Shown: in pieces, positions 1 to 64,000 of the stretch
Layout of the letters: every line of letters begins with the position of its first letter
How positions within the stretch are numbered: the stretch's first letter is position 1
DNA from: Myxococcota bacterium
GTDB lineage: Bacteria; Myxococcota; Kuafuiibacteriia; Kuafuiibacteriales; Kuafuiibacteriaceae
Assembly (NCBI GenBank): GCA_039024635.1
Contig: JBCCQA010000005.1
Coordinates: forward strand, 103,729 to 167,728
DNA: 64,000 nt
Reading direction: 5' to 3'
Program-made: the position numbers and the translations under genes
The notes under the pieces: model-generated
What the model was told of the DNA's origin: nothing
Databases searched by the model: none
The model's input: the letters and a program-made list of their open reading frames with translations, nothing else

Positions 1-298
1 ATCGCCGAGACCGCGAACGTGTAGGCGAACCTGACCGCGTCCACGTGCTCCTGGATCACGACTTGGCCCGTCCACTCGTCGGCCTGGGAAGTGACTCCGT
101 TTCGGCTGAATCCAAGGCCCTGAGCGGTCGTGTAGTCGGCCGGATACGCCCAGGCCGCCAGATGCATGCCGCCGGTCGTCGAGAGCGCGTAGGCCGACGC
201 CAGGGCGCTCCTGGGCACCTCTCCAGTGAACCGAGCCCGGGGGTGATAGGCCGCCTTTCGGGTCGGGGGCGCCGTGAGTCGCCTCTCGTCGCCGATGC

Positions 299-1180
299 TC
301 ACGACACGCCTCCGATAATGGCCAGGCTCAGGATCGCGACCTGAGGGAGCCGGATGATCTCGAAGACCGCGCCCTCCTTGGAGGCCTCCTCGACCTGTCG
401 GTCCGAAAGGTGTCCGACCGTTAGGGTCTGAGTGCCGTCGAAATCGACGTCGGGGCTCTGGCTCCCGAAGGCTCGGATCGCTCGGGTGAAGATCCTGCGG
501 CCACCGGGCGCGAAGGCGGCGACCGCGTACAGGCCGAACGCAAAGGCCGACAGCGTGAACGGCTGCCCGAAGAAGTAGAGCTGAGTGTTCGAAGTGAAGA
601 GAAACCGGGGCGGCTCAGTCCCGACCGTCCAGGTGTTGGTGCCGACCTCGCTGGTCGGGGCCAGATCGACGTCGGTGCGCTCGCCTCGGACGTACAGGAT
701 CGCTCGCTGAAGCTCCGGAATCGGCTGAGGGCTCAGCTCCCAGGTCCCAGACATCGCCACACCATTCCCGAGGCCGTCGAACGTGGCGGAAGCGACCTCC
801 TGGGGCTCGGTCTGGCCGTCGCCTAGCCCAAGGGTGAAGCGACTGTTCGGCGTGCCGAAAGCGAAGCACCGGACCCCCGCGGTCTTCCAGCCCGGGCGCC
901 GAGGGACGACCCAGCGGGTCAGCTCTCGGAAGCGTTCAGTCGGCGTGAAGAGGAGCGCGTTTCGGTAGCCGTTCTCCGGAGCCGGGTCGTCGAGGCCGAA
1001 GGCGCTGTCGTCGAAGTCACCCGGGAACGAGACCGACAGCATCATGCTGGGCTCGATGCGCTGACTGTTGCTCACACCGGCCAGGGTCCGGAGAAGCTTT
1101 GCGCCGCCGGCCCGGCCCGAGGCGACAGCGTCCGAGTCCAGGGCCCCGATGCTGAGGGTCTCGATATCGCGAACGCTCAT
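299..1180 (-). CDS. Phage distal tail / baseplate-associated protein (hypothetical)
   Basis: 293 aa ORF with normal composition, immediately downstream (and overlapping by 4 nt) of the large tail protein, in the tail module. Confidence 0.4.
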   Translation of the reverse strand: MSVRDIETLSIGALDSDAVASGRAGGAKLLRTLAGVSNSQRIEPSMMLSVSFPGDFDDSAFGLDDPAPENGYRNALLFTPTERFRELTRWVVPRRPGWKTAGVRCFAFGTPNSRFTLGLGDGQTEPQEVASATFDGLGNGVAMSGTWELSPQPIPELQRAILYVRGERTDVDLAPTSEVGTNTWTVGTEPPRFLFTSNTQLYFFGQPFTLSAFAFGLYAVAAFAPGGRRIFTRAIRAFGSQSPDVDFDGTQTLTVGHLSDRQVEEASKEGAVFEIIRLPQVAILSLAIIGGVS

Positions 1181-3486
1181 GCGTAGCTCCAGAGGGGGTC
1201 AGGCGTGGCGCCGATGGCCCCGGTTCCGACCGAGCCGAAGAAGACGTAGCGGTCCCGCTGATCGCCGGTCGCTTCGTCGGCCTCGGCCGTGATGATGGTG
1301 GTCCCAGGGGCAAGAGCGCCGTCGAAGTCCCCGTCGAGTTCGATCTGGTCGGACCCCGCACTGATGACCTCTTGGGTCAGGCCCGAGGCCAGGAGGACAC
1401 CGTCGGCGCCGATGAGCTGGACGACGTCACCACCTTCGAAGGCGTCGGCGTCTTCCTTGGGCAGGTCCTCCGCCGAGTCCGTCGCCGTGTACTGATTGGG
1501 CTCGACGGTCGCGGTGTTACCGCTCACCGAGGCCACGTCGGCCGCCGGCGCGATGCGGCCCAGCCGGATATCCGGGGCCACCAAGAGAGACAGCTCCAGG
1601 AAGAAGCCTCGGGCTGCGCTCCACTTCTCCTCGCGCTCGACACACTCGGCCCAGGCGTTCACGAACCCCCGGGCGCCCGTTGCCGTGTTGACGAGCCCTT
1701 GGAGCGTCACCCGAGCGCTCAGGCCAGGACGGAGATCCCAGAGCGCGGCGTCGGCCGCGATGTCGAGTCGCGTGCTGGGCCTGAACGTCCTCCAGAGTCG
1801 GGTCAGGGCTCGGGACTCCAGGACGTCGGCAGCGGCGTCATCGACGCCTGCGCCTCGGACCGGAAGCTCGAGGGTGTTGGCCTCGACCTCGAACTCGTCG
1901 GCGGGATCGAAGATCCGCCCGAAGCTTGCCCACGTGACGTTGACCTGCCGGTCTTGGCGTCCCAGCCGAAACTGAACCGCCGACGTCGTGGACTCCAGGT
2001 CCCGGGCCGCATCGACCTCGGGCAGGTGGTGGCCGGGCCCGATTCGCCGCCCGAACACCTGGTCCTGACCGATCGTCACCGTCGGGGCCTGCCCGTTCAG
2101 CGGGAGCTGCGGAAGGATACAGGTCAGCTTGCCGCCGATGCTGGTCAGGACGAGTCCGAAGGGCTTCAGGAACTCGGCATCGACCAGCTTCTCGAACGTC
2201 ATGGGCTCAGGCCCGAGGACGAACTGGGACAGGTCCCAGCCCGCGGCTTCGCCCTGCCGGAGCCGATAGAAGGACGAGTAGTCCACCTCCGAGGCCTTGA
2301 GCCCGATCCCGTACCCACTCGGCAGGCTGGCGAACGACCGGAGGTCGTCCGTCTCCATGGGGTTCGCGTAGGCGAGCCCGTCGTTCGGATTGGCCGAGCT
2401 GGTCGCGATGCAGAGGATTAGGTCGAGGACGTTCGTCGTCGGGGTCCAACCCGTGAGTGTCCCGTCCGCCCCCACCTTGGTCCGGAAGTCCCCGAGAGCC
2501 GCCGACTTCACGATCCTGTATGCCCCAGGAGCCAGCTCAGACCGCTTCGAGCCCACATGGGCGCGCTCGATGACCCGTGACGCGGTGAAGCGACCCGGGG
2601 CCCGGATGACGACGATCTCAGCCTCGGACTCGTCTCGCCGTGTGATGGCCACGGGCTCGCCCGTGATCCCGCCGCTGTCCGGGAACACGTCGAAGCGGGG
2701 GCCGCTCGAAACAACCGTGACGGCTGGGTTCTCTTCGGACTCGGCTTCGTCGAGGTTGGCCCGGCCGACCGTCGTGATCTCGAAGTCCGTCGGGGCTCGG
2801 GGCGTCCGACGCTTCCGCCAGTTCTCGGAAAGCTCGGCCTTGATGATCCAAGCGTTGTGATCCTCGCTGAACTCGACGCCCTTCACCCGGAAGGCGCCGA
2901 CGAGGACTCGGTCGGCGTCCGAGGTGGCCGACATCGGCGCGATGTAGAGCCGCGCCTCTCGATTCTTCAGGCTGTTGGGGTAGCGGTAGAGGCTCGTCCC
3001 TCGGGCGTGCTCCACCACCTGGGTTCCAAGCCAGCCTCGATCGACTGTCTCGGGCAGGCCCGTCACTCGGACGGCTTCTGCAGCGATCCAGTAGACGTCC
3101 CCAATCGTGGCGCTGAAGCCCGAGGGTAGAGGCACCGTGGTGGCTAGGGCCGACATCGTCCCCGAGAGCAGGGTCTCGGCTTCGGCGCCCAGCCGGAGCA
3201 GGTTCGTGACCTCGCCGTTGAAGTCCTGAACCGCCAAGGCCAAGGCGCCCGAGTCCTTGGTCACGCCGTACTTCAGCCAATCGAGCTGGCTGGACTGTAG
3301 GTCCGGGAGGGCGGCCAGGTAGGGACGCCACGAACCCTCCCCCGCGCCGAGGGCGCGAAGACGGTCGGGCTCGACGTGCGTCAGCCTCCAGGGGCCGTCT
3401 CGGTCGCCGAGACCGCTGACTTCGACCCAGGCCACGAAGGCGCGATCGTCCAGCTGAAGCTCGGTCTGAAAGTCAGACAATGACAA
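1177..3486 (-). CDS. Large phage tail protein (Tal / host-specificity-like)
   Basis: 769 aa ORF in the position after the Dit-like gene and downstream of the tape measure. It overlaps its neighbours by 4 nt and has a beta-rich composition typical of tail tip proteins. Confidence 0.5.
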   Translation of the reverse strand: MSLSDFQTELQLDDRAFVAWVEVSGLGDRDGPWRLTHVEPDRLRALGAGEGSWRPYLAALPDLQSSQLDWLKYGVTKDSGALALAVQDFNGEVTNLLRLGAEAETLLSGTMSALATTVPLPSGFSATIGDVYWIAAEAVRVTGLPETVDRGWLGTQVVEHARGTSLYRYPNSLKNREARLYIAPMSATSDADRVLVGAFRVKGVEFSEDHNAWIIKAELSENWRKRRTPRAPTDFEITTVGRANLDEAESEENPAVTVVSSGPRFDVFPDSGGITGEPVAITRRDESEAEIVVIRAPGRFTASRVIERAHVGSKRSELAPGAYRIVKSAALGDFRTKVGADGTLTGWTPTTNVLDLILCIATSSANPNDGLAYANPMETDDLRSFASLPSGYGIGLKASEVDYSSFYRLRQGEAAGWDLSQFVLGPEPMTFEKLVDAEFLKPFGLVLTSIGGKLTCILPQLPLNGQAPTVTIGQDQVFGRRIGPGHHLPEVDAARDLESTTSAVQFRLGRQDRQVNVTWASFGRIFDPADEFEVEANTLELPVRGAGVDDAAADVLESRALTRLWRTFRPSTRLDIAADAALWDLRPGLSARVTLQGLVNTATGARGFVNAWAECVEREEKWSAARGFFLELSLLVAPDIRLGRIAPAADVASVSGNTATVEPNQYTATDSAEDLPKEDADAFEGGDVVQLIGADGVLLASGLTQEVISAGSDQIELDGDFDGALAPGTTIITAEADEATGDQRDRYVFFGSVGTGAIGATPDPLWSYA

Positions 3487-4297
3487 CCCCGTCGATATCG
3501 GTCGCTAGACCAGCCACACGCGTTTGAAGGTTCACGGCCCACCGGTATGAGTGTTGACCGTCCCGACTCATGGGATCGTCGAGAGAGTCTGTCGTGAGGG
3601 TCTGAAAGCCCTGGCCGGCCGCCACGCGGGCCAAGTCCTCATATAGCCGGAACCGGCGTCCGGGCCGGATACTCTCCACCCAGGCGTGCTCGAAGGTGTT
3701 GGCCGGTGTCTCGCTGGCGGCGCGTTTCACCAGGGAGCGATCCAGAAGCTCCCACCCGAAGGCTCGCCGGGCGGCCGTGCTCCCGAAGTCCGTCGTGACG
3801 AGCCGTCCCGTGAGGGCCCGGGACTGGCCGATGTTGGCTTCGTCCTGAAGCTCGGAGTCTTCGCTGAGCGGCGCGCCCGGGAGCCACCAGCCTGGAAGGC
3901 GGCTTGGAGCCGTCACGATGCCGGCCGGCGGCGTCGTCGAGCCCTCGAAGCCAAAGACTGCCGGGTCCAGCGTCGTGGCCGGGTCCTCCCAGAGGAGCGT
4001 TATGAAGCCCGCGCTGATACTGGCTTGGATCCGAGGCTCACCCCCCACGAAAGTCAGCGACACCGACGGGATGAAGGTCAGGGCGTCGGGATGGGTCGCC
4101 AAACACGACTGAAGCTGGGTCAGCAGGTCGCCGTCGCCTGAAGCCCCGTCCGTTCTGCTGTCTCCGACAGGCCAGTAGTCCCGCCCAGGCTGAGCCGTGA
4201 AGGTACAGCTGGCCGTGAAGCCGCCGAGCGTGGCGCGCAGGACGTAGCTGGCCGCGTCGAAACGAGCTGGGTAGATGACGGCGCCGTTGGTGGTCAC
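3473..4297 (-). CDS. Distal tail protein (Dit-like) candidate
   Basis: 274 aa ORF immediately after the tape measure gene (stop/start overlap). This is the conserved Dit position in siphoviruses. Confidence 0.45.
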   Translation of the reverse strand: MTTNGAVIYPARFDAASYVLRATLGGFTASCTFTAQPGRDYWPVGDSRTDGASGDGDLLTQLQSCLATHPDALTFIPSVSLTFVGGEPRIQASISAGFITLLWEDPATTLDPAVFGFEGSTTPPAGIVTAPSRLPGWWLPGAPLSEDSELQDEANIGQSRALTGRLVTTDFGSTAARRAFGWELLDRSLVKRAASETPANTFEHAWVESIRPGRRFRLYEDLARVAAGQGFQTLTTDSLDDPMSRDGQHSYRWAVNLQTRVAGLATDIDGVVIV

Positions 4298-6054
4298 GCG
4301 CCCTCGGCCTCCAGCTGGTCTTGCAGGGTGCGCCGCATTCTTCGGTCTACGAGCAGCCCCCCGAACAGGTTCACGTTGACGGTACGGTTCGTGACCCCGC
4401 CGCCCTGGATGAGCTGACGATTGCCGACGGCGGAGCCTGCCCCGGTGGCGGCCGTTCGCTGTGCAGCCGAAGACTGCCCGCCGCCGCCCAGCGCTGCAGA
4501 AACGGCCTTTAAAGCCACGCCACCAGCGATCGCAACAGGGCCCAACACACTGCCTGCACCGAAGGCCTGAAAGCCCGGAATCACGGCGAGGGGAGAGAGG
4601 GTCAGAGCGGCGGTGCCGACCTGGATCATGAGGTCGCCCAGAAGGCCAATGATCCCCGCGATGAAGCGTTTCATGGAGCCCTCGGCTCCACTGAGGGCCC
4701 CGCCGATCGTGCTTCCCAGTCCACTAAGCACCGAGCCCAGAGAGCCGACCATCTGCTCGGCGGCGCCTCGGAGGATGTCGCCCGCCGTGATGATCTCCTG
4801 ACCGCCGATGAGGCCCATCTCCTGAAGCTCGTTCTGGACCGTCCTCGAGAGCTGCTGGCCCTTGAACCGGGCTAGGTTGATCATGCTGTCAAACTGGATC
4901 TCCAGCTGCTCAACAATCGGACCAAAGAAGCTGCCTTCTTTCTTCTGGTCGTCGTCTCCGCCGCCGGAGGGAATGATGCCTCCACCGGTCCGGCTAGCGC
5001 CAGGACGTCCGACGGAGACACCTGTACCCGCAGCCGCGGTCAGGCTGTTGGCCAGGTTCTCCAGCGCCTCGAGCGACTCGCGGAGCGCAGGATCGATCGC
5101 GGCCAGTGAGCCGCCGCCCGACGTCGGACCGCGCGCCGTGCCGTCCTCATTGAGCGGCGTAACGTCGCCGATGGTGGAGAGTCCAAGTCCTCGACGAACC
5201 GTCGCACGGAAGTCCTCCGCCATCTTGATGGCTCCGAGCATTCCATTGATGGTGCCGGCCAGCCCCTTCGCGATGGCACCGAAGAAGGTGTTGACGGCCT
5301 TCACGCCCTCCTCGCTGCCGAAGATATTCTGGAGTTCGATGACGAAGCCGGAGAGCGAATCGATGCTGGCGCTCAAGGAGCCTGACCGAGTCACGGCCTG
5401 GCCGAGGACTTCCTGAAAGTCGCCGGTGTTAGCCTCCAGGACCGCGAGCCGGGTGGCCAAGGTCTGACCGTTGGCCTCCGCGATCGCGAAGAGCCCGTTC
5501 AGCTGGCGCTGGGCATCACCCGCGTCCTTAGCGCTGATCCCGTAGCGAGTCAGTGCCGAAACCTGTCCTCCGAGGGCACGTGCCGCCAGCCGAGCCGCCG
5601 AGTTAAAGTCTGAGCCAGTCGCTTCGGCGAGGCCGATGGTCGCTCGGGTTGCGTTCTCCAGTTCGCCCGGCATGACCCCAAGGGCCGCAAGTGTCCCCTG
5701 GAGCTGAAGAAGCTGCTCGTCCCCGACTCCGATGGACTGCTGAATTGCGCCGTTGAAGCGCTGGAGGCTCTGGAAGTTTTCCTCTGTGAACTGGCCCCGA
5801 AGACGAATGGCCGCGATGGCGCGACGCTCAGCGCGCTCTTGCTCCGACGCCAGGTCGATGAGGTTGTCGATGGCGCCAGCGAAGGCACCGACCGAGCCGG
5901 CGACGAGACGATACGCCTTCCCCACCAGCTCCAGGCTCTGATTGATGGCCGTGGACGCATTGAGGAACGAGTTGACCGAGCGCTTTAGACCCTTGGTGAT
6001 CTCGCTGTCGTCGTAGCCGATCTTGATGAAGGGCTGTCTACTTCGCCGAGCCAC
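4294..6054 (-). CDS. Tail tape measure protein
   Basis: 586 aa protein rich in Ala/Gly/Ser/Leu, with long low-complexity stretches (for example GGVALKAVSAALGGGGQSSAAQRTAATGAGSAVG) and hydrophobic segments. It lies between the chaperone pair and the distal tail genes. Confidence 0.75.
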   Translation of the reverse strand: MARRSRQPFIKIGYDDSEITKGLKRSVNSFLNASTAINQSLELVGKAYRLVAGSVGAFAGAIDNLIDLASEQERAERRAIAAIRLRGQFTEENFQSLQRFNGAIQQSIGVGDEQLLQLQGTLAALGVMPGELENATRATIGLAEATGSDFNSAARLAARALGGQVSALTRYGISAKDAGDAQRQLNGLFAIAEANGQTLATRLAVLEANTGDFQEVLGQAVTRSGSLSASIDSLSGFVIELQNIFGSEEGVKAVNTFFGAIAKGLAGTINGMLGAIKMAEDFRATVRRGLGLSTIGDVTPLNEDGTARGPTSGGGSLAAIDPALRESLEALENLANSLTAAAGTGVSVGRPGASRTGGGIIPSGGGDDDQKKEGSFFGPIVEQLEIQFDSMINLARFKGQQLSRTVQNELQEMGLIGGQEIITAGDILRGAAEQMVGSLGSVLSGLGSTIGGALSGAEGSMKRFIAGIIGLLGDLMIQVGTAALTLSPLAVIPGFQAFGAGSVLGPVAIAGGVALKAVSAALGGGGQSSAAQRTAATGAGSAVGNRQLIQGGGVTNRTVNVNLFGGLLVDRRMRRTLQDQLEAEGA

Positions 6055-6420
6055 GCTTCACCTCCCGGTAGTGGGCTGCTCGAAGGACCCCCTTGGCCTC
6101 GACCTCGAAGGCGCTCAGCCGATCGATATCCTCGGGACAGGCGTCCACGTCGCCGCTTCGGAAGCGGGCCACGGGCCGGACCAGCTCGGGCATTGAGGCC
6201 AAGACGAGGGCCGGGTGGATGCGGAAGCCCACGCCCCGGCCGTCCTCGAACACGTCCCCGCCGTCGTCCCACGGGACGCCTTCGTCATGCTTGTCCCAGC
6301 GGCCGGCGAGAGTCATGGGTTCGAGGATTCCTTTCAGTCGCTCCGTATCATCCGGCGGTGAGTCGAGGGCTCGAAGGTCCGGGAGCGCGTCCTTCGGGCT
6401 GGCTGTTGCAACCCACCTGA
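6038..6420 (-). CDS. Possible frameshift extension of the tail chaperone (gpGT-like, +1/-2 frame). It could instead be an independent 92-aa gene starting near 6316.
   Basis: The second frame of the 6038-6856 ORF becomes protein-like (acidic, balanced) only from about 6410 downward. This overlaps the last ~20 codons of the chaperone ORF. The frame offset is +1 relative to the chaperone. The overlap contains ctg-ccc-ggg-ggc-gtt. Confidence 0.35.
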
Positions 6421-6932
6421 GAACGCCCCCGGGCAGGCCCGAGCTGGTGGCGCTTGATGATGGCCTCGACCAGGAGCTTGGCCAGCCCCAGGTCGAAGTC
6501 GACCAGCTCGGCGGGCTTGGGGACGGGCTTGTCGAAGCCCCGCACCTGAACACCGCAGTCCCCGAGAACTCCGCGGACGTACTCTCGAAGTCGCTTCGTG
6601 GCGCTGGGGGCCAGCTTGTTCTCGTACAGCTCGGGGGCCAGGTCCTTGTTGAGCCCTTTCCGGAGCGCGGCCACTTCCTTGGCGTTCTCGGCCGCCATGT
6701 TGACCCCGGCCTGCACCCAGCCGTCGAGGACGTCGCTCGCCACCATGCGGAACTCGATGGCCGCGTCCTCGGCCTCGAACTGCTCCACCAGATCGGCGGA
6801 GTGCTTCTGGGCCTTGGCGAAGGCGCGGTCACCCACCCCGCCCTCAATGAAGTCATCGCGGTCCGGCTGGGGGACGACCTCGGCGAAAGTGACCCAGTCC
6901 TTGCTTCCCAGCGTTCGTGCTTTCAGTCCCAT
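6348..6932 (-). CDS. Tail assembly chaperone (lambda gpG-like)
   Basis: 194 aa acidic protein sitting between the major tail protein and the tape measure. Its last ~25 residues look non-proteinaceous, which fits a frameshift near its 3' end. Confidence 0.55.
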   Translation of the reverse strand: MGLKARTLGSKDWVTFAEVVPQPDRDDFIEGGVGDRAFAKAQKHSADLVEQFEAEDAAIEFRMVASDVLDGWVQAGVNMAAENAKEVAALRKGLNKDLAPELYENKLAPSATKRLREYVRGVLGDCGVQVRGFDKPVPKPAELVDFDLGLAKLLVEAIIKRHQLGPARGRSQVGCNSQPEGRAPGPSSPRLTAG

Positions 6933-6935
6933 GGC

Positions 6936-8090
6936 TCAGGCTCTCCCGAGCACGAACCGGCGGGCGGCCGTGCCTTTCTTGGTCCGGAAGGTGACGCTCT
7001 GCATGTCGCGGCCCCCGTCGTCTCCGGGCCCATCCTCCGTGACCTGGACGGTTGGGATATGGAGCGCGAACGAGGCGGGCCCGGTCCCGATCTGGACCGT
7101 CAGCGAGCCCACCCCAGCAGAGCGTCGAAGCGCCGTGTAGGTCTCTTCGAAGGGGATCTGGATCTGGACAGTGGGATGCATGTCCATGACCAGGTGACCG
7201 GATCGGAGGTTGAACTCTCCGATGTCCTTGCGAGCCGCCGCCGTGAGCTGGAAGTCCACGTTGATCTCCGAGATCCCGGAGAGTCGCTGGCCATTGTAGA
7301 AGACCCGGGCCACCCGAAGCGGCGTCGTCGGGGTGCTGCCGGTCTGGATGTCGGGCAGCGTCGCCCGGTCGATGGCCGAGTCGATCTTGTCGTCGGCCAT
7401 CAGGGTCATGTTGAGGAGCGCCTGAGCCTCCCCAGAGGCCGCGATGCTCGCCGACGTGGCTCTCAGACCAGGAAGCTCGTAGAGGTCACCGTTCGTCCCT
7501 CCGCGGTCGTAGGCCGCGTAGAGGGTGGGCTCGCCGTCGAGGCCTTCCGCCGGCGCCCAGTTCCGGACGCCTTGGACCAGGTCCGGGGTGATGTCGAGGG
7601 TTCGGTCCAGCGTGACGTCGGTTCCGCTCACGGCCGTGACGTAGGCCCAGCGCCCTTCGCCGCTCGACGTGTTGCGGAGGTACAGGAGGGCGCCTGCCGC
7701 CAGCCCCGTGACGGCCGCGTCGAGCGTCAGCGTGGTCCCGGTGACGGAGCCGCCTTCGCCGCCGAGGCTGGTCGGCGGAGCCATGATGTTCCCCACCGCG
7801 AAGTCGAAGTAGTCCGCCGCGGGGGGCGAGACACCGTCCCCGATTCCGGCGGCCTGGAAGCCCACGACCTCCAACCCGACCTGGAACTCGGCCGAGCGGG
7901 GACCCGACATCGCGGGCGGCTCACCGATGGTGCCGATGACGGTGTTCCGCTCGATGAGGGCGGCGCCATCCGAGAGGTCGCCTAGATTCTCGACCGGAAC
8001 AGCGACCAGCTGGCCGGCGCCTGGGTTCTCGGCGTAGTTGGCCTCCTGGGCCCAATGGAGTCGGCGGATGCGGGTTCTGGGGTCTGCCAT
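6936..8090 (-). CDS. Major tail protein
   Basis: 384 aa beta-rich protein directly upstream of the chaperone pair. This is the conserved siphovirus gene order. Confidence 0.55.
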   Translation of the reverse strand: MADPRTRIRRLHWAQEANYAENPGAGQLVAVPVENLGDLSDGAALIERNTVIGTIGEPPAMSGPRSAEFQVGLEVVGFQAAGIGDGVSPPAADYFDFAVGNIMAPPTSLGGEGGSVTGTTLTLDAAVTGLAAGALLYLRNTSSGEGRWAYVTAVSGTDVTLDRTLDITPDLVQGVRNWAPAEGLDGEPTLYAAYDRGGTNGDLYELPGLRATSASIAASGEAQALLNMTLMADDKIDSAIDRATLPDIQTGSTPTTPLRVARVFYNGQRLSGISEINVDFQLTAAARKDIGEFNLRSGHLVMDMHPTVQIQIPFEETYTALRRSAGVGSLTVQIGTGPASFALHIPTVQVTEDGPGDDGGRDMQSVTFRTKKGTAARRFVLGRA

Positions 8091-8092
8091 GG

Positions 8093-8527
8093 TCAGTCTT
8101 CCTCGTTGATGATGACGGTCAGCTCTATCGCAGCGAAGCTGTCGTTCGGGTCTAGCGACTCAGCGGTCAGCCGCTCAATGATCCCGGGCTCCACGAACTG
8201 GATCCCCGGGCTCCATTGCTCCTTGCGCTCAAGGGCCCGAGCTATTCGTGCCGCCTCTCGGACGGGCCGAACCTCGGACTCGAATGCCCCCTGGCTGCTG
8301 AAGCCAATCAGGATAGCCGCGGTGTACTCCGCCCGGGCTGGGTCGTCCGCCGGCTCAAGCAGTGCGTCACGAGTCACACCCACGAACTGAAACGCGCGAT
8401 CATCGACGTGCCCGCCGTACAGCAGATCGCCTTTATCCCGAAAGCGGTAGATCTCCGTCGGCTTGGAAGGCGGAGTTACGCCGGCCACAACCTCGCCGAC
8501 CTCACGGAGGGCGGTCTCGATGTTCAT
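8093..8527 (-). CDS. Tail completion / terminator-like protein
   Basis: 144 aa ORF between the head-tail genes and the major tail gene; 4-nt overlap upstream. Confidence 0.4.
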   Translation of the reverse strand: MNIETALREVGEVVAGVTPPSKPTEIYRFRDKGDLLYGGHVDDRAFQFVGVTRDALLEPADDPARAEYTAAILIGFSSQGAFESEVRPVREAARIARALERKEQWSPGIQFVEPGIIERLTAESLDPNDSFAAIELTVIINEED

Positions 8528-9324
8528 GGCACCACCCCACGGGGCGGCGCAAAGCCGATGGAAGGCGGTTGGATCTTTAGGTCCGAAACCAAGTCGCCGT
8601 CTAGGTCGTACTCGAAGCGAGAGACGCGGGACCAGGCAGCCTTGAGGTCTCGGTCGAAACGCTGGGCCATCCGGGCGTTTGGATCGGTCTCCTCATCCCG
8701 ACCCGAGCTGGCCGAGCGGTACAGCTCACGCAGGGCGACAAGCAGCAGAGGGCGCCGGAGAGTAACGCGGTTCAGAATGAGGGCGCCCCGAAGGAAGCGA
8801 CGGCGTCGACCGTGCGCTGGCCACGACTCGGCATCCCCAAAGGCGCTCGTCTCGTCCTCGGCGACCTGATCGCGAATCATGCCATCAAGCTGGACAAGGG
8901 CCCGGTGGCGCAGGACCTCCCCGTACTCGTCGCGGGTCATAGAGACCTGCCCTCCTAGGTGTTCGACGATCCGACCAGCCTCGGGGTGCTCTAGGAGGAT
9001 GTCGTCGAGAGAGACGTCCGCCTCGAGGGGCCAAGCCACGACGTCGAACACCTCGACGTGGAAGCCGTCGTTGTCCCACGCGACCTGAACCTGGCAGCTC
9101 TCTCGGTTCTCGGACGTGGCCGCAGTCGTTATGCCGCAGTCGATGAAAGTTCGGCCGCCGTCCTGGCCTACGTTGGCGACCGCACTGCCCTGAAGCTCAG
9201 TCCCGTCTCGGTCCTGAACCACGAAGGTTGCCGCTGTCGCAGGGCTTCTGGGCCAGACACGAACCGCGCCGGCCACACCGCGACGCAGCTCCTTGCGGAT
9301 ATCGTCCCGCTCAAGAGTCGGCAT
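8524..9324 (-). CDS. Head-tail connector / head closure protein (hypothetical)
   Basis: 266 aa ORF between the capsid and tail modules, coupled to its neighbours. Confidence 0.35.
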   Translation of the reverse strand: MPTLERDDIRKELRRGVAGAVRVWPRSPATAATFVVQDRDGTELQGSAVANVGQDGGRTFIDCGITTAATSENRESCQVQVAWDNDGFHVEVFDVVAWPLEADVSLDDILLEHPEAGRIVEHLGGQVSMTRDEYGEVLRHRALVQLDGMIRDQVAEDETSAFGDAESWPAHGRRRRFLRGALILNRVTLRRPLLLVALRELYRSASSGRDEETDPNARMAQRFDRDLKAAWSRVSRFEYDLDGDLVSDLKIQPPSIGFAPPRGVVP

Positions 9325-9553
9325 CCTTCGCCTTCTCTCGTCGCTTCCGCTGGGCCGACTTGGCGGCGTCCTTAATCCGCTGGTCGACGATGTCGACGCG
9401 GGCAGGCTGCTCGTCTACCTCGGCGGCTTGCTCGGGGGTGGCTAGACCAATGATCCAGCCACCCCGAGACTTCCACCAGTTCAGGCGTGCCTCGGGCACG
9501 ACATGGAGGCCGTAGCGTCCAATCTCGCGCCCTATGTACGCCCGAGCTGCCAT
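9311..9553 (-). CDS. Small phage protein (hypothetical)
   Basis: 80 aa basic ORF. Its start abuts the capsid gene stop and it has a Lys/Arg-rich C-terminus. Confidence 0.3.
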   Translation of the reverse strand: MAARAYIGREIGRYGLHVVPEARLNWWKSRGGWIIGLATPEQAAEVDEQPARVDIVDQRIKDAAKSAQRKRREKAKDADS

Positions 9554-10374
9554 CAGTTGATGGTCACCACCCGAGCCGACCCCGCGATGACCGCAGCCCC
9601 GTAGACGGCGCGAACCTGGAGGGCCGAGCCACCCGACTCGGGGTCAGGGACCAGTCGCGGCATGGGCATGCGGTGCGCTGCCGTGAACGTCTTGCCGACG
9701 TCGTACAGTAGCGCAGCCTGAAAGCCGTCCGCGGATCCGGTCGGACCGACGCCGGGGCTCGTGATCAGCGGGATGCCGTTGATCGACTGCACAGCGGGGA
9801 CGCCCAAGCTGCCTTCCTCCGCTCGCCCAAAGGCCGGGATGTAGTCCACGAAGGCCCGGATCTTTCCGACGGCCGCGGGGTGAACGATGTACCGGAAGCG
9901 ATTCCGGGGCTGACCGTTCACCTCAAGGGCAGCCTCGGCCGCACTGAAGTCGTCCACGGTGACCGCGTCCTCGTTGCTGTTGAGGTTTCCGGCCGCTTCG
10001 GCCGCCGCCAAAATAAGCCCCAGGACGTAGTCATCCATCGTGTTCTGCAGAATGCCGGTAAAGGCTTCCGTCAGCGCGCTGACGTAGTTCCCGCGAAGGA
10101 ACTGCTCATCGTCCATGTCGTCGATGAGTCGACGAACCATCTTGCGCTGATTGACGGTCAGAGTGGAGACACTAGGGTCTGCGGCCTCAGGCGCAGCTCG
10201 CGTGTCGGAGTCGACGACGGTCGCCGTACCCACGTTGGGCAGATCGATAGCGTCGCCGAAGCGTGTCGCAGGACCTAGGTCCGTTGTGAACTGGGGGTTG
10301 CCGAACACGCCCGCCCGTCGACTCCACGAGTCGATGAACGCACGCAGGACTGACTTCATCTTTGCGTCGGCCAT
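9553..10374 (-). CDS. Major capsid protein
   Basis: 273 aa protein following the scaffold gene, with composition typical of a major head protein. The position is conserved. Confidence 0.6.
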   Translation of the reverse strand: MADAKMKSVLRAFIDSWSRRAGVFGNPQFTTDLGPATRFGDAIDLPNVGTATVVDSDTRAAPEAADPSVSTLTVNQRKMVRRLIDDMDDEQFLRGNYVSALTEAFTGILQNTMDDYVLGLILAAAEAAGNLNSNEDAVTVDDFSAAEAALEVNGQPRNRFRYIVHPAAVGKIRAFVDYIPAFGRAEEGSLGVPAVQSINGIPLITSPGVGPTGSADGFQAALLYDVGKTFTAAHRMPMPRLVPDPESGGSALQVRAVYGAAVIAGSARVVTIN

Positions 10375-10482
10375 GAGGCCTCCTTCTGGGCGCTAGTGCG
10401 CCAGTCAGGAGGAGCCGCATCGCGCCGACGCTCCAAGGGTTGAAGAATGTCGGGCTCGGCATCGCGCCTCGCCCAGGAGCAG

Positions 10483-11052
10483 CTACTGAAGAATCGTCGG
10501 GTCGAACTTCGACGTCGGCGACATCAGCTTGTCGTACTTCTTCGGGTCTTCCTTCTTGAGCTCCAAGAGCTCAGCAAGGTTCTTGGGATAGGCCGAGCTC
10601 TCGGAGTCAGGTCCGCCGCCGTAGTCGCCATGCGGCGGCTTCGGTTTTGGTGTCTGCTCCCCCTGAAGCTCGACCAACGTCTCAGCGAGCTCCACGGCGC
10701 CCTTGTAGTCCCCCGCCTCGACCCGAGCGTTGACCTTGGCCATCGCGGCCTCAGACAGCTTCGAAGTGAACTGGCCCAGCTTCAGTCCGGCAGCGAGGTC
10801 GTCGCGACCCACACCGTTTGACTTCTGCTCACCAGGCTCGGGCTTTGGTTGCTTGATCTTGTCGCGCACGGCGCCAAGATCCTGCCCGACCTTCTGAAAA
10901 CGACCTTCGACGCTCTGCTCCAGCGCGCCGAACCTCTCGTTGAGCTTTGAGAGCTGCTCGGACAGTGAGGTCTCCTTGCCTTGGCCACCTTCCTGCTGCG
11001 ACTCGGGCGTCGCGCCCTCGCCACCGCTTCCGGTCTTGCTCTCTTCGCCCAC
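10483..11052 (-). CDS. Scaffolding protein
   Basis: 189 aa highly charged Glu/Lys/Gln-rich helical protein between the portal and capsid genes. Confidence 0.55.
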   Translation of the reverse strand: MGEESKTGSGGEGATPESQQEGGQGKETSLSEQLSKLNERFGALEQSVEGRFQKVGQDLGAVRDKIKQPKPEPGEQKSNGVGRDDLAAGLKLGQFTSKLSEAAMAKVNARVEAGDYKGAVELAETLVELQGEQTPKPKPPHGDYGGGPDSESSAYPKNLAELLELKKEDPKKYDKLMSPTSKFDPTILQ

Positions 11053-11124
11053 GGCCGAGAATGTGCACCAAGTCGACAGACGTTTTCCAGCGGGTGGATC
11101 GACTTTCTTTTTTCAGAGGAAAAG

Positions 11125-12621
11125 TCAGGACGCAGCCATCAGGTCGCTGACCACAGAGGCTCCCGCGTTCACCGAGTCGCCGGATGGGTCTGCCTGGTTT
11201 GGGCCAGGGATCTCGGCGTTGGCCTCCGCCACCTCCGGCTCTGGCTTCGCCACCGGGAAGCGCTCAAAGTCTTTGTCGATCTCCTCTAGCTTTCGCTCAG
11301 CGTCGGTGCGGTCGACCTGCCAAAGCTGCATTCCGGCAGTCACCCGCGACGCCATATGGAGAGCCATCTGCCGAGCGAGGGTCTCGGTCTGCTCCTTGGG
11401 ATCGACGGCGTGGTCGAGGGGCGCCAGATCCACCTCGAGCTCCACGTCCTCTCGCATTCTGGGGACCTCCCAGACCGGAGCCCAGGCATTCCAGACAGAG
11501 CGGAAGGCACGGAAGATCCTGCGCTCGGCATCTGCCACGTAGGCCCGAAGGAGCTCACGCCGCTCCTCAAGGGGCTTGGCCGCCTGCCTGAGCCCGACCG
11601 CCGTGACACTCTGGCTGCGGCGGATGTCGTCAACCGGAAGCCCCTCGCTCGCCTTCCAGTCGCGCTGGAACTTGTCGAGGGCGGTCAGGGCGTCCGCGAT
11701 GGCCGGGGAGACCTGGAGCACGTGCCCTTCAACCCCAGGAGGCATGATGTTTCGAACGCCCGGGCCCCGCTTCATTGTCTTCAGGTCTTTAGCGTCCTTC
11801 GTGTCCTCGATGTCGGCGGGCTGACGGTACTCAACTTCCGAGTGAGAGCTGACGCGAACCTGCTCTAGGATCTCATTGCAGATGGCCGAGAGGTTCAGCA
11901 GGTGAGAGACCCGATCGGATCGCGGCCTCACGTAGGCGCCCTCGGGGTGCTGGTCGTAGCAGGCGACCACGGGCGGCGGGAACGGAGCCTGGCGAGACGG
12001 CCCGAATGGCTGAAACTCGTCTTCGAGCTCGTCGCCGTCCGCGTCGGTCAACGTCATCGTCCAACCGGAGGATGCCTGCGCCCACACCTCGAAGCCCGAG
12101 GCCGTCTTCAGTGCGACCGCTCGGTCTTGGCTAACATCCCACGGAAGCGCGGGGTGCGGGTCCCTGTAAACCTTGTCGGGGCTGAAGACGTGAAAGAAGA
12201 TCCGAGGCTCCATGCTCGTCGCGTTCATCCGTACGTAGCATTGACCGTAGAGGCTGCGCCGCTGGTCGATCGTCTTGGCGACCGCGTCGAAGTTCGAGCG
12301 GCGGTAGGCGTCAATCATCTGTTTGGTCGCCACCCCCTCGTCGCTCAGAGGCTGACCGTTCCGGTTCACAAGACGTCGGGTCGCCGGACTTCGGTACGCG
12401 ACGGCGAGCGCCGTCACGAGCTCGGTGAGGGCGCCGGACACGATCGGGTGCTGGTCCTCGCCGGACCGAATGCCTAGCTGCATGACCTGCAGGCGCCCCA
12501 TGACGTGCTCGCCGCCGCGACCCTCAAAGAAGTCCCGGAGCGTTCCCCAGGTCTGAACCCAGTCCTCGGGCCGCGTGTCCTTGCACTTGGCCTTAAGGGC
12601 CTCCAGCGTTTCGTTCTTCAT
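11125..12621 (-). CDS. Portal protein
   Basis: 498 aa protein between the terminase and scaffold genes with an acidic C-terminal tail. Size and position fit a portal. Confidence 0.55.
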   Translation of the reverse strand: MKNETLEALKAKCKDTRPEDWVQTWGTLRDFFEGRGGEHVMGRLQVMQLGIRSGEDQHPIVSGALTELVTALAVAYRSPATRRLVNRNGQPLSDEGVATKQMIDAYRRSNFDAVAKTIDQRRSLYGQCYVRMNATSMEPRIFFHVFSPDKVYRDPHPALPWDVSQDRAVALKTASGFEVWAQASSGWTMTLTDADGDELEDEFQPFGPSRQAPFPPPVVACYDQHPEGAYVRPRSDRVSHLLNLSAICNEILEQVRVSSHSEVEYRQPADIEDTKDAKDLKTMKRGPGVRNIMPPGVEGHVLQVSPAIADALTALDKFQRDWKASEGLPVDDIRRSQSVTAVGLRQAAKPLEERRELLRAYVADAERRIFRAFRSVWNAWAPVWEVPRMREDVELEVDLAPLDHAVDPKEQTETLARQMALHMASRVTAGMQLWQVDRTDAERKLEEIDKDFERFPVAKPEPEVAEANAEIPGPNQADPSGDSVNAGASVVSDLMAAS

Positions 12622-13109
12622 CTCCGCCTCCCGCTGACGCTGCGGCCAGCTTTGATCTCCAGTATCAGTCCCGACCTCCGGCTACGACCCGACAGCTGAC
12701 GCTCAATCTCCTTCTGGGCTGCCTTGGCGCCTTCGCGCCGAAGCTCCTCCGTCACCTGCATCGGGTTCAACTCCGGTCCTCGCCGAGCGATATGCACCGC
12801 CAAGAGTGCAGCGTTGCGCCCACGCAGGCTTGGGCCCACGTCGTCCCGTTTGCCCTTCGCGAAAACCGAGCCCCCACGGTACCCGATGGATTTCACCAGG
12901 CGCCCGGTGTTCCACAGCGCTCGTCCGTCCTTGTCGCTGGGGCTGACCGGCATCGCGGCGCCGTCGGTTCGCTGACCCTTCCGCGCGTAGCGCCGGACGA
13001 TGGCCGCCACCCGATTGCCGACTCGCTTGTTGATCTCGTTCGCGTTTAGCCGGACCCGCATCGCGATGGGGAACCGGAGGTCGACGTCGATCCCGCCTCT
13101 ATTGGTCAT
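12618..13109 (-). CDS. Hypothetical phage protein between terminase and portal
   Basis: 163 aa basic ORF, 4-nt overlaps at both ends. Confidence 0.35.
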   Translation of the reverse strand: MTNRGGIDVDLRFPIAMRVRLNANEINKRVGNRVAAIVRRYARKGQRTDGAAMPVSPSDKDGRALWNTGRLVKSIGYRGGSVFAKGKRDDVGPSLRGRNAALLAVHIARRGPELNPMQVTEELRREGAKAAQKEIERQLSGRSRRSGLILEIKAGRSVSGRRR

Positions 13110-14452
13110 ACCGTGCCAAACTCTCCCTTCTTCCTCGGCGCCTTGGGCTCCAGAAGGATGTTGACCCCGTAGATCGCCGCGTCCCTCACGTGTTCATCGT
13201 TCGGCTTCGTCAGCGTGCCGTCCGGCTTCAGCTTCGCCGTCCGGAGAAGGTTGACCAAGCCCCGCTTTCCCTCGGTCATCATTCTTCGGTGCATCAGGAA
13301 GCGCCGGTTGTCGTGACCGTCGCAGATGGCCCACCGAAAGCGCTCAAGCTTCCTGACGAGCCGCCAGCCCGAAGACCGCTTAGGGATGTCCAAGATCTTG
13401 ACGCTAGGGCCGACGATGGTCCGCAGGAATCGGCGCTGGTCCCGAATAGCGTCAGTGTCGATGCACAGGCGGTCGAAGTGGTAGTCGGTCTCCTGCTGAA
13501 ACCACTCGATGACCTGGTCGGACCCGTACCGGTCGAAGACCATCGACTCCAGACCGAGGAGGCCGTCGTCAAAGCCGCCGCCCTTTAGCGGAATCTTGAT
13601 GACCGCAGCCACCAAGACCCCGAACTGCTCGCCAGGGTCGAGGCACAGAATCACTGGGCTTCGGCCCTCCATGTACTCCGAGACGTCGCGGTCCGTGACG
13701 TTGCCGCCGAGCGTGAGGTTGAGCCCAGGAAAGGCCCCTGCCGGGGGCGGAATCCAGCCGCCCTTCCGCATCGCGTCGGCCACACGTTTCTCTTTCCCCT
13801 CCAGACTTCGCTCGATGAAGCCGGGGTCATTCTTGCCGGCCCAGGAGTCCTCAAGCCCGGGAAGGCTGGTCAGGACGTTGGGATCGTCGGGGCAGTCGAA
13901 CCGGCCACGAAGGGTCTCGTCGTCGACAGCGATGCCCGAGACGATCAGGTGTTTGCGGGGGTGGTCTCCTCGGAAGCGGCCCATCAGCCGGTCCCACCGA
14001 CGCTGGTCGAGGTAGAGCGGATCTTGGACCTCGTCCACCCAGATGAGGAAGGCGTCGACGGAATCGATGTAGCTCTTGCCGGACCAGAAGACCACACGGA
14101 CTCCGTTCTGAAGCGTCCACGTCGTCTTGTTCGACTTGACCCTGCGCATCCGAATGAAGGCCGGCGGTAGCAGCGCCTCCAGCAGGCCGGGCAGCGTCTC
14201 CTCCAGGGTGGCAGACACGGGCGCGGTGACGATCGCCTTGTCGCCCGGGCGCCCGTGCTGCAGGACGTAGCGAACGAACCGCATCGCGGCAGTCAGCGTT
14301 TTGCCGGTGCCGAATGCGGCGCTCAAGCATGCCGCTTTGCTGAATGACAGCTGATCCGACTCGGGCGGGTTCCAAGAGACGAACTGGTACTGGAAGGGCT
14401 CAGGCTCAGGCCAGGAGACCTCAACCCGCGTCTCCATCACCGCCGTTACCAC
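13106..14452 (-). CDS. terL: Terminase large subunit
   Basis: Walker A AAFGTGKT and Walker B LIWVDEVQD in the N-terminal half. A C-terminal acidic nuclease-like region follows. Confidence 0.8.
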   Translation of the reverse strand: MVTAVMETRVEVSWPEPEPFQYQFVSWNPPESDQLSFSKAACLSAAFGTGKTLTAAMRFVRYVLQHGRPGDKAIVTAPVSATLEETLPGLLEALLPPAFIRMRRVKSNKTTWTLQNGVRVVFWSGKSYIDSVDAFLIWVDEVQDPLYLDQRRWDRLMGRFRGDHPRKHLIVSGIAVDDETLRGRFDCPDDPNVLTSLPGLEDSWAGKNDPGFIERSLEGKEKRVADAMRKGGWIPPPAGAFPGLNLTLGGNVTDRDVSEYMEGRSPVILCLDPGEQFGVLVAAVIKIPLKGGGFDDGLLGLESMVFDRYGSDQVIEWFQQETDYHFDRLCIDTDAIRDQRRFLRTIVGPSVKILDIPKRSSGWRLVRKLERFRWAICDGHDNRRFLMHRRMMTEGKRGLVNLLRTAKLKPDGTLTKPNDEHVRDAAIYGVNILLEPKAPRKKGEFGTV

Positions 14453-15008
14453 GCGGCCTCCAATTCGAGATGACCACAGTGACGCGGTCTGAGTAGGCCC
14501 CTGCGCTGTTGTCGTTCAACATCTGCATGGTCTTGGCCATCTGGGGCATCAGGTGGCTGCGGGACCCAGGAGCTCGATTCTGGGCCTCGGCAACGAGATG
14601 CATGGCCTCCAGCCGCATGATCATATCCAGAAGCCGCTGCAGCTCGAGCGGGCTGCCCTCGACCAACCCGGGCCAGAACTTCCGCGCGAGCCGCGCCAGC
14701 CGATTCAGGTCCCGCTTCTTCTCCCACTCGACGCCGGCCAACGAGGCCGCGACCGTGAGGTCCGGCGTGTAGCCCATGCCGATCGCCAAGATGCCGGCTC
14801 GAAGGTGGTCGGGCAGTGTACCCATCGAGCGACGACCCAGCTGTAGCGCCGCCTTCTGATCCCCGGCGGCCTCGGCCGCTCGGGCCTGGCGCGCGCGATT
14901 GTGTGAGCCCCGATGCTCGGGACAGGTCTTCGGAATCGGCCCGGTTGCATGAGAGTGCTTGAAGCTCTTCCCGCAGACAGAGCATGTCCCTGACCGCGCC
15001 TTCGCCAT
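14421..15008 (-). CDS. Terminase small subunit-like / zinc-ribbon DNA-binding protein
   Basis: 195 aa protein with N-terminal CSVCGK...CPEH zinc ribbon. It lies directly upstream of terL with a 32-nt overlap. Confidence 0.4.
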   Translation of the reverse strand: MAKARSGTCSVCGKSFKHSHATGPIPKTCPEHRGSHNRARQARAAEAAGDQKAALQLGRRSMGTLPDHLRAGILAIGMGYTPDLTVAASLAGVEWEKKRDLNRLARLARKFWPGLVEGSPLELQRLLDMIMRLEAMHLVAEAQNRAPGSRSHLMPQMAKTMQMLNDNSAGAYSDRVTVVISNWRPRGNGGDGDAG

Positions 15009-15266
15009 TCATGCCGCTTCGTCGCCCAGAGCTTCTTCGACAGCCTCCAGCGCTGCGCGAAGAGCGCGTCGCGCCTGATGCAGGTCCTCAGAGAAAGAGA
15101 CGTAGCCCGTGCTCCGTGGCCCGTGGTCAATGATCGCGACTGCGTGCTGAAAGCCGTCTTCGGAGACCGTGGAAAGCGCGTAATCCAAGGCACATTCCGC
15201 CCGGTCGCCCCGGTGGACGCCGTAGTCGGCCCGAACCAATCTCCAGCCCATCACGCACCCCCCCAA
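15009..15266 (-). CDS. Small hypothetical phage protein
   Basis: 85 aa ORF abutting the terS-like start. Confidence 0.3.
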   Translation of the reverse strand: MGGCVMGWRLVRADYGVHRGDRAECALDYALSTVSEDGFQHAVAIIDHGPRSTGYVSFSEDLHQARRALRAALEAVEEALGDEAA

Positions 15267-15351
15267 ACAGAGGAGGAGCCTCTAGAAAAAACCGCGCTGT
15301 GCTGCGCAGGCCTGCAGGCCGTGGGGGTAAAACTGGTATGCCCTCCAATAC

Positions 15352-15690
15352 TCACGCGGACGCCTCCTCGATGCGGCTCAGGATGCTGGCCACCTTGTCG
15401 ATGACGAGCCATTCCCACGCCTGCCACTGCGACTCGGCCACCCCCAGCTGGTAGTCCTGAAGGACCACATGCATCAGCTCATGCAGCAGAAGGCGTCGTT
15501 GCTCTGAAGGCGCCTGAGTCTTGAAGTCGGGTGCGAGTCGTATCTGGGCTCGCTGCTGGCCAACCCACACCCTAACGTTGGCCCAGTCGGTGTCCGGAAT
15601 GGGGCAGTCGTCCCTGACCTCTATGGCCCAACCCTGAAGCCCCAGCGTGGGGAGCCATTCCTCGACGAAGGAACGCCACTGGTTCAGTCG
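15352..15690 (-). CDS. HExxH-motif protein (SprT-like / zincin-like); start uncertain
   Basis: HELMH motif in the C-terminal part. The N-terminal ~70 residues of the long ORF are Arg-rich and overlap the annealase gene, so the real start is probably near 15680. Confidence 0.35.
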   Translation of the reverse strand, partial: RLNQWRSFVEEWLPTLGLQGWAIEVRDDCPIPDTDWANVRVWVGQQRAQIRLAPDFKTQAPSEQRRLLLHELMHVVLQDYQLGVAESQWQAWEWLVIDKVASILSRIEEASA

Positions 15691-16550
15691 AGGTTCTTCA
15701 CCACTTGCCACCGCATGCGCTCCTTCATCCCCAAGACTTCCTCGCCCACCTGCTTCGCGTCGCCCCCAAGCTCGCCGATGTGGCCACCCTCGTGCAACCA
15801 GTCCAGCACGTCTTGCTTGTCCATCTCGGGCTCGCTCCAAAAGTAGGCGATCTCTCGGCTCCCCTGCTTGTGGCGGTCGTGCACTTTCCAGACGCACTGG
15901 GTGAGGTGGTCTTCGTGCAGGGTGTCCGCCTCCTGCGCTGTCTTGGGCTTGGGCTGAGCGGGCACGTTGTGGCCTGATTTCCGAAGTAAAGCCCGCTCTT
16001 GCTGGTCTTGCTGATATCGCACCCCCTTGGGTCCCTGGTCCTTGCGTTGCGTGCCGCCTTTCTTGCCGCCCGTCTTTTTGGCCTGTCGCTGGCTCTGCTG
16101 GCCCTGTCGTCTTGCGGGCTGAGCATCAGGCTGGGATAGGTTGTCGTCGTCGAGAATGCCTTTGTAGGTGTCGAGACCCACCCCGAACATGGCAGCGGCC
16201 TTCTTGAGCCCGTTGGTGAGAGCGCCTTTGAAAGCGTCGGCTTTCGCGCTGGCGCGGTGGCCGCCGTAGGCATGCCGGCATACCACGTTGCGCCCGTCCT
16301 TGATGCTCACGGCCACCTTCATCGTGACGTCGAAGCAGGCGGCCCCGCTCCGCCACTTGCCCTGAGCGCACTCGATGATTTCATCGTCGTAGGTCCAGCC
16401 CAGGCCCAGTTGCTCGTTCAGGCGCTCGACGATGTAGGCGTATTTGATGCCGGCGGTGTCGTAGCCCTTCTGGGTGTCGGCCTTCTTGGTCCGCTCAATG
16501 GCATCCTCTGGGAACCGAGCGGCCAACGCCTGGAGGGTCTCGTCTTTCAT
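15684..16550 (-). CDS. Rad52-family single-strand annealing protein (phage recombinase)
   Basis: N-terminal region carries the Rad52/Sak-type signature (KADAFKGALTNGLKKAAAMFGVGLD). Start refined to an internal ATG (MKDETLQ) about 16550. Confidence 0.6.
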   Translation of the reverse strand: MKDETLQALAARFPEDAIERTKKADTQKGYDTAGIKYAYIVERLNEQLGLGWTYDDEIIECAQGKWRSGAACFDVTMKVAVSIKDGRNVVCRHAYGGHRASAKADAFKGALTNGLKKAAAMFGVGLDTYKGILDDDNLSQPDAQPARRQGQQSQRQAKKTGGKKGGTQRKDQGPKGVRYQQDQQERALLRKSGHNVPAQPKPKTAQEADTLHEDHLTQCVWKVHDRHKQGSREIAYFWSEPEMDKQDVLDWLHEGGHIGELGGDAKQVGEEVLGMKERMRWQVVKNLD

Positions 16551-16575
16551 GGCCACCGCAGCGGTCCGCAGCTGC

Positions 16576-17163
16576 TCATGCCGCCTCCCTAGCTTTCCGA
16601 GCGGTGTCGACCAAGTCGGCGAGACTCTTCCCCGCAAAGAGGCTTCGTTCGCCGGTCACCTTCGGCTTCTCGCCGGTGAGCGCAAGGTATTGCTCCCATG
16701 CGGAAACCAGCTCCCGAAGAAGGTCCTCCTCAATCATGGCCATGAGGTCCCGGTGCAGCCGCTCGGCTTCTCCCTGCCGCATGACGAAAGAGCCATCTCC
16801 GGCCCGGCTCGCGGCGACCCCGAAAGCCGTCCTGATGGCCACCACGGCGTTCGCAGCGGCTCGGTGGTAGTCCACGGGGGCGAAGCCCGGAAGTAGAGCT
16901 CGAGCGTCCTGCGCGCGGCTCTCGGCGTCCCAGCGACGCTTTCGCGCGGCCCTGATGGCCGACGTGATCACCGCCAGGCTCGCGTGGCGCTCACGCTTGG
17001 CCGCGTCGGCAATGCCCTGCTCGACGTCGCAGGCTGGGTAGCCGACCAGGCTCCTGGCCCACAGCTTGAGCGTGGGCTTTTCGATGGTCTGGTGAGGCCA
17101 GGCGGCTTTGACCAACGCTATGGCCGCCATGGCCTGGGAGAGGTTCAGCTTTGTCGTGTTCAT
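16576..17163 (-). CDS. Hypothetical phage early protein
   Basis: 195 aa ORF, 4-nt overlap with the upstream replication gene. Confidence 0.35.
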   Translation of the reverse strand: MNTTKLNLSQAMAAIALVKAAWPHQTIEKPTLKLWARSLVGYPACDVEQGIADAAKRERHASLAVITSAIRAARKRRWDAESRAQDARALLPGFAPVDYHRAAANAVVAIRTAFGVAASRAGDGSFVMRQGEAERLHRDLMAMIEEDLLRELVSAWEQYLALTGEKPKVTGERSLFAGKSLADLVDTARKAREAA

Positions 17164-18215
17164 TTCTTGGTTCTCCGTGCTGTGTCGAGGATGTCTTCAA
17201 CGCTCATTCCGCGCCCTCGAGGGGGAGCTCGAGGTGAAGGGCCCGAGAGCATCGGTGCTCGGCCGAAGTCGATCTCGCGCTTGAGGTAGTTGCTCAGGAA
17301 CTGAAGCACTTTGGACTTCTTCGGGATTGCCCCGTCGATAGTCTTCTGGAGAGCCGTGCGACAGATCTGCTCGACGTCGAAGTCGCGGTAGGTCGCTTGC
17401 CACTCGAGCAGCTTCGATTGCCTGAGCTCGAAGTCCTCCCCCGTCTTCGCTGTCGGGAAGACCATGACCACCGGATCGGCACTGGGCTCAGGCGGCCCGG
17501 TGATCGCTCCGTCGCCGAGCGGCAGAGCCAGCGAAGCCCCCCCCCCTGCTGGTGTTGGTGCTGGTGTTGGTGCTGGTGCTGGTGCTGGTGCTGGTGCTGG
17601 TGTTGGTGGTTTCGAAAGGCTCTCGGGAAGGCTTTGGGAAAGGCTTTCGGGAAGGCTTTCGGGAAGGCTTTCCTTATGGGTTTCCGAAACCCTTTCCGGA
17701 ACCCTTTCTCTATTGGATTCGGGCCGCTTTCCGTCGTCACCAAAAGGCTTCCCGGAACGCTTTCCGATTCGCTTCAGGCTGTCGCCGGCCTCCCGGAGGG
17801 CTTTGCTCTTAGGCCACCATTCTTCCTTCACCTCAGCCAGGAACGCCTTTTTGATGGCGGCCGTCAGCGAGCTGTCCGCGGGAAGGCTGGCGATCTGACT
17901 CAGCCAACCAGCCATCTGGTTGGGGTTCGTGGCCCGGTTCCGCTCGAGAGCTCGAGGTATCCAGATGATGCGCCGCTCTCGATCGACCACGATCCGCCCG
18001 GCCTTCTCGAAGGCCCGCAAGTTGGCCGCGAACACATCGGCCGAGACCCTGCGAAAGTCCTCAGCCAGCGCAGCCGGGCCACCTCGGATCACCCCTGGTG
18101 CCGTCAGCGAGAACGGCGTGCTCAGCAGATAGACCCACTGCAGGAGCTGCTCCGTCGAGAGGCTGCGGGTCCAATCGTCCTCCCAGATGTCGAGATCGAT
18201 GCGGGCATACCTCAT
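17160..18215 (-). CDS. Replication initiator / replisome-organizer-like protein with internal tandem repeats
   Basis: N-terminal winged-helix-like region (RIDLDIWEDDWTRSLSTEQLLQWVYLL). The central part encodes ESLPESLPESLSQSLPESLS plus a PAPAPAPAPTPAPTPA linker, both from DNA tandem repeats. Its ATG overlaps the MTase stop (ATGA). Confidence 0.5.
   Translation of the reverse strand: MRYARIDLDIWEDDWTRSLSTEQLLQWVYLLSTPFSLTAPGVIRGGPAALAEDFRRVSADVFAANLRAFEKAGRIVVDRERRIIWIPRALERNRATNPNQMAGWLSQIASLPADSSLTAAIKKAFLAEVKEEWWPKSKALREAGDSLKRIGKRSGKPFGDDGKRPESNRERVPERVSETHKESLPESLPESLSQSLPESLSKPPTPAPAPAPAPAPTPAPTPAGGGASLALPLGDGAITGPPEPSADPVVMVFPTAKTGEDFELRQSKLLEWQATYRDFDVEQICRTALQKTIDGAIPKKSKVLQFLSNYLKREIDFGRAPMLSGPSPRAPPRGRGMSVEDILDTARRTKK
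17549..17620. repeat. Hexanucleotide tandem repeat (GCTGGT/GTTGGT), about 12 units
   Basis: gctggtgttggtgctggtgttggtgctggtgctggt... seen directly. It encodes the Pro-Ala linker on the minus strand. Confidence 0.85.
17621..17705. repeat. 12-nt direct repeats (gggaaggctttc x4-5) plus a related ccctttcc unit; candidate iterons
   Basis: ggctctcgggaaggctttgggaaaggctttcgggaaggctttcgggaaggctttcc, then gtttccgaaaccctttccggaaccctttc. They are embedded in the replication gene. Confidence 0.6.
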
Positions 18216-18904
18216 TCGGCCGGCCCCGGTCCCCCCCAACCCGTGGGTACGCGCTCCTCGCCGAAAAGGTCCTGCTCCTCTCGCCGAACGCGCCTGCGAA
18301 AGGTTGTCCAGCCCATGCGGCGACCCTGGGTGGATGGGATCACGACGTCGCCGACATCACGAAATGCCTTCTCGAACTCGCCGGGCAGGAACCCTTCAGT
18401 GGTCCGGAAAGGCGCAACCAAGACGATGACGTTGGCATGGGGCGGACGAGTCGCGACCTCGCGCCCGTCGGGTGTCGTGTTGAATCTCAAACGCTGCTTT
18501 GGGACGCAGAACGGGAAGCGCAGCACCGACAGTACGGCAGACTGAGACGTCTGCATCAGGTCCAGCGTGAACCCCATGAAGATCCCCGCCTTCAGCCGGT
18601 CGCTCGCGCAATAGCGGAGCAGCCGCGCCCAGAACTGGACAGGGTAGCTCTTGCCGCCCCGAAGGCCTCCGGGCGGGTTGCAGTAAACCGTGCTCGGCTC
18701 GGCCGGCCAGGGCGCCACCAGGCCGTTCTCCCGCTCCGTGAGGAAGCGCTTGGCCCGCACGACCTTGTTGGCCTCAGGGCAGCTCGCCGGGTCGAAGTCG
18801 ATGCCGCCCAGGATCTGGTGGACCCGCTCGACGATGTGCGGCGGCGTGTACCACTCCTGGGAATCGGAGGTCTGGCGGGCGCTCCGCTTCGCGTCGTCTG
18901 TCAT
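18212..18904 (-). CDS. Phage Dam-type DNA N6-adenine methyltransferase
   Basis: EWYTPP motif near the N-terminus and NPPGG (DPPY-like) motif. Start refined to internal ATG (MTDDAK). Confidence 0.6.
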   Translation of the reverse strand: MTDDAKRSARQTSDSQEWYTPPHIVERVHQILGGIDFDPASCPEANKVVRAKRFLTERENGLVAPWPAEPSTVYCNPPGGLRGGKSYPVQFWARLLRYCASDRLKAGIFMGFTLDLMQTSQSAVLSVLRFPFCVPKQRLRFNTTPDGREVATRPPHANVIVLVAPFRTTEGFLPGEFEKAFRDVGDVVIPSTQGRRMGWTTFRRRVRREEQDLFGEERVPTGWGGPGPAE

Positions 18905-19217
18905 GAGCGGGGCCCGGAATCGAACCGGGAACCGGAGGGACGAATTGAACAAAAAACCCCCGGCTAGACCACGTCCCCGCTATGGTTTCAGGCGGCCGGT
19001 GACCCGCCTGCGCCCCCGGGAGGGCGCATGTTCCAGAACTGAACCGCCTTCGTGGTACCGAGCCGACTGAAGGGCCCTCGAGCCTGGCAGGCCATGCACT
19101 CGACCCAGGCACCGCGCGGGGACCCGCGGACGACAGGGCGAGACAGACAGAAGGGGCAGGGAAGGACCTGGACCACCCGCCGCCCCTTGTCGCCAGACCC
19201 GTTGACGAGCTTGAGGT

Positions 19218-20027
19218 TCATGCCGCCAGCACCGGGAGCCGCTTGTGCGCTACCAGGCGGTTCACGAGCTGCCGCCTAGCGCCCCCGTGGGCCGTCACCG
19301 TGATGTTCCTGGTCCCCCCAGGCGCGCATGCCTGGCACTGAACGCACGTCGTCGTTCTCTTCCGGTTGGTGGCCTTCGCCCATAACGTGTCCGCCGGGCA
19401 GGGCCGGTCGTGCGCGGCGCCCCACTTGGTCGCCTCAGGCCGCACCCGAAAGGTCCGCCACCCCAGCGCCTGGGCGTGCTCGGCCTCGTGCTCGCTCTCG
19501 ACCGAGGCCATCAGGCCCAGCGCTCGAAGCGGCTCAGCGACCTTCAGATGCCACTGGTGCGTGTACCCCCAGAAGAGCGGCGCGTGTTGCTTGGCCCACG
19601 CCCAGAGCTCTGGGGGCGCCGCGGCAGGGTCGCCGTAGCTACCGGCCCGAAACGGACGCACGGCAAGGATGGGCTCGAGCTCGCTCGGGTGCACCCGCAG
19701 GTAGGTGTTCCGGGTGTACGCATGCCAGACCTTGCTGGGCATTCGGATGTCCGGGTAGCAACTGCGCAGCCGACCCGGTCCGGCTCGATGGAAGCAGTCA
19801 CCGCAGATGGACGCATCGTCGCCCGAGCGCACGGCGTCGATCGGGAGCATGTCCCGCCGCAAGATCCAGGTCTGAACGGCGTCGCCCGTCTTACTGTTGG
19901 CGTTCTTGCCTCGAGGCTTCAGAGCTGTGGCGATGACAACGATGGGGGCCCCGTCCAACAGTGAAGGGCCTTCGTGAAGAACCGCGCCCGTGCGGCCCCT
20001 GAGGAGGCGGACAAGCTCGCGATTCAT
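19218..20027 (-). CDS. Hypothetical phage protein with Cys clusters
   Basis: 269 aa with ICGDCFH and CVQCQAC motifs. Confidence 0.4.
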   Translation of the reverse strand: MNRELVRLLRGRTGAVLHEGPSLLDGAPIVVIATALKPRGKNANSKTGDAVQTWILRRDMLPIDAVRSGDDASICGDCFHRAGPGRLRSCYPDIRMPSKVWHAYTRNTYLRVHPSELEPILAVRPFRAGSYGDPAAAPPELWAWAKQHAPLFWGYTHQWHLKVAEPLRALGLMASVESEHEAEHAQALGWRTFRVRPEATKWGAAHDRPCPADTLWAKATNRKRTTTCVQCQACAPGGTRNITVTAHGGARRQLVNRLVAHKRLPVLAA

Positions 20028-20372
20028 TCCGCGGCCCGCTTTCTCAGCAGACTTGCTGCAAACTCAAGCGGGAAGACTTTGTTGGCATACACCCACTCTG
20101 ACCACCCCTTGGCGCGCTCACGCTTCGCCTCATGCTCAAGAAACGAAGCTGCAACCTCAAAGCACATCTGGCGAACGGAACCCGTCACCAACACTTGAGC
20201 GACCTGACTCACGGGATGACCGCCCAGATGAGCCGAACACCCCAGCACCGGCGCCATCCCAGCGAGGCACGCACGCTGCGAGAGGACGGGAACTGGACCC
20301 CGGCCACGATGTGAATCGACCCCAGCCTGAGCTGACGAACGTGTCGCTGAGTGCCGACGAAGCCCAGAACGC

Positions 20373-20675
20373 TCATGACTCCGCCTCCCACCTCTTGGCC
20401 GCCTCACGAAGTACGCGCGACCTCGTCAGTTGCTCGTCGGCCAAAGCCTCGTATCTCTCAGCGATTTGCTTTAGTTCTCGACCGACGGCAGCGATGGCTT
20501 CCGGCTCGGTGTCAAACTCTCCGATCAACGACCTCCCCATGTCCGAGCGAACCAGCCACCTAGTTCGACCGTCATAGGTTTTCTGCCAGACGCTCAAGCT
20601 AAACGTTCCCACGGACGCGTGGTCATCAATGCCCGTATCGATCGCACGGACCTTGGACTCGATCGCTATGTTCAT
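20373..20675 (-). CDS. Small hypothetical phage protein
   Basis: 100 aa ORF, 4-nt overlap with the next gene. Confidence 0.35.
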   Translation of the reverse strand: MNIAIESKVRAIDTGIDDHASVGTFSLSVWQKTYDGRTRWLVRSDMGRSLIGEFDTEPEAIAAVGRELKQIAERYEALADEQLTRSRVLREAAKRWEAES

Positions 20676-20878
20676 GACTTGGCCTCCGAAAGCTGGCGCG
20701 CAGCGTTGGCGGCCATCTCCAATGACTCGGCGAGCTCTGTGGCCTCATCGGCGGTCAGCGAGAGCTTGGTCTCTTCAATGCTAAGAAGGACGTCATCGGC
20801 GTCGATGAGCTCGACCCGCACCTCGGTCTCTTCGTCGGGATCGACGGTGTGCACCGCCATGGTCACGCAGGTGATCAC
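20672..20878 (-). CDS. Small acidic hypothetical phage protein
   Basis: 68 aa Glu/Asp-rich ORF coupled on both sides. Confidence 0.3.
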   Translation of the reverse strand: MITCVTMAVHTVDPDEETEVRVELIDADDVLLSIEETKLSLTADEATELAESLEMAANAARQLSEAKS

Positions 20879-21408
20879 GCTGCCTTCTCCGGGTCGTTCT
20901 TCGCCGGGAACATCTCCAACTGCGAGACCGACTTCGCGACGTCCGACAGCTGCTGCTGCTCGATGGAGTTGCTGCCATGGGCGCGTGCCACCTCGCTATA
21001 GCCGCTGACGATGAGGTCCGGCTTCCGTGTACCAAGCCGCGGCTGGTCCTCCTTGCCGGGCACGTCGAGCCTTTCGACACTCGCCAGCTGGTGGTGAGCG
21101 CCGGCCTGCGCTTGGCCCTTTGTGGCATTGGCCTCGAAGACCGCGCACATTATGAAGCGAAGGTGCGCGTCGGGCAGGCCCTCAAGCTGCCGAAGCTGTC
21201 GCTCAGCCTTGGTCAAGATCTCGACGCGTCCGACGATGGGTCGACCGTCTTTGACCAAGGCGACGTCCTGGCCGTCCTTGGTCTTTCGCTCGATGTAACA
21301 CAGCACCTTGACCTTGGGCTCGGCGAGCCATCCCGGAAGATGGTTCTTGAGGACAGAGTCCACAGCGGACTCCATCTTGTTGGTGGGCTCTTCTAGATCG
21401 TTGGACAT
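20875..21408 (-). CDS. Hypothetical phage early protein
   Basis: Start refined to ATG (MSNDLEEPTNKM), preceded by a GGAGGA Shine-Dalgarno; about 177 aa. Confidence 0.4.
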   Translation of the reverse strand: MSNDLEEPTNKMESAVDSVLKNHLPGWLAEPKVKVLCYIERKTKDGQDVALVKDGRPIVGRVEILTKAERQLRQLEGLPDAHLRFIMCAVFEANATKGQAQAGAHHQLASVERLDVPGKEDQPRLGTRKPDLIVSGYSEVARAHGSNSIEQQQLSDVAKSVSQLEMFPAKNDPEKAA

Positions 21409-21606
21409 GTTTCCTCCGTGGTGAAGGGCGTCAGGGGGACGCCTCTGCGATTTCGATGACGACGCGCCGGTAGACGAGTCGTCCCCAGCACTGGACTTGC
21501 TTCTCGCTGAGGCCTTCGACGTCGATGCGCCTGCCGTCCTCAAGCATGAGGGCGACGCTTGGGGCGCCGCGGCGCTCGCCGACCTCCAGGACCTCAGCGA
21601 GGACCT

Positions 21607-21801
21607 TCATGGCACTGCATCCCAATCAGGCTCGAAGCGATCAGGCTGACCGCACGACTCCCTTGTGCAATGGACCATGACGCCCCAGCCCTTGCCCCAA
21701 AGGCCGTAGCAGCCTTGAAGCTCGGCGCCGCAGTGCTGGCATAGGCCTTCGACGGGAGTCCGCGGGATGTCTTCGGTGATGGGCTGGCTCGACTCACTCA
21801 T
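21607..21801 (-). CDS. Small zinc-ribbon protein
   Basis: About 64 aa with CQHCG...CTRESCG. Its start overlaps the MazG-like stop. Confidence 0.3.
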   Translation of the reverse strand: MSESSQPITEDIPRTPVEGLCQHCGAELQGCYGLWGKGWGVMVHCTRESCGQPDRFEPDWDAVP

Positions 21802-22319
21802 GCCAACCTCGCGCCGGCTGGCGGGTTCAGACGGTTGGGGTTGCATGTCGGGCAGGCGACAGGCTGGACGATGCCCATGCGGACGGCGAAGTCGCTCCCC
21901 GGGGGGAGTTTGGCCCAGTGCGACCAAGGCTCCCGGTCGGTGCTGTTGGCGACCCATCCTTCGCCGGCGCACTCTCGGCAGGGCTTGGGACCGGGAACTT
22001 CGCGCCCATCAGCGGCCAGCGGGGCAAGAGCGAGCGTTCGGTCTCCCTCCTCGGCAAGTCGAACGCACATGGCCATGACCTGGACGAGCTCGACGCGGGC
22101 TTCGTCGTAGGACCCTCTGCCTTCGCGAAGCTGCAGGATGGCTTTCGTGAGCTCTCCCACTTCCTCGTGGAGGGCGTGCAGGGTTGGATTGTCGCCCTCC
22201 GGGAAGAGCTTTCGCGCGCGCTGGACTTCCTCTTCGACTTCCAAGGCGAGGCGGTCCCAGTGGATCGTGACGGCGTTGATCACCGCTTCACCGCCTTCAC
22301 GGACGACGGAGGCGCCCAC
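21798..22319 (-). CDS. MazG-like nucleotide pyrophosphohydrolase domain protein with C-terminal Cys cluster
   Basis: HEEVGELTKAILQ motif (typical EExGE of the MazG/all-alpha NTP-PPase fold) and C-terminal CRECAGEG...CPTC. Confidence 0.45.
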   Translation of the reverse strand: MGASVVREGGEAVINAVTIHWDRLALEVEEEVQRARKLFPEGDNPTLHALHEEVGELTKAILQLREGRGSYDEARVELVQVMAMCVRLAEEGDRTLALAPLAADGREVPGPKPCRECAGEGWVANSTDREPWSHWAKLPPGSDFAVRMGIVQPVACPTCNPNRLNPPAGARLA

Positions 22320-22483
22320 AAATCGACAGGACCACCGTTCGCCTTAGCCAGAGCCAGGTCGCCGTTCGACGTCGTGTGGAGGACGAAGAACCTATCGCCA
22401 GGACGCGCCAAGCCCAGCGTGTCGGCCATGATGTGACCCGTGCGCGTGATCTCGACCAGGTCCCCAGGCTCGTAGTCGCTCAC
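22280..22483 (-). CDS. Small hypothetical protein
   Basis: 67 aa ORF coupled to the upstream gene. Confidence 0.25.
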   Translation of the reverse strand: MSDYEPGDLVEITRTGHIMADTLGLARPGDRFFVLHTTSNGDLALAKANGGPVDLWAPPSSVKAVKR

Positions 22484-22917
22484 AGGCCCACCGCCTCAAG
22501 CATGTCGGCGGCCTCAAGGTAGACCGCCCAAGGAGCCCGCATCTTGTTGGGGTCAAGGTAGTCACTAATGTGACGGTAGACGCGCCCCATCGCCTTGCGC
22601 TGCTCAACCGATGCGGCAGCTACTGCGTGGCCAAAGTCGCCCGTACGCAGGCCGTCCAATCGGTAGGCCCACCCATGCTCTTCCGAGCAAGAGAACACGG
22701 TGTGCTGCAACGGGGTGTCGAGCGATTTCGCCATGACAGAGCCTGCAAGACAAACTGCGCATCGCTTAAGGTGATCGTGCCAAGTGTGCCACTTGTTCAT
22801 GCGCATGATATAGTTGGGGTCTGCCTCGCAAAGCTTGGCGTCCTTGACGGCCAGCCGGAGGAGTCGGCTGTCGGGCATGAGGTTCAGCTCTGCGTTCGTG
22901 TAGTGTCGGGTCTTCAT
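22480..22917 (-). CDS. Hypothetical protein immediately downstream of integrase
   Basis: Start refined to MKTRHYT, whose ATG overlaps the integrase stop. The upstream part of the long ORF is low-complexity. Confidence 0.35.
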   Translation of the reverse strand: MKTRHYTNAELNLMPDSRLLRLAVKDAKLCEADPNYIMRMNKWHTWHDHLKRCAVCLAGSVMAKSLDTPLQHTVFSCSEEHGWAYRLDGLRTGDFGHAVAAASVEQRKAMGRVYRHISDYLDPNKMRAPWAVYLEAADMLEAVGL

Positions 22918-24059
22918 GGGAACAGCTCCAGTTGTTCGGGTGAGCGGCCGAAGGGCAGGCGCATCCGCCGCATCTGGGCGCACTGCCAATCCCAGCCGGG
23001 GTGAGAGTAGATATCGGCGGACGAACGGGCGGACTTCGCGTGGGTCCAAAGTCGCGCCGCTTCCGAGATCCCGACCTCCGCCGCCGCCGTGATGAACGAG
23101 TGCCGGATATCGTGAAGCCGCATGGGCGGCAGACCGACCAGGGCTAGATGCCGCTGAAAGCGAGCCTGCACGTAGCTCTGAGACCGGGGCCGGTGGTCGC
23201 GCTTCGCCCGCTGGGGCGAAGGGAAGAGAAAGTCCGTCTTGGTCGGGGCCCGACCGTGCGCTCGCCTCCAACCCCGCTGGGCCCAATGCTCAAGCAGACC
23301 GGCCAGGGCAGGGTGCACCGGGATTCGACGGGTCGCCCCAGTCTTGGTCTCGCCCACGGCCTTCGTGTGGGAGTTCCAGGTCCGCCGGACGTGGAGCGTT
23401 CCAAGGGGCCTGGTCGACCGTGACCAGTCTTTGAACTGGAGCCCGAGGCCCTCACCCATGCGGACGCCGGCCGCGATGAGGACGGCATAAAAGGTCCTCG
23501 AGACCGCATCGACCGACTCGCTCAGGGCGAGCCGGCTTAGCCTCGGCAGCGTCTCGACGTGGGGCCTGAACTCAGGCCGAAGCTTCTTGGTCGGCCAAGC
23601 AGAGCGGGGCAGGTGGGCGAAGGGGTCTTCGGTCAGGTAGCCGAGCTCGAGGACCCGGCGGACCACACGGCGCGCCGCCCAGCGCCAGCCGAGGATCCGG
23701 CTCGGGCTGTACTTCTCGCCGTCGGCCCGTGTCCTCGAGCACGCCCAGCGGGCCCAGGCAGATAGGATAGGGGTGTCCAGCTGGTCGACGGGCAGGCCCC
23801 CGACCGCGGCCGTGAAGAAGGAGACCGCGGAACGAAATTCGTCCGCGGAGCGGTATCCAGCCCGCCGATCTTCGGCGAGCATCTCCTCGACGAGCGCCCC
23901 AAACGTGGGCGCCTCGGTGCCGGGAGCGATGAGGTGAGCTTTCAGATTTGGATGAAGAACCATCTCGGCAGGATGGCTTGCCCTTTTTGGAGCCTGCACG
24001 GCCCGTTCGGGCGCCTCGAGAGACAAAGCCCCGTCTGTGATCGCGATCGCCGAGCTCAC
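22914..24059 (-). CDS. int: Tyrosine site-specific integrase
   Basis: C-terminal catalytic signature (RLHDIRHSFITAAAEVG...ADIYSHP with the terminal Tyr) and an N-terminal SAM-like domain. It sits at the prophage boundary. Confidence 0.85.
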   Translation of the reverse strand: MSSAIAITDGALSLEAPERAVQAPKRASHPAEMVLHPNLKAHLIAPGTEAPTFGALVEEMLAEDRRAGYRSADEFRSAVSFFTAAVGGLPVDQLDTPILSAWARWACSRTRADGEKYSPSRILGWRWAARRVVRRVLELGYLTEDPFAHLPRSAWPTKKLRPEFRPHVETLPRLSRLALSESVDAVSRTFYAVLIAAGVRMGEGLGLQFKDWSRSTRPLGTLHVRRTWNSHTKAVGETKTGATRRIPVHPALAGLLEHWAQRGWRRAHGRAPTKTDFLFPSPQRAKRDHRPRSQSYVQARFQRHLALVGLPPMRLHDIRHSFITAAAEVGISEAARLWTHAKSARSSADIYSHPGWDWQCAQMRRMRLPFGRSPEQLELFP

Positions 24060-24169
24060 TGGGCGACTCAGGCGGCTTCAGGGGTCCGATCGACGTCGGG
24101 CGCAGCGGATTCATCCACGGCGGTGGCGCCGCTAGTCCTTTCTTCCGCAAGATCGAAGCCGGAGCACTC

Positions 24170-24757
24170 ATGAATCGGCGCCGGGCTCGACCGACTCCAT
24201 CCGAGATGCCCACTCATCCCGGCCGGGATCCGGCCGAGCATTCGATTGTCACGATGCCCGGGACGCAGGTGCGACCTCGGCCTACTCTGCTGCGGTGGAG
24301 CCTCTTGGCCCTCCCGCTCCTTCTAGGCGGGACATTGATTTGGTTCATGAGCGAGGGAGACGGTGTCCAGCCTCCGAGCGCCAACCCTCGGCCCCCCGCG
24401 CTGAACCCTGAAGCCTTGAAGCTTGCGCCGTCGCCATCCCTCCCTCGACCCGCCCCGCCCAAACGCCGCGGCCGGGGAGTAGTCGGAAAGAAGGCGGCTC
24501 CGCTCTCGCCCAAGCCCCCCAAGGCTCGAGTGCCGAGTGCCGAGTCTAAGGCGCAGGCCGCCGTCCGTCGGGCCATCGCCGCCCCCGACGACGCCGAGAA
24601 ATTCGAGGCGGGACTGGCGGCGCTTCGCGCCTGGGCCAGGACCCTGCCCCCCGACGAGGCTACGAAGCTGGAGGCTGCGGTTCGCCGGGCAGAATTCACT
24701 TGGTCGGCCTCCGACCTTCAGCGCGCCCTTCACTCGGTCGCGGCCACCAAGCCGTAG
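24170..24757 (+). CDS. Hypothetical membrane-anchored Pro/Ala-rich protein
   Basis: TM segment (LLALPLLLGGTLIWF) then a PAPP-rich linker and a helical C-terminus. Confidence 0.35.
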   Translation: MNRRRARPTPSEMPTHPGRDPAEHSIVTMPGTQVRPRPTLLRWSLLALPLLLGGTLIWFMSEGDGVQPPSANPRPPALNPEALKLAPSPSLPRPAPPKRRGRGVVGKKAAPLSPKPPKARVPSAESKAQAAVRRAIAAPDDAEKFEAGLAALRAWARTLPPDEATKLEAAVRRAEFTWSASDLQRALHSVAATKP

Positions 24758-25893
24758 GCCCCAACGCCGAGGGCCGCGCCCAACACCCAGCTGGGCCAGG
24801 GCACCGAACGACGGCGGTCGATGGTGAAGGCGCCCACGCTCCAGCCTAGCCCTGCCCCCAATAGGCCCGCGCCCACGGCGGCCAAGGGCGGCGTGCCCAC
24901 GAGTCGTTCCCCCGTCGCGCAGTCTGGTCCTTCGAAACACACTAGCGCCTGGCCATCGGCTCGGGCCGCCGCCCATGCAAAGACCGTCGCGCTGGCGCCC
25001 ACCGCCGCGATCCCGGTCCAGAAGGTGGTCCGACGTAGGTCCCGCGACAGCCTGGTCTCCGAGCGCCGTAGCGATGCCTCGACTCGCGTCGTTCGACCCG
25101 GCGCCACCTTAACCTCGGCCGAGAAAGGCAGGTGCTGATGAGCCTCGATTTTCAGCTCTCGTCGGCCAGAGCGAACGTCGACGATCTTCGTTTCCAGCTC
25201 CGCTCGCCCCAAGAGTCTGCCGTCGAGGCGAACGCTGGCCCCTTCGACCGATGAGCGAAGATCGATGCCGCCGAAAGGTTGGTGATGCTGATGGCGCTTC
25301 AATGCCCGGAGCAGATTGACGCTCAGCGCGGACTCGAGGAAAGTCTGCAGACCACGTACGTCCCTCAGTTCGTCGGAGCGAGTCGAGGCTACGATGGCGC
25401 GCTCGAAGACTTCCGTTTCCACGCGGTCTTTCCAGCCCGGTTTTCGGTCGGCCTCGTGGAAGCTCTCCAGGGCTAGGTCGGTGCTGACGAGCTGGAGAAG
25501 GACGCGATCCCCACGCTCGGGTGCCGTCAGTACGCCCACCACCAAGAGTAGTCGAGGGGTCTCGCGACCCGCGGCGCGGACCCTCATGGAGTGGGCCCGA
25601 TAGGGCGCATGCGTGCCGTCCGGCCGCCGGAGACGCTCACGCTGGTAGTCAGGTCGGGCCTTTCGAACGACGCAGCTCAGCTTGCGTGCGCACTGATCCA
25701 CGACCGCAGTGTCCATGGGCTCCACCCGCAGATCGGTTGAGGCGTCGAAGGCCTCGTCCAGTCCGCGGATGATCTCGGAAAGACCGAGCCGACCTGAGGC
25801 CCCGGTTGGGGTCGTGAAGGCCACTGGGAGGGGGCGCCGATCTCCGGCTTCCAGCACGACCGCCGCGGCCACGGCCAGCAAGACCGGCGTCAT
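24730..25893 (-). CDS. Membrane protein (signal peptide, periplasmic domain, C-terminal TM helices); last gene of the flotillin operon
   Basis: N-terminal hydrophobic signal, C-terminal helices (FWTGIAAVGASATVFAWAA; LLGAGLGWSVGAF; WVLGAALGVGAYGLVAA). Its ATG overlaps the giant ATPase stop by 4 nt. Confidence 0.5.
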   Translation of the reverse strand: MTPVLLAVAAAVVLEAGDRRPLPVAFTTPTGASGRLGLSEIIRGLDEAFDASTDLRVEPMDTAVVDQCARKLSCVVRKARPDYQRERLRRPDGTHAPYRAHSMRVRAAGRETPRLLLVVGVLTAPERGDRVLLQLVSTDLALESFHEADRKPGWKDRVETEVFERAIVASTRSDELRDVRGLQTFLESALSVNLLRALKRHQHHQPFGGIDLRSSVEGASVRLDGRLLGRAELETKIVDVRSGRRELKIEAHQHLPFSAEVKVAPGRTTRVEASLRRSETRLSRDLRRTTFWTGIAAVGASATVFAWAAARADGQALVCFEGPDCATGERLVGTPPLAAVGAGLLGAGLGWSVGAFTIDRRRSVPWPSWVLGAALGVGAYGLVAATE

Positions 25894-28800
25894 GGCTTCT
25901 TGGCCTCGGCACGGGATATCGCGTTCCAGCGCAAGAGCTCTATGAGCTCCCTCAAAGGGGTGCCCAGGGCTCTTGCCTGCTCGAGGTGTTCGACGCTGCT
26001 CTGTGCCAAGGGCAGGATGGCCTTTTCCAGGGTCGCGAGGTGGGTGCGCAGGACGACCTCCAGATCTCCATTGGCTCCGTCCGCCGTTCGATCCGAGGAT
26101 TCGGCCTCCAGCGCTGCTCGGATCCCTTCCAGCTGAGCGCCCAGGCCACTCAAGCTCGAGGTGACGCGTACAACCGGGTCCTCGTCGTCGCCGCCCTGAA
26201 GCGTGCTACGACGAAAATCCGCTTTGATCTGATTCCAACGAGCGGCCTGGCTCTCGCTCATGCGCCCCCGCATCTCCGCCAGCTTGAGCAAGTTCTGCTC
26301 CGCGCCCGTAGTCAGAGTCTGCGACTCGGATTCGTAGTGGTCTGTGATCAAGACCTCGATCTCTTCGTCGGTCATGGCTGCGACCACCTTCTCGGCCAGC
26401 CTGTTCATGTTTCGGTAGGAGCCCTGAAGTTTGAAGGGCGGCTCGGTTCGGTAGCGATCGTCCTGCGAAGCAGACTCGATATACTGAAGATTGACTGCGA
26501 GAAGAACAGACTGAATTCGTCGCAGATGCCGCAGGACAACCAAGATCTCTTCGATCTCGACTTGGGCATGGCTCCGTTCGAACTCCGTGCTCGAGACCTC
26601 TTCCCCTGCCGACATACGGATGAAGGCCCGCATGTCCTTCATCGAGCGCGCCACCACCGGGCTCAGGCTCGGGTTGGAGGTGATGCTATTTTCGATGTAG
26701 CTCGAAGCGAAGGCCTCGTCTCGTCCGGTAAGGACGTCACCGAGATTGTAGGTGTCGGCCCGGTTGGCTAGCATGTCAGGGATCTGAAACTTCTCGCCCG
26801 ACTCCGTGTATGGATTGCCGGCCATGACGACGGCGAACTTCTTTCCGCGAAGGTCATAGGCCTTGGAGCGGCCTCGCCACACGCCTTCGATGCGTCGCTG
26901 GCCGTCGCAGAGCGAGATGAACTTCTGCAGGAACTCGGGGTTAGTGTGCTGGATGTCGTCGACGTAGAGCATGACGTTGTCCGACATCTCGAAGGCGAAG
27001 TTGACCCGTTCTACCTCTTGTCGGGCGGTAGCGTTGGAGGCGTCCTCGGGGTCGAGAGAACTCACTTGGTGGCCCAAGGCAGGGCCGTTGATCTTCATGA
27101 AGACCATGCCCAAGCGATTGGCCACGTATTCGACCAGGGTGGTCTTGCCGTAGCCAGGCGGCGAGACCAAGAGTAGCAGGCCCATCAGGTCGGTTCGCTT
27201 GGCGTCCCCCGCCGCGCCCAGCTGCTTGGCCAGATTGTCTCCGATGATGGGCAGGTAAACCTCGTCGATAAGACGGTTACGGACAAAGGAAGACAGAATA
27301 CGGGGCTGAAGAGCGTCCAATCTGAGCGCTCGACGCTCTCGCTCGAGCAGCTCGTGGCGAAGGCTTCGGTAGGCTCGATAGTCCGGGACACGCGCCTCCA
27401 TGAAGGTGTGGAGGCGCTGACCGAATTCGTCCAGCCGCAGCTCCAGGCTCCGGTCCTGGATACGAGGGTGTTGTCCGAGGAGGCCCTCCACCCGGGCCGT
27501 CGTCGGGGCCGTACTCTCCTGACGATCGACTCGAGGGGCCAGCAGGACGGCCGCCGCCTCTAGTCGGAGAGGATGGGCGTCCGGGTCGTGTCGCTCCACG
27601 AAAGCATCGATCCAGGCCAAGGCCAGCCCCAGTCGTTCCCCCAAGCGCTCGATGGACGACAGGTCCTCCTCGAAAGCGCGTCGACCGCCGTCCAGGTCCA
27701 GATGCTCCTCCAGGCGACGAACCAGCTCGACCGCCTCCCGGTTCACGACGAAGCGTGGATGGGCGGCGATCATCTCTTCGACCAGGTAGCGGCCGGCGTC
27801 GAGGACGGGGTCGCCGGGGAGTCGGAGTTCATGGGCGTCGACGAAACGCCGCAGGGCGAGCTCCAGGTCCTCGGCCAAGCGACGCTCGGAGATGCTCCGA
27901 TTTCCCCCCAGGCTGCTTCGAAGCCGTCCGAGTGAACTCGCTCTTCGATGAAGGCGCTCACGCTCCGCCGTCTCGCCGTGGGCCCACCACAGAGCGGCCA
28001 AGCCCCGCGCACCGGGTGGGAAGCGAAGCAGGCCCGCACCTTGGTGGAGGGCGACGAGCTGCTCCAGAATCCGCGCCGCGTCCAGGTCGTGCAGACCGCG
28101 CTCGTAGCCTTCTTCGTAGCTCTGGGCCGTCCGTTCTCGGATGATCTTCAACAGCCCTTCCCAGCCTCCGGCCGAGACCAGGGCTTCGAGGCCGCTCGCA
28201 CCTTCAGCCTCGGCCTCGAACAGAACCCGGGCCGCCAAGTACTCGCTTCGATAGACCTCTCGATCCTCGGAAACGAGAGGCTCGTCCCAAAAGCCGCGCG
28301 TCCGCTCGAAGGCGTTGTCGTCCACCTTCTCATGAAAGGCGGTCCCGGTGACGTGGAAGTACATGTCGCCGTCCTTGGGGACCATGGTGAGCTCGAAGGG
28401 GCGGCGGTTGACCGTAAAACGATGACGACCGAGCCGGATGAGGTCCTCTCCATTCTCGAAGAGCTCGCCCTTGTCGTGAAGGGTCCGAAGCGCCTCTCGG
28501 CGCAGAGCCTTCGCCTTGGCCTCGAGGTCGTCGGCTCGTACGCCTTCCTCCAGCTTTCGAAGGGACTCTACGAGCTGGCGAAGCTTGGCGATCATTGGAT
28601 CCGAGGCGAAGTAGGCGTTGAGTGCATCTTCCTCGTCGAAGGACTGAGCTCGGCGGCGCATCCCGTCCAGGATCCGCTCCGCGGCTGAAGCAAGGTTGCC
28701 CGCCTTGCGCTGACGAGCATCCAAGAGCTCTTGTTTCTTGCCGTTGAAGGCCTCGTAGATCTCTTCCCGACGGGCGGCCAAGTCTTCCAGGAACACGTCG

Positions 28801-31010
28801 AACTCACCGAAACGAGTCTCCAGCTCCTCCATTTGGATAAGCACTCGGCTCAGCTGCGAGTCGCAGGCCTCGGGGGTGTCGGCCAGAGCGAGGGCGCTGG
28901 ATACGGCCTGCCCGAGAAGCTTGAACTGGGCCGAGAATTCGGCCCGTCCTTCGGAGCTGGCCAGCTCCTTCCTTCGGTTGCTGGAGATGGCGCGGGCACG
29001 GTTGAGCGCCGACAGGACCTCCGAAATCCGTTCCAAGACTTGGGTGCGCTCCTGCGAGTCCTCGATTTCGAGGCCCGCCACCACCTCCGAGAGAACGTTG
29101 AGTCCTTCCCCGAGCCGCTCCAGTCGCGCCTTGGCCGGTTGGAGCGCGAGCACCTTTTCGGCGGCCTCGACGTCGTGGATCAACTCGTCGATCTGCCGCA
29201 GCAGTGGCGCCATCGCCTGCTGCTGGAGGAGAAAGCGCACGCAGCCTCGACTGACGTCGTCCAGTCTTTGGCCCAGCTCCTCTTGGAGCCGAGAGAGTCG
29301 ATCCCGGTCGAGGTAGCGAACTTCCTCCAGGGAGATCAGATGACCCTGCTGTCGGCGGAGGGCGTCCATCGCCTCCAAGAAGGCCGACACCTCCCGCCAA
29401 TCTTGGGGTCGGAGGTCTTTGACGAGGGCGGCTTGCTCGGACGCTGCCTCGCTCAGGACCTCCTTTGCCCGGGCGCTCAGCGTTTGGACCTTCTCGAACT
29501 CGTCGATGACCAGCTCGGCATTTTGGAGCATCTTGGCCAGGATCCCTGCCAGGTCGCCGACCTCCTCCCGGTCCAGCCAGTAGTAGGCATCACGCGCGCG
29601 CTCGATGGCCTTGATCAGGTCCTCGAAGGTCTCGCGCCGGGGCTCGGCCGCAAGGGCCAAACGAACGATGGACAGGGCTTCCGAGATGCCGCGGACGAGC
29701 TCGTCGTTGCCGACCTTAGCCAGGAAGCCCTCCCGGCTGGGTTGCCGAGCTGCGTACTCGTCCGAGCTGAAGGGAGTATGCCAAATCTGAAGGGGATGAA
29801 CCCGCGTTGCTTCGGGCTGGGCCTTGAGGACGATCATCCGGCCATCGTCGAAAATGCTGAAGCCGTTCACCTCCAGTGGCGTTGCTACCTCCTTGCGGAT
29901 CAGGTTGTAGGGAAGGAGTAGGTAGCGGCCGTCTTTTTGGTGGTGAAAGACGTAGAGCACGTCTTCTCCATTGGGCGCCCTCAGCTTCCGAACGAAGATG
30001 AGGTCCTCGGTGACGGTGTCGAAGGTCTTCGCTTCACCATTCTCGAGCAGATAGCCGCCCGGGAAGATGATGCCATGGTCTTCTGGCAGCTGGACGCAGG
30101 CCTGGCCGATGGCGTCCACCCTATGGACCGTCTTGGTGCGGGTGTTGAAGACCAGGTAGCGGCGCTGTCGCTCCTGATACGGTAGGACCTCCAAGAGGAT
30201 CAGAGCACCCACCTTGGCCCAGCGGATCTCAGCGTCGTCTAGCGACTGTCGTGGGTCTTCGACTGGCTCGCTATAGATGCCGCGACCGTCTTCGGTGTTG
30301 TCTTCGATCTTGACCGTGAGATCGCCACCCACCGTCTCGATGAAGACTTCGTCGAGGATGGAGACGTGAGGATGTCGCCCCGCGACCTGATCATCCCTCG
30401 TCGTCCTCCGCCACTCAAAGTCGTGGCGCGACGGAAAGACGTGCTCCCTCTCGCCTCGGTTGTCGACATAGCGAAGCTCCTCTCCTGCCAGTCCCCATCG
30501 GAAGGCTTTGACGTCCTGCAAGGTGCCCCCGGTCTGGAAGACGGCCAGGATGCGACCCGCCTCGAGCTGACGCAGCTGCAGTAGCCGCGTGTCCTTGTAG
30601 TACTGGAAGAGCTCGCCAAACTCCCGACGGAAGCTGGGTGCGTCGAGCAAGCCTGGAAGCGAATCCGAGGCTGCCGGATGCAGCTCCGTTCCTTCGGACT
30701 CCAGTCCATGGAGTACGAAGACGTCCTCCACCGACACTTCGGTCTTGAGGCCCAGGAACACGTTGAAGCCGAAGAGCAGTTTGCCCTGCACCTGAAGTAT
30801 GTCGCGAGGAACGCAGTTGTGTTCAGTCCGCACTCGAGCGTGACCCACTAGCTCCAGTCGAGTGCTCCCGAACTCGGCCTGGCGGGCCTCGTTGAGGGCG
30901 TCCGTTCGTCGCTGCAGCTCCTGGGCCTGCTCGGTCAGACGGCTCCGAATGACCTCGTAGCTCCCCCCGTCGAGGCTGGGGTCGACGGCGGCCTCTTCCG
31001 CCGCGCTCAC
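25890..31010 (-). CDS. Giant (1706 aa) coiled-coil protein with a single AAA_5-type (MoxR/McrB/midasin-like) ATPase domain; function unknown
   Basis: Walker A LLLLVSPPGYGKTTLVEYV, Walker B MLYVDDIQ, then PEFLQKFISLCDGQRRIEG...FAVVMAGNP...ANRADTYNL, which is the AAA_5 arrangement. It has an N-terminal ~450 aa beta-rich domain and long helical Glu/Arg/Leu-rich stretches. Its start codon directly abuts the flotillin stop. Confidence 0.75.
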   Translation of the reverse strand: MSAAEEAAVDPSLDGGSYEVIRSRLTEQAQELQRRTDALNEARQAEFGSTRLELVGHARVRTEHNCVPRDILQVQGKLLFGFNVFLGLKTEVSVEDVFVLHGLESEGTELHPAASDSLPGLLDAPSFRREFGELFQYYKDTRLLQLRQLEAGRILAVFQTGGTLQDVKAFRWGLAGEELRYVDNRGEREHVFPSRHDFEWRRTTRDDQVAGRHPHVSILDEVFIETVGGDLTVKIEDNTEDGRGIYSEPVEDPRQSLDDAEIRWAKVGALILLEVLPYQERQRRYLVFNTRTKTVHRVDAIGQACVQLPEDHGIIFPGGYLLENGEAKTFDTVTEDLIFVRKLRAPNGEDVLYVFHHQKDGRYLLLPYNLIRKEVATPLEVNGFSIFDDGRMIVLKAQPEATRVHPLQIWHTPFSSDEYAARQPSREGFLAKVGNDELVRGISEALSIVRLALAAEPRRETFEDLIKAIERARDAYYWLDREEVGDLAGILAKMLQNAELVIDEFEKVQTLSARAKEVLSEAASEQAALVKDLRPQDWREVSAFLEAMDALRRQQGHLISLEEVRYLDRDRLSRLQEELGQRLDDVSRGCVRFLLQQQAMAPLLRQIDELIHDVEAAEKVLALQPAKARLERLGEGLNVLSEVVAGLEIEDSQERTQVLERISEVLSALNRARAISSNRRKELASSEGRAEFSAQFKLLGQAVSSALALADTPEACDSQLSRVLIQMEELETRFGEFDVFLEDLAARREEIYEAFNGKKQELLDARQRKAGNLASAAERILDGMRRRAQSFDEEDALNAYFASDPMIAKLRQLVESLRKLEEGVRADDLEAKAKALRREALRTLHDKGELFENGEDLIRLGRHRFTVNRRPFELTMVPKDGDMYFHVTGTAFHEKVDDNAFERTRGFWDEPLVSEDREVYRSEYLAARVLFEAEAEGASGLEALVSAGGWEGLLKIIRERTAQSYEEGYERGLHDLDAARILEQLVALHQGAGLLRFPPGARGLAALWWAHGETAERERLHRRASSLGRLRSSLGGNRSISERRLAEDLELALRRFVDAHELRLPGDPVLDAGRYLVEEMIAAHPRFVVNREAVELVRRLEEHLDLDGGRRAFEEDLSSIERLGERLGLALAWIDAFVERHDPDAHPLRLEAAAVLLAPRVDRQESTAPTTARVEGLLGQHPRIQDRSLELRLDEFGQRLHTFMEARVPDYRAYRSLRHELLERERRALRLDALQPRILSSFVRNRLIDEVYLPIIGDNLAKQLGAAGDAKRTDLMGLLLLVSPPGYGKTTLVEYVANRLGMVFMKINGPALGHQVSSLDPEDASNATARQEVERVNFAFEMSDNVMLYVDDIQHTNPEFLQKFISLCDGQRRIEGVWRGRSKAYDLRGKKFAVVMAGNPYTESGEKFQIPDMLANRADTYNLGDVLTGRDEAFASSYIENSITSNPSLSPVVARSMKDMRAFIRMSAGEEVSSTEFERSHAQVEIEEILVVLRHLRRIQSVLLAVNLQYIESASQDDRYRTEPPFKLQGSYRNMNRLAEKVVAAMTDEEIEVLITDHYESESQTLTTGAEQNLLKLAEMRGRMSESQAARWNQIKADFRRSTLQGGDDEDPVVRVTSSLSGLGAQLEGIRAALEAESSDRTADGANGDLEVVLRTHLATLEKAILPLAQSSVEHLEQARALGTPLRELIELLRWNAISRAEAKKP

Positions 31011-32990
31011 TCAGTTGGCCCCGTCGCCGTGGCCGGCGCCGATCCCCAGGGCCTGAGCCTCGGCCATCAGCTTCCGGAGCTTTTCCTTCATGGGCTCGTC
31101 GGCGGAGCCCATGAGTTGGGTCAAGAATGCGCTGATGGTGAGAGCCTGGACGTTGGAGGCGCCACCGCCATTGAGGGCCGTCAGCACATCCTTGGGCAGG
31201 TTCCCGTCTCCTTCCAGATAGCCGTCCATCAATTTACGGATCGTCTCGCTGTTGTCCAAGGTTCCATCGACGGACTGACCGACCGCGATGGCGTTTATGA
31301 ACTTGTCGAAGAAGCGGCCATCTCCGCCCACGATGTTGATTTTGGCCTGCTCGAAGGCGTCCTTGAGGATCTCGGCTCGGTCTCGCGCGATGACCTGCTC
31401 GGTCTCCATGCGCTTGAAGCGAATGTCTCGGTCCGTCTCCAATCGAAGCCGGAACTCCTCGTGGTCCTTGGCTGCGCCCCGCAGGGCCTCCATTGCCTCC
31501 GCCTTCTGGCGAAGACCGGCCGCTTCGGCCTCCATTTTGAGTTGGACGACCTGGGCATTGGCCTGGCCTTCCTTCTCGATGGCGAGGGCCTCGGACTCCC
31601 GCACCCGAACTCTAGCAAGACCTTCGGCCGCTTCTTCGGCCTGCGTCCCCTCCGCGAGGCGAATCTTGGCCTTGGCCTGTCGGTCGGCGGCCTCCAGCTC
31701 GGCATCGGCCAGGGTCAGCTGCTCCCGGGCGCTGAACTTGGCCACCTCCTGCTTGGCTTCGGCGGCCTTGATCTCCTTGACCAGGCCCTCCTCGGCTTCG
31801 GCTTCGGCTGCAGTTACCGCCACGTCCTTGTTTCGATTGGCCTCCGAGGTCGCCCGGAGATCCTTGATGTTCTCCTCCTCCTCGGCCACCGTTCGCTCCA
31901 CTGCGATCCTGCTCCGGACCACGTCGGCGATGCTCTTCTTCTCGACCTCGACCTCTTTGTCCTTGTTGATGGTCTGAAGCTCGACCTCTCGCTCTCGAGA
32001 GATGGCCTCCAGGGCCCGGTCTTTCTCTACCCGCTCGTTCTCGATGGCGATGGCTCGCTCTCGGGCCTTCTCGGCGATCTCGACCTGGCGAGCCTTGTCT
32101 TGTTCGGCCACCTCTACGTCCTCTTCGGCCTTGATCCGGGCTCGCCGGGCTCGCTGGAATTGCTCGGCTTGCTCGACCTCCGTGGTCGCCTTCTCTCGGG
32201 CCACCATCACGTCGATTTCTCGCTGCTGCTTCGCCTTAGCGTCGGCCTCTTGCCGATTCAGCTCCAGCAGTGCTTCTTCCGCTTCGACATTCTTCTTCTT
32301 GATCGCCTTCCGTTCGTCTTGGCGGAAGTTGTTGGTCTGGATGTTCTGGGCCGTCGTCAGTTCCGTGATCTTACGGATTCCCTGGGCATCCAGAATGTTC
32401 TCGGGGTCCAAAGACTCGATGGGCGTCTGCTCGAGGAAGTCGATGGCTACATCGTCGAGGATGTAGCCGTTGAGGTCTTCTTCGTTTCCGATGTGGGCCC
32501 GAATGGCGTCGCGGAAGCCATCTCGATTCGTGTACAGCTCGACGAAGTCTAGGCCCTTTCCGACGGTCTTTACCGCCTCCGAGAACTTGGCCATGAAGAG
32601 CTCTTCGATCGTCGCTTGATCCGAGGCTCGCTTGCAGCCGACCTGTTGGGCGACCTTCAGCACCGACTCTTCCTTCCTGTTCACCTTCACGAAGAAGGTG
32701 ACTTTGATGTCGGCCCGGATGTTGTCGTGGCAGATCAGGCCCTCTTTTCCCCGACGGTCGACCTCGATGGTCTTGACCGAGATGTCCATCTCCTCAGCCC
32801 GGTGGATTATGGGAAGGACGAGGCCTCCCGTAAAGGTCACGTCGGGTCGCTTGGTCACCTTGTTGATGATGAGAGCACGACCCTGCTCCACCTTTCGGTA
32901 GAACTTGGCGACCAAGAGCGCGAAGCCAAAGACGACGACGACAAGAGCGCCGAGTCCGCTGACGAAGAGAATGAGTTTGTCGATGTCCAT
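31011..32990 (-). CDS. Flotillin-family SPFH/band-7 protein (YqiK/FloT-like)
   Basis: N-terminal TM helix (LILFVSGLGALVVVVFGFALLVAKF), SPFH core, then a long Glu/Ala/Lys/Arg-rich coiled coil (EA repeats) and a Gly-rich C-terminus. Size is 659 aa. Confidence 0.85.
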   Translation of the reverse strand: MDIDKLILFVSGLGALVVVVFGFALLVAKFYRKVEQGRALIINKVTKRPDVTFTGGLVLPIIHRAEEMDISVKTIEVDRRGKEGLICHDNIRADIKVTFFVKVNRKEESVLKVAQQVGCKRASDQATIEELFMAKFSEAVKTVGKGLDFVELYTNRDGFRDAIRAHIGNEEDLNGYILDDVAIDFLEQTPIESLDPENILDAQGIRKITELTTAQNIQTNNFRQDERKAIKKKNVEAEEALLELNRQEADAKAKQQREIDVMVAREKATTEVEQAEQFQRARRARIKAEEDVEVAEQDKARQVEIAEKARERAIAIENERVEKDRALEAISREREVELQTINKDKEVEVEKKSIADVVRSRIAVERTVAEEEENIKDLRATSEANRNKDVAVTAAEAEAEEGLVKEIKAAEAKQEVAKFSAREQLTLADAELEAADRQAKAKIRLAEGTQAEEAAEGLARVRVRESEALAIEKEGQANAQVVQLKMEAEAAGLRQKAEAMEALRGAAKDHEEFRLRLETDRDIRFKRMETEQVIARDRAEILKDAFEQAKINIVGGDGRFFDKFINAIAVGQSVDGTLDNSETIRKLMDGYLEGDGNLPKDVLTALNGGGASNVQALTISAFLTQLMGSADEPMKEKLRKLMAEAQALGIGAGHGDGAN

Positions 32991-33002
32991 GGGTCCTCCG
33001 GT

Positions 33003-33640
33003 TCAGGTGCTCGAAGTCTCGAGCGCGTGCTTGGCTTCGACCTGAAAGGCGTTTGCCTCTGGGTCGTAGGAGATGATCAGGGCGTCGTCGCCGCGGCTCA
33101 GCGCCCCGCGTCGACTGCGAATCTGGACGACGTCCCCGTCCGTCCCGTCGATCACGACGCCCACTCCGCTTTCTTGGTCGACCTGTCCGCTTCGGACGCG
33201 GCACATCTTCCCGACCAGTGAGGCATTCTTCTCGGCTAGGACGGTCTTGAAGAAGGGCTCGAGCGGCACGGCAGCGAGGGCGGTCGCCGGGAGCGCGGTG
33301 ATCAGCGCCGCCAGTCCGATGACCAGTTCGCCGGCGACGCCACCGACCCATCCTTCGAACCAGTCGACGTACAGATAGCAGGCCATCCAGGCCACCAAGA
33401 CCGCCACGCTGAGCGTCACCGAGAGTGGGACGCGACGCATGCCCAGCCAGCTCAACAGGGCGATGCCCGTCCCTCCGTCCGCCTCGACGTCCAGGTCGAA
33501 GTCAAAGCTGTCGAGGTCGGCCGCCCCGGCGATGACTAGGCCCCAGTAGAGCAGCGCAAAAACGAGCAGCGTGGTGAACACTACGGTGGGAAAACTGCTC
33601 ACGTTGTCGATGAACGCTGCCACGAAGCTCCTTCGGACAC
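33003..33640 (-). CDS. NfeD-family membrane protein (YqiJ/YuaF-like); start approximate (GTG)
   Basis: Several TM helices (VVFTTLLVFALLYWGLVIAG; IALLSWLG; LSVAVLVAWMACYLYV; LVIGLAALITALPATALAAV), then a C-terminal soluble beta-rich domain (GKMCRVRSGQ...VVIDGTDGDVVQIRSRRG...ISYDPEANAFQV). It lies 12 nt upstream of flotillin. The N-terminal ~290 residues of the long ORF are Arg/Pro junk. Confidence 0.6.
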
Positions 33641-33739
33641 GATAAGCACGCTTTGCCCTCCGTCCAGTCCCTGCGCGAAAGAAGCCATGGCACGGAGGTC
33701 CTTCGACTTCAATCCGGTGGAACGTGTTAGCCTGGCGGA

Positions 33740-35782
33740 GTGGCGAGCTTGGTGTCGGTCGGGGCAGATCCAGTGGTCGCGCTCGCGGCGGCCGAGGCCG
33801 AGCTGCCTCACCGCGTGCATCCCACGGGATGGGGCGCCTGCCGTGTGCAGGATGCCTTGCTGATCGTTCATCGAAATGGCGTCGACGGACCCATCGAGTC
33901 ATGGCTGCCTTGCTCGGCCCCGGTCGTGGCTGCGCCTTCGGGGGCCTTCGGCATTCCAGCCCGGACTGCCCAACGGCTCGGCCTTCGAGGGCCCGCCCGC
34001 TCAGCTCGAGAGCGAGCCGCTGCCGTGGCCGAACTGCTCCCGTCTTTCGAGCTCCCCTTGACCCGAGGTCTGGCGGCGGGAGAGGGCGGGGCCCTGCTCG
34101 ACGAGGCCCTGAGGAAGTCCATGAGCCCACGGGTCCACACCGCTGCTTTCGAGCTGTCGGTCGAGATCTTGGGGCCTGACGCGATGGGGTCCTTGGCAGA
34201 GCGGTGGGTGGCCAAGGCAGATGGCCCCCCGGAATCCTTTGAAGCGGCCTGGTCCATTCTCCGCCGTCCAGGCGGCCTGGGCGCGCTGGCCGAGCTGGCG
34301 GCCCGAGGTCCGAGCCCCGAGGTCCGGCTCCGCGCGGCACGAATCCTGGCCGAGAACCAGCCTCGGGCCGCGGCCCGCGCGTACTTGGAGCCCCTCCTCG
34401 CCCCTCCGGTCGACCCCCTACTGCAGGCCGGTCTCCGCCGACTGCTGGAGGAGCTAGGCGAAGAGGAGGCCGAGGCACCTGCGAGGGACGAGCTTGGTCG
34501 ACTCTTGCGGGGTCTACCGAGCACGCGTTCTGGGCTCTTGGACTTTCTCGACGAAGAGGAGGCTTCGGTAGAGGACAAAGCGAAGAGCCTGCGAGCTTTA
34601 GCCCTCGGTCCCCGCCGGGCTGAGCTCCTGCCCTGGGTCCGCGGCGGCCTTCTGCGACCGGATGGGCTTGGCTGGACCGCCGTCGAAATTGCGGAAATGT
34701 GGGCGGACGCTGAGCTCCTAGAGGCCGGTTTGCGCCACTCCGAGCTCAGCCATGCCGTTCGCGCCCTGGATGGACTTGGCCGGGTGGCGAGCTGGGCCCG
34801 CTGGTCGGCCATGCTGCCTGGCCTCATGGCAGGACCGCTCGCTTCGACGGCGCTTGCCTGGGCGGTTCGTCGCGCACCCGACGCCAAGCAGCCCTTGGGC
34901 TACGTCCGGACCGAAGCCTTGGGCCGAGCGGCGGTGGAGGGGGCTCGAACCCTGGGTCTGGCCGGGGTGCAGGTGCTTGCCCAGCTTCTCCAGAGTTCGT
35001 CACCGTCCGTTCAAAGGGCGGCGGCGGAGGCGCTTCGGGGGATGCCGAAGCTGGCGGCTGAAGATCTCGTCGAGATCCTGGACGGCGCGCCCACCGAGCC
35101 CAGGATCTCGGTCGCCGAACCCGAACTGCCGAGCCTGGCTCGCTTTCAGCACGGGCTCAGGCTGGCCGTCGAATCCGGCATCCGCGGGCGGCGGGTGCTG
35201 AGGCGGATGGCCTCGACCCAGCGGGTTCCGGTGGAGATTCGTGTGCAGGCCCTACGTCACCTTGCGCGGGACCTTCATCCCATGACCCGGGCGCTCTTGG
35301 AGTCGACCTTGCTCCGCGGGTCTGGACCCATGGCCGAGGCTGCCTTGGGCAGCGTCATGCAGCGAGAGGATCTCCCCATGGAGACGGTGCGTCGCTTCGT
35401 GGAGACGAGTCGAGAGCATGGCCTCCGTGCCAGGGCCATTCGCTTCGCCGCCGCCCGCTGGCCGAAAACTGAGGTCCGAGAACTGCTGGAGGGCTGGCTC
35501 TTGGATTCCAGCCCCCTGGTGCGGAGGGCTGCTTTGGACGGCCTGTTCCGATCGCTCCGACTGGTCTCGGAAGAAGGGCTGGAGGCCCGCCTCGTGAATC
35601 TGATGGAGGTCCACACGGAGCTCGAGGTTCGCCGCTCTGCCGCCCTCGCCCTCGGGAGCTTCGGGGGACAGGAGGCCCTTGCGGCCCTTCAGCGGGCGGT
35701 CGGGTCCGACGTCGGGCCCGAGGCCATGCGCTCTCTCAGGCGTTTGCGAGCCTTCGAGGGCGGGAGCGGGCCGAACTTGTGA
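33740..35782 (+). CDS. HEAT/PBS-lyase-type repeat protein
   Basis: 680 aa alpha-helical Leu/Ala/Arg-rich protein with repeated ...VRxxAAxALG... units (for example VRRSAALALGSFGGQEALAAL). GTG start. It is divergent from the NfeD-flotillin operon. Confidence 0.6.
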   Translation: MASLVSVGADPVVALAAAEAELPHRVHPTGWGACRVQDALLIVHRNGVDGPIESWLPCSAPVVAAPSGAFGIPARTAQRLGLRGPARSARERAAAVAELLPSFELPLTRGLAAGEGGALLDEALRKSMSPRVHTAAFELSVEILGPDAMGSLAERWVAKADGPPESFEAAWSILRRPGGLGALAELAARGPSPEVRLRAARILAENQPRAAARAYLEPLLAPPVDPLLQAGLRRLLEELGEEEAEAPARDELGRLLRGLPSTRSGLLDFLDEEEASVEDKAKSLRALALGPRRAELLPWVRGGLLRPDGLGWTAVEIAEMWADAELLEAGLRHSELSHAVRALDGLGRVASWARWSAMLPGLMAGPLASTALAWAVRRAPDAKQPLGYVRTEALGRAAVEGARTLGLAGVQVLAQLLQSSSPSVQRAAAEALRGMPKLAAEDLVEILDGAPTEPRISVAEPELPSLARFQHGLRLAVESGIRGRRVLRRMASTQRVPVEIRVQALRHLARDLHPMTRALLESTLLRGSGPMAEAALGSVMQREDLPMETVRRFVETSREHGLRARAIRFAAARWPKTEVRELLEGWLLDSSPLVRRAALDGLFRSLRLVSEEGLEARLVNLMEVHTELEVRRSAALALGSFGGQEALAALQRAVGSDVGPEAMRSLRRLRAFEGGSGPNL

Positions 35783-35812
35783 GGCCGGCACCGACTGTGT
35801 ACCCGTGGAGAC

Positions 35813-38800
35813 ATGTCGGGCCCGCCCGAGTCGAAAGGCGGCGGGCCCGCAAAGGACGAGCCGACGGGTTCAGGGCTCCCCGAAACGGTCCGACGAAGGC
35901 GGCGCGACCTGTCGCGCATGAGCCTATCCAGCATCGGTGAGGCGACGGGCGACCACGACAGCCTGCCCGAGGTACCCAGCACGCTGTACGACCTGGGTCG
36001 GGAGTTCGCTCGAGGAGGCTTGGGTCGGATCCTCCGGGCCAAGGACCTGCGCCTGAGGCGAGACGTGGCCATCAAGGAGCTGCTGTCCAAGCACCCCAAG
36101 GCCGAGCAGCGCTTCATCCGCGAGGCCTTCATCACCGCGCGCCTGCAGCACCCGAACATCGTCCCCATCCACGAAGCAGGTCACTGGCCTTCGGGCAAAC
36201 GCTTCTACGCCATGAAGCTGGTCGAAGGTCGGACGCTGGCCGAGGCCCTAGACTCAGCCCTCTCTCGAAAAGGACGAGAGGGTCTACTCAGGAATATCAT
36301 CGCCGTGGCCGACGCTGTGGCTTACGCTCACCAGAACGGGATCCTGCACCGAGATCTCAAGCCCGGAAACGTCATGGTGGGGGCCTTCGGTGAGACCGTT
36401 CTCATCGACTGGGGCCTAGCCAAGGACATGTGGCACGAGGGTCCGGAAGCAACGGTGAGCGAAGATATCCCGTGGTCCGGGGCCGAGGAGACGTCCGACG
36501 GGATGGTGGTCGGCACTCCGCCCTACATGCCCCCCGAACAGGCCAGCGCAAAGCCGGTTGACGAGCGAGCCGACGTCTACGCTCTGGGCGCGATGCTCTA
36601 TCACGTCCTTGCGGGGCGTCGGCCCTACCAGGACGTCGCGAGCAAGGATGTCTTGCTCGCCGTCGTGAGTGGACCTCCGAAACCTCTTGGGGATCTCGCG
36701 CCGGACTGTCCGAGAGAGCTCGTGGCCATCGTGGAGAAGGCCATGGCTCGACGACCGGAGGACCGCTATCCCTCCGCCCAGGAGATGGCGGCTGAACTCC
36801 GGGACTACGTCGATGGTCGCCTTGTCTCTTCCTACAGCTACAACTTCATGGACTACCTTCGCCGGGCCTGGGAGCGGCACCGACTCGCGGTCGCAGTGGG
36901 GGCGGTCGGGCTCGCTCTCTTGGCCGGGACCGGCGTGCTGAGCTACCTGCAAATCCGACAGGAAAAGGAGGCCGTGGCCCGAAAGAACGCGGCCCTCGAA
37001 GTCGAGATAGAAGAGAACAAGCTCGGCAAGGCCCGCTACCTCCTGGATCGGGATCCCACTGCGACCCTGGCCCAGTTGAAGACCCTCTCCGAACCCCGAC
37101 CTGGCGCCGTTTCCCTAGGCTTTCGAGCCGCACAGCTAGGCGTGGCCCGCCACGTTGTCGAGGGTGAGCGACGTGTGGATACCGTCGCCGTTTCGGCTGA
37201 TGGTGCCTTCGCAGCGGCCGGGGATCGAAACGGCCGGGTACGGCTCCTCGACACGGAGACGGGCCAGATTCGCGAGATCGAAGCCCACACCGATCGCATC
37301 ACTCGGCTCCGCTTTTCGACCGACGGCCGTCGACTTCTCAGTGCCAGCTACGACGACACCCTCCGCGTCTTGAACTTGAGGGACGACCGCGTCCTCGTGC
37401 TCCGAGGCCACGAGGGCGATGCCACCGACCTTGTCGAAACCGAGAACGGCGGCTTTGCCTCGGTCGGCGTGGATGGGCTTCGTCGCTGGTCGCCCGAGGG
37501 TGAGCCTCGTTCCCATCACGTATTCGAACGCATCAATCGTGGACTGAGCCTGGCCCTAGGAAACAGATCGCTCCTGACCGGGGGGCACGGGCGAGAGGTT
37601 TGGCTCTGGCCCCAGTCCGAGGGCGCCCCTCGTCCTCTCCTCTGTGATCCGGGAGAGGTGAGCAGCTTCGTCGTCTCCCCCGACGGACGCAGGATGGCCT
37701 GCGGAGGCTCGGAAGGGATGCTTCGAGTTTTCGAGCTGCCCTCCGGTCGGCTAGAGCTGGAGAGGAGCTTCGAAAGCGAGGTGTCTTCCCTGAGCTTTCG
37801 TGGGACCGAGGCAGTTGTCACGGGTCACTTCGACGGCCGGGTTCGACTCATCGACCTACGGGGCGGCGCGGATCTGGAGCTCCCGAGCCATGAGGAGCGG
37901 GTCACGACGGCCGGCTTCGGCGCGGGTCAGGTCGCGACGGCGGGATGGGATGGCCGAATCTGGGTGAGTCCGGCCGGGGACGGCCGCGAAGCCCACGAGC
38001 TTCGAGGCCACGCCGACGTCGTCACCACCCTTGCCTTCGATCGGGCGGGTCGCTGGCTGGTGAGTGGCTCCTGGGACGGTTCGATGCGGGTCTGGCCCAT
38101 GCAGCCTCAGCCCAGCCAAGTGCTGCGAGCCCACTCAGTTGGGGTTCACGCCGTCGATGTTTCGCCGCTGGGGGAGTTCGTGGCCTCGGGCGGTCATGAC
38201 GATCTCGTGCGTCTTTGGCGACGAAGTGACGGCCAACTGCTTCGAACCTGGCGTGGTCATCAGGACCACGTGTATCGCGTGCTCTTCTCGCCCGACGGAC
38301 GCTGGGTCGCCTCGTCCAGCGATGACCGCACCGTCCGGCTGTGGTCGGTGGAGGGGGAGGCATCAAGGGTACTGGAGGGCCACCAAGCCGACGTGGAGGA
38401 GCTGGCCTTCTCGCCCGACGGACGATGGCTCGCTTCGGCCGGCGAGGACCATCGGGTATGGCTCTGGGATTTGGAGGGCACCGGACGTCCCTTGAACGGG
38501 CACACCGACTTCGTGACCGACGTTGGTTTTGGACCGAACAGCCGGCGCCTTTTTTCTACCGGCCGGGATGGCCGCTTGCTGGAGTGGACGATCGACGGAG
38601 AAGGGGCGCGGCAGCTGCTCGATGTCGGTCGTCCGCTCTGGGATCTCGAGGTCCGTGAGCTCGACGTCTTGGCGGTGGGAGCCGACGCACTCCACTTGTG
38701 GTCCCTGGACGGAGATGGTGCGCTGAGCCTCAGCGAGCTCCCCGGCGTTCGGCGTGTGGCCGTATCCAAGGACCTCAACATGGTTGCTCTGGCCTCTCTT

Positions 38801-39160
38801 CGCGCCGACATATGGATTTGCGACGGGGGGGGACGTAGCCGCCAGAACTGTCATCAGCCCACCGAACGTCACGACGGCGAGATCCACGACCTGAGCTTCA
38901 GCCCTGACGGGCGCCTCTTGGCCACGGCCGGCGCTGACCGAGAGATCCGTCTTTGGGACACCCAGAGTCTGGAGTACGCCGTCCTTCTGGGGCATTCGCT
39001 TCCCGTCTTCGATCTCGCCTTCACCCCCGATTCTCTGGCCCTCGTCTCGGGCAGCGCCGACGCCGACGTTCGTTTGTGGCCACTGGTCGCCGTCCCGCGC
39101 CGGCACCAGCTCTTCGAGTGGCTCCAGGCTCGAACCAGCTTCGACGTCGCGCCCCCATGA
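35813..39160 (+). CDS. Ser/Thr protein kinase fused to a TM helix and WD40 beta-propeller repeats
   Basis: Kinase motifs HRDLKPGNVMV, DWG (DFG variant) and PPE/APE region. A TM helix follows (LAVAVGAVGLALLAGTGVL). Then come more than 14 WD40-like units (GH...WD patterns, for example SGSWDGSMRVW, SSSDDRTVRLW). Total 1115 aa. Confidence 0.85.
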   Translation: MSGPPESKGGGPAKDEPTGSGLPETVRRRRRDLSRMSLSSIGEATGDHDSLPEVPSTLYDLGREFARGGLGRILRAKDLRLRRDVAIKELLSKHPKAEQRFIREAFITARLQHPNIVPIHEAGHWPSGKRFYAMKLVEGRTLAEALDSALSRKGREGLLRNIIAVADAVAYAHQNGILHRDLKPGNVMVGAFGETVLIDWGLAKDMWHEGPEATVSEDIPWSGAEETSDGMVVGTPPYMPPEQASAKPVDERADVYALGAMLYHVLAGRRPYQDVASKDVLLAVVSGPPKPLGDLAPDCPRELVAIVEKAMARRPEDRYPSAQEMAAELRDYVDGRLVSSYSYNFMDYLRRAWERHRLAVAVGAVGLALLAGTGVLSYLQIRQEKEAVARKNAALEVEIEENKLGKARYLLDRDPTATLAQLKTLSEPRPGAVSLGFRAAQLGVARHVVEGERRVDTVAVSADGAFAAAGDRNGRVRLLDTETGQIREIEAHTDRITRLRFSTDGRRLLSASYDDTLRVLNLRDDRVLVLRGHEGDATDLVETENGGFASVGVDGLRRWSPEGEPRSHHVFERINRGLSLALGNRSLLTGGHGREVWLWPQSEGAPRPLLCDPGEVSSFVVSPDGRRMACGGSEGMLRVFELPSGRLELERSFESEVSSLSFRGTEAVVTGHFDGRVRLIDLRGGADLELPSHEERVTTAGFGAGQVATAGWDGRIWVSPAGDGREAHELRGHADVVTTLAFDRAGRWLVSGSWDGSMRVWPMQPQPSQVLRAHSVGVHAVDVSPLGEFVASGGHDDLVRLWRRSDGQLLRTWRGHQDHVYRVLFSPDGRWVASSSDDRTVRLWSVEGEASRVLEGHQADVEELAFSPDGRWLASAGEDHRVWLWDLEGTGRPLNGHTDFVTDVGFGPNSRRLFSTGRDGRLLEWTIDGEGARQLLDVGRPLWDLEVRELDVLAVGADALHLWSLDGDGALSLSELPGVRRVAVSKDLNMVALASLRADIWICDGGGRSRQNCHQPTERHDGEIHDLSFSPDGRLLATAGADREIRLWDTQSLEYAVLLGHSLPVFDLAFTPDSLALVSGSADADVRLWPLVAVPRRHQLFEWLQARTSFDVAPP

Positions 39161-41268
39161 AGCTGGTGACCCAGAAGGAAGCGCGCGCCCTTTTTGGTGG
39201 GGGCGGGCGCATGTTGGACCTCCTGGTGGAGCGACTGGCGGAGCGACGAGCGGTCGCTTCGCCGCTCGCGCTCAACCGAGGCTTGAAGCCCGGGGCCGAG
39301 CTTCAGCGCTGGCTCGAGCTCCACGGTCTCTTCGAGCTCGAAATCGCGGATCCGGCCGAGGCCGAGCTCAGAGCCCCCACTGCGAGGACCATGGTCGACC
39401 TCCTCGATCCCTCCGATCCCGGCTGGGTGGCCGAGGTTGTCGGGCTCTTCACGGCGAGCACGGTCGTCATGCAGCAGGAGGCGATGTCCTTCCTCGCCTC
39501 CTGGGTCGGCACCAAGGATGGGAACTCCCGGGTTTTCTACTTTCATCCTGGGGATTGGGGGGTCTGGCCGACCGACGGCGCCATCGTGGCTCGTCTCTTC
39601 CGCGTCGTTCAGGAAGAGGATCGTCCTGAGTTCGCCCAGCTTCGTTTCGAAGGCCAAGAGGAGGCTCGCCTCACCTCGGGTCTCAAGCTCTACGAATCGA
39701 TCACCGACGGCCAGCGCTTGCCGGACAAGTCCGACCCTGGGCGACTCTTCGCGCGAGTGGAGTGGCTGGTTCAGGCCCTGACCGGTTTGGGCCAGGCTCC
39801 GGCCGAGGCGTTGACCCGAGCCGCGCCCGTGGCTCGATTCTTGGAAGAGTCGGATTTGATTCCTCGTCTTCCTCATGTGGCGCTCTACTGGCTGTGGAGC
39901 CACTTCCTCCTCGGCAACGCCCACGAGCTCGAAGTCACTCTCTCTTTGACCGAAGGCGTCGAGGACGCCTTCGTGGTCGAGGCTCGGTCCTGGATGCGGG
40001 CCTGGCTCTCGGGCCGGCCTCAGTCTCTCGGGCCGCTGGAGGCCGAGCACTTCGAGCGCGTGCGGCGGGACATCTCCGAAGAGGCGCCGGTCGAGCTCTT
40101 CGGGGCCGATCGACGCCGAACGGTGCTCACTCACCGGGAGCGGGCCTTGAGCCAGCGAGAGGAGGAGGCTTTGGTTCGAGCGCCGCTGGAAGAGGCGGCG
40201 GCCCGAGAACCCGAAGTGGGCCGCGCGCTCCAGCTCATGGACCACCTGAGCCGCGGCGGCGCGGTCCCACCCCGGCCCTTCGAAGGCATGGGAGCCCAAG
40301 AAGCCATGGAGGCCATGGCTGCCGCTGTCGACGTTCGCTTCGCGGGGCTTTTGGAGCTTCGGCTGGCTCGGGCCAGCCTTCACAGTGACGGTCACGAAGA
40401 GGCGGGCTGGGGGCTTCTCTTGGCCCTGGCCAGTGTGGCCCCAGATCTGGACGGCTTCGAGGCGGCTCTTCGTCGCTGCGGCACCGAGCGCTTTGGCCCT
40501 CGGCGGCGGGCCGAGCTCTATCGTGCTTACGCCCGCTTTCCCGACGCTCGCGCGACCGAGGTCCTGACCGAAGCGGCGGAGCGATGGTTGATGCAGGTCG
40601 ATGACTGGATCCGGAGCGAGCCTTCGGAAGCGGTCCAGATGCTGCTGCAGCGAGACGCACTTCAGACCCATCGCTTCATTGCGCGGCTGCTGGAGCGAGC
40701 TTCCTTCACATTTGCCAACGTCGACGTTTGCGTGGAGGCGGCGCGTACGGCGGGACGACTGAGGAGTCAGCGGTCCATCGCCGGGCTGGAGCGCGCCGTA
40801 CGGGAGCGGCTCGGCCGCGTCGCCGATGGCGGGCGGACCGACGTCGCTGTCGCCCTGGCCCAGGTCCAAGGTGAAGCTGGAGCGCCCTTTTTCCGAGAGC
40901 TCGTGGCCGGGCTGCGCGCCCGGTGGGAGTCGTCGGAAGAGGAGGACGAAGCCTGGGAGACCCAGGTCGAGCTGGCCTGCGCCCTGGCGGGGGCGTTGCC
41001 CTGCGCGCCCGGAGACCCGGAGCTCAGCGCCCTTGTTCGCAGCTTGGCCGAGACCGTCGAGGGTCGGCTGGGACGGAAGCGCCCTCCGCCCCCCGAGACG
41101 CTGGAGATGGCGACGTCCCTCGTCCTGGCGGCTCAGGGTGCGCAGGATCCAGCGCTGGCCCGCCGCATGAGCCTTTGGAGCGAGGGCTTTCGGCGCACCC
41201 GCAGCAACGCCAAGGCTGCCGGCCGCCTTGACGCCGCACGTATGAAGCTGGCCGAAGACCTTCTCTGA
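39157..41268 (+). CDS. Hypothetical helical protein translationally coupled to the kinase-WD40 gene
   Basis: Its ATG overlaps the upstream stop (ATGA). 703 aa Leu/Ala/Glu/Arg-rich, no recognisable catalytic motif. Confidence 0.55.
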   Translation: MKLVTQKEARALFGGGGRMLDLLVERLAERRAVASPLALNRGLKPGAELQRWLELHGLFELEIADPAEAELRAPTARTMVDLLDPSDPGWVAEVVGLFTASTVVMQQEAMSFLASWVGTKDGNSRVFYFHPGDWGVWPTDGAIVARLFRVVQEEDRPEFAQLRFEGQEEARLTSGLKLYESITDGQRLPDKSDPGRLFARVEWLVQALTGLGQAPAEALTRAAPVARFLEESDLIPRLPHVALYWLWSHFLLGNAHELEVTLSLTEGVEDAFVVEARSWMRAWLSGRPQSLGPLEAEHFERVRRDISEEAPVELFGADRRRTVLTHRERALSQREEEALVRAPLEEAAAREPEVGRALQLMDHLSRGGAVPPRPFEGMGAQEAMEAMAAAVDVRFAGLLELRLARASLHSDGHEEAGWGLLLALASVAPDLDGFEAALRRCGTERFGPRRRAELYRAYARFPDARATEVLTEAAERWLMQVDDWIRSEPSEAVQMLLQRDALQTHRFIARLLERASFTFANVDVCVEAARTAGRLRSQRSIAGLERAVRERLGRVADGGRTDVAVALAQVQGEAGAPFFRELVAGLRARWESSEEEDEAWETQVELACALAGALPCAPGDPELSALVRSLAETVEGRLGRKRPPPPETLEMATSLVLAAQGAQDPALARRMSLWSEGFRRTRSNAKAAGRLDAARMKLAEDLL

Positions 41269-41287
41269 GGACCCTATTCGCTTCGCC

Positions 41288-42576
41288 TCAGAAGCGAATC
41301 TCGAAGGGTCCAAGGTTGCGCTCGGGCTGGGGCGTCGAGCTGTCGGCCACGACCAGAGCGATCGCAGTCCCGGCCCCGGCTGCGACGACGATGCCCGTCG
41401 TCCACCACACCCAGCTCGGGACCTTCACCTTTTTCTTGTCGGGTCGAAGGACGGGCACGCTCAAGGGGCGGTCAGCCCCCTGCTCAGCCAAGATGTTGGC
41501 TCCTTCGTCCAGAAGACGGACCTGGACTAGGGCCCGCTTCGCCTTGGAAGACAGGCCCTCGATCTCGAAAGAGGCCCGACCCTCGGCCCCTTCGTGGCTT
41601 GCCCGCGAGGACAGAGCCCGATCGGGCTCGGCAATCCCGAGTTCGACCCGCTCGACGAGGCGAGCCGAGTCGGGTCCGAAAGCCACCTCAGCCTGGACTC
41701 GACCGCCCTCGCGTCGAAGGTCGATGCGTCCCACGCTCAGAGGACGGTCCGGTTGAAGACTGGTCCGAAGGGCGTCGAAACGGCTTCGGACGTAGGGGGA
41801 CGGATGCTGGGTCTCGAGCTCAGGAAAGAGGGTCAAGGCCTGTTGGAAACGCCGGCGGGCCAGCGCCTGTCGGCCTTGAAGAAGAGCGAGGCCGGCCTCC
41901 AGCTCGAGGCGGCGGGCCAGCTCGCCGGGCGCCAGGGGCCCGTTGGACCGAAGAGCAGCGGCGTGGGCTTCGGCTGCCCCAAAGCGACCGCCCTCCAGAG
42001 CGCGAACCAAGGCCACCAGCTGCTCTCTCGGCGCCAAGGGCGTAAGCTCCGGCGTGGGCTCTTCGGGCAGGCCGGCCAAGGCGGCGGGCACGTCGGCTCG
42101 GGTCGAGGTCAGGACGTGATGAAGAAGGACTCGCTCCCGAACCATCCTATCACGCCGGTCCCGTTCCGAGGCGCCCGTACTCGGCTCGACGTCTAGAAGG
42201 GGCGCGGGGTCGGGTCCGGGACCCGAGCGCAGGCGGAGCCGGTGACGGATGGTCAGTCGTCGTCGGATCTTGCCTCCGTAGGACAAGTCGACTTGCATGA
42301 CGAAGCGCTCCCTTCCGGGTTGGAGGCTGGCCGGGGCCCCCGGGGCCTGGAGGAAGTAGCGCAGGCCGCCCCGCTCCAGCCTGAGGCCGGGAAGACGACG
42401 AAAGCGGGGGCCGCCTTCCAGGATCTTCAGCTCCACTTCGAAGTTCTCGGGCGAGGCTCGTAGGGGTCGCCGAAAGCGCAGCCGGATCTCTCGGGCCTGG
42501 GCTGGGGCAAAGTCGAGCTCGGGGGCGTAGTCCGTGGGCGCCACGGGAAGCGCGGCCGCGGCGAGGAGCCAGAGCA
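41288..42576 (-). CDS. Secreted/periplasmic protein with signal peptide and C-terminal TM anchor
   Basis: Start refined to MLWLLAAAALPVAP. C-terminal helix SWVWWTTGIVVAAGAGTAIALVV. The upstream part of the long ORF is junk. Confidence 0.45.
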
Positions 42577-42598
42577 TCCCCCGTGCTATAACCCGAGA

Positions 42599-42979
42599 GT
42601 GCGCTGGCTCGCCTGTTGGAGCTGCCTTCTTCTGCTGAATTGTGGAGGAACGGACGCCGTGTTTCGTCCCTTGGAGGTGGACGTGCAGGGACTTCTCCCC
42701 GATGCGGACGCTCTGGTCGTGGGCTGGGTGGAGTCGCCGGACCTGATCTGCGGCGAGCTGGAGCTCGCGACCGTTCGTTCTCTGACGCTCGATGCATCGG
42801 CTCGGTGGGAAGCGGGGGAGGAGGCGCGTCGACTCCGCCTTCCCCAAGCGGAAAGCGGTGAAGGGCTCGTCATCGCCTACAGCGAGCGCGGCGGTGAAGT
42901 CCTGCAGCTCGGCTGCGTGGCGGTTCGCTACGAGGATGCGGAGCGACCCGAGTTGACCCTGGTCCTGTCCACACCCTGA
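42599..42979 (+). CDS. Small lipoprotein
   Basis: Signal peptide ending in LLNCGG lipobox; 126 aa. Confidence 0.4.
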   Translation: MRWLACWSCLLLLNCGGTDAVFRPLEVDVQGLLPDADALVVGWVESPDLICGELELATVRSLTLDASARWEAGEEARRLRLPQAESGEGLVIAYSERGGEVLQLGCVAVRYEDAERPELTLVLSTP

Positions 42980-43029
42980 GCCTTCATTTCCTTCCCGCGG
43001 GGCGGAGCTTCCATGCGAGGCTCCGCACC

Positions 43030-44238
43030 ATGGCCGAGCGCTTCGGACCCTTCGTGCTCGAGCGATTGCTCGGACGGGGCGGCATGGCGGAGGCCTTCGT
43101 GGCTAGCCGCGCAGAGGGCGGCCCAAACGATCCCATCATCCTAAAGCGCATCCGTCCCGAGCACGCGAGCTCGTCGGAGTACGAGCGTCGCTTTGTCCTC
43201 GAAGCCCAGGTCGCATCGCGTGCGGGCCATCCCAACCTGGCCGAGATGCGGGAGTTCGGCCGGGTTGGAGGCTGCCTCTACTTGGCCATGACTCAAGTCC
43301 GAGGCATCGGACTACATCGGCTTCTGGACGAGGTCCACGCCAAGCGACTCCGTCTACCCGAGCCGGTTGCGGTGCACATGGGGCTGGGTCTGCTTCGTGG
43401 CCTGTCGGCGCTTCACAGCCTGAAAGACGAGCAGGGCCGGCCTCGCCCCATGCTCCATCGGGACGTAAATCCCAAGAACGTCATCGTGTCGGTGGAAGGC
43501 GAGGCCGTCCTCATCGACTTCGGGATAAGCAAGGACGTTTATGGGCCCTCCATCACCATCCCTGGGCAGTTCATCGGGACGACCCGCTACATGGCGCCCG
43601 AGCATCGAAACGCCGAGTTCCTGGATCCGAGGGCCGACGTCTTCAGCGTGTCGGTGATCCTCTTCGAGCTCTTTTTTGGCCGCCACCCCTGGCGTCCTTT
43701 GCCGGGGATGCAGGAGCTCCTGCGCACCACCTTCGATCCACCGGAGCTGAGAGAAGATGAGCGCAAGACGGTCCCAGAAGACGTGCTAACCACCGTATTC
43801 AAGGGGCTCGAATGTCTACCCGAGCATCGCTTCGCCGATGCGGCCCGGATGGAACGGGCCTTGGCCTTCACTTCGGCCTCAGATCTCGACGGAGGGGCGA
43901 GCGTCGTTCGGGCCTGGCTCGACGAGTTGGGATGGACCCTGGACGAGGACCTGGGCACGCCGGTTCTCGACGTCCCGACCTCCGACGGCGAAGGCTCAGC
44001 CGAGATCTTCTGGACGAGCGAAGGACTTCTCTCTTCCGAGGTTCCCCGGCCTTCGACCTCGGAGGTGCTGAGCGTTCCGCCGCTGCCGCCCCGGCGGGAC
44101 GAGGGTCTCGACGGGGGGGAGACGGTCGAGCTCGATGCTTTCGTGGCGCGAACCCGCCGGGCTTCGTCCCTTCGAACCGTGGCCGTGGCCCTTGGGCTGG
44201 GCGTGGTGGCGGTTCTGTTCATTCTAGGCCTGCGCTGA
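43030..44238 (+). CDS. Membrane-anchored Ser/Thr protein kinase
   Basis: GRGGMAE glycine loop, ILKRI lysine, HRDVNPKNVIV, DFG, YMAPEH. C-terminal TM helix AVALGLGVVAVLFILGL. Confidence 0.85.
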   Translation: MAERFGPFVLERLLGRGGMAEAFVASRAEGGPNDPIILKRIRPEHASSSEYERRFVLEAQVASRAGHPNLAEMREFGRVGGCLYLAMTQVRGIGLHRLLDEVHAKRLRLPEPVAVHMGLGLLRGLSALHSLKDEQGRPRPMLHRDVNPKNVIVSVEGEAVLIDFGISKDVYGPSITIPGQFIGTTRYMAPEHRNAEFLDPRADVFSVSVILFELFFGRHPWRPLPGMQELLRTTFDPPELREDERKTVPEDVLTTVFKGLECLPEHRFADAARMERALAFTSASDLDGGASVVRAWLDELGWTLDEDLGTPVLDVPTSDGEGSAEIFWTSEGLLSSEVPRPSTSEVLSVPPLPPRRDEGLDGGETVELDAFVARTRRASSLRTVAVALGLGVVAVLFILGLR

Positions 44239-44289
44239 GCTGGTTTCCCCGGCTTCGTTCGGCACCCGTCCATCGGCTAGCCTCGTCTC

Positions 44290-46206
44290 GTGGCCCGGCC
44301 TTTCAGCGTCGACATCCCGGGCCTCCTCGCCGCCCTGACCCAGCAGTTCCCCGAGCCTCTCTTGTGCATTCGCGAGCTCGTCCAGAATGCAGCGGATGCC
44401 GGGGCCCGACGCATCGACGTCGAGCTCGCTTTCGACCCCAGGCGAGCCATGCTCCGGCTGTCGGTTGGCGACGACGGTCGAGGCATGGGGGCTGCCGAGG
44501 TCGAAACCTACCTGACCATCGGCTCTTCCAAGAAAGATCCCACCCGAGACCGGGGGCGCTTCGGTATCGGAAAGCTCTCGCCCTATGCCCTGGGTATCGA
44601 GCGCATGGTGGTGAAGACCACCACCCCCGAGGAATCCCACCGTCTCACTTTCGGGCCCGAGGGCTCGGGCAAGGTCGAGCCGAGCGCCGGCGGCAATCCG
44701 GGGACGGAGGTCCGAATCTACAAGCGACTCGACCGAGACGAAGCCGAGACCTGGGTGACACGGGTTCGCGCGCTGCTCGAGGAGCACTGCGGTCAGCTCC
44801 CGCTGGATCTGCGCTTCAACGGGCAACCCATTCGGGGCCCCGAAAGAGTCGGCGGTCGCTACATGGTGGCCTTCGACTCGGGCGGCGTACAGGGGCGGCT
44901 AGGCCTGTCCGCCCAGCCGGTTTTTCGACTCTCCTCAGGCGGGCTCCTCTTGGAGTCCGGGACCGCGCTCTTCGGACCCGAAGTGTCTTACGCTCTGGAC
45001 TCCCAGGTCTTGGCGCCGACCCTGAGCCGGAACGCGGCGCGGCGGGATCAAGCATTCGAGGGGGTGGTCCGCGAGGCCCGTCGACACTTGGGCCGGCTGG
45101 CTACCGAGACCGCCCGCGAGCTTCGCACCCGGGTCGAGCTCTTGGAGACGCTTGGTGCCGTGGAGCGCGGGCTGGACGAAGATGATCGGACCGCCCTGGA
45201 GTGGCTGCGACGTCGCCTGATGGATCGAGACGGCGACGTGTCATTGGTCGAGGAGGCGCCGGTGCTCGAAACGGCGGACGGCGGGCTCGTGTCCTGGCGC
45301 CAGGTCCGGATGGTGTCGGTCCGAGGAGAGCGGCTCCCCGTGAGCCGGGTGCCCCGCAGCGCCACCGAAGTCGACGCCTACAGTCAGCGAGATCTGCCGG
45401 TGCTGCTCCTCTACCGGGACGTCGAGGACTTTCTGGACCAGAGCGGGATCTCGACCCAGGAAGTCGACGCCTCCGAAGGCGGGAAGCCGGTCGAGGCCGA
45501 CGCCTGGACCGTGGCCGAAGCGGCGCTGCTTAGGCCCATCCAGCTTCGACGGAAGCGCAGGTCTTCGGTGCTTTGGCCTTGGGTGGCCGGCGGCAGTGCT
45601 CTGGCCGGGGCCGCCCTCATCTTGGTGCGCAGCGGGGGCCTCGGCATCCCGGCCATCGAAGCCATGACCCAAGGCCTGGTGCCCGTCAGCGGGCCCTATC
45701 GCGGGCTCGCTTGGTTGATGCTGGCCCTGTCGGTCGGTCTGGGGCTGGCCAGCCTGGCGCGGCTGGTCGCGCCGGACCGCATACGGATCCTCAAGCGGGT
45801 CTTGGCCCATCCCCGGGACTTTTGGGTGGCCCGATGGAGTGCCTTTCGGTCCACTGGGGCGGCGCCCACTCCAGGCTTTGTCGAAGCCCGGGACGCCGAG
45901 CCGGTGGCGGTTGGGCGCCGCGTAGATCTAGACGAGCATCCGCTGGGCTTGATCGAGCTAGGGGACGGAGAGCAGGAGCGGCTCTTGGTTCTGCGGGCGG
46001 ACATCATCCTCCTCAACCGTCGCCACTCCTTGGTTCGACGCTTGGTCGACCGGGCCCAGCGGCAGCCCATCCAGGCCAGGATGCTCCTCGAGAACCTCAT
46101 CGTCGCAGACCCGGCCTTCGCCCGGGGCGCGGACCCACGAAGGCTGGAGTGGGACCTCTTGGTTCGTCACCAGGCCTGGCTTCGAAGGCTAGGGGAAGAG
46201 GCGTGA
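44290..46206 (+). CDS. GHKL (Bergerat-fold, Hsp90/MORC/sacsin-like) ATPase domain protein with two internal TM helices
   Basis: Motif I ELVQNAADAGA, motif II VGDDGRGMG, motif III GRFGIGKLS in the first 100 residues. TM helices around residues 420-480 (VLWPWVAGGSALAGAALILV; LAWLMLALSVGLGLASL). Confidence 0.65.
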   Translation: MARPFSVDIPGLLAALTQQFPEPLLCIRELVQNAADAGARRIDVELAFDPRRAMLRLSVGDDGRGMGAAEVETYLTIGSSKKDPTRDRGRFGIGKLSPYALGIERMVVKTTTPEESHRLTFGPEGSGKVEPSAGGNPGTEVRIYKRLDRDEAETWVTRVRALLEEHCGQLPLDLRFNGQPIRGPERVGGRYMVAFDSGGVQGRLGLSAQPVFRLSSGGLLLESGTALFGPEVSYALDSQVLAPTLSRNAARRDQAFEGVVREARRHLGRLATETARELRTRVELLETLGAVERGLDEDDRTALEWLRRRLMDRDGDVSLVEEAPVLETADGGLVSWRQVRMVSVRGERLPVSRVPRSATEVDAYSQRDLPVLLLYRDVEDFLDQSGISTQEVDASEGGKPVEADAWTVAEAALLRPIQLRRKRRSSVLWPWVAGGSALAGAALILVRSGGLGIPAIEAMTQGLVPVSGPYRGLAWLMLALSVGLGLASLARLVAPDRIRILKRVLAHPRDFWVARWSAFRSTGAAPTPGFVEARDAEPVAVGRRVDLDEHPLGLIELGDGEQERLLVLRADIILLNRRHSLVRRLVDRAQRQPIQARMLLENLIVADPAFARGADPRRLEWDLLVRHQAWLRRLGEEA

Positions 46207-47990
46207 GCCGCTTCGACTCCGTTCCCGGCTTCGACGTCCCGACCGGGGGCTTCGAACTCCTTCGGGTGCCTTCTCGGCTGCCGCTGTACAGGGCGGATCC
46301 GGACCGGGTCTTTGAACTCCTCGCGGGCCATCAGTTCGAGGATCCGGTGATGGCTGCCCGTGAGCTCTACGCCAATGCCCTCGACGCTTGCCGAGGCCAT
46401 CGCGAGGGCCGCATCGAGATCGCGGTCGACGCTCGCCGTGTGGTGGTCGAGGACGACGGAGACGGTTTGGACGCCGAGAGTCTGGTTGCATTGACCACCC
46501 TGGGCCGGACCACGCGCAAGACGAAACGGGACCTGGGTCGCTTTGGGATCGGCTTCGCCAGCGTCTTCGACCCCTCCTTGGGTGTGGATCGGGTCGAGGT
46601 CCAGGCCCGACGTAGGGACGGCGAAGCGGGGGTGCATCTCAACTTCCGGGTTCTCGAAGGCGCGGTAGACATCGAGGAACGACCCAGCCCGGCCCCTCCG
46701 CTGGGTGGGACCAGGGTCGAAGTCTACTTCGACGCCCAACGCGCCCCTGCCGATCGTGTTCGACGCTTCACGCGTATGTTCGAGATCCACGCGGCCTACA
46801 GCGGCGTGCCGACCTGGCTGGACGGCCGGACTTTGGGTCGTCCACTGCAAGCCTACATCTCGGATCGGGCTCAGCAGCGAAGTGGCTCCGAGCTGGAGCT
46901 CATCTCGTCTTCGGCCGTTCGCGGCGCGGTGGGCGTGGCCGCCGTCGATCCCACCGCGAGCGAGGTGGAGTTTCGGCTGCACCAAGGGGGCCTGTTCGTC
47001 TGCACGGTTCAGTTGCCCCGGGACGAAGGCAAGCCGTGGATCCGAGGAGGCTTCGGCATCGCCGAAGCCGAAGGCTTGAGCCTGGTTGCCTCCAGGAACG
47101 GCTTCGTCCGCGACGAGGGCTACGAGCGCCTGCTGGCCGAGCTCCGCCGACTACACCAGGAGGCCTCCTACCGCGTCGTCACGAGCTGGGAGCGCAGCCG
47201 CTCGTCCTACGCCCGAGCGGTGCTCATCGATGCGCTCCGGCGGGGGCTCAAGGTCGGCAACCGGGAGCTGCTCCTCGCTGCCTGTGACGACCTCTTTTCG
47301 GGCGCGGTCGTTCGGGCTCCGCTCTTCAAGGCTTGGGGCGAGGCCAAGGGCCACAGCTTCGAAGAGCTGGCCGAACGCTCCCGCAAGGGCGTCTTCAAGG
47401 CCCAGTCCTTCCGCCCCCGCCGGGGCCTTCGGGAGGAGACGATCTTTAGGGCCGACAGTCCTTCCGAGCGGGACATCTTCCGACGCCTCGATGGGCGTCC
47501 GGACATGCCCTCGGCCGCGCGCTCCGAAGACGTGGCTCGGCCGACGCTGTGGACCCGTATCCAGGAGCGTTTCCTGACTGGGCCGGCGGCCGAGTACTCA
47601 CTCTTCGACAGGACGGTGCCGGACCGCACCATACCGACCGAGGTCCGGGCCCTGGTCGATGCCGCCGAGCGTTTCATCGCCAGTCCCGGCGTCGTGGACC
47701 GCTTGGAGCGCATGCTGCCCGGGGCCCTTCCTCGCTTCGGATTCGGCGTGAGCGGAAACGCCTTCGGCCCGGTGGCGGCCCACCGGGAGGGCGAGATCCG
47801 GTTCAACGTCCGCCACCGCGTCATCCGCCGCTTGGCCGCCGCCGGCCCCAAAGACGGACTCATCGGCCTTCTCCCGGTGCTGGCCCACGAGCTCGCCCAC
47901 GTCTGCCACGAGCTCCACGACCTGGACTTCTACCGAACCAGCCGGGCCCTCCTCCGCGCCCTCAGCTCAGCCGCGGTCGAAGCCAGCTAA
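46203..47990 (+). CDS. Second GHKL-type ATPase paralog with C-terminal HExxH motif
   Basis: GTG start overlapping the upstream stop (GTGA). Motifs ARELYANALDA, VEDDGDGL, GRFGIGFASVFD. C-terminal LAHELAHVCHELHD. Confidence 0.6.
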   Translation: MSRFDSVPGFDVPTGGFELLRVPSRLPLYRADPDRVFELLAGHQFEDPVMAARELYANALDACRGHREGRIEIAVDARRVVVEDDGDGLDAESLVALTTLGRTTRKTKRDLGRFGIGFASVFDPSLGVDRVEVQARRRDGEAGVHLNFRVLEGAVDIEERPSPAPPLGGTRVEVYFDAQRAPADRVRRFTRMFEIHAAYSGVPTWLDGRTLGRPLQAYISDRAQQRSGSELELISSSAVRGAVGVAAVDPTASEVEFRLHQGGLFVCTVQLPRDEGKPWIRGGFGIAEAEGLSLVASRNGFVRDEGYERLLAELRRLHQEASYRVVTSWERSRSSYARAVLIDALRRGLKVGNRELLLAACDDLFSGAVVRAPLFKAWGEAKGHSFEELAERSRKGVFKAQSFRPRRGLREETIFRADSPSERDIFRRLDGRPDMPSAARSEDVARPTLWTRIQERFLTGPAAEYSLFDRTVPDRTIPTEVRALVDAAERFIASPGVVDRLERMLPGALPRFGFGVSGNAFGPVAAHREGEIRFNVRHRVIRRLAAAGPKDGLIGLLPVLAHELAHVCHELHDLDFYRTSRALLRALSSAAVEAS

Positions 47991-48122
47991 GTCCTTCGGC
48001 TGGCTCGTGGGGGTTCGCTCAGCGATGGCGGGCGCACAGGATCGCTGGACGTGGAGAAACAAGGGGGAGCGCATCCGGCGGTGTGCCGGATGCGCAGGGT
48101 GGCTCGCTTCAGCGAGACCGAA

Positions 48123-50669
48123 TCATTGGAGGCGAATCGGCACCTGGAACTCGTAGCCGTTGCCTTCGGCGTCGACGATCTCGATCTGCCAGTTCAGCAG
48201 GTAGGTCGCGACCATCGGATCGATGTCCAAGGGGTCGCCCATGTTGTTGAAGAAATTCCGGCTGATCACGTGGGCGAAGTGCATGTGGGTGATGCCGTCG
48301 TATGCCGTTCCGGTGGTCTGGAAGCCCGGGTAGGTCTGAGGGTTTCGGTCGTCGCCGCCGGGGGAGTTCTCGTCCCAAACGGTGTCGACCGAGGGCAGTG
48401 CCGTCTCGAGAAGCTGAACCTCGGTCGAGAAAGGAAGGACGGCGTTGGGAATGATCGGGCCGGTCGCGTTGCCGGTCACCAAGTCGTAGTCCTCGGCCGT
48501 CCCGTTCACCGTGTTCGCGGTCGAGGGGACCACGGAGTAGGTCAGGAGGAAGCCGTCGCCATCCGTACCCGGTTCGCCGATGGCGCTCCTCGGGTACTGA
48601 ACTTGATTGGTCGACGCGCCGATCACGGCGAGCGAAGGTGAGACCGCGTTCGCGTAGTCGACCACGTGGGGCCGCCGGGGCGCGAAGATCCCGGAGAACA
48701 CGCCGTTGGTGAAGCGACCGTTGAACCAAGTCACGATGTCCGTCGCCAGCACGTGGTTGGGGTGAAGGTACTGAAGCGTCGCGATGACCGGGACCACGGG
48801 ACCGTTGTCGGCCGTCGTGATCTGGGAGATGTTAACGTTCACGACGTTCCAGACGGGTAGTCCGTTCTGGGCCGGGGGCACGAAGCTCTCCGGGTCACCG
48901 TCGTCGTCGAATCGGTCGACGATGAGCTGGTAGTTTCCAGAGGCCCCGCTCACCGCGATGTAGTAGCGGCCCGCCGCCAGGTTGGTCAGACCGGCGTCCC
49001 GGCCGGCTCGCAGCTCGGCGCACTCGGTGTCTACGTCGGGGGGCGGGTTCATGAGAACGTCGATGAGGTCCTGGACCGTTTCACCGCTGTTCTCGGTCTG
49101 AAGGGCGCTCACCGCTACGCCGCTGGCGTCAAAGAGCTGAAGCGAGGTGTCCAGGCCGCAGCGGATCTCCAGGTTCAGCGGGTCATAGGTCGAGGCGCCG
49201 GCGACGGCGAAGAGGCTCTGGCCCTCGGAGACGTCGAATCCGAACCAGTCTACATCGTTGATGGTCGAAAGGTTGCCTCGGACCGAAAGGCCATTGGCCT
49301 GGATGAGGTTGGCTGTCTCCGGCGTATCATTGCCATCCGGACCCTCGGGCTCATTGAAGCTAGGCTCAACAGAGACATCCCTACGCTGCTGCTCCCCTTC
49401 GAGTACGACCCCGTCCATGGTGCCATCGTTCGTGACGATCGCGTTGAGCCGGAAGTCGGTGGGGGACGTGCCATTTGAAGCCTCCACCTCAACGAGCACA
49501 TTGCTGGCCTGGACGCTGGTCGGCGCGCCCAGGACCGGCGTGAAGGTCCCACCATCGCCGGGCCGGCGGACTTCGAGGCGGACGAAGCTCGCGTCAGAGC
49601 TGACGTCCCAGGCGATCTCCGTGGTGACCGAGCCCTGCCAGAAGTCGTCCGGGGTCACCGTGAAGCTGTTGATCATGGGCACGGCCACGCCCAGCACGGT
49701 GATGTCCATCTCTACGGGGTCGGTCTGGAGGGGCCGGTTGGTGTTGAAGACCCGCAGCGTGACGGTGTGCTCGGCGTTGATCACCTCTCCGCCGGAGCAG
49801 TTCTGGTTGATCACCATGCCCGTTTCGTCGGCGAAGCCGTTGATGCCGGTGCAGGGGACGTCATCGAAGAAGAGCTGGTAGCCGTCCGCGTTACGAGCCG
49901 TGAAGTTGTAGATGGGACGGTCGCCGAAGAAGAAAGTGTTGGTCGGGCCCGAAACCTCGAAGAGCTCGATGACGGGATCCGCGACCTCCACGTCGACCGT
50001 CACCGCCGCGGTTGCCGAGGTGCCGCTGCCCGATGCGCGGATGGTGTAGGTCTTGGTGTCGACGCCTTCAACGGCGTCTTCGGGGTTGCCCACCGCCCGG
50101 ACCATGACGCTGGACATGGAAAGCGTGGCGGGGTCGATCGGTACGTCCTGTCCGTCGCGGAGGGTGCTCATGTCCTCGTCGAAGATCTCGACCGAGTCGA
50201 TCATGGCTACGCCGGCGATCTCGTAGGTCAAGGTGATGACGTCGCCCGAGGTTACCAGGGCCTGGTTGCTGGTGAAGGACACGATCTGAATGCCGTTGAT
50301 GTCGTTGGCCGTGACTTCGGCCGTGTCCGACACGGTCCCGTTGGCGTTGACGGCAGTGAGGGTGAATACCGTCGGCGCCGTTACCGCGTTGGACATCCTG
50401 CTTCCCATGAACTCGGTGACCCCGAGGTCGGTGTCGCCCTGCTCGATCGAGATGCTGTCGGCGCCGCTCACGGACCAATTCAGGGTCACCGTGCTCCCAG
50501 AATCGATGGGGAGCCCGCTTAACGCGAAGCTGTTGATGACGGGGGGGTTGGTCCCTACGCCGTTACCGTTCCCATTGGTTTCGCCATTGTTGGTGTCGCC
50601 CTCGGAGCCGCAGGCGGCGACGAGCGCGAGGCCCAGGGGGGCCATCCAGCGGAGTGTCTTGCTCTTCAT
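48123..50669 (-). CDS. Large surface lipoprotein with Ig-like repeats and a PPC (pre-peptidase C-terminal-type) domain
   Basis: Start refined to MKSKTLRWMAPLGLALVAACGSEG (lipobox). Repeated beta-rich Thr/Val/Ser modules. DVDWFGFDVSEGQSL matches the PPC D.DW..F signature. Confidence 0.55.
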   Translation of the reverse strand: MKSKTLRWMAPLGLALVAACGSEGDTNNGETNGNGNGVGTNPPVINSFALSGLPIDSGSTVTLNWSVSGADSISIEQGDTDLGVTEFMGSRMSNAVTAPTVFTLTAVNANGTVSDTAEVTANDINGIQIVSFTSNQALVTSGDVITLTYEIAGVAMIDSVEIFDEDMSTLRDGQDVPIDPATLSMSSVMVRAVGNPEDAVEGVDTKTYTIRASGSGTSATAAVTVDVEVADPVIELFEVSGPTNTFFFGDRPIYNFTARNADGYQLFFDDVPCTGINGFADETGMVINQNCSGGEVINAEHTVTLRVFNTNRPLQTDPVEMDITVLGVAVPMINSFTVTPDDFWQGSVTTEIAWDVSSDASFVRLEVRRPGDGGTFTPVLGAPTSVQASNVLVEVEASNGTSPTDFRLNAIVTNDGTMDGVVLEGEQQRRDVSVEPSFNEPEGPDGNDTPETANLIQANGLSVRGNLSTINDVDWFGFDVSEGQSLFAVAGASTYDPLNLEIRCGLDTSLQLFDASGVAVSALQTENSGETVQDLIDVLMNPPPDVDTECAELRAGRDAGLTNLAAGRYYIAVSGASGNYQLIVDRFDDDGDPESFVPPAQNGLPVWNVVNVNISQITTADNGPVVPVIATLQYLHPNHVLATDIVTWFNGRFTNGVFSGIFAPRRPHVVDYANAVSPSLAVIGASTNQVQYPRSAIGEPGTDGDGFLLTYSVVPSTANTVNGTAEDYDLVTGNATGPIIPNAVLPFSTEVQLLETALPSVDTVWDENSPGGDDRNPQTYPGFQTTGTAYDGITHMHFAHVISRNFFNNMGDPLDIDPMVATYLLNWQIEIVDAEGNGYEFQVPIRLQ

Positions 50670-50893
50670 CTTGATCCTTCTCTTTCGGCGCTTGGAGCGC
50701 CCAAGTCGTTCCCGTCCCGTGACGTCGGTGCGCTCGGCGGTCTCCCGCCAGAACGGCGTACGTCTGTGGGGGGGCTCACGGACTCCTGGCGCCCCTATAG
50801 CGCATCGGGGCCTCAGGAGCAGACGCAATTTTCCCCACTTGGCACCCAGAATGCCTTGCGAGGCTGGGGCTTTGCGCGCACCCTCCACGAGAA

Positions 50894-52498
50894 ATGCCGA
50901 AGTTCACCATGGATGGTCGTGAGCTCGAGGTCGAACCTGGACGGACCATCATCGAGGCGGCTTCCGACGCCGGCATCGCCATCCCTCATTACTGTTGGCA
51001 CCCGCGCCTTTCGATCGCGGCGAACTGCCGCATGTGCCTGGTCGAGGTTGAAAAAGCCCCCAAGCTTCTCCCCGCCTGCGAAATAGCCGTCCGGGACGGC
51101 ATGGTCGTCCATACGCGCTCGCCCAAGGTCCTGGAGGCAAGGGGCGCGGTGATGGAGTTCATGCTCATCAACCACCCCATCGACTGCCCGATTTGCGACC
51201 AGGCGGGGGAGTGCAAGCTCCAGGACTACTACATGGACCACGACCAGACCGGGACGCGCTTCGACGAGGTCAAGGTCGTGAAGAACAAGGCCGTTCCCCT
51301 CGGGCCTCTGGTGATGCTCGACGAGGAGCGCTGCATCAACTGCACCCGCTGCGTCCGCTTCATGGACGAGGTGGCGAAAAATCCCCAGCTGGGTCAGTTC
51401 GACCGGGGCGATCGGGCCGTCATCGGCACCTTTCCCGGCCAGCCGCTCGACGATCCCTACAGCCTGAACACCGTCGAGATCTGCCCCGTCGGGGCCCTCA
51501 CCAGCCGGGACTTCCGCTTCAAGGTTCGAAGCTGGTTCCTGAAGACCACCGACTCGGTCTGTTCGGGCTGTGCCCGGGGCTGCAACATTCGCCTCGACCA
51601 CTACAACGGCGAAGTGCAGCGCTACCGAGGCCGAGACAACGAGGCCGTCAACAAGGGCTGGCTCTGCGACGCCGGTCGCCTCTCCTACAAGCGCATCCAC
51701 GACCCTGAGACCCAGCTGACGGTCCCCCACCGCCGGGAGGCCGACGGGCGCTACGTCCCCATCTCGTGGGAGCAGGCCAAGGAAGAGCTGGCCAAGTGCC
51801 TCGACAGTGTGGCGGGGGACAAGCTGGGTCTGGCCGTCTCGCCGCAGGCGACCACCGAAGGCATCACGGCCTTCGTCCAGCTCATGCATGAGCAGCTTCG
51901 GGCTGAGACCTTTGCCATCTTGGGTCGCCCCAAGTGGGAGGGGGACCAGCTTCTGCGCTTGGCCGATCGCAACCCGAACCGGGCCGGGGCCGAGCTGGCC
52001 TTGGAGGCCTTCTCGGCCTTTGACGAAGGGCCCGCCAAGTTGGGGCAGGCCCTGGCCAACGGCCAGGTCGAGACCCTTGTCATGATGGGGAGCGACCACC
52101 CCCACGAAGGCGACGAAACTTGGCAGCAGGCGGTGGAGAAGGCGAACGTCGTGGTCTTCACCTCCAACTGGGATGCGACCTCTCTTCAGGCCGACCTCGT
52201 CATTCCCGTGACCAGCTTTGCCGAGCAGGACGGCACCTTCGTGAACGCCGACGCCCGGCTTCAGCGGGTACACCAAGCCATCAAGCCCATCAACGGGCGC
52301 AAGACCGAGGTCGAAGCGGCCACCTTCCTCGCCGATGCGGTGGGCGCGTCCGAGTTCAAGACCCGTAACTGGGTCACGGCCTTCAATGAGCTCAAGAAGC
52401 GGGTGCGTAACCTCGAAGACCTGAAGGCCACGAAGCTCTCCGAGGAGGGCGTCTCCTTGAGCGCCAGCGAGGCGCGCGAAGCCGTGGCGGTGAGCTGA
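50894..52498 (+). CDS. nuoG: NADH-quinone oxidoreductase subunit G (short form)
   Basis: N-terminal 2Fe-2S (CWHP...C..C) and 4Fe-4S motifs (HPIDCPICDQAGEC; CINCTRCVRF). It belongs to the 75-kDa subunit family but is only 534 aa. Confidence 0.8.
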   Translation: MPKFTMDGRELEVEPGRTIIEAASDAGIAIPHYCWHPRLSIAANCRMCLVEVEKAPKLLPACEIAVRDGMVVHTRSPKVLEARGAVMEFMLINHPIDCPICDQAGECKLQDYYMDHDQTGTRFDEVKVVKNKAVPLGPLVMLDEERCINCTRCVRFMDEVAKNPQLGQFDRGDRAVIGTFPGQPLDDPYSLNTVEICPVGALTSRDFRFKVRSWFLKTTDSVCSGCARGCNIRLDHYNGEVQRYRGRDNEAVNKGWLCDAGRLSYKRIHDPETQLTVPHRREADGRYVPISWEQAKEELAKCLDSVAGDKLGLAVSPQATTEGITAFVQLMHEQLRAETFAILGRPKWEGDQLLRLADRNPNRAGAELALEAFSAFDEGPAKLGQALANGQVETLVMMGSDHPHEGDETWQQAVEKANVVVFTSNWDATSLQADLVIPVTSFAEQDGTFVNADARLQRVHQAIKPINGRKTEVEAATFLADAVGASEFKTRNWVTAFNELKKRVRNLEDLKATKLSEEGVSLSASEAREAVAVS

Positions 52499-52510
52499 CG
52501 AGTACCAAGC

Positions 52511-53611
52511 ATGGAGACCTGGATCCCTGTCATCGCCCAGCTTGCCATGGTCGGCGTCGTCATCGGCCTGCTGCTCGGTCTGGCCGGACCCCTGACCTGG
52601 GCTGAGCGCCGCCAGTCGGCGATGATCCAGGACCGGGTGGGTCCCAACCGGGCCAACGTCTTCCTTTTCGGTCGGGAGTTCCGCCTGGCCGGTCTGCTTC
52701 ACCCGTTGGCCGACGCGATCAAGATGATCACCAAGGAGGATACGATCACCATTCGGGCCGATCGCTTTCTCTACAACCTGGCGCCGGTGGTGGCGCTGGT
52801 GCCGGCCCTGGTGACCTTTGCCGTCATTCCCATTGGCCCCGACATCGAGCTCTTCGGCCAGACCATCAAGCTGCAGGTGGCCCGTCTGGACGTAGGGATC
52901 CTGTTCATCCTCGCCATCAGCTCGCTCGCCGTCTTCGGCGTGACCCTGGCCGGCTACGCGTCGGGATCGAAGCTGGCCATGATGGGCGGGCTACGAGCAT
53001 CGGCCCAGATGGTGTCCTACGAGGTGACGATGGGCCTGGCCATCATGGGCCTGCCCCTCATCTTTGGGACCCTCGAGCCCTACGCCATGGTGGTGGCCCA
53101 GGGTGAGCTCATCGGGGGTTGGCTGCCGGCTTGGGGCATCTTCCTTCAGCCTTTGTCCTTCCTCCTGTTCCTGACCGCTGCCATGGCCGAGAACAAGCGC
53201 ATCCCCTTTGATCTGGCTGAAGGCGAATCCGAGATCGTCGGCTACTTCGTCGAGTACTCGGGCATGAAGTTCGGCATGTTCTTCATGGCGGAGTACGTCG
53301 AGGTCATCGTCATCGCGGGTATGGTGACAACCTTCTTCTTCGGTGGCTGGCAGGTGCCCTATCTGATGGACACGGGCTTCGCGTTTCCTGGCGGGGTCAG
53401 TCTGGCCGTGAACGAATGGCTGGTCACGCTGATGCGGATCGGCGCCTTCATGTTCAAGCTCGTCTTCTTTCTCTGGTTCCAGCTCATGGTGCGCTGGACC
53501 CTGCCCCGATTCCGCTACGACCAGGTGATGAAGCTGGGCTGGCGCCGACTTCTTCCCCTCAGCTTGGCCAACCTGGTGGTCACGGCTGCCGTAGTTTCTT
53601 GGATGAACTGA
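52511..53611 (+). CDS. nuoH: NADH-quinone oxidoreductase subunit H
   Basis: IQDRVGPNR signature, polytopic membrane protein, 366 aa. Confidence 0.9.
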   Translation: METWIPVIAQLAMVGVVIGLLLGLAGPLTWAERRQSAMIQDRVGPNRANVFLFGREFRLAGLLHPLADAIKMITKEDTITIRADRFLYNLAPVVALVPALVTFAVIPIGPDIELFGQTIKLQVARLDVGILFILAISSLAVFGVTLAGYASGSKLAMMGGLRASAQMVSYEVTMGLAIMGLPLIFGTLEPYAMVVAQGELIGGWLPAWGIFLQPLSFLLFLTAAMAENKRIPFDLAEGESEIVGYFVEYSGMKFGMFFMAEYVEVIVIAGMVTTFFFGGWQVPYLMDTGFAFPGGVSLAVNEWLVTLMRIGAFMFKLVFFLWFQLMVRWTLPRFRYDQVMKLGWRRLLPLSLANLVVTAAVVSWMN

Positions 53612-53612
53612 T

Positions 53613-54266
53613 ATGGACGCTCATCACGACACGACTCCCGAGCCCGCTTCGCCCACCATCGGCATCAAGAAGGTCTCGGGCCGACACGGAACCACCGAGA
53701 GCCTGTACGTGCCGGGAATCGCGGCCGGCCTGAAGACGACCATCAAGCATTTCTTCCAGAACATTCTGGGGACCAAGACCGAGTCCTACGTGAAGACGGT
53801 CCAGTACCCGGACGTGAAGATCGAGTATCCGGAGCGCTTTCGCGGCATGCACCGGTTGGTGCCTCGAGAAGACGGCAATCCGCGCTGCGTGGCCTGCTTC
53901 ATGTGCCAGACCGCCTGCCCGGCTCGATGCATTCACATCGTGGCCGGCGAAACCGATGACAGCGGCGTCGAGAAGTATCCGGTGATCTTCGAAATCGACG
54001 AGCTTAGATGCGTAGTCTGCGGTCTGTGCGTCGAAGCCTGTCCTTGTGACGCCATCCGAATGGACACCGGCATCCATCCCAAGCCGGTGTACGAGCGCCA
54101 CGACGCCGACTTCGGCAAGGCCGACCTCCTGGCCATCCTGGGCCGAGAAGAGCAGGGCAAAGCCGAGCGAGCCAAGAAGGCCCCCCCTGCCACCGCCGCC
54201 GGCACCGGCCGCGTCGATCGCTCTTCGGGCGATCGAGGGGCCGGCGGCCGCACTGGCGGGTACTAG
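53613..54266 (+). CDS. nuoI: NADH-quinone oxidoreductase subunit I (2x[4Fe-4S] ferredoxin)
   Basis: CVACFMCQTACP and CVVCGLCVEACP motifs. It follows nuoH after a 1-nt gap. Confidence 0.9.
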   Translation: MDAHHDTTPEPASPTIGIKKVSGRHGTTESLYVPGIAAGLKTTIKHFFQNILGTKTESYVKTVQYPDVKIEYPERFRGMHRLVPREDGNPRCVACFMCQTACPARCIHIVAGETDDSGVEKYPVIFEIDELRCVVCGLCVEACPCDAIRMDTGIHPKPVYERHDADFGKADLLAILGREEQGKAERAKKAPPATAAGTGRVDRSSGDRGAGGRTGGY

Positions 54267-54903
54267 CCCGAAGAGCTTCGTCCTTGGGGGCCCGGTCCGA
54301 GCGGAGCCCGGCCCACCCCTCTCCGCGCGCGGGTGCGCGCTCCGCGTCGCTTTGGCCTCTACGCGGCCTGCGCTCCTTGGCTCTTCTGGCGATCGACGCG
54401 CTGGCAGAAGGACAGCGGCTCCTGAGGAACACCAACCTCACCTCGCCGAAGTTTCCGTTGGAGTCGCTGGCAACCGGAAAGGCTCGGCTTGCAGTAGCCA
54501 GCGCATCACGCAGCCATCCGGTGCCGACTTTCGGGGAACTGCAGACTGACACGAGCGACATCCCGCTCTCCTGCGGCCGGAAAACTCAAACAGACTAGAC
54601 CGCCCTTGAAGAAAGCCCTCCGGGACCCAAGGCGCATTCGCACAAGGTGATCTCAATGGGTGAATGCAACACCTCGGGACTTCTCTCTTGGTCCTAAGCG
54701 CTTTTCGGTCGACGAGCTGATTGAGCTCTGGCGGCTCCGGAACCCTGGCCGGGACCCTCGATCCATCGGGGGCGTACCGGGCCGGCCATCGTGGTCGGCC
54801 TATGCCGTCATCGTGCGAGCAGACTCTGAGCAGGCAAGTAGCTTGGCCAAACCGCTCGCGCCGTAGAGGTGAGCGAACTCAATCGGCGGTCCTCGGGATG
54901 CCC

Positions 54904-55341
54904 CTAGCGTTGTTCTTGTTGCCAAGCAAAAAACTCGTCGTCGATCTCAACCACGGTTAGGTTCGGACTACGCGAGAACCGCCCGCCTCGTACCCTTACC
55001 TTCTGCATTGATTCAACTCTCATGGTGCGCAGGACGTCTATCGCATCTGGGTCTAATGTAGGACGGTCGCCCGAAGGAAGTCTGATCGCTCCTACGCTGC
55101 CCACCAGCCTTTGCTCGTCATCGCTTATGAATTGGAGAGAAATCCGGGTCATTAAAGGTTCAAAAATACTTAGCGTCTCTTCTTCTGTGCTTATGTATTC
55201 CACTCTCGCTGAGACCAAGTTTGAGCTGTGTGGCAAGAACACGGTCACTTGTCCCTCTGGCGTAGCTGCCCTGATCTCCCATCGAGGAGGCTCAGCCGCG
55301 TCCAGCCCACTCGAGTCGCTTGGGCCGCACTGGGTATTCAA
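54904..55341 (-). CDS. Hypothetical protein in a short low-GC islet
   Basis: 145 aa ORF. The surrounding approximately 54880-55300 is visibly more AT-rich than the rest of the window. Confidence 0.3.
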   Translation of the reverse strand: MNTQCGPSDSSGLDAAEPPRWEIRAATPEGQVTVFLPHSSNLVSARVEYISTEEETLSIFEPLMTRISLQFISDDEQRLVGSVGAIRLPSGDRPTLDPDAIDVLRTMRVESMQKVRVRGGRFSRSPNLTVVEIDDEFFAWQQEQR

Positions 55342-55360
55342 GGCTCCAACACCGACCTCC

Positions 55361-55853
55361 TCATCTGCGCGACGCGGCCGAACCGCCCAGCATCACATAG
55401 TTCAGCGGGCGACCGCTGTCGGTCACTCCGAACCAGAGCTGGTGACTGACCCGGGCGCCAACGATGATCTCGTGACGGTCGCCAAGGCGCGCCCCGACCA
55501 AGACCGGTACGTCATAGACGAGCTTGTCCGAGAAGAAGTAGCCGATGCCGGCCCCTATCGTGACATCCAACGTCGAAGGCCCCGTCGACGACTTGGTAGC
55601 GAAAGCCGGAACGAAAGCCACCCCAGCAGAGCTTTGCGTCGAGCGACAATCGGGGGACGAGGCCATAGGCCGCGGTCGCTTCGGCGCGAAGCAGCACCGT
55701 GATGCTCTCGTTGCTCGTGGCGCCGATGACCCCCATGGCACCGCCCACGCAGACTGGCCTTGCGCCGGGAGTCGGGCCCGACCCAGCGAAGAGTAGCTGC
55801 TGCAACCGCCGAGCGCAGCCGCCAGCACCGAGTGTTGGAACCGACGACTTCAT
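55361..55853 (-). pseudogene. Possible frameshifted small outer-membrane beta-barrel/lipoprotein gene
   Basis: Two overlapping minus-strand frames each carry half of a plausible protein. The N-terminal half is MKSSVPTLGAGGC..., a signal/lipobox. The C-terminal half has alternating hydrophobic beta-strand patterns ending ...NYVMLGGSAASRR. Confidence 0.25.
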
Positions 55854-56103
55854 CCTACTGTGCCGACTTTCTTCTGCGTCATCGCGGTCGACCCGTTCTC
55901 ATGAACACACTCGTGGTCCCCTCGACCTGAGTCCGTCAAAATGACGGGGATGGCACTCTCGCACCCCGAGGGGGACACACGGCTCTTCAGCGCACCGCGT
56001 CACCAGCTTGAGTCGAGGGGGTCATGAAGGTCGCGTGTCCCCAAACGATGGCGCGAGGTCGGATTCGGTGACGGAAGGCCGGGCTTCGCGGCACTCAGCG
56101 CCG

Positions 56104-59007
56104 ATGCGCTGGGTTTGGTTGGGGGCCGTCTTCCTCGCAGCCTGCGACGGCACGCCGCCGTCCTTGGGGCCCCCCGAGACCAATCTCCGGGTCGAGCCCG
56201 ATGCGGTCGAGCTTGGCGAGCTTCTCGTGGCTCGTCCACGGACCGTCTCCCTTCAGGTTCGAAACGTGGGCGCCCAGGTGGGGCGCTTCGAGGGGCCCCA
56301 GCTTCTGGCGGCGAGTGGCGTTGAGCTTGGATTCGAAAGCGCCGACCGCAGCCTCGGGCCCGGGACTTCGCAAGAGATTGCCATCGAAGTGAACCCCATC
56401 GCGGTGGGTGAGCTTCGTGCTACGCTCCGATTTCGGGTCCAGCAGGGCGCCGAGATGGTGGTCCAGGACGTGCCCATCTCGGCCGAAGTCCTGCCCCGGC
56501 AGCTGGCCTTCTCGAGCGAGCGGCTGGAGTTTGGTCCCATGCTCGTGGGCACCGAGCTCGTCGAGGTGCTCGACCTGAGCAACGGTACCGAGGCGGAGGA
56601 GCAACTGGAGCTGTTCGAGCTGGTCGGTGCGGAGCCGTGTTCCGACGAGGTCCGACAGCCATTCTGCATGGAGGCCGTGGACGCCGATGCGCTGTCCGAG
56701 GACGGGATCCTGCGCGTGCCGCCCTTGGCCAGCGCGGCCCTTCGCGTGCGCTATCGCCCTCAGATGCCGGGTCCCTCGATGGGCCGGCTTTCCCTTCGGG
56801 CCTGCCAGGGGGACCCGTCCTGTCTCTTGGCTCTGGACCTGCGGGGGGAAGGCGTGGGCCGGGCGCTGCGGTGTGAGCCCGATAGCGTCGACTTCGGATC
56901 GGTCAACCCGGGAGCTTGCGTCGACCGCTCCGTCGACTGCCGAGCCTCGGCGCAGCTCCCCGTCGACCTGTTGCAGCTTCGATTCGCTGCGGAAACGGAC
57001 GTCTTCCGCTCCACGGTGGCGCTCCCGGCTGCCCTGGAGCCGGGTGGTGACGCGCTGGCCATTCCCATCAGCTTCTGTCCAGATGGAGGTGGCGCCTTCA
57101 GCGGCGCACTGAGCCTCGACTTCGCTTTCGGGGATGGCGGGAACGAGTCTCTGAGCATCACGCTCGTTGGCCAGGGGGGCGGGCCTGACATCGAAGTCCT
57201 GCCGAGCGAGCTCGACTTCGGGAGAGTCGCCGTGGGCGTTCCGAGTCGTCGCTTCTTGACCGTGTCCAACGGGGGCACCGAGGACGTCGCCGTCCTGGCG
57301 GCTTCCTCTGACAGTGAAGATCTGAGCTTCGTCAACGGAGAGGCGGAGGTGCTTTCGCCCGGAAGTAGCCGCCAGCTCGAGGTCGTCGTCACCGCCCAGT
57401 CGGTCGGGGCAGGGCTCGCCACTGTCGGGTTGTCCTCCAACGATCGAGACGAGCCCACCGTCGAGGTTCCCGTCCGATTCGACGCCTTGGCGCTCGAACC
57501 CTGCCAGCTTGCATCGCCCGGTCCGACGATCGACTTTGGAGACCTTCAGACCGGAAGGACGACGCGCCTTCCCGCGCTCTACACGAACGAAGGTGATGGC
57601 CCGTGCCTGCTGACTTTGTTCGATCTGGGCTCGGACGTGATGGGGGCAGGGCAGAGGGTTGATCAGCGCTTGGTGCCGCCGGGTGCGAGTGCGCTCTTCG
57701 AGCTTAGCTTCACCTCGGCCCGGCTAGGGTTGAGCACCGAGCAGCTGCTGCTGGAGGTCTCGGACCCTGCAGAACCTGTTCAGTTCCTTCAGCTAGAAGG
57801 ACGCGGCGTGAACGAGACCCCTCGAACGTTCCCCGCGGCCTTCGACTTCGGGACGAGCAATCAGGCTTGTGGTCGTCGCGAATCCACGCTTCGGCTTTGG
57901 CCAGTTCCCACCCAGACCCAGTCCTTGGTCGGCGGTCGCGTCATAGGTAAAGGCTTCACACTCACCCTCCCTGCTCTGCCCGTGGAGCTGGCGGGGGATG
58001 CACCTCTGGCGTTGACCGTGGCCTTCGATCCCCAAAGGACTGGCCTTCACGGGGGTCGATTGGAGCTGGACGTCGAGGGCGTAGCCAGCGGTCAGCTCAC
58101 GAGGATCGTCCTGCCGATTCGGGCCGAGCGGGCCGAGGCTTCGCCCACCATCCAGAGGTTCGAGCTACCTCGAAAACAGGACCTGCTCTTCGTCATCGAC
58201 GACAGCGCCTCCAGCTATAGCAACGCCATCCTCCCCGAAGAGGCGGACATCATCTTCGGTTTCCTGGAAGGCACCCAGGTCGACTACCGAATCGCCATCA
58301 CTGGCTCGACTTTGGGGACCTCCGATGGGCCCTTTCAGGCCTTCGATCAGGCGCCGACCCCCACGCTCATCCTGACCCCCGGCTACGCCGGCGATCCGGC
58401 CCAGGCCTTCGCCGACACCGTTCGCTTCGGCGGCAACGGCGCAATAGAGCGCATCTTCGGGGCTGCTTTCCACGCCTTGAGCCTGCCTCTCCGCAGCGGG
58501 CGAAACGCTGGCTTTCGGCGCCCCGACGCCGCCCTCCTTGTCATCCTGATGACCGAAGAGAGCGAGCAGTCGCCCCAGAGCGTCGAATTCTACGCCGACT
58601 TCCTCCGCTGGGAGGCGGGCCTGGACCCAGACTGGGTCCGCGTGGCCGCCTTCAGCGGAGGGCGAGACGGTCTGCCCGGAGTGGCCCCCGCCCCGAGGAT
58701 GGTCGAGCTGGCCACGGAAGTGGACGGCCTCAGCGTGGTCGCCAGACCCTTCGTCGACCCTTTCCACCTGGACTTTGAGCAGGTCGCCGACGAGCTCATC
58801 GCGAGCCGCAGCTCTTTGCGACTCCGTCAGCTGCCCGCGCCCGACTCCATCCAAGTCGCCGTAGGCGGACAGATTCTCGACGGGCCGAACGCGCCTTCAC
58901 CCCAGTGGAGCTGGGACCCGCTTCGAAATCGGGTGCTGTTCGAAGCCGATGCGGCGCCCCGCATACAAGAACAGGTGGAGCTGCGCTACACCCAGCGATG
59001 CGACTGA
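56104..59007 (+). CDS. Large secreted lipoprotein with repeated beta domains
   Basis: Start refined to MRWVWLGAVFLAACDG (lipobox); about 967 aa. It has repeated roughly 100-aa beta-rich modules and a C-terminal region with LLFVIDDSASS. Confidence 0.55.
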   Translation: MRWVWLGAVFLAACDGTPPSLGPPETNLRVEPDAVELGELLVARPRTVSLQVRNVGAQVGRFEGPQLLAASGVELGFESADRSLGPGTSQEIAIEVNPIAVGELRATLRFRVQQGAEMVVQDVPISAEVLPRQLAFSSERLEFGPMLVGTELVEVLDLSNGTEAEEQLELFELVGAEPCSDEVRQPFCMEAVDADALSEDGILRVPPLASAALRVRYRPQMPGPSMGRLSLRACQGDPSCLLALDLRGEGVGRALRCEPDSVDFGSVNPGACVDRSVDCRASAQLPVDLLQLRFAAETDVFRSTVALPAALEPGGDALAIPISFCPDGGGAFSGALSLDFAFGDGGNESLSITLVGQGGGPDIEVLPSELDFGRVAVGVPSRRFLTVSNGGTEDVAVLAASSDSEDLSFVNGEAEVLSPGSSRQLEVVVTAQSVGAGLATVGLSSNDRDEPTVEVPVRFDALALEPCQLASPGPTIDFGDLQTGRTTRLPALYTNEGDGPCLLTLFDLGSDVMGAGQRVDQRLVPPGASALFELSFTSARLGLSTEQLLLEVSDPAEPVQFLQLEGRGVNETPRTFPAAFDFGTSNQACGRRESTLRLWPVPTQTQSLVGGRVIGKGFTLTLPALPVELAGDAPLALTVAFDPQRTGLHGGRLELDVEGVASGQLTRIVLPIRAERAEASPTIQRFELPRKQDLLFVIDDSASSYSNAILPEEADIIFGFLEGTQVDYRIAITGSTLGTSDGPFQAFDQAPTPTLILTPGYAGDPAQAFADTVRFGGNGAIERIFGAAFHALSLPLRSGRNAGFRRPDAALLVILMTEESEQSPQSVEFYADFLRWEAGLDPDWVRVAAFSGGRDGLPGVAPAPRMVELATEVDGLSVVARPFVDPFHLDFEQVADELIASRSSLRLRQLPAPDSIQVAVGGQILDGPNAPSPQWSWDPLRNRVLFEADAAPRIQEQVELRYTQRCD

Positions 59008-59011
59008 AGGC

Positions 59012-60088
59012 TCAGCTCGACATCACGTCTTCGAGGTTCCGCAAGACCTCCTTGCGCCACCGGACGAAGTCCGAGGTGCCGCTCAGCATCTTGCGCGTCT
59101 CTTCCAAAGCGTCGGCCAAAGGCACGTAGGCCACCCGAGGGTCCTTGCTGATTTCGCCCACCCCTGAGGGGAGGCTGGCCGGGCCCCAGGCCGTCATCAT
59201 GTCGGTCTTGCCTTCGAGTAGGCCGCGGACAGCAGCGTTGCCGAGCCGGTTTCCGATCTGTCGGTCCAGGGCGGAAGGTCGGCCGCCTCGTACGACGTGA
59301 CCCAGCACCGTGACCCGAAGATCCATGCGCAGCTTCTCCTCCCGAATCTTGGCCTCGACGTCGTTGCGCAGCTCTTCCAGCGAAACCGAGACGCCCTCCG
59401 CCTTCAGGATGATGGCGTGCCGGCGGCTGTCGACTCGTGCGTCGGCTTTTCGCACGGCGCGCAGCACGGCTTCGGCCAGATCGCTTCGACTCTTGCCGTC
59501 CTCGGGGTACAGCACCGCGTGGGCGCCGGCCGAAACGGCAGCCGCCATGGCCAAGTAGCCGCAGTCGCGACCCATGACTTCGAGGATAAAGGCGCGGCCG
59601 TGGGAGCCCGCGGTGTCGGCCAACTTGTCGCAGGCGTCGACGATGGTGTTGATGGCAGTATCCACACCCAGCGCGAGTCGGGTCAGGCCGATGTCGTTGT
59701 CGATGGAGGCGGGGATGCCCAAGCCGCGCAGGGCCTGACCGCCCCGCTCGGCTGGATCCAGTAGCCGGGTCAGCCCGGTGAGGCTCCCGTTCCCGCCGAT
59801 GACGATGAGGCCTTCGATGTTGGCCTGGGCCAGAGCGGCCCGCGCTTGATCGCGACCTGCTCGCTCTCGGAAGGCGGCGCTTCGGGCCGAACCGAGGACC
59901 GTGCCCCCCCGCCCCTGAAGGCTGCCGACTTCCTCGGCGCCCAGGGGGATGAATGCCCCCTCCATCAAGCCTTCGTAGCCTCGACGAACGCCGAGCATCT
60001 CGACGCCCAGAGCACGGGCGACCAGGGTCGCTGCCCGAATGGCGGAGTTCATCCCGGGCGCGTCGCCCCCGCTGGTCAATATCGCCGC
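59012..60088 (-). CDS. pfkA: 6-phosphofructokinase
   Basis: Start refined to MMRAAILTSGGDAPGMN. Other PFK motifs are GGNGS, SIDNDI and MGRDCGYLA. The upstream part of the long ORF is Arg/Pro-rich junk. Confidence 0.85.
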   Translation of the reverse strand, partial: AAILTSGGDAPGMNSAIRAATLVARALGVEMLGVRRGYEGLMEGAFIPLGAEEVGSLQGRGGTVLGSARSAAFRERAGRDQARAALAQANIEGLIVIGGNGSLTGLTRLLDPAERGGQALRGLGIPASIDNDIGLTRLALGVDTAINTIVDACDKLADTAGSHGRAFILEVMGRDCGYLAMAAAVSAGAHAVLYPEDGKSRSDLAEAVLRAVRKADARVDSRRHAIILKAEGVSVSLEELRNDVEAKIREEKLRMDLRVTVLGHVVRGGRPSALDRQIGNRLGNAAVRGLLEGKTDMMTAWGPASLPSGVGEISKDPRVAYVPLADALEETRKMLSGTSDFVRWRKEVLRNLEDVMSS

Positions 60089-60186
60089 CCGCATCATGGC
60101 TCGAATCGAAACGGCGTCCTCGAGCGCCTCTTCATCGAGCCCGCTCCGCGGCTCAAGGCCGGGCCCCGGGTGCCGATGAATTTTCC

Positions 60187-60768
60187 GTGTCCTATCATGC
60201 CCGAGGCCCGGAGTCCGACTCCCCGGGCCTGCGGGACCATTTCGTGGAGCGGTCGGCGCGGCATTGGCTGTTGCTGGGCGTCTCCGAGGGTCTGGAAGGC
60301 CTGAGCCGCCGTCTCCAGCTCGAAATCGAAGCGGAAGAGCTCGAACCCGGCCCCCCTCTGCCCGACGCCTGGGTCCAGGACTGGAGGGGTGAGGCTTCGG
60401 CTCGGCTGTGCATGCACATGTCGCCGGAGGCGGAGGACGACTTGGTCCATGCGGTGCTTGCCGTCTCCGGACCCCATGTCGAGCCCTCTCGTGAGATTGT
60501 GGTCGAGGCCTCGAACGTCCTTTTGAACGGTCTGTCTTTGGTCCTATCTCGAGCCCTGGGCCTCCAGGTCCGCTGCGGCCTGCCCCGGCGTCTGGCCGAA
60601 GGCGAAGACCACTGGGAGCTGATGCGGACCAGCTGGGCCGCATGGCTGGGAAATGAGCGCTTCGCCTTTCAGGTCAGCGTGGCCGTGGCTCAGGACGAGC
60701 TGGAGAACATCAGGCGTCGGCTTCGAGAGAGCGCCGACCTGTTCGCGGAAGTCGGGTTGCCGGCATGA
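60187..60768 (+). CDS. Hypothetical protein coupled to the EAL-domain gene
   Basis: About 193 aa from a GTG start. Its stop overlaps the next ATG (ATGA). Confidence 0.4.
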   Translation: MSYHARGPESDSPGLRDHFVERSARHWLLLGVSEGLEGLSRRLQLEIEAEELEPGPPLPDAWVQDWRGEASARLCMHMSPEAEDDLVHAVLAVSGPHVEPSREIVVEASNVLLNGLSLVLSRALGLQVRCGLPRRLAEGEDHWELMRTSWAAWLGNERFAFQVSVAVAQDELENIRRRLRESADLFAEVGLPA

Positions 60769-62558
60769 ACCCGGACGTTCGCCTTCTTCGCCAGGCTCTA
60801 GACGTCGTCCAGGAAGGGGTCCTCTTCATCGACGATGAGGGTCGGGTACAATGGTGCAACCAGACCTTGGCCCTATGGGGCGGCTTTGCGGCCGAGGCCA
60901 TCGAAGGCCAAGCCTGGGCCCAGGTGTTCGACGAAGCGCCGGGCCTGGGTGCCCGAGGCGCGGTCGAAGATGCGCTGAGGACCGGACGATCCTCGATTCT
61001 CACCCCAGCTCTTCATGAAGGACCGCTTCCGTTGACCGGTCCGCGCCTCGCCCACCGACTGCGCCAGCGCCTAATGGTCGAGCCCGTCGACGGCGGATGC
61101 TTGCTTCGGGTCCAGGACGCGAGCGAGCTCCTGGACCGAGAAGCGCGCTTGGCCGCCCAGCGCAGCCAGCTCGAACAGCAACAGCGGGCGCTCCGGCAGC
61201 AAGAAGACGCCATCAAGCGGGCGGCTCATTTCGACGCCGTGACGGGCTTGCTCAACCGTGGCCAGCTCCAGCAGCTCATGACGGAGGCGGTGGTCCGAGC
61301 CACCGAGGACGGCGGCAAGGGCGCCGTCGTCGTGTTCGACATCGACGGCTGGCGTCAGGTGAACGAGAGCTTCGGGACCGGGACAGCCGATGGCATCCTT
61401 CGTCGGCTCGGAAATCGACTCACCCGCACCCTTCGAGCTCAAGACGTGGTCGGACGCCTCGGCGCCGACGTCTTCTTGGCCATCTTGGAAGACCTCGACT
61501 CGGGCGAGGCCAAAGAGATCATCCGCACCGCGCTTCTTTGCCTCCAACGACCTATGCTCGTCGACGGTCAGGAGCTCTCGGTCACCGCCAGCGGGGGCGT
61601 CACCTTCTATCCTCGCCACGGCAAAGAGCCCGAGGGTCTGATCGCCCAGGCCGAGATGGCGGTTCGGCAAGCCAAGCGGCAGGGCCGAAACAGTCTCCAA
61701 GTCTTCACCCGTGGGATGCGGCACTCCCAGACCGATCGAGCCCGGCTGCTTTCCGCCCTGCAGCGCGCCACCGACGCTCAGGATTTTCGTTTGGTCTACC
61801 AACCCCAGATCGATCTGGAGACCCGCGCCGTCTCCGGGGTCGAAGCACTGCTGCGCTGGAGCCATCCCGAACATGGGCCGGTTGGGCCGGACCGCTTCGT
61901 CCCCATCCTCGAAGACAGCGGACTCATCCATCAGGTCGGGACTTGGGTCCTTCACGAGGCCTGTCGCCAGGCGGTGATCTGGCGAGACGCAGGCATGTCC
62001 TTGCGAGTCGCCGTCAACGTGTCGGCCCATCAGTTCTTGGCTCGGGCTTTCGACAAGACGGTGCTGGGTGCGCTGGAGGAGCACGGCTTGGAGCCTGAGC
62101 TACTCGAGGTGGAGCTGACCGAGTCCCTCCTCATGCAGGATGTAACGGCGAGTCGGCGGATGCTGGAGGCGCTGTCCAAAGAAGGGCTGCAGCTCGCGGT
62201 CGACGATTTCGGGACGGGCTACTCCTCCCTTGCCCACCTGCGGCGTTTCCCTGTGGATGCCCTCAAGATCGACCGGGCCTTCACCTCCGAAGTCCACGAA
62301 CCCGAAGGCCAGGCCATCGTCCGAACGATCATCGGTTTGGGGAGCGTCCTCGACTTGAGGGTGGTGGCAGAAGGCGTCGAGACCGAGGAGCAGGCTGACT
62401 TCCTGCGAAACGAAGGCTGCCACGACATCCAGGGCTACTGGGCCGGCCGGCCTATGGAGCCCCTTACGCTGGCAACATGGTACCGGACCTGGCCCCGAGG
62501 ACAGGTCCCGGGGATTGAGAGCCAGCTCACAGTTCCGGAAGCGCGCACGGTTCGCTAA
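60765..62558 (+). CDS. PAS - degenerate GGDEF - EAL c-di-GMP phosphodiesterase
   Basis: N-terminal PAS-like region. The GGDEF position reads RLGADVF, which is degenerate. EAL motifs EALLRW, DDFGTGYSS and EGVETEEQ are intact. Confidence 0.8.
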   Translation: MNPDVRLLRQALDVVQEGVLFIDDEGRVQWCNQTLALWGGFAAEAIEGQAWAQVFDEAPGLGARGAVEDALRTGRSSILTPALHEGPLPLTGPRLAHRLRQRLMVEPVDGGCLLRVQDASELLDREARLAAQRSQLEQQQRALRQQEDAIKRAAHFDAVTGLLNRGQLQQLMTEAVVRATEDGGKGAVVVFDIDGWRQVNESFGTGTADGILRRLGNRLTRTLRAQDVVGRLGADVFLAILEDLDSGEAKEIIRTALLCLQRPMLVDGQELSVTASGGVTFYPRHGKEPEGLIAQAEMAVRQAKRQGRNSLQVFTRGMRHSQTDRARLLSALQRATDAQDFRLVYQPQIDLETRAVSGVEALLRWSHPEHGPVGPDRFVPILEDSGLIHQVGTWVLHEACRQAVIWRDAGMSLRVAVNVSAHQFLARAFDKTVLGALEEHGLEPELLEVELTESLLMQDVTASRRMLEALSKEGLQLAVDDFGTGYSSLAHLRRFPVDALKIDRAFTSEVHEPEGQAIVRTIIGLGSVLDLRVVAEGVETEEQADFLRNEGCHDIQGYWAGRPMEPLTLATWYRTWPRGQVPGIESQLTVPEARTVR

Positions 62559-62571
62559 TTCTCCCGCCGTC

Positions 62572-63879
62572 ATGAACCTCATTGGGTTTCGGCGAGAGGA
62601 CAAGAGCCCCCACGAACGACGGATCCCTCTCGTGCCGAAAGACCTGCAGGCGCTCCAGGCCGAACACGGGGCCCGCTTCCTGGTCCAGTCCTCCCCACAG
62701 CGGGCCTTTCCGACGGAAGACTTCGAAGCGGTCGGCATCAACGTGGTCGAAGACCTCGACGCCGCCGACGTGATCATGGGCGTCAAAGAGGTTCCTTCGG
62801 AGGCGGTGCGGCCCGGCAAGACCTACGTCTTTTTCAGCCATACCATCAAGGGCCAGGCCTACAACATGAGGCTCCTTCGGACCCTGATGGAGAATAGATG
62901 CACGCTCATCGACTACGAGCGAATCGTGGACGACGCGGATCAACGCTTGGTGGCTTTCGGGCGCCACGCGGGTCTGGCCGGGGCCATCAATTCGCTTTGG
63001 GCCCTCGGTCGCGCCTGGGCCCACGCAAAGCGACGAACGCCCCTCTTGGATTTAAAGCTCGCCCACGAGTACGGCCATTCGGCTCAGGCACGCGCCGCCA
63101 TCACAGAGGTGGCCCAGGCTTGTTTCGCCGATCCGGCTTTTCAGGCCCTTCCCGCCGTCATCGGCGTCACGGGTTCGGGCCGGGTGGCCCAAGGCGCGCA
63201 TGAAATCTTGGATGCGCTGGCGCCCGACGAACTCCCACCGGACGAGCTCTCGGCTGCGTCACCGGGACGCTTCAGCCGAGTGCGCTTCGAAGAGTCTCAC
63301 TTTGCCGAACGGAGGGACGCTGCACCCTTCGAACTCGAAGACTACTACGCGCGACCCGAGGCCTACCGGGGCGTGTTCGAAGCCCGCTACGCCGCTCAGC
63401 TCGACCTGCTGATCAACGGCATCTACTGGGAGCCTCGCTATCCACGTTTGATCTCCCGAACTGGAACCCGCTCAATGTACAGCCGGCCCCAGCCCAGGTT
63501 GGCCGCCATCGGGGACATCAGCTGTGACATTGGCGGGTCGATCGAGTTGACCGCGATGGCCACCACCCCCAACGACCCGGTCTACACCTGGGACACCCGA
63601 ACCGACCGGGTCCGACAACCCGGGAAGGGCACCGGACCTTTGATGATGACGGTGGACATTCTGCCCACCGAACTCCCCATCGAGGCCTCGGAGGCCTTCT
63701 CGACCGCCCTCCGACCCCTGATGAAGGACTTGCTAAGCCATGACTTTGCTCAAGACTTGGAAGGTCTGCGGCCGGAGCTTCGGAAGGCGTGCATTCTCGA
63801 CCGAGGCCAGCTCACACCCGAGTACGACTATCTCATGGAGGCTGTGGAGCGGGACACGGGTAGCTTTCCCGGTGTCTGA
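62572..63879 (+). CDS. Saccharopine dehydrogenase / AlaDH-PNT-fold dehydrogenase (Lys1/LKR-like)
   Basis: Start at MNLIGFRREDKSPHERRIPLVP, which is typical of this family's N-terminus. The Rossmann region reads VIGVTGSGRVAQGA. Confidence 0.5.
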   Translation: MNLIGFRREDKSPHERRIPLVPKDLQALQAEHGARFLVQSSPQRAFPTEDFEAVGINVVEDLDAADVIMGVKEVPSEAVRPGKTYVFFSHTIKGQAYNMRLLRTLMENRCTLIDYERIVDDADQRLVAFGRHAGLAGAINSLWALGRAWAHAKRRTPLLDLKLAHEYGHSAQARAAITEVAQACFADPAFQALPAVIGVTGSGRVAQGAHEILDALAPDELPPDELSAASPGRFSRVRFEESHFAERRDAAPFELEDYYARPEAYRGVFEARYAAQLDLLINGIYWEPRYPRLISRTGTRSMYSRPQPRLAAIGDISCDIGGSIELTAMATTPNDPVYTWDTRTDRVRQPGKGTGPLMMTVDILPTELPIEASEAFSTALRPLMKDLLSHDFAQDLEGLRPELRKACILDRGQLTPEYDYLMEAVERDTGSFPGV

Positions 63880-64000
63880 CGGAATGAGACCAACTACCAA
63901 GGCCAAGCTTCACGTTGACCTGACCCTTTGAATCTAATCAAACGGCGCGTTCGGCGAGGTCTTGTTTGATGAGGTCCTCGGCTGAGTCCAGCCGTCTCTG

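What the first reader, a model, noticed from the sequence alone, without database searches (positions are those of the whole stretch)
24730..33640. Four-gene NfeD - flotillin - giant AAA_5 ATPase - membrane protein operon beside the prophage integrase
Four minus-strand genes are packed with almost no intergenic space. NfeD stop to flotillin start is 12 nt, the ATPase start is contiguous with the flotillin stop, and the last gene overlaps the ATPase stop by 4 nt. NfeD plus SPFH/flotillin pairs are well known (yqiJK, yuaF-floT). I do not know any characterised system in which that pair is co-transcribed with a 1706-aa protein built from a beta-rich N-domain, very long coiled coils and a single midasin/McrB/MoxR-style AAA_5 ATPase module (GYGKTT ... 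MLYVDDIQ ... VVMAGNP), followed by a periplasm-facing membrane protein. The architecture suggests an ATP-driven, membrane-microdomain-anchored machine. Its location right beside a prophage attachment region is also typical of defence islands, so a role in phage defence, envelope stress or membrane remodelling is worth testing. This is my top candidate for a new system in the window.
Basis: partly seen in the sequence, partly recalled or inferred. Interest (0 to 1): 0.85.

Follow-up and report, generated by a model that had tools for sequence, protein, structure and literature searches.

The report
Flotillin-linked giant MoxR-like ATPase operon
The window holds a real, very widely conserved three-gene membrane module: a YqiJ/NfeD-like protein, a flotillin and a 1706-aa soluble AAA+ ATPase that databases mislabel "DNA repair ATPase". 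Comparative genomics has already linked it to the phage-shock (PspA) envelope-stress network, no experiment in the searchable literature has tested it, and the data do not support a defence-island system.

Summary
Four minus-strand genes are packed as described: a 12-nt gap, a 0-nt gap and a 4-nt ATGA overlap. Two corrections apply. The first gene starts at GTG 33623, not 33640. The fourth gene (PEGA protein) is lineage-specific.

The core is three genes:
- a 3-TM YqiJ/YuaF-type NfeD-like protein;
- a TM + SPFH/Band_7 + coiled-coil flotillin;

This order is kept in essentially every one of about 88 loci examined, across seven phyla. At least 598 matches turned up in a collection holding one genome per species.

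Ravi et al. 2024 (mSystems, PMC11237479) already described this operon. They reported it alone and fused to CesT/Tir-PspA, and I reproduced both forms. I found no experimental study.

The two nearest relatives keep the upstream context but have no integrase downstream. PADLOC finds no significant match to a known defence protein, and phage records carry no homologue. The defence-island reading is therefore not supported.

Most likely function (inferred): an ATP-driven remodeller or chaperone of flotillin/PspA-type assemblies on the cytoplasmic face of the membrane. This is a new member of a known, uncharacterised kind, of moderate interest.

The parts
33003..33623 (-). YqiJ/YuaF-type NfeD-like membrane protein, 206 aa. 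It has three TM helices and a C-terminal soluble domain that looks like an OB fold.
   Evidence: Pfam YqiJ_N PF21001 at 1.8e-5, 25.4 bits against a cut-off of 23. Three hydrophobic peaks at aa 14-32, 68-89 and 101-119. The start is GTG 33623 with GAAGGAG upstream. Homologues lie directly upstream of the flotillin gene in 71 of 83 loci by tblastn, and in 3 more by ORF inspection.
31011..32990 (-). Flotillin-family SPFH protein, 659 aa. It has an N-terminal TM helix, a Band_7 domain, a long charged coiled-coil region and a conserved C-terminal region.
   Evidence: Band_7 PF01145 at 2.8e-11 on aa 33-216 when aa 1-230 are scanned alone. TM helix at aa 6-24. Sources name the homologues 'flotillin family protein' or 'YqiK'. 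The SPFH part is 53-71% identical in all related loci.
25890..31010 (-). Giant soluble AAA+ ATPase, 1706 aa. This is the DUF3686/DUF7902 family, named 'DNA repair ATPase' in NCBI annotation.
   Evidence: Pfam DUF3686 at 2e-196 (aa 31-477), DUF7902 at 1.4e-23 (aa 598-682), AAA at 9.9e-8 and AAA_5 at 3.5e-7. No TM segment. All 120 listed homologues carry PF12458, and 6663 clusters match at E<=1e-10.
29778..30854 (-). Beta-propeller domain of the ATPase (aa about 53-411), preceded by a long N-terminal helix (aa 17-47).
   Evidence: AlphaFold2 model m4a15ed270429 has mean pLDDT 87 and is all-beta over aa 53-411. Foldseek matches WD40-type propellers such as Elp1 and DCAF1, and also paraoxonase and prolyl oligopeptidase propellers.
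26661..27203 (-). MoxR-type AAA+ module (aa about 1270-1450): Walker A GYGKT, Walker B VDD, sensor-1 N1399 and the probable arginine finger R1417.
24730..25893 (-). PEGA-domain protein, 387 aa. It is a lineage-specific accessory gene, probably translationally coupled to the ATPase gene through the ATGA overlap, and not part of the conserved core.
   Evidence: PEGA PF08308 at 2e-8. A 39%-identical orthologue with the same 4-nt overlap occurs only in the nearest relative's contig. It is absent from 83 other loci.
33624..33739 (.). A 116-nt divergent intergenic region between the operon and the HEAT-repeat gene. It is the probable promoter region (inferred only).
   Evidence: Gene coordinates. 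The same divergent arrangement is kept in L084 and L085. The consensus promoter scan was uninformative.

Best explanation
The locus is a member of the conserved YqiJ/YuaF (NfeD-like) - flotillin - beta-propeller/MoxR-AAA+ module, which belongs to the bacterial phage-shock/envelope-stress network.

Shown here:
- The three genes are co-inherited in a fixed order across seven phyla.
- The flotillin has one N-terminal TM helix. The charge distribution around that helix places the bulk of the protein in the cytoplasm.
- The YqiJ-like protein has three TM helices plus a soluble C-terminal domain.
- The ATPase has no TM segment. It is built from an N-terminal helix, a beta-propeller, long helical bundles and one MoxR-type AAA+ module with intact, invariant nucleotide-binding and hydrolysis motifs.
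- In Gammaproteobacteria and Bacteroidota the trio is fused to a CesT/Tir-chaperone + PspA(IM30) pair.

Inferred mechanism:
- The flotillin, nucleated or anchored by the YqiJ-like protein, forms an oligomeric dome or microdomain on the inner face of the cytoplasmic membrane.
- The ATPase oligomerises through its AAA+ module. It reaches that assembly with its coiled-coil arms and propellers.
- It then uses ATP hydrolysis to assemble, remodel or recycle flotillin and/or PspA (ESCRT-III-like) polymers, or a client held by them, during membrane stress.

The PEGA protein here, and the rhomboid, PLD and rhodanese proteins elsewhere, are lineage-specific envelope accessories.
For: Domain calls:
- YqiJ_N, DUF3686, DUF7902, AAA/AAA_5 and PEGA.
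- Band_7 on the flotillin N-terminal part.

Structure models:
- N-terminal 1180 aa, pLDDT 87: beta-propeller plus long helices.
- Walker A K/T, Walker B DD, sensor-1 N and R1417 are invariant.

Synteny:
- At least 598 matches in a collection holding one genome per species.
- The flotillin gene lies directly upstream of the ATPase gene in 85 of the 88 loci analysed. Of the other three, two have no upstream DNA and one carries a 6.3-kb insertion. The YqiJ-like gene lies upstream of that.
- The best flotillin homologues sit on the same contigs as the best ATPase homologues, with at least 23 shared contig lengths.

Link to the phage-shock system:
- A PspA/IM30 gene lies upstream of the trio in pQBR103 (about 3.8 kb away, five genes between) and directly upstream in a Hymenobacter plasmid.
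- It also lies about 100 nt upstream of the YqiJ-like gene in the 15 chromosomal gammaproteobacterial loci among 16 loci of one PspA-like cluster, whose representative hits PspA_IM30 at 1.2e-49. A DUF2170/YjfI gene (1.9e-50) lies beside it in 15 of those loci.
- Other linked genes are membrane-related: rhomboid, PLDc_2, rhodanese, an ion channel and OmpA-type proteins.

Literature:
- Ravi et al. 2024 describe the same operon and propose chaperone-like assembly of sub-membrane complexes.
- An SPFH protein links PspA to the membrane in B. subtilis (PMC8581546, listed).
- A 2025 review notes that bacteria appear to lack a Vps4-like ATPase for PspA, and that the role of Band-7 partners is undetermined.

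Topology: no TM segment in the ATPase, one in the flotillin, three in the YqiJ-like protein.
Against: - No experiment exists for any member, so every mechanistic step is inferred from context and fold.
- This window has no PspA gene near the operon. tblastn with the Hymenobacter and E. coli PspA sequences found nothing in the window.
- In Myxococcota, Actinomycetota and Deinococcota the trio stands alone. PspA therefore cannot be an obligate operon partner.
- MoxR-type ATPases normally act with a VWA-domain partner, and none is present.
- Walker B reads DD rather than the usual DE. This could mean slow, switch-like hydrolysis rather than a processive remodeller.
- No physical contact between the ATPase and the flotillin could be tested with these tools.
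Confidence: 0.5

Rival explanations
1. A MoxR-style maturase or chaperone for a separate membrane client. The ATPase would use its propeller and helical arms to insert a cofactor into, or assemble, some membrane protein complex. The flotillin/YqiJ pair would serve only as the platform that concentrates the client, rather than being the substrate itself.
For: The closest structural relatives, NorQ and CbbQ, are MoxR ATPases. From established knowledge, these act as maturation or activation chaperones for nitric-oxide reductase and Rubisco. [quoted passage not shown] Variable envelope genes ride with the trio: PEGA, OmpA/TSP3, rhomboid and an ion channel.
Against: No conserved client gene and no VWA adaptor accompanies the trio in about 88 loci. 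The only universally co-inherited partners are the flotillin and the YqiJ-like protein.
Confidence: 0.22
2. An anti-phage defence or abortive-infection system that senses membrane perturbation during infection.
For: The operon lies 670 nt from a prophage integrase in this genome. Members occur on megaplasmids such as pQBR103 and on Deinococcus, Hymenobacter and Streptomyces plasmids. A single-HKD PLD-like protein, which could be a nuclease, follows the ATPase in some Gammaproteobacteria. From established knowledge, the B. subtilis yuaF-floT genes and psp genes respond to phage and envelope stress.
Against: For the four proteins, PADLOC gives only a borderline hit of the ATPase's P-loop to TRIP13 (E = 0.003, 15 bits, 35 residues). 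No homologue occurs in 50,697 phage records. The nearest relatives keep the upstream chromosomal context but have no integrase or phage genes downstream. Sequence conservation is very high, at 45-64% over about 1650 aa across phyla, and only 946 clusters at 50% identity cover the N-terminal domain. Rapidly diversifying defence genes do not look like this. The neighbouring PADLOC PD-T4-6 hits are generic Ser/Thr-kinase homology.
Confidence: 0.1
3. A membrane coat, vesiculation or cytoskeleton-like scaffold. The beta-propeller followed by a long helical region would act structurally, as clathrin, IFT and nucleoporin proteins do, to shape or bud the membrane together with flotillin. The AAA+ module would control assembly.
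For: Foldseek gives weak whole-chain matches of the N-terminal 1180 aa to clathrin heavy chain, IFT-A and a nucleoporin model (probabilities 0.63-1.0 with very low TM-scores). From established knowledge, eukaryotic flotillins take part in endocytosis.
Against: The matches are driven by the propeller alone. The helical part models as long helices or bundles, not an alpha-solenoid. TM-scores are 0.07-0.13.
Confidence: 0.08
4. A DNA repair ATPase, as the database name says.
For: Only the Pfam description 'ATPase involved in DNA repair' and the NCBI product name, generic AAA+ similarity to RuvB and MCM, and a LexA-family regulator upstream in Hymenobacter.
Against: No nucleic-acid-binding domain was found. 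The fold is MoxR-type AAA+, not the SMC/SbcC/RecN ABC type. All conserved partners are membrane proteins. No paper in the library mentions DUF3686 or PF12458. From my own knowledge, the name probably derives from spurious coiled-coil similarity to SbcC/RecN-type COGs.
Confidence: 0.03

Closest known systems
CesT/Tir-PspA + YqiJ/YuaF + Band-7/flotillin + beta-propeller AAA+ operon and its 'abbreviated' form (Ravi et al. 2024, mSystems, PMC11237479)
   Same: The same three core proteins with the same architectures. The abbreviated form, which lacks PspA, is what the window carries. The published example, from Dokdonia, has the same context as the Hymenobacter locus found here.
   Different: The window lacks the CesT/Tir-PspA pair and adds a PEGA-domain gene coupled to the ATPase stop codon. 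The paper did not classify the AAA+ module as MoxR-type, and its main text and the one supplementary file held as text do not name DUF3686.
E. coli yqiJK and B. subtilis yuaF-floT (NfeD-like + flotillin pairs)
   Same: An NfeD/YqiJ-type TM protein is encoded immediately upstream of a TM + SPFH + coiled-coil flotillin (Pfam YqiJ_N and Band_7). JGI names the homologues YqiK.
   Different: From established knowledge of those genomes, those pairs have no adjacent giant ATPase. In this subfamily the ATPase gene directly follows in 85 of the 88 loci analysed.
MoxR AAA+ ATPases of the CbbQ/GvpN/NorQ group (NorQ-NorD, CbbQ-CbbO)
   Different: NorQ and CbbQ are about 260-aa stand-alone ATPases that work with a VWA-domain partner. 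Here the module sits at residue 1270 of a 1706-aa protein that has a propeller and helical arms. There is no VWA partner, and Walker B reads DD.
HflK/C-FtsH (an SPFH cage enclosing an AAA+ protease)
   Same: An SPFH oligomer genetically and functionally paired with an AAA+ machine at the cytoplasmic membrane. This is an analogy drawn from established knowledge.
   Different: FtsH is a membrane-embedded classical-clade AAA protease, and the HflK/C domains face the periplasm. Here the ATPase is soluble, is MoxR-type and has no protease domain, and the flotillin is predicted to face the cytoplasm.
Vps4-ESCRT-III (archaea and eukaryotes)
   Same: An AAA+ ATPase genetically coupled, in some lineages, to an ESCRT-III-superfamily polymer (PspA). 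A possible role in turnover of the membrane-bound polymer.
   Different: Vps4 is a classical-clade AAA with an MIT domain. No MIT domain was found here, the clade is different, and the PspA linkage is confined to some lineages.

Membership tests
YqiJ/YuaF - Band-7/flotillin - beta-propeller AAA+ operon (Ravi et al. 2024) | A 3-TM protein of YqiJ/YuaF type | tested here: met
   YqiJ_N at 1.8e-5, above its cut-off. Three hydrophobic helices.
YqiJ/YuaF - Band-7/flotillin - beta-propeller AAA+ operon (Ravi et al. 2024) | [quoted passage not shown] | tested here: met
   Band_7 at 2.8e-11. TM helix at aa 6-24. Homologues are named flotillin or YqiK. No Pfam model hit the C-terminal 429 aa.
YqiJ/YuaF - Band-7/flotillin - beta-propeller AAA+ operon (Ravi et al. 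2024) | [quoted passage not shown] | tested here: met
YqiJ/YuaF - Band-7/flotillin - beta-propeller AAA+ operon (Ravi et al. 2024) | A CesT/Tir-PspA pair in the same operon (full-length form only) | tested here: not met
   Absent upstream in the window, where a divergent HEAT gene lies instead. Present in gammaproteobacterial and Bacteroidota relatives. The window therefore carries the 'abbreviated' form.
MoxR-type (AAA_5) AAA+ ATPases | AAA+ core with Walker A, Walker B, sensor 1 and an arginine finger | tested here: met
   GYGKT, VDD, N1399 and R1417 are invariant. Walker B reads DD, not DE.
MoxR-type (AAA_5) AAA+ ATPases | Closest fold and profile match to MoxR-family members | tested here: met
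MoxR-type (AAA_5) AAA+ ATPases | A pre-sensor-1 beta-hairpin and a helix-2 insert | tested here: inconclusive
   The model shows a two-strand hairpin (aa about 1373-1386) between helix 3 and strand 4. The helix-2 region is a loop, not a clear hairpin.
MoxR-type (AAA_5) AAA+ ATPases | A VWA-domain partner protein encoded nearby | tested here: not met
   No VWA domain in the four proteins. No recurrent gene family was found downstream or upstream, and the recurrent clusters that were scanned are not VWA.
Known anti-phage defence systems (PADLOC 2.0) | Significant match of the component proteins to a defence-system model | tested here: not met
   Only a weak hit to the TRIP13 P-loop (0.003, 15 bits) for the ATPase, and nothing for the other three.
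Known anti-phage defence systems (PADLOC 2.0) | Recurrent location in defence islands or mobile elements | tested here: not met
   The nearest relatives have no integrase or phage genes downstream. No phage carries the ATPase. The conserved neighbours are Psp or membrane genes. A genome-wide enrichment test was not possible.
SMC/SbcC/RecN-type 'DNA repair ATPase' | An ABC-type head split by a coiled coil, and DNA binding | tested here: not met
   A single AAA+ module at aa 1270-1450 of MoxR fold. No DNA-binding domain was detected.
NfeD-SPFH gene pairs | An NfeD C-terminal OB-fold domain (PF01957) | tested here: inconclusive
   PF01957 was not reported at E<=0.1. The C-terminal 60 aa are conserved among homologues. 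Their structure was not predicted.

The most novel reading that the evidence does not exclude
The DUF3686 ATPase could be the missing bacterial ATP-driven remodeller of sub-membrane scaffolds. It would be a MoxR-derived functional analogue of Vps4. Its propeller would grip flotillin domes and/or PspA (ESCRT-III-like) polymers, and it would disassemble or recycle them. Such a machine would explain how bacteria, which appear to lack Vps4, turn over these assemblies.
Probability: 0.25. Interest if true: 0.8.

Novelty: new member of a known kind. Interest (0 to 1): 0.45.

Why it matters
Bacterial flotillins and PspA/IM30 polymers are central to membrane organisation and repair. What drives their assembly dynamics is still open. 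A 2025 review states that a Vps4-like ATPase appears absent in bacteria and that the role of Band-7 partners of PspA is undetermined.

This trio supplies a concrete candidate that is widespread and extremely conserved. It occurs in tractable organisms: Myxococcus, Streptomyces, Pseudomonas (including plasmid pQBR103) and Proteus mirabilis. The open question is therefore directly testable.

There is also a practical point. Thousands of database entries carry the unsupported name 'DNA repair ATPase', and the partner flotillin is usually left without a domain call. Annotation pipelines therefore hide the association.

Tried and rejected
1. A whole-protein Pfam scan of the flotillin gave no hit. 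PDB sequence searches gave only spurious S6-kinase matches. Scanning aa 1-230 alone resolved this.
2. tblastn with the Hymenobacter and E. coli PspA sequences found no PspA in the other loci. All-against-all clustering of upstream ORFs followed by Pfam did find PspA/DUF2170 in the gammaproteobacterial loci.
3. I searched for a conserved fourth gene downstream of the ATPase. None is shared beyond lineage level. The lineage-specific ones are rhomboid, PLDc_2, rhodanese and PEGA.
4. The sigma-70 promoter and terminator scan of the operon was uninformative.
5. PADLOC hits of the neighbouring kinases to PD-T4-6 were rejected as generic Pkinase homology.
6. Literature searches for DUF3686, PF12458, 'flotillin' + 'DNA repair ATPase', YqiK + YqiJ + ATPase, and flotillin + PspA + MoxR returned nothing relevant. 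The P. aeruginosa SPFH paper does not mention an ATPase partner.
7. My first C-terminal flotillin query for tblastn was out of frame and was discarded.
8. The clathrin/IFT/nucleoporin-like whole-chain Foldseek matches were considered and down-weighted, because TM-scores are only 0.07-0.13.
Full report
**1. The observation**

The region holds four consecutive minus-strand ORFs:
- 24730..25893, 387 aa
- 25890..31010, 1706 aa
- 31011..32990, 659 aa
- an ORF ending at 33003

Reading the DNA confirms each junction:
- TGA followed by 12 nt containing GGAGG, then the flotillin ATG at 32990.
- The flotillin TGA is followed directly by the ATPase GTG at 31010.
- An ATGA overlap joins the ATPase gene and the fourth gene.

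The long upstream ORF (to 34478) is not the gene. The in-frame start that matches homologues is GTG 33623, with GAAGGAG just upstream. This gives a 206-aa protein.

**2. What the four proteins are**

*Gene 1* hits Pfam YqiJ_N (1.8e-5, above its cut-off). It has three hydrophobic helices followed by a soluble C-terminal domain.

*Gene 2* gave no Pfam or PDB sequence hit as a whole protein. Residues 1-230 alone hit Band_7/SPFH at 2.8e-11. Sources name its homologues 'flotillin family protein' or 'YqiK'. It has one N-terminal TM helix with MDIDK before it and KFYRKVEQGR after it. By the positive-inside rule (inference), the bulk of the protein lies in the cytoplasm.

*Gene 3* is a defined Pfam architecture:
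- DUF3686, 'ATPase involved in DNA repair' (2e-196, aa 31-477)
- DUF7902 (aa 598-682)
- a weak AAA/AAA_5 match (aa 1279-1404)

It has no TM segment.

*Gene 4* carries a PEGA domain and only marginal hydrophobic segments.

**3. Structure of the ATPase**

I made two AlphaFold2 models with 66-sequence alignments.

Residues 1-1180 (pLDDT 87) show:
- a long helix, aa 17-47
- an all-beta domain, aa 53-411
- long helices of 45-58 residues, aa 417-850
- a small beta domain, aa 857-895
- a helical domain, aa 921-1157

Foldseek matches the beta domain to WD40-type and other beta-propellers. Whole-chain matches to clathrin, IFT-A and a nucleoporin are weak.

- Cdc6, 12.8; McrB, 12.5; midasin, 12.1.

K1289/T1290, D1351/D1352, N1399 and R1417 are invariant among 12 diverse homologues. 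An active ATPase is therefore likely, although Walker B reads DD rather than DE.

**4. Conservation and synteny**

The ATPase family is large but compact:
- 6663 clusters at 90% identity match at E<=1e-10, and all 120 listed carry PF12458.
- The N-terminal 700 aa match only 946 clusters at 50% identity in 1.84 billion representatives, 285 of them at E<=1e-30.

The 80 loci fetched come from these groups:
- Myxococcota
- Actinomycetota: Streptomyces, Nonomuraea, Actinoplanes and others
- Gammaproteobacteria: Pseudomonas, Xenorhabdus, Pseudoalteromonas, Methylomonas
- Acidobacteriota
- Planctomycetota

Plasmid records add Bacteroidota and Deinococcota, as well as pQBR103 and Proteus mirabilis chromosomes.

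tblastn and ORF analysis of 88 loci give the following:
- The flotillin gene lies directly upstream of the ATPase gene in 85. Gaps range from -4 to about 460 nt.
- Two loci have no upstream DNA. One (L015) has a 6.3-kb insertion of envelope-protein genes.
- The YqiJ-like gene lies upstream of the flotillin gene in 71 of 83 loci by tblastn. ORF inspection finds it in the three apparent exceptions. The remaining nine are cut by contig ends.
- Identities to the window proteins are 45-56% for the ATPase in these loci (up to 64% for the closest homologues), 53-71% for the SPFH part, and 23-39% for the YqiJ-like protein.
- The best flotillin homologues lie on the same contigs as the best ATPase homologues.

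The PEGA gene is found in none of the 83 loci. It occurs only in the nearest relative's contig, where it has the same 4-nt overlap and is 39% identical. The next relative lacks it.

**5. Accessory genes and context**

- In the two nearest relatives, the divergent HEAT-repeat gene and the Ser/Thr-kinase/WD40 gene upstream are syntenic with the window. Similarity stops within the PEGA gene, at about 25350 in L085 and at the ATPase stop in L084. Neither relative has an integrase there.
- In the window, a phage-type integrase (22914..24059) and then exonuclease, terminase and major-head homologues follow. The prophage adjacency is real but specific to this genome.
- In pQBR103 a PspA/IM30 gene lies about 3.8 kb upstream of the YqiJ-like gene, with five genes between. 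In a Hymenobacter plasmid it lies immediately upstream.
- Clustering of upstream ORFs showed a PspA_IM30 protein (1.2e-49) in 16 loci. In the 15 chromosomal gammaproteobacterial loci it lies about 100 nt before the YqiJ-like gene. The sixteenth is pQBR103. A DUF2170/YjfI protein (1.9e-50) accompanies it in 15 of them.
- Downstream in those loci are a rhomboid protease (4-nt overlap with the ATPase stop) and a PLDc_2 protein.
- Polyangiaceae have a rhodanese in the same position. Kofleriaceae have an ion-channel gene upstream.
- In Deinococcus and Streptomyces the trio stands alone.

**6. Prior knowledge**

No paper in the library mentions DUF3686 or PF12458, or 'flotillin' together with 'DNA repair ATPase'.

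Ravi et al. 2024 (PMC11237479; preprint 2020) describe exactly this system. It comprises CesT/Tir-PspA plus three proteins:
[quoted passage not shown] - a 3-TM YqiJ/YuaF protein.

A PLD hydrolase is present in some Proteobacteria. [quoted passage not shown] Their example, from Dokdonia, has the same context as the Hymenobacter locus found here.

I found no experimental study. A 2025 review states that the roles of Band-7 partners of PspA are undetermined, and that a Vps4-like ATPase appears absent in bacteria. In B. subtilis an SPFH protein links PspA to the membrane (PMC8581546, listed).

**7. Interpretation**

*Shown:* a three-gene, co-inherited, membrane-associated module with a soluble MoxR-type AAA+ protein. 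It is recurrently fused to Psp components and to other envelope proteins.

*Inferred:* the flotillin/YqiJ assembly sits on the cytoplasmic face of the membrane. The ATPase oligomerises through its AAA+ module. It uses its propeller-tipped helical arms to assemble, remodel or recycle flotillin and/or PspA polymers, or a client held there.

Rivals:
- A MoxR-like maturase for an unidentified membrane client. This is plausible, but there is no VWA partner and no conserved client gene.
- Phage defence. PADLOC gives no significant match for the four proteins, no phage record carries a homologue, relatives have a non-mobile context, and conservation is very high.
- A coat-like scaffold. The structural evidence is weak.
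- DNA repair. Only the database name supports it.

**8. Verdict**

- The claims of novelty and of a defence-island role are not supported.
- This is a new member (the abbreviated form, with a lineage-specific PEGA accessory gene) of a known, computationally described but experimentally untouched system.
- Interest is moderate. The module is a strong, testable candidate for the unknown ATP-dependent regulator of bacterial flotillin/PspA assemblies, and it is systematically mis-annotated.

Noticed in passing
window 9553..24059: A prophage-like block lies to the left of the operon. It holds an integrase (22914..24059), an exonuclease-like ORF (15684..16637), a terminase large subunit (13106..14452) and a major head protein (9553..10374), all on the minus strand. 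The two nearest relatives have no counterpart downstream of the operon. The only tRNA in the window (tRNA-Asp, 45848..45929) is not adjacent. Attachment sites were not mapped.
   Followed up: partly
window 33740..39160: A divergent HEAT-repeat gene (33740..35782) and a Ser/Thr kinase-WD40 gene (35813..39160) are syntenic with the operon in both nearest relatives (L084, L085). Ser/Thr kinase genes lie within 5 kb upstream in 9 of 79 loci, including a Planctomycetota and a Nonomuraea locus. This could be chance in kinase-rich genomes or a regulatory link. The kinases hit PADLOC PD-T4-6 models through generic kinase homology.
   Followed up: partly
L015 1578..7941: In one Myxococcales MAG the flotillin and ATPase genes are separated by 6.3 kb. 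The insert holds three same-strand genes for envelope or surface proteins: OmpA with thrombospondin-3 repeats, DUF11 and Laminin_G_3. This echoes the surface-type PEGA gene in the window.
   Followed up: partly
L041 13319..13894; L020 13295..13648; L061 13128..13817: Different lineages attach different small genes to the ATPase stop codon, often with a 4-nt overlap. Some Gammaproteobacteria have a rhomboid protease followed by a single-HKD PLD-like protein. Polyangiaceae have a rhodanese, which recalls PspE of the E. coli psp operon. The window's lineage has PEGA.
   Followed up: partly
L014 2852..3460 and five other Kofleriaceae/Labilithrix loci: A small Ion_trans_2 (K+-channel-like) membrane protein is encoded just upstream of the YqiJ-like gene in six loci.
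   Followed up: no
window 31011..32990 and homologues P0121-P0240: This flotillin subfamily escapes whole-protein Pfam scanning. The precomputed Pfam field is empty for most of the 120 closest homologues. The domain is found only when the charged coiled-coil region is removed. Automated context analyses will therefore under-count the flotillin-ATPase association.
   Followed up: yes
window 25890..31010 (aa 1351-1352): Walker B is invariantly Asp-Asp (VDDIQH) rather than Asp-Glu across the family. This is unusual for MoxR-type ATPases and may indicate slow or regulated hydrolysis.
   Followed up: no
L087 (pQBR103, NC_009444.1 85-98 kb): On the Pseudomonas megaplasmid pQBR103 the trio lies directly downstream of a full yjf-type cluster: PspA/IM30, rhomboid, DUF2491, DUF350, DUF1190 and a glutathionylspermidine-synthase-like gene. 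An MvaT/MvaU-type regulator gene follows the trio.
   Followed up: no
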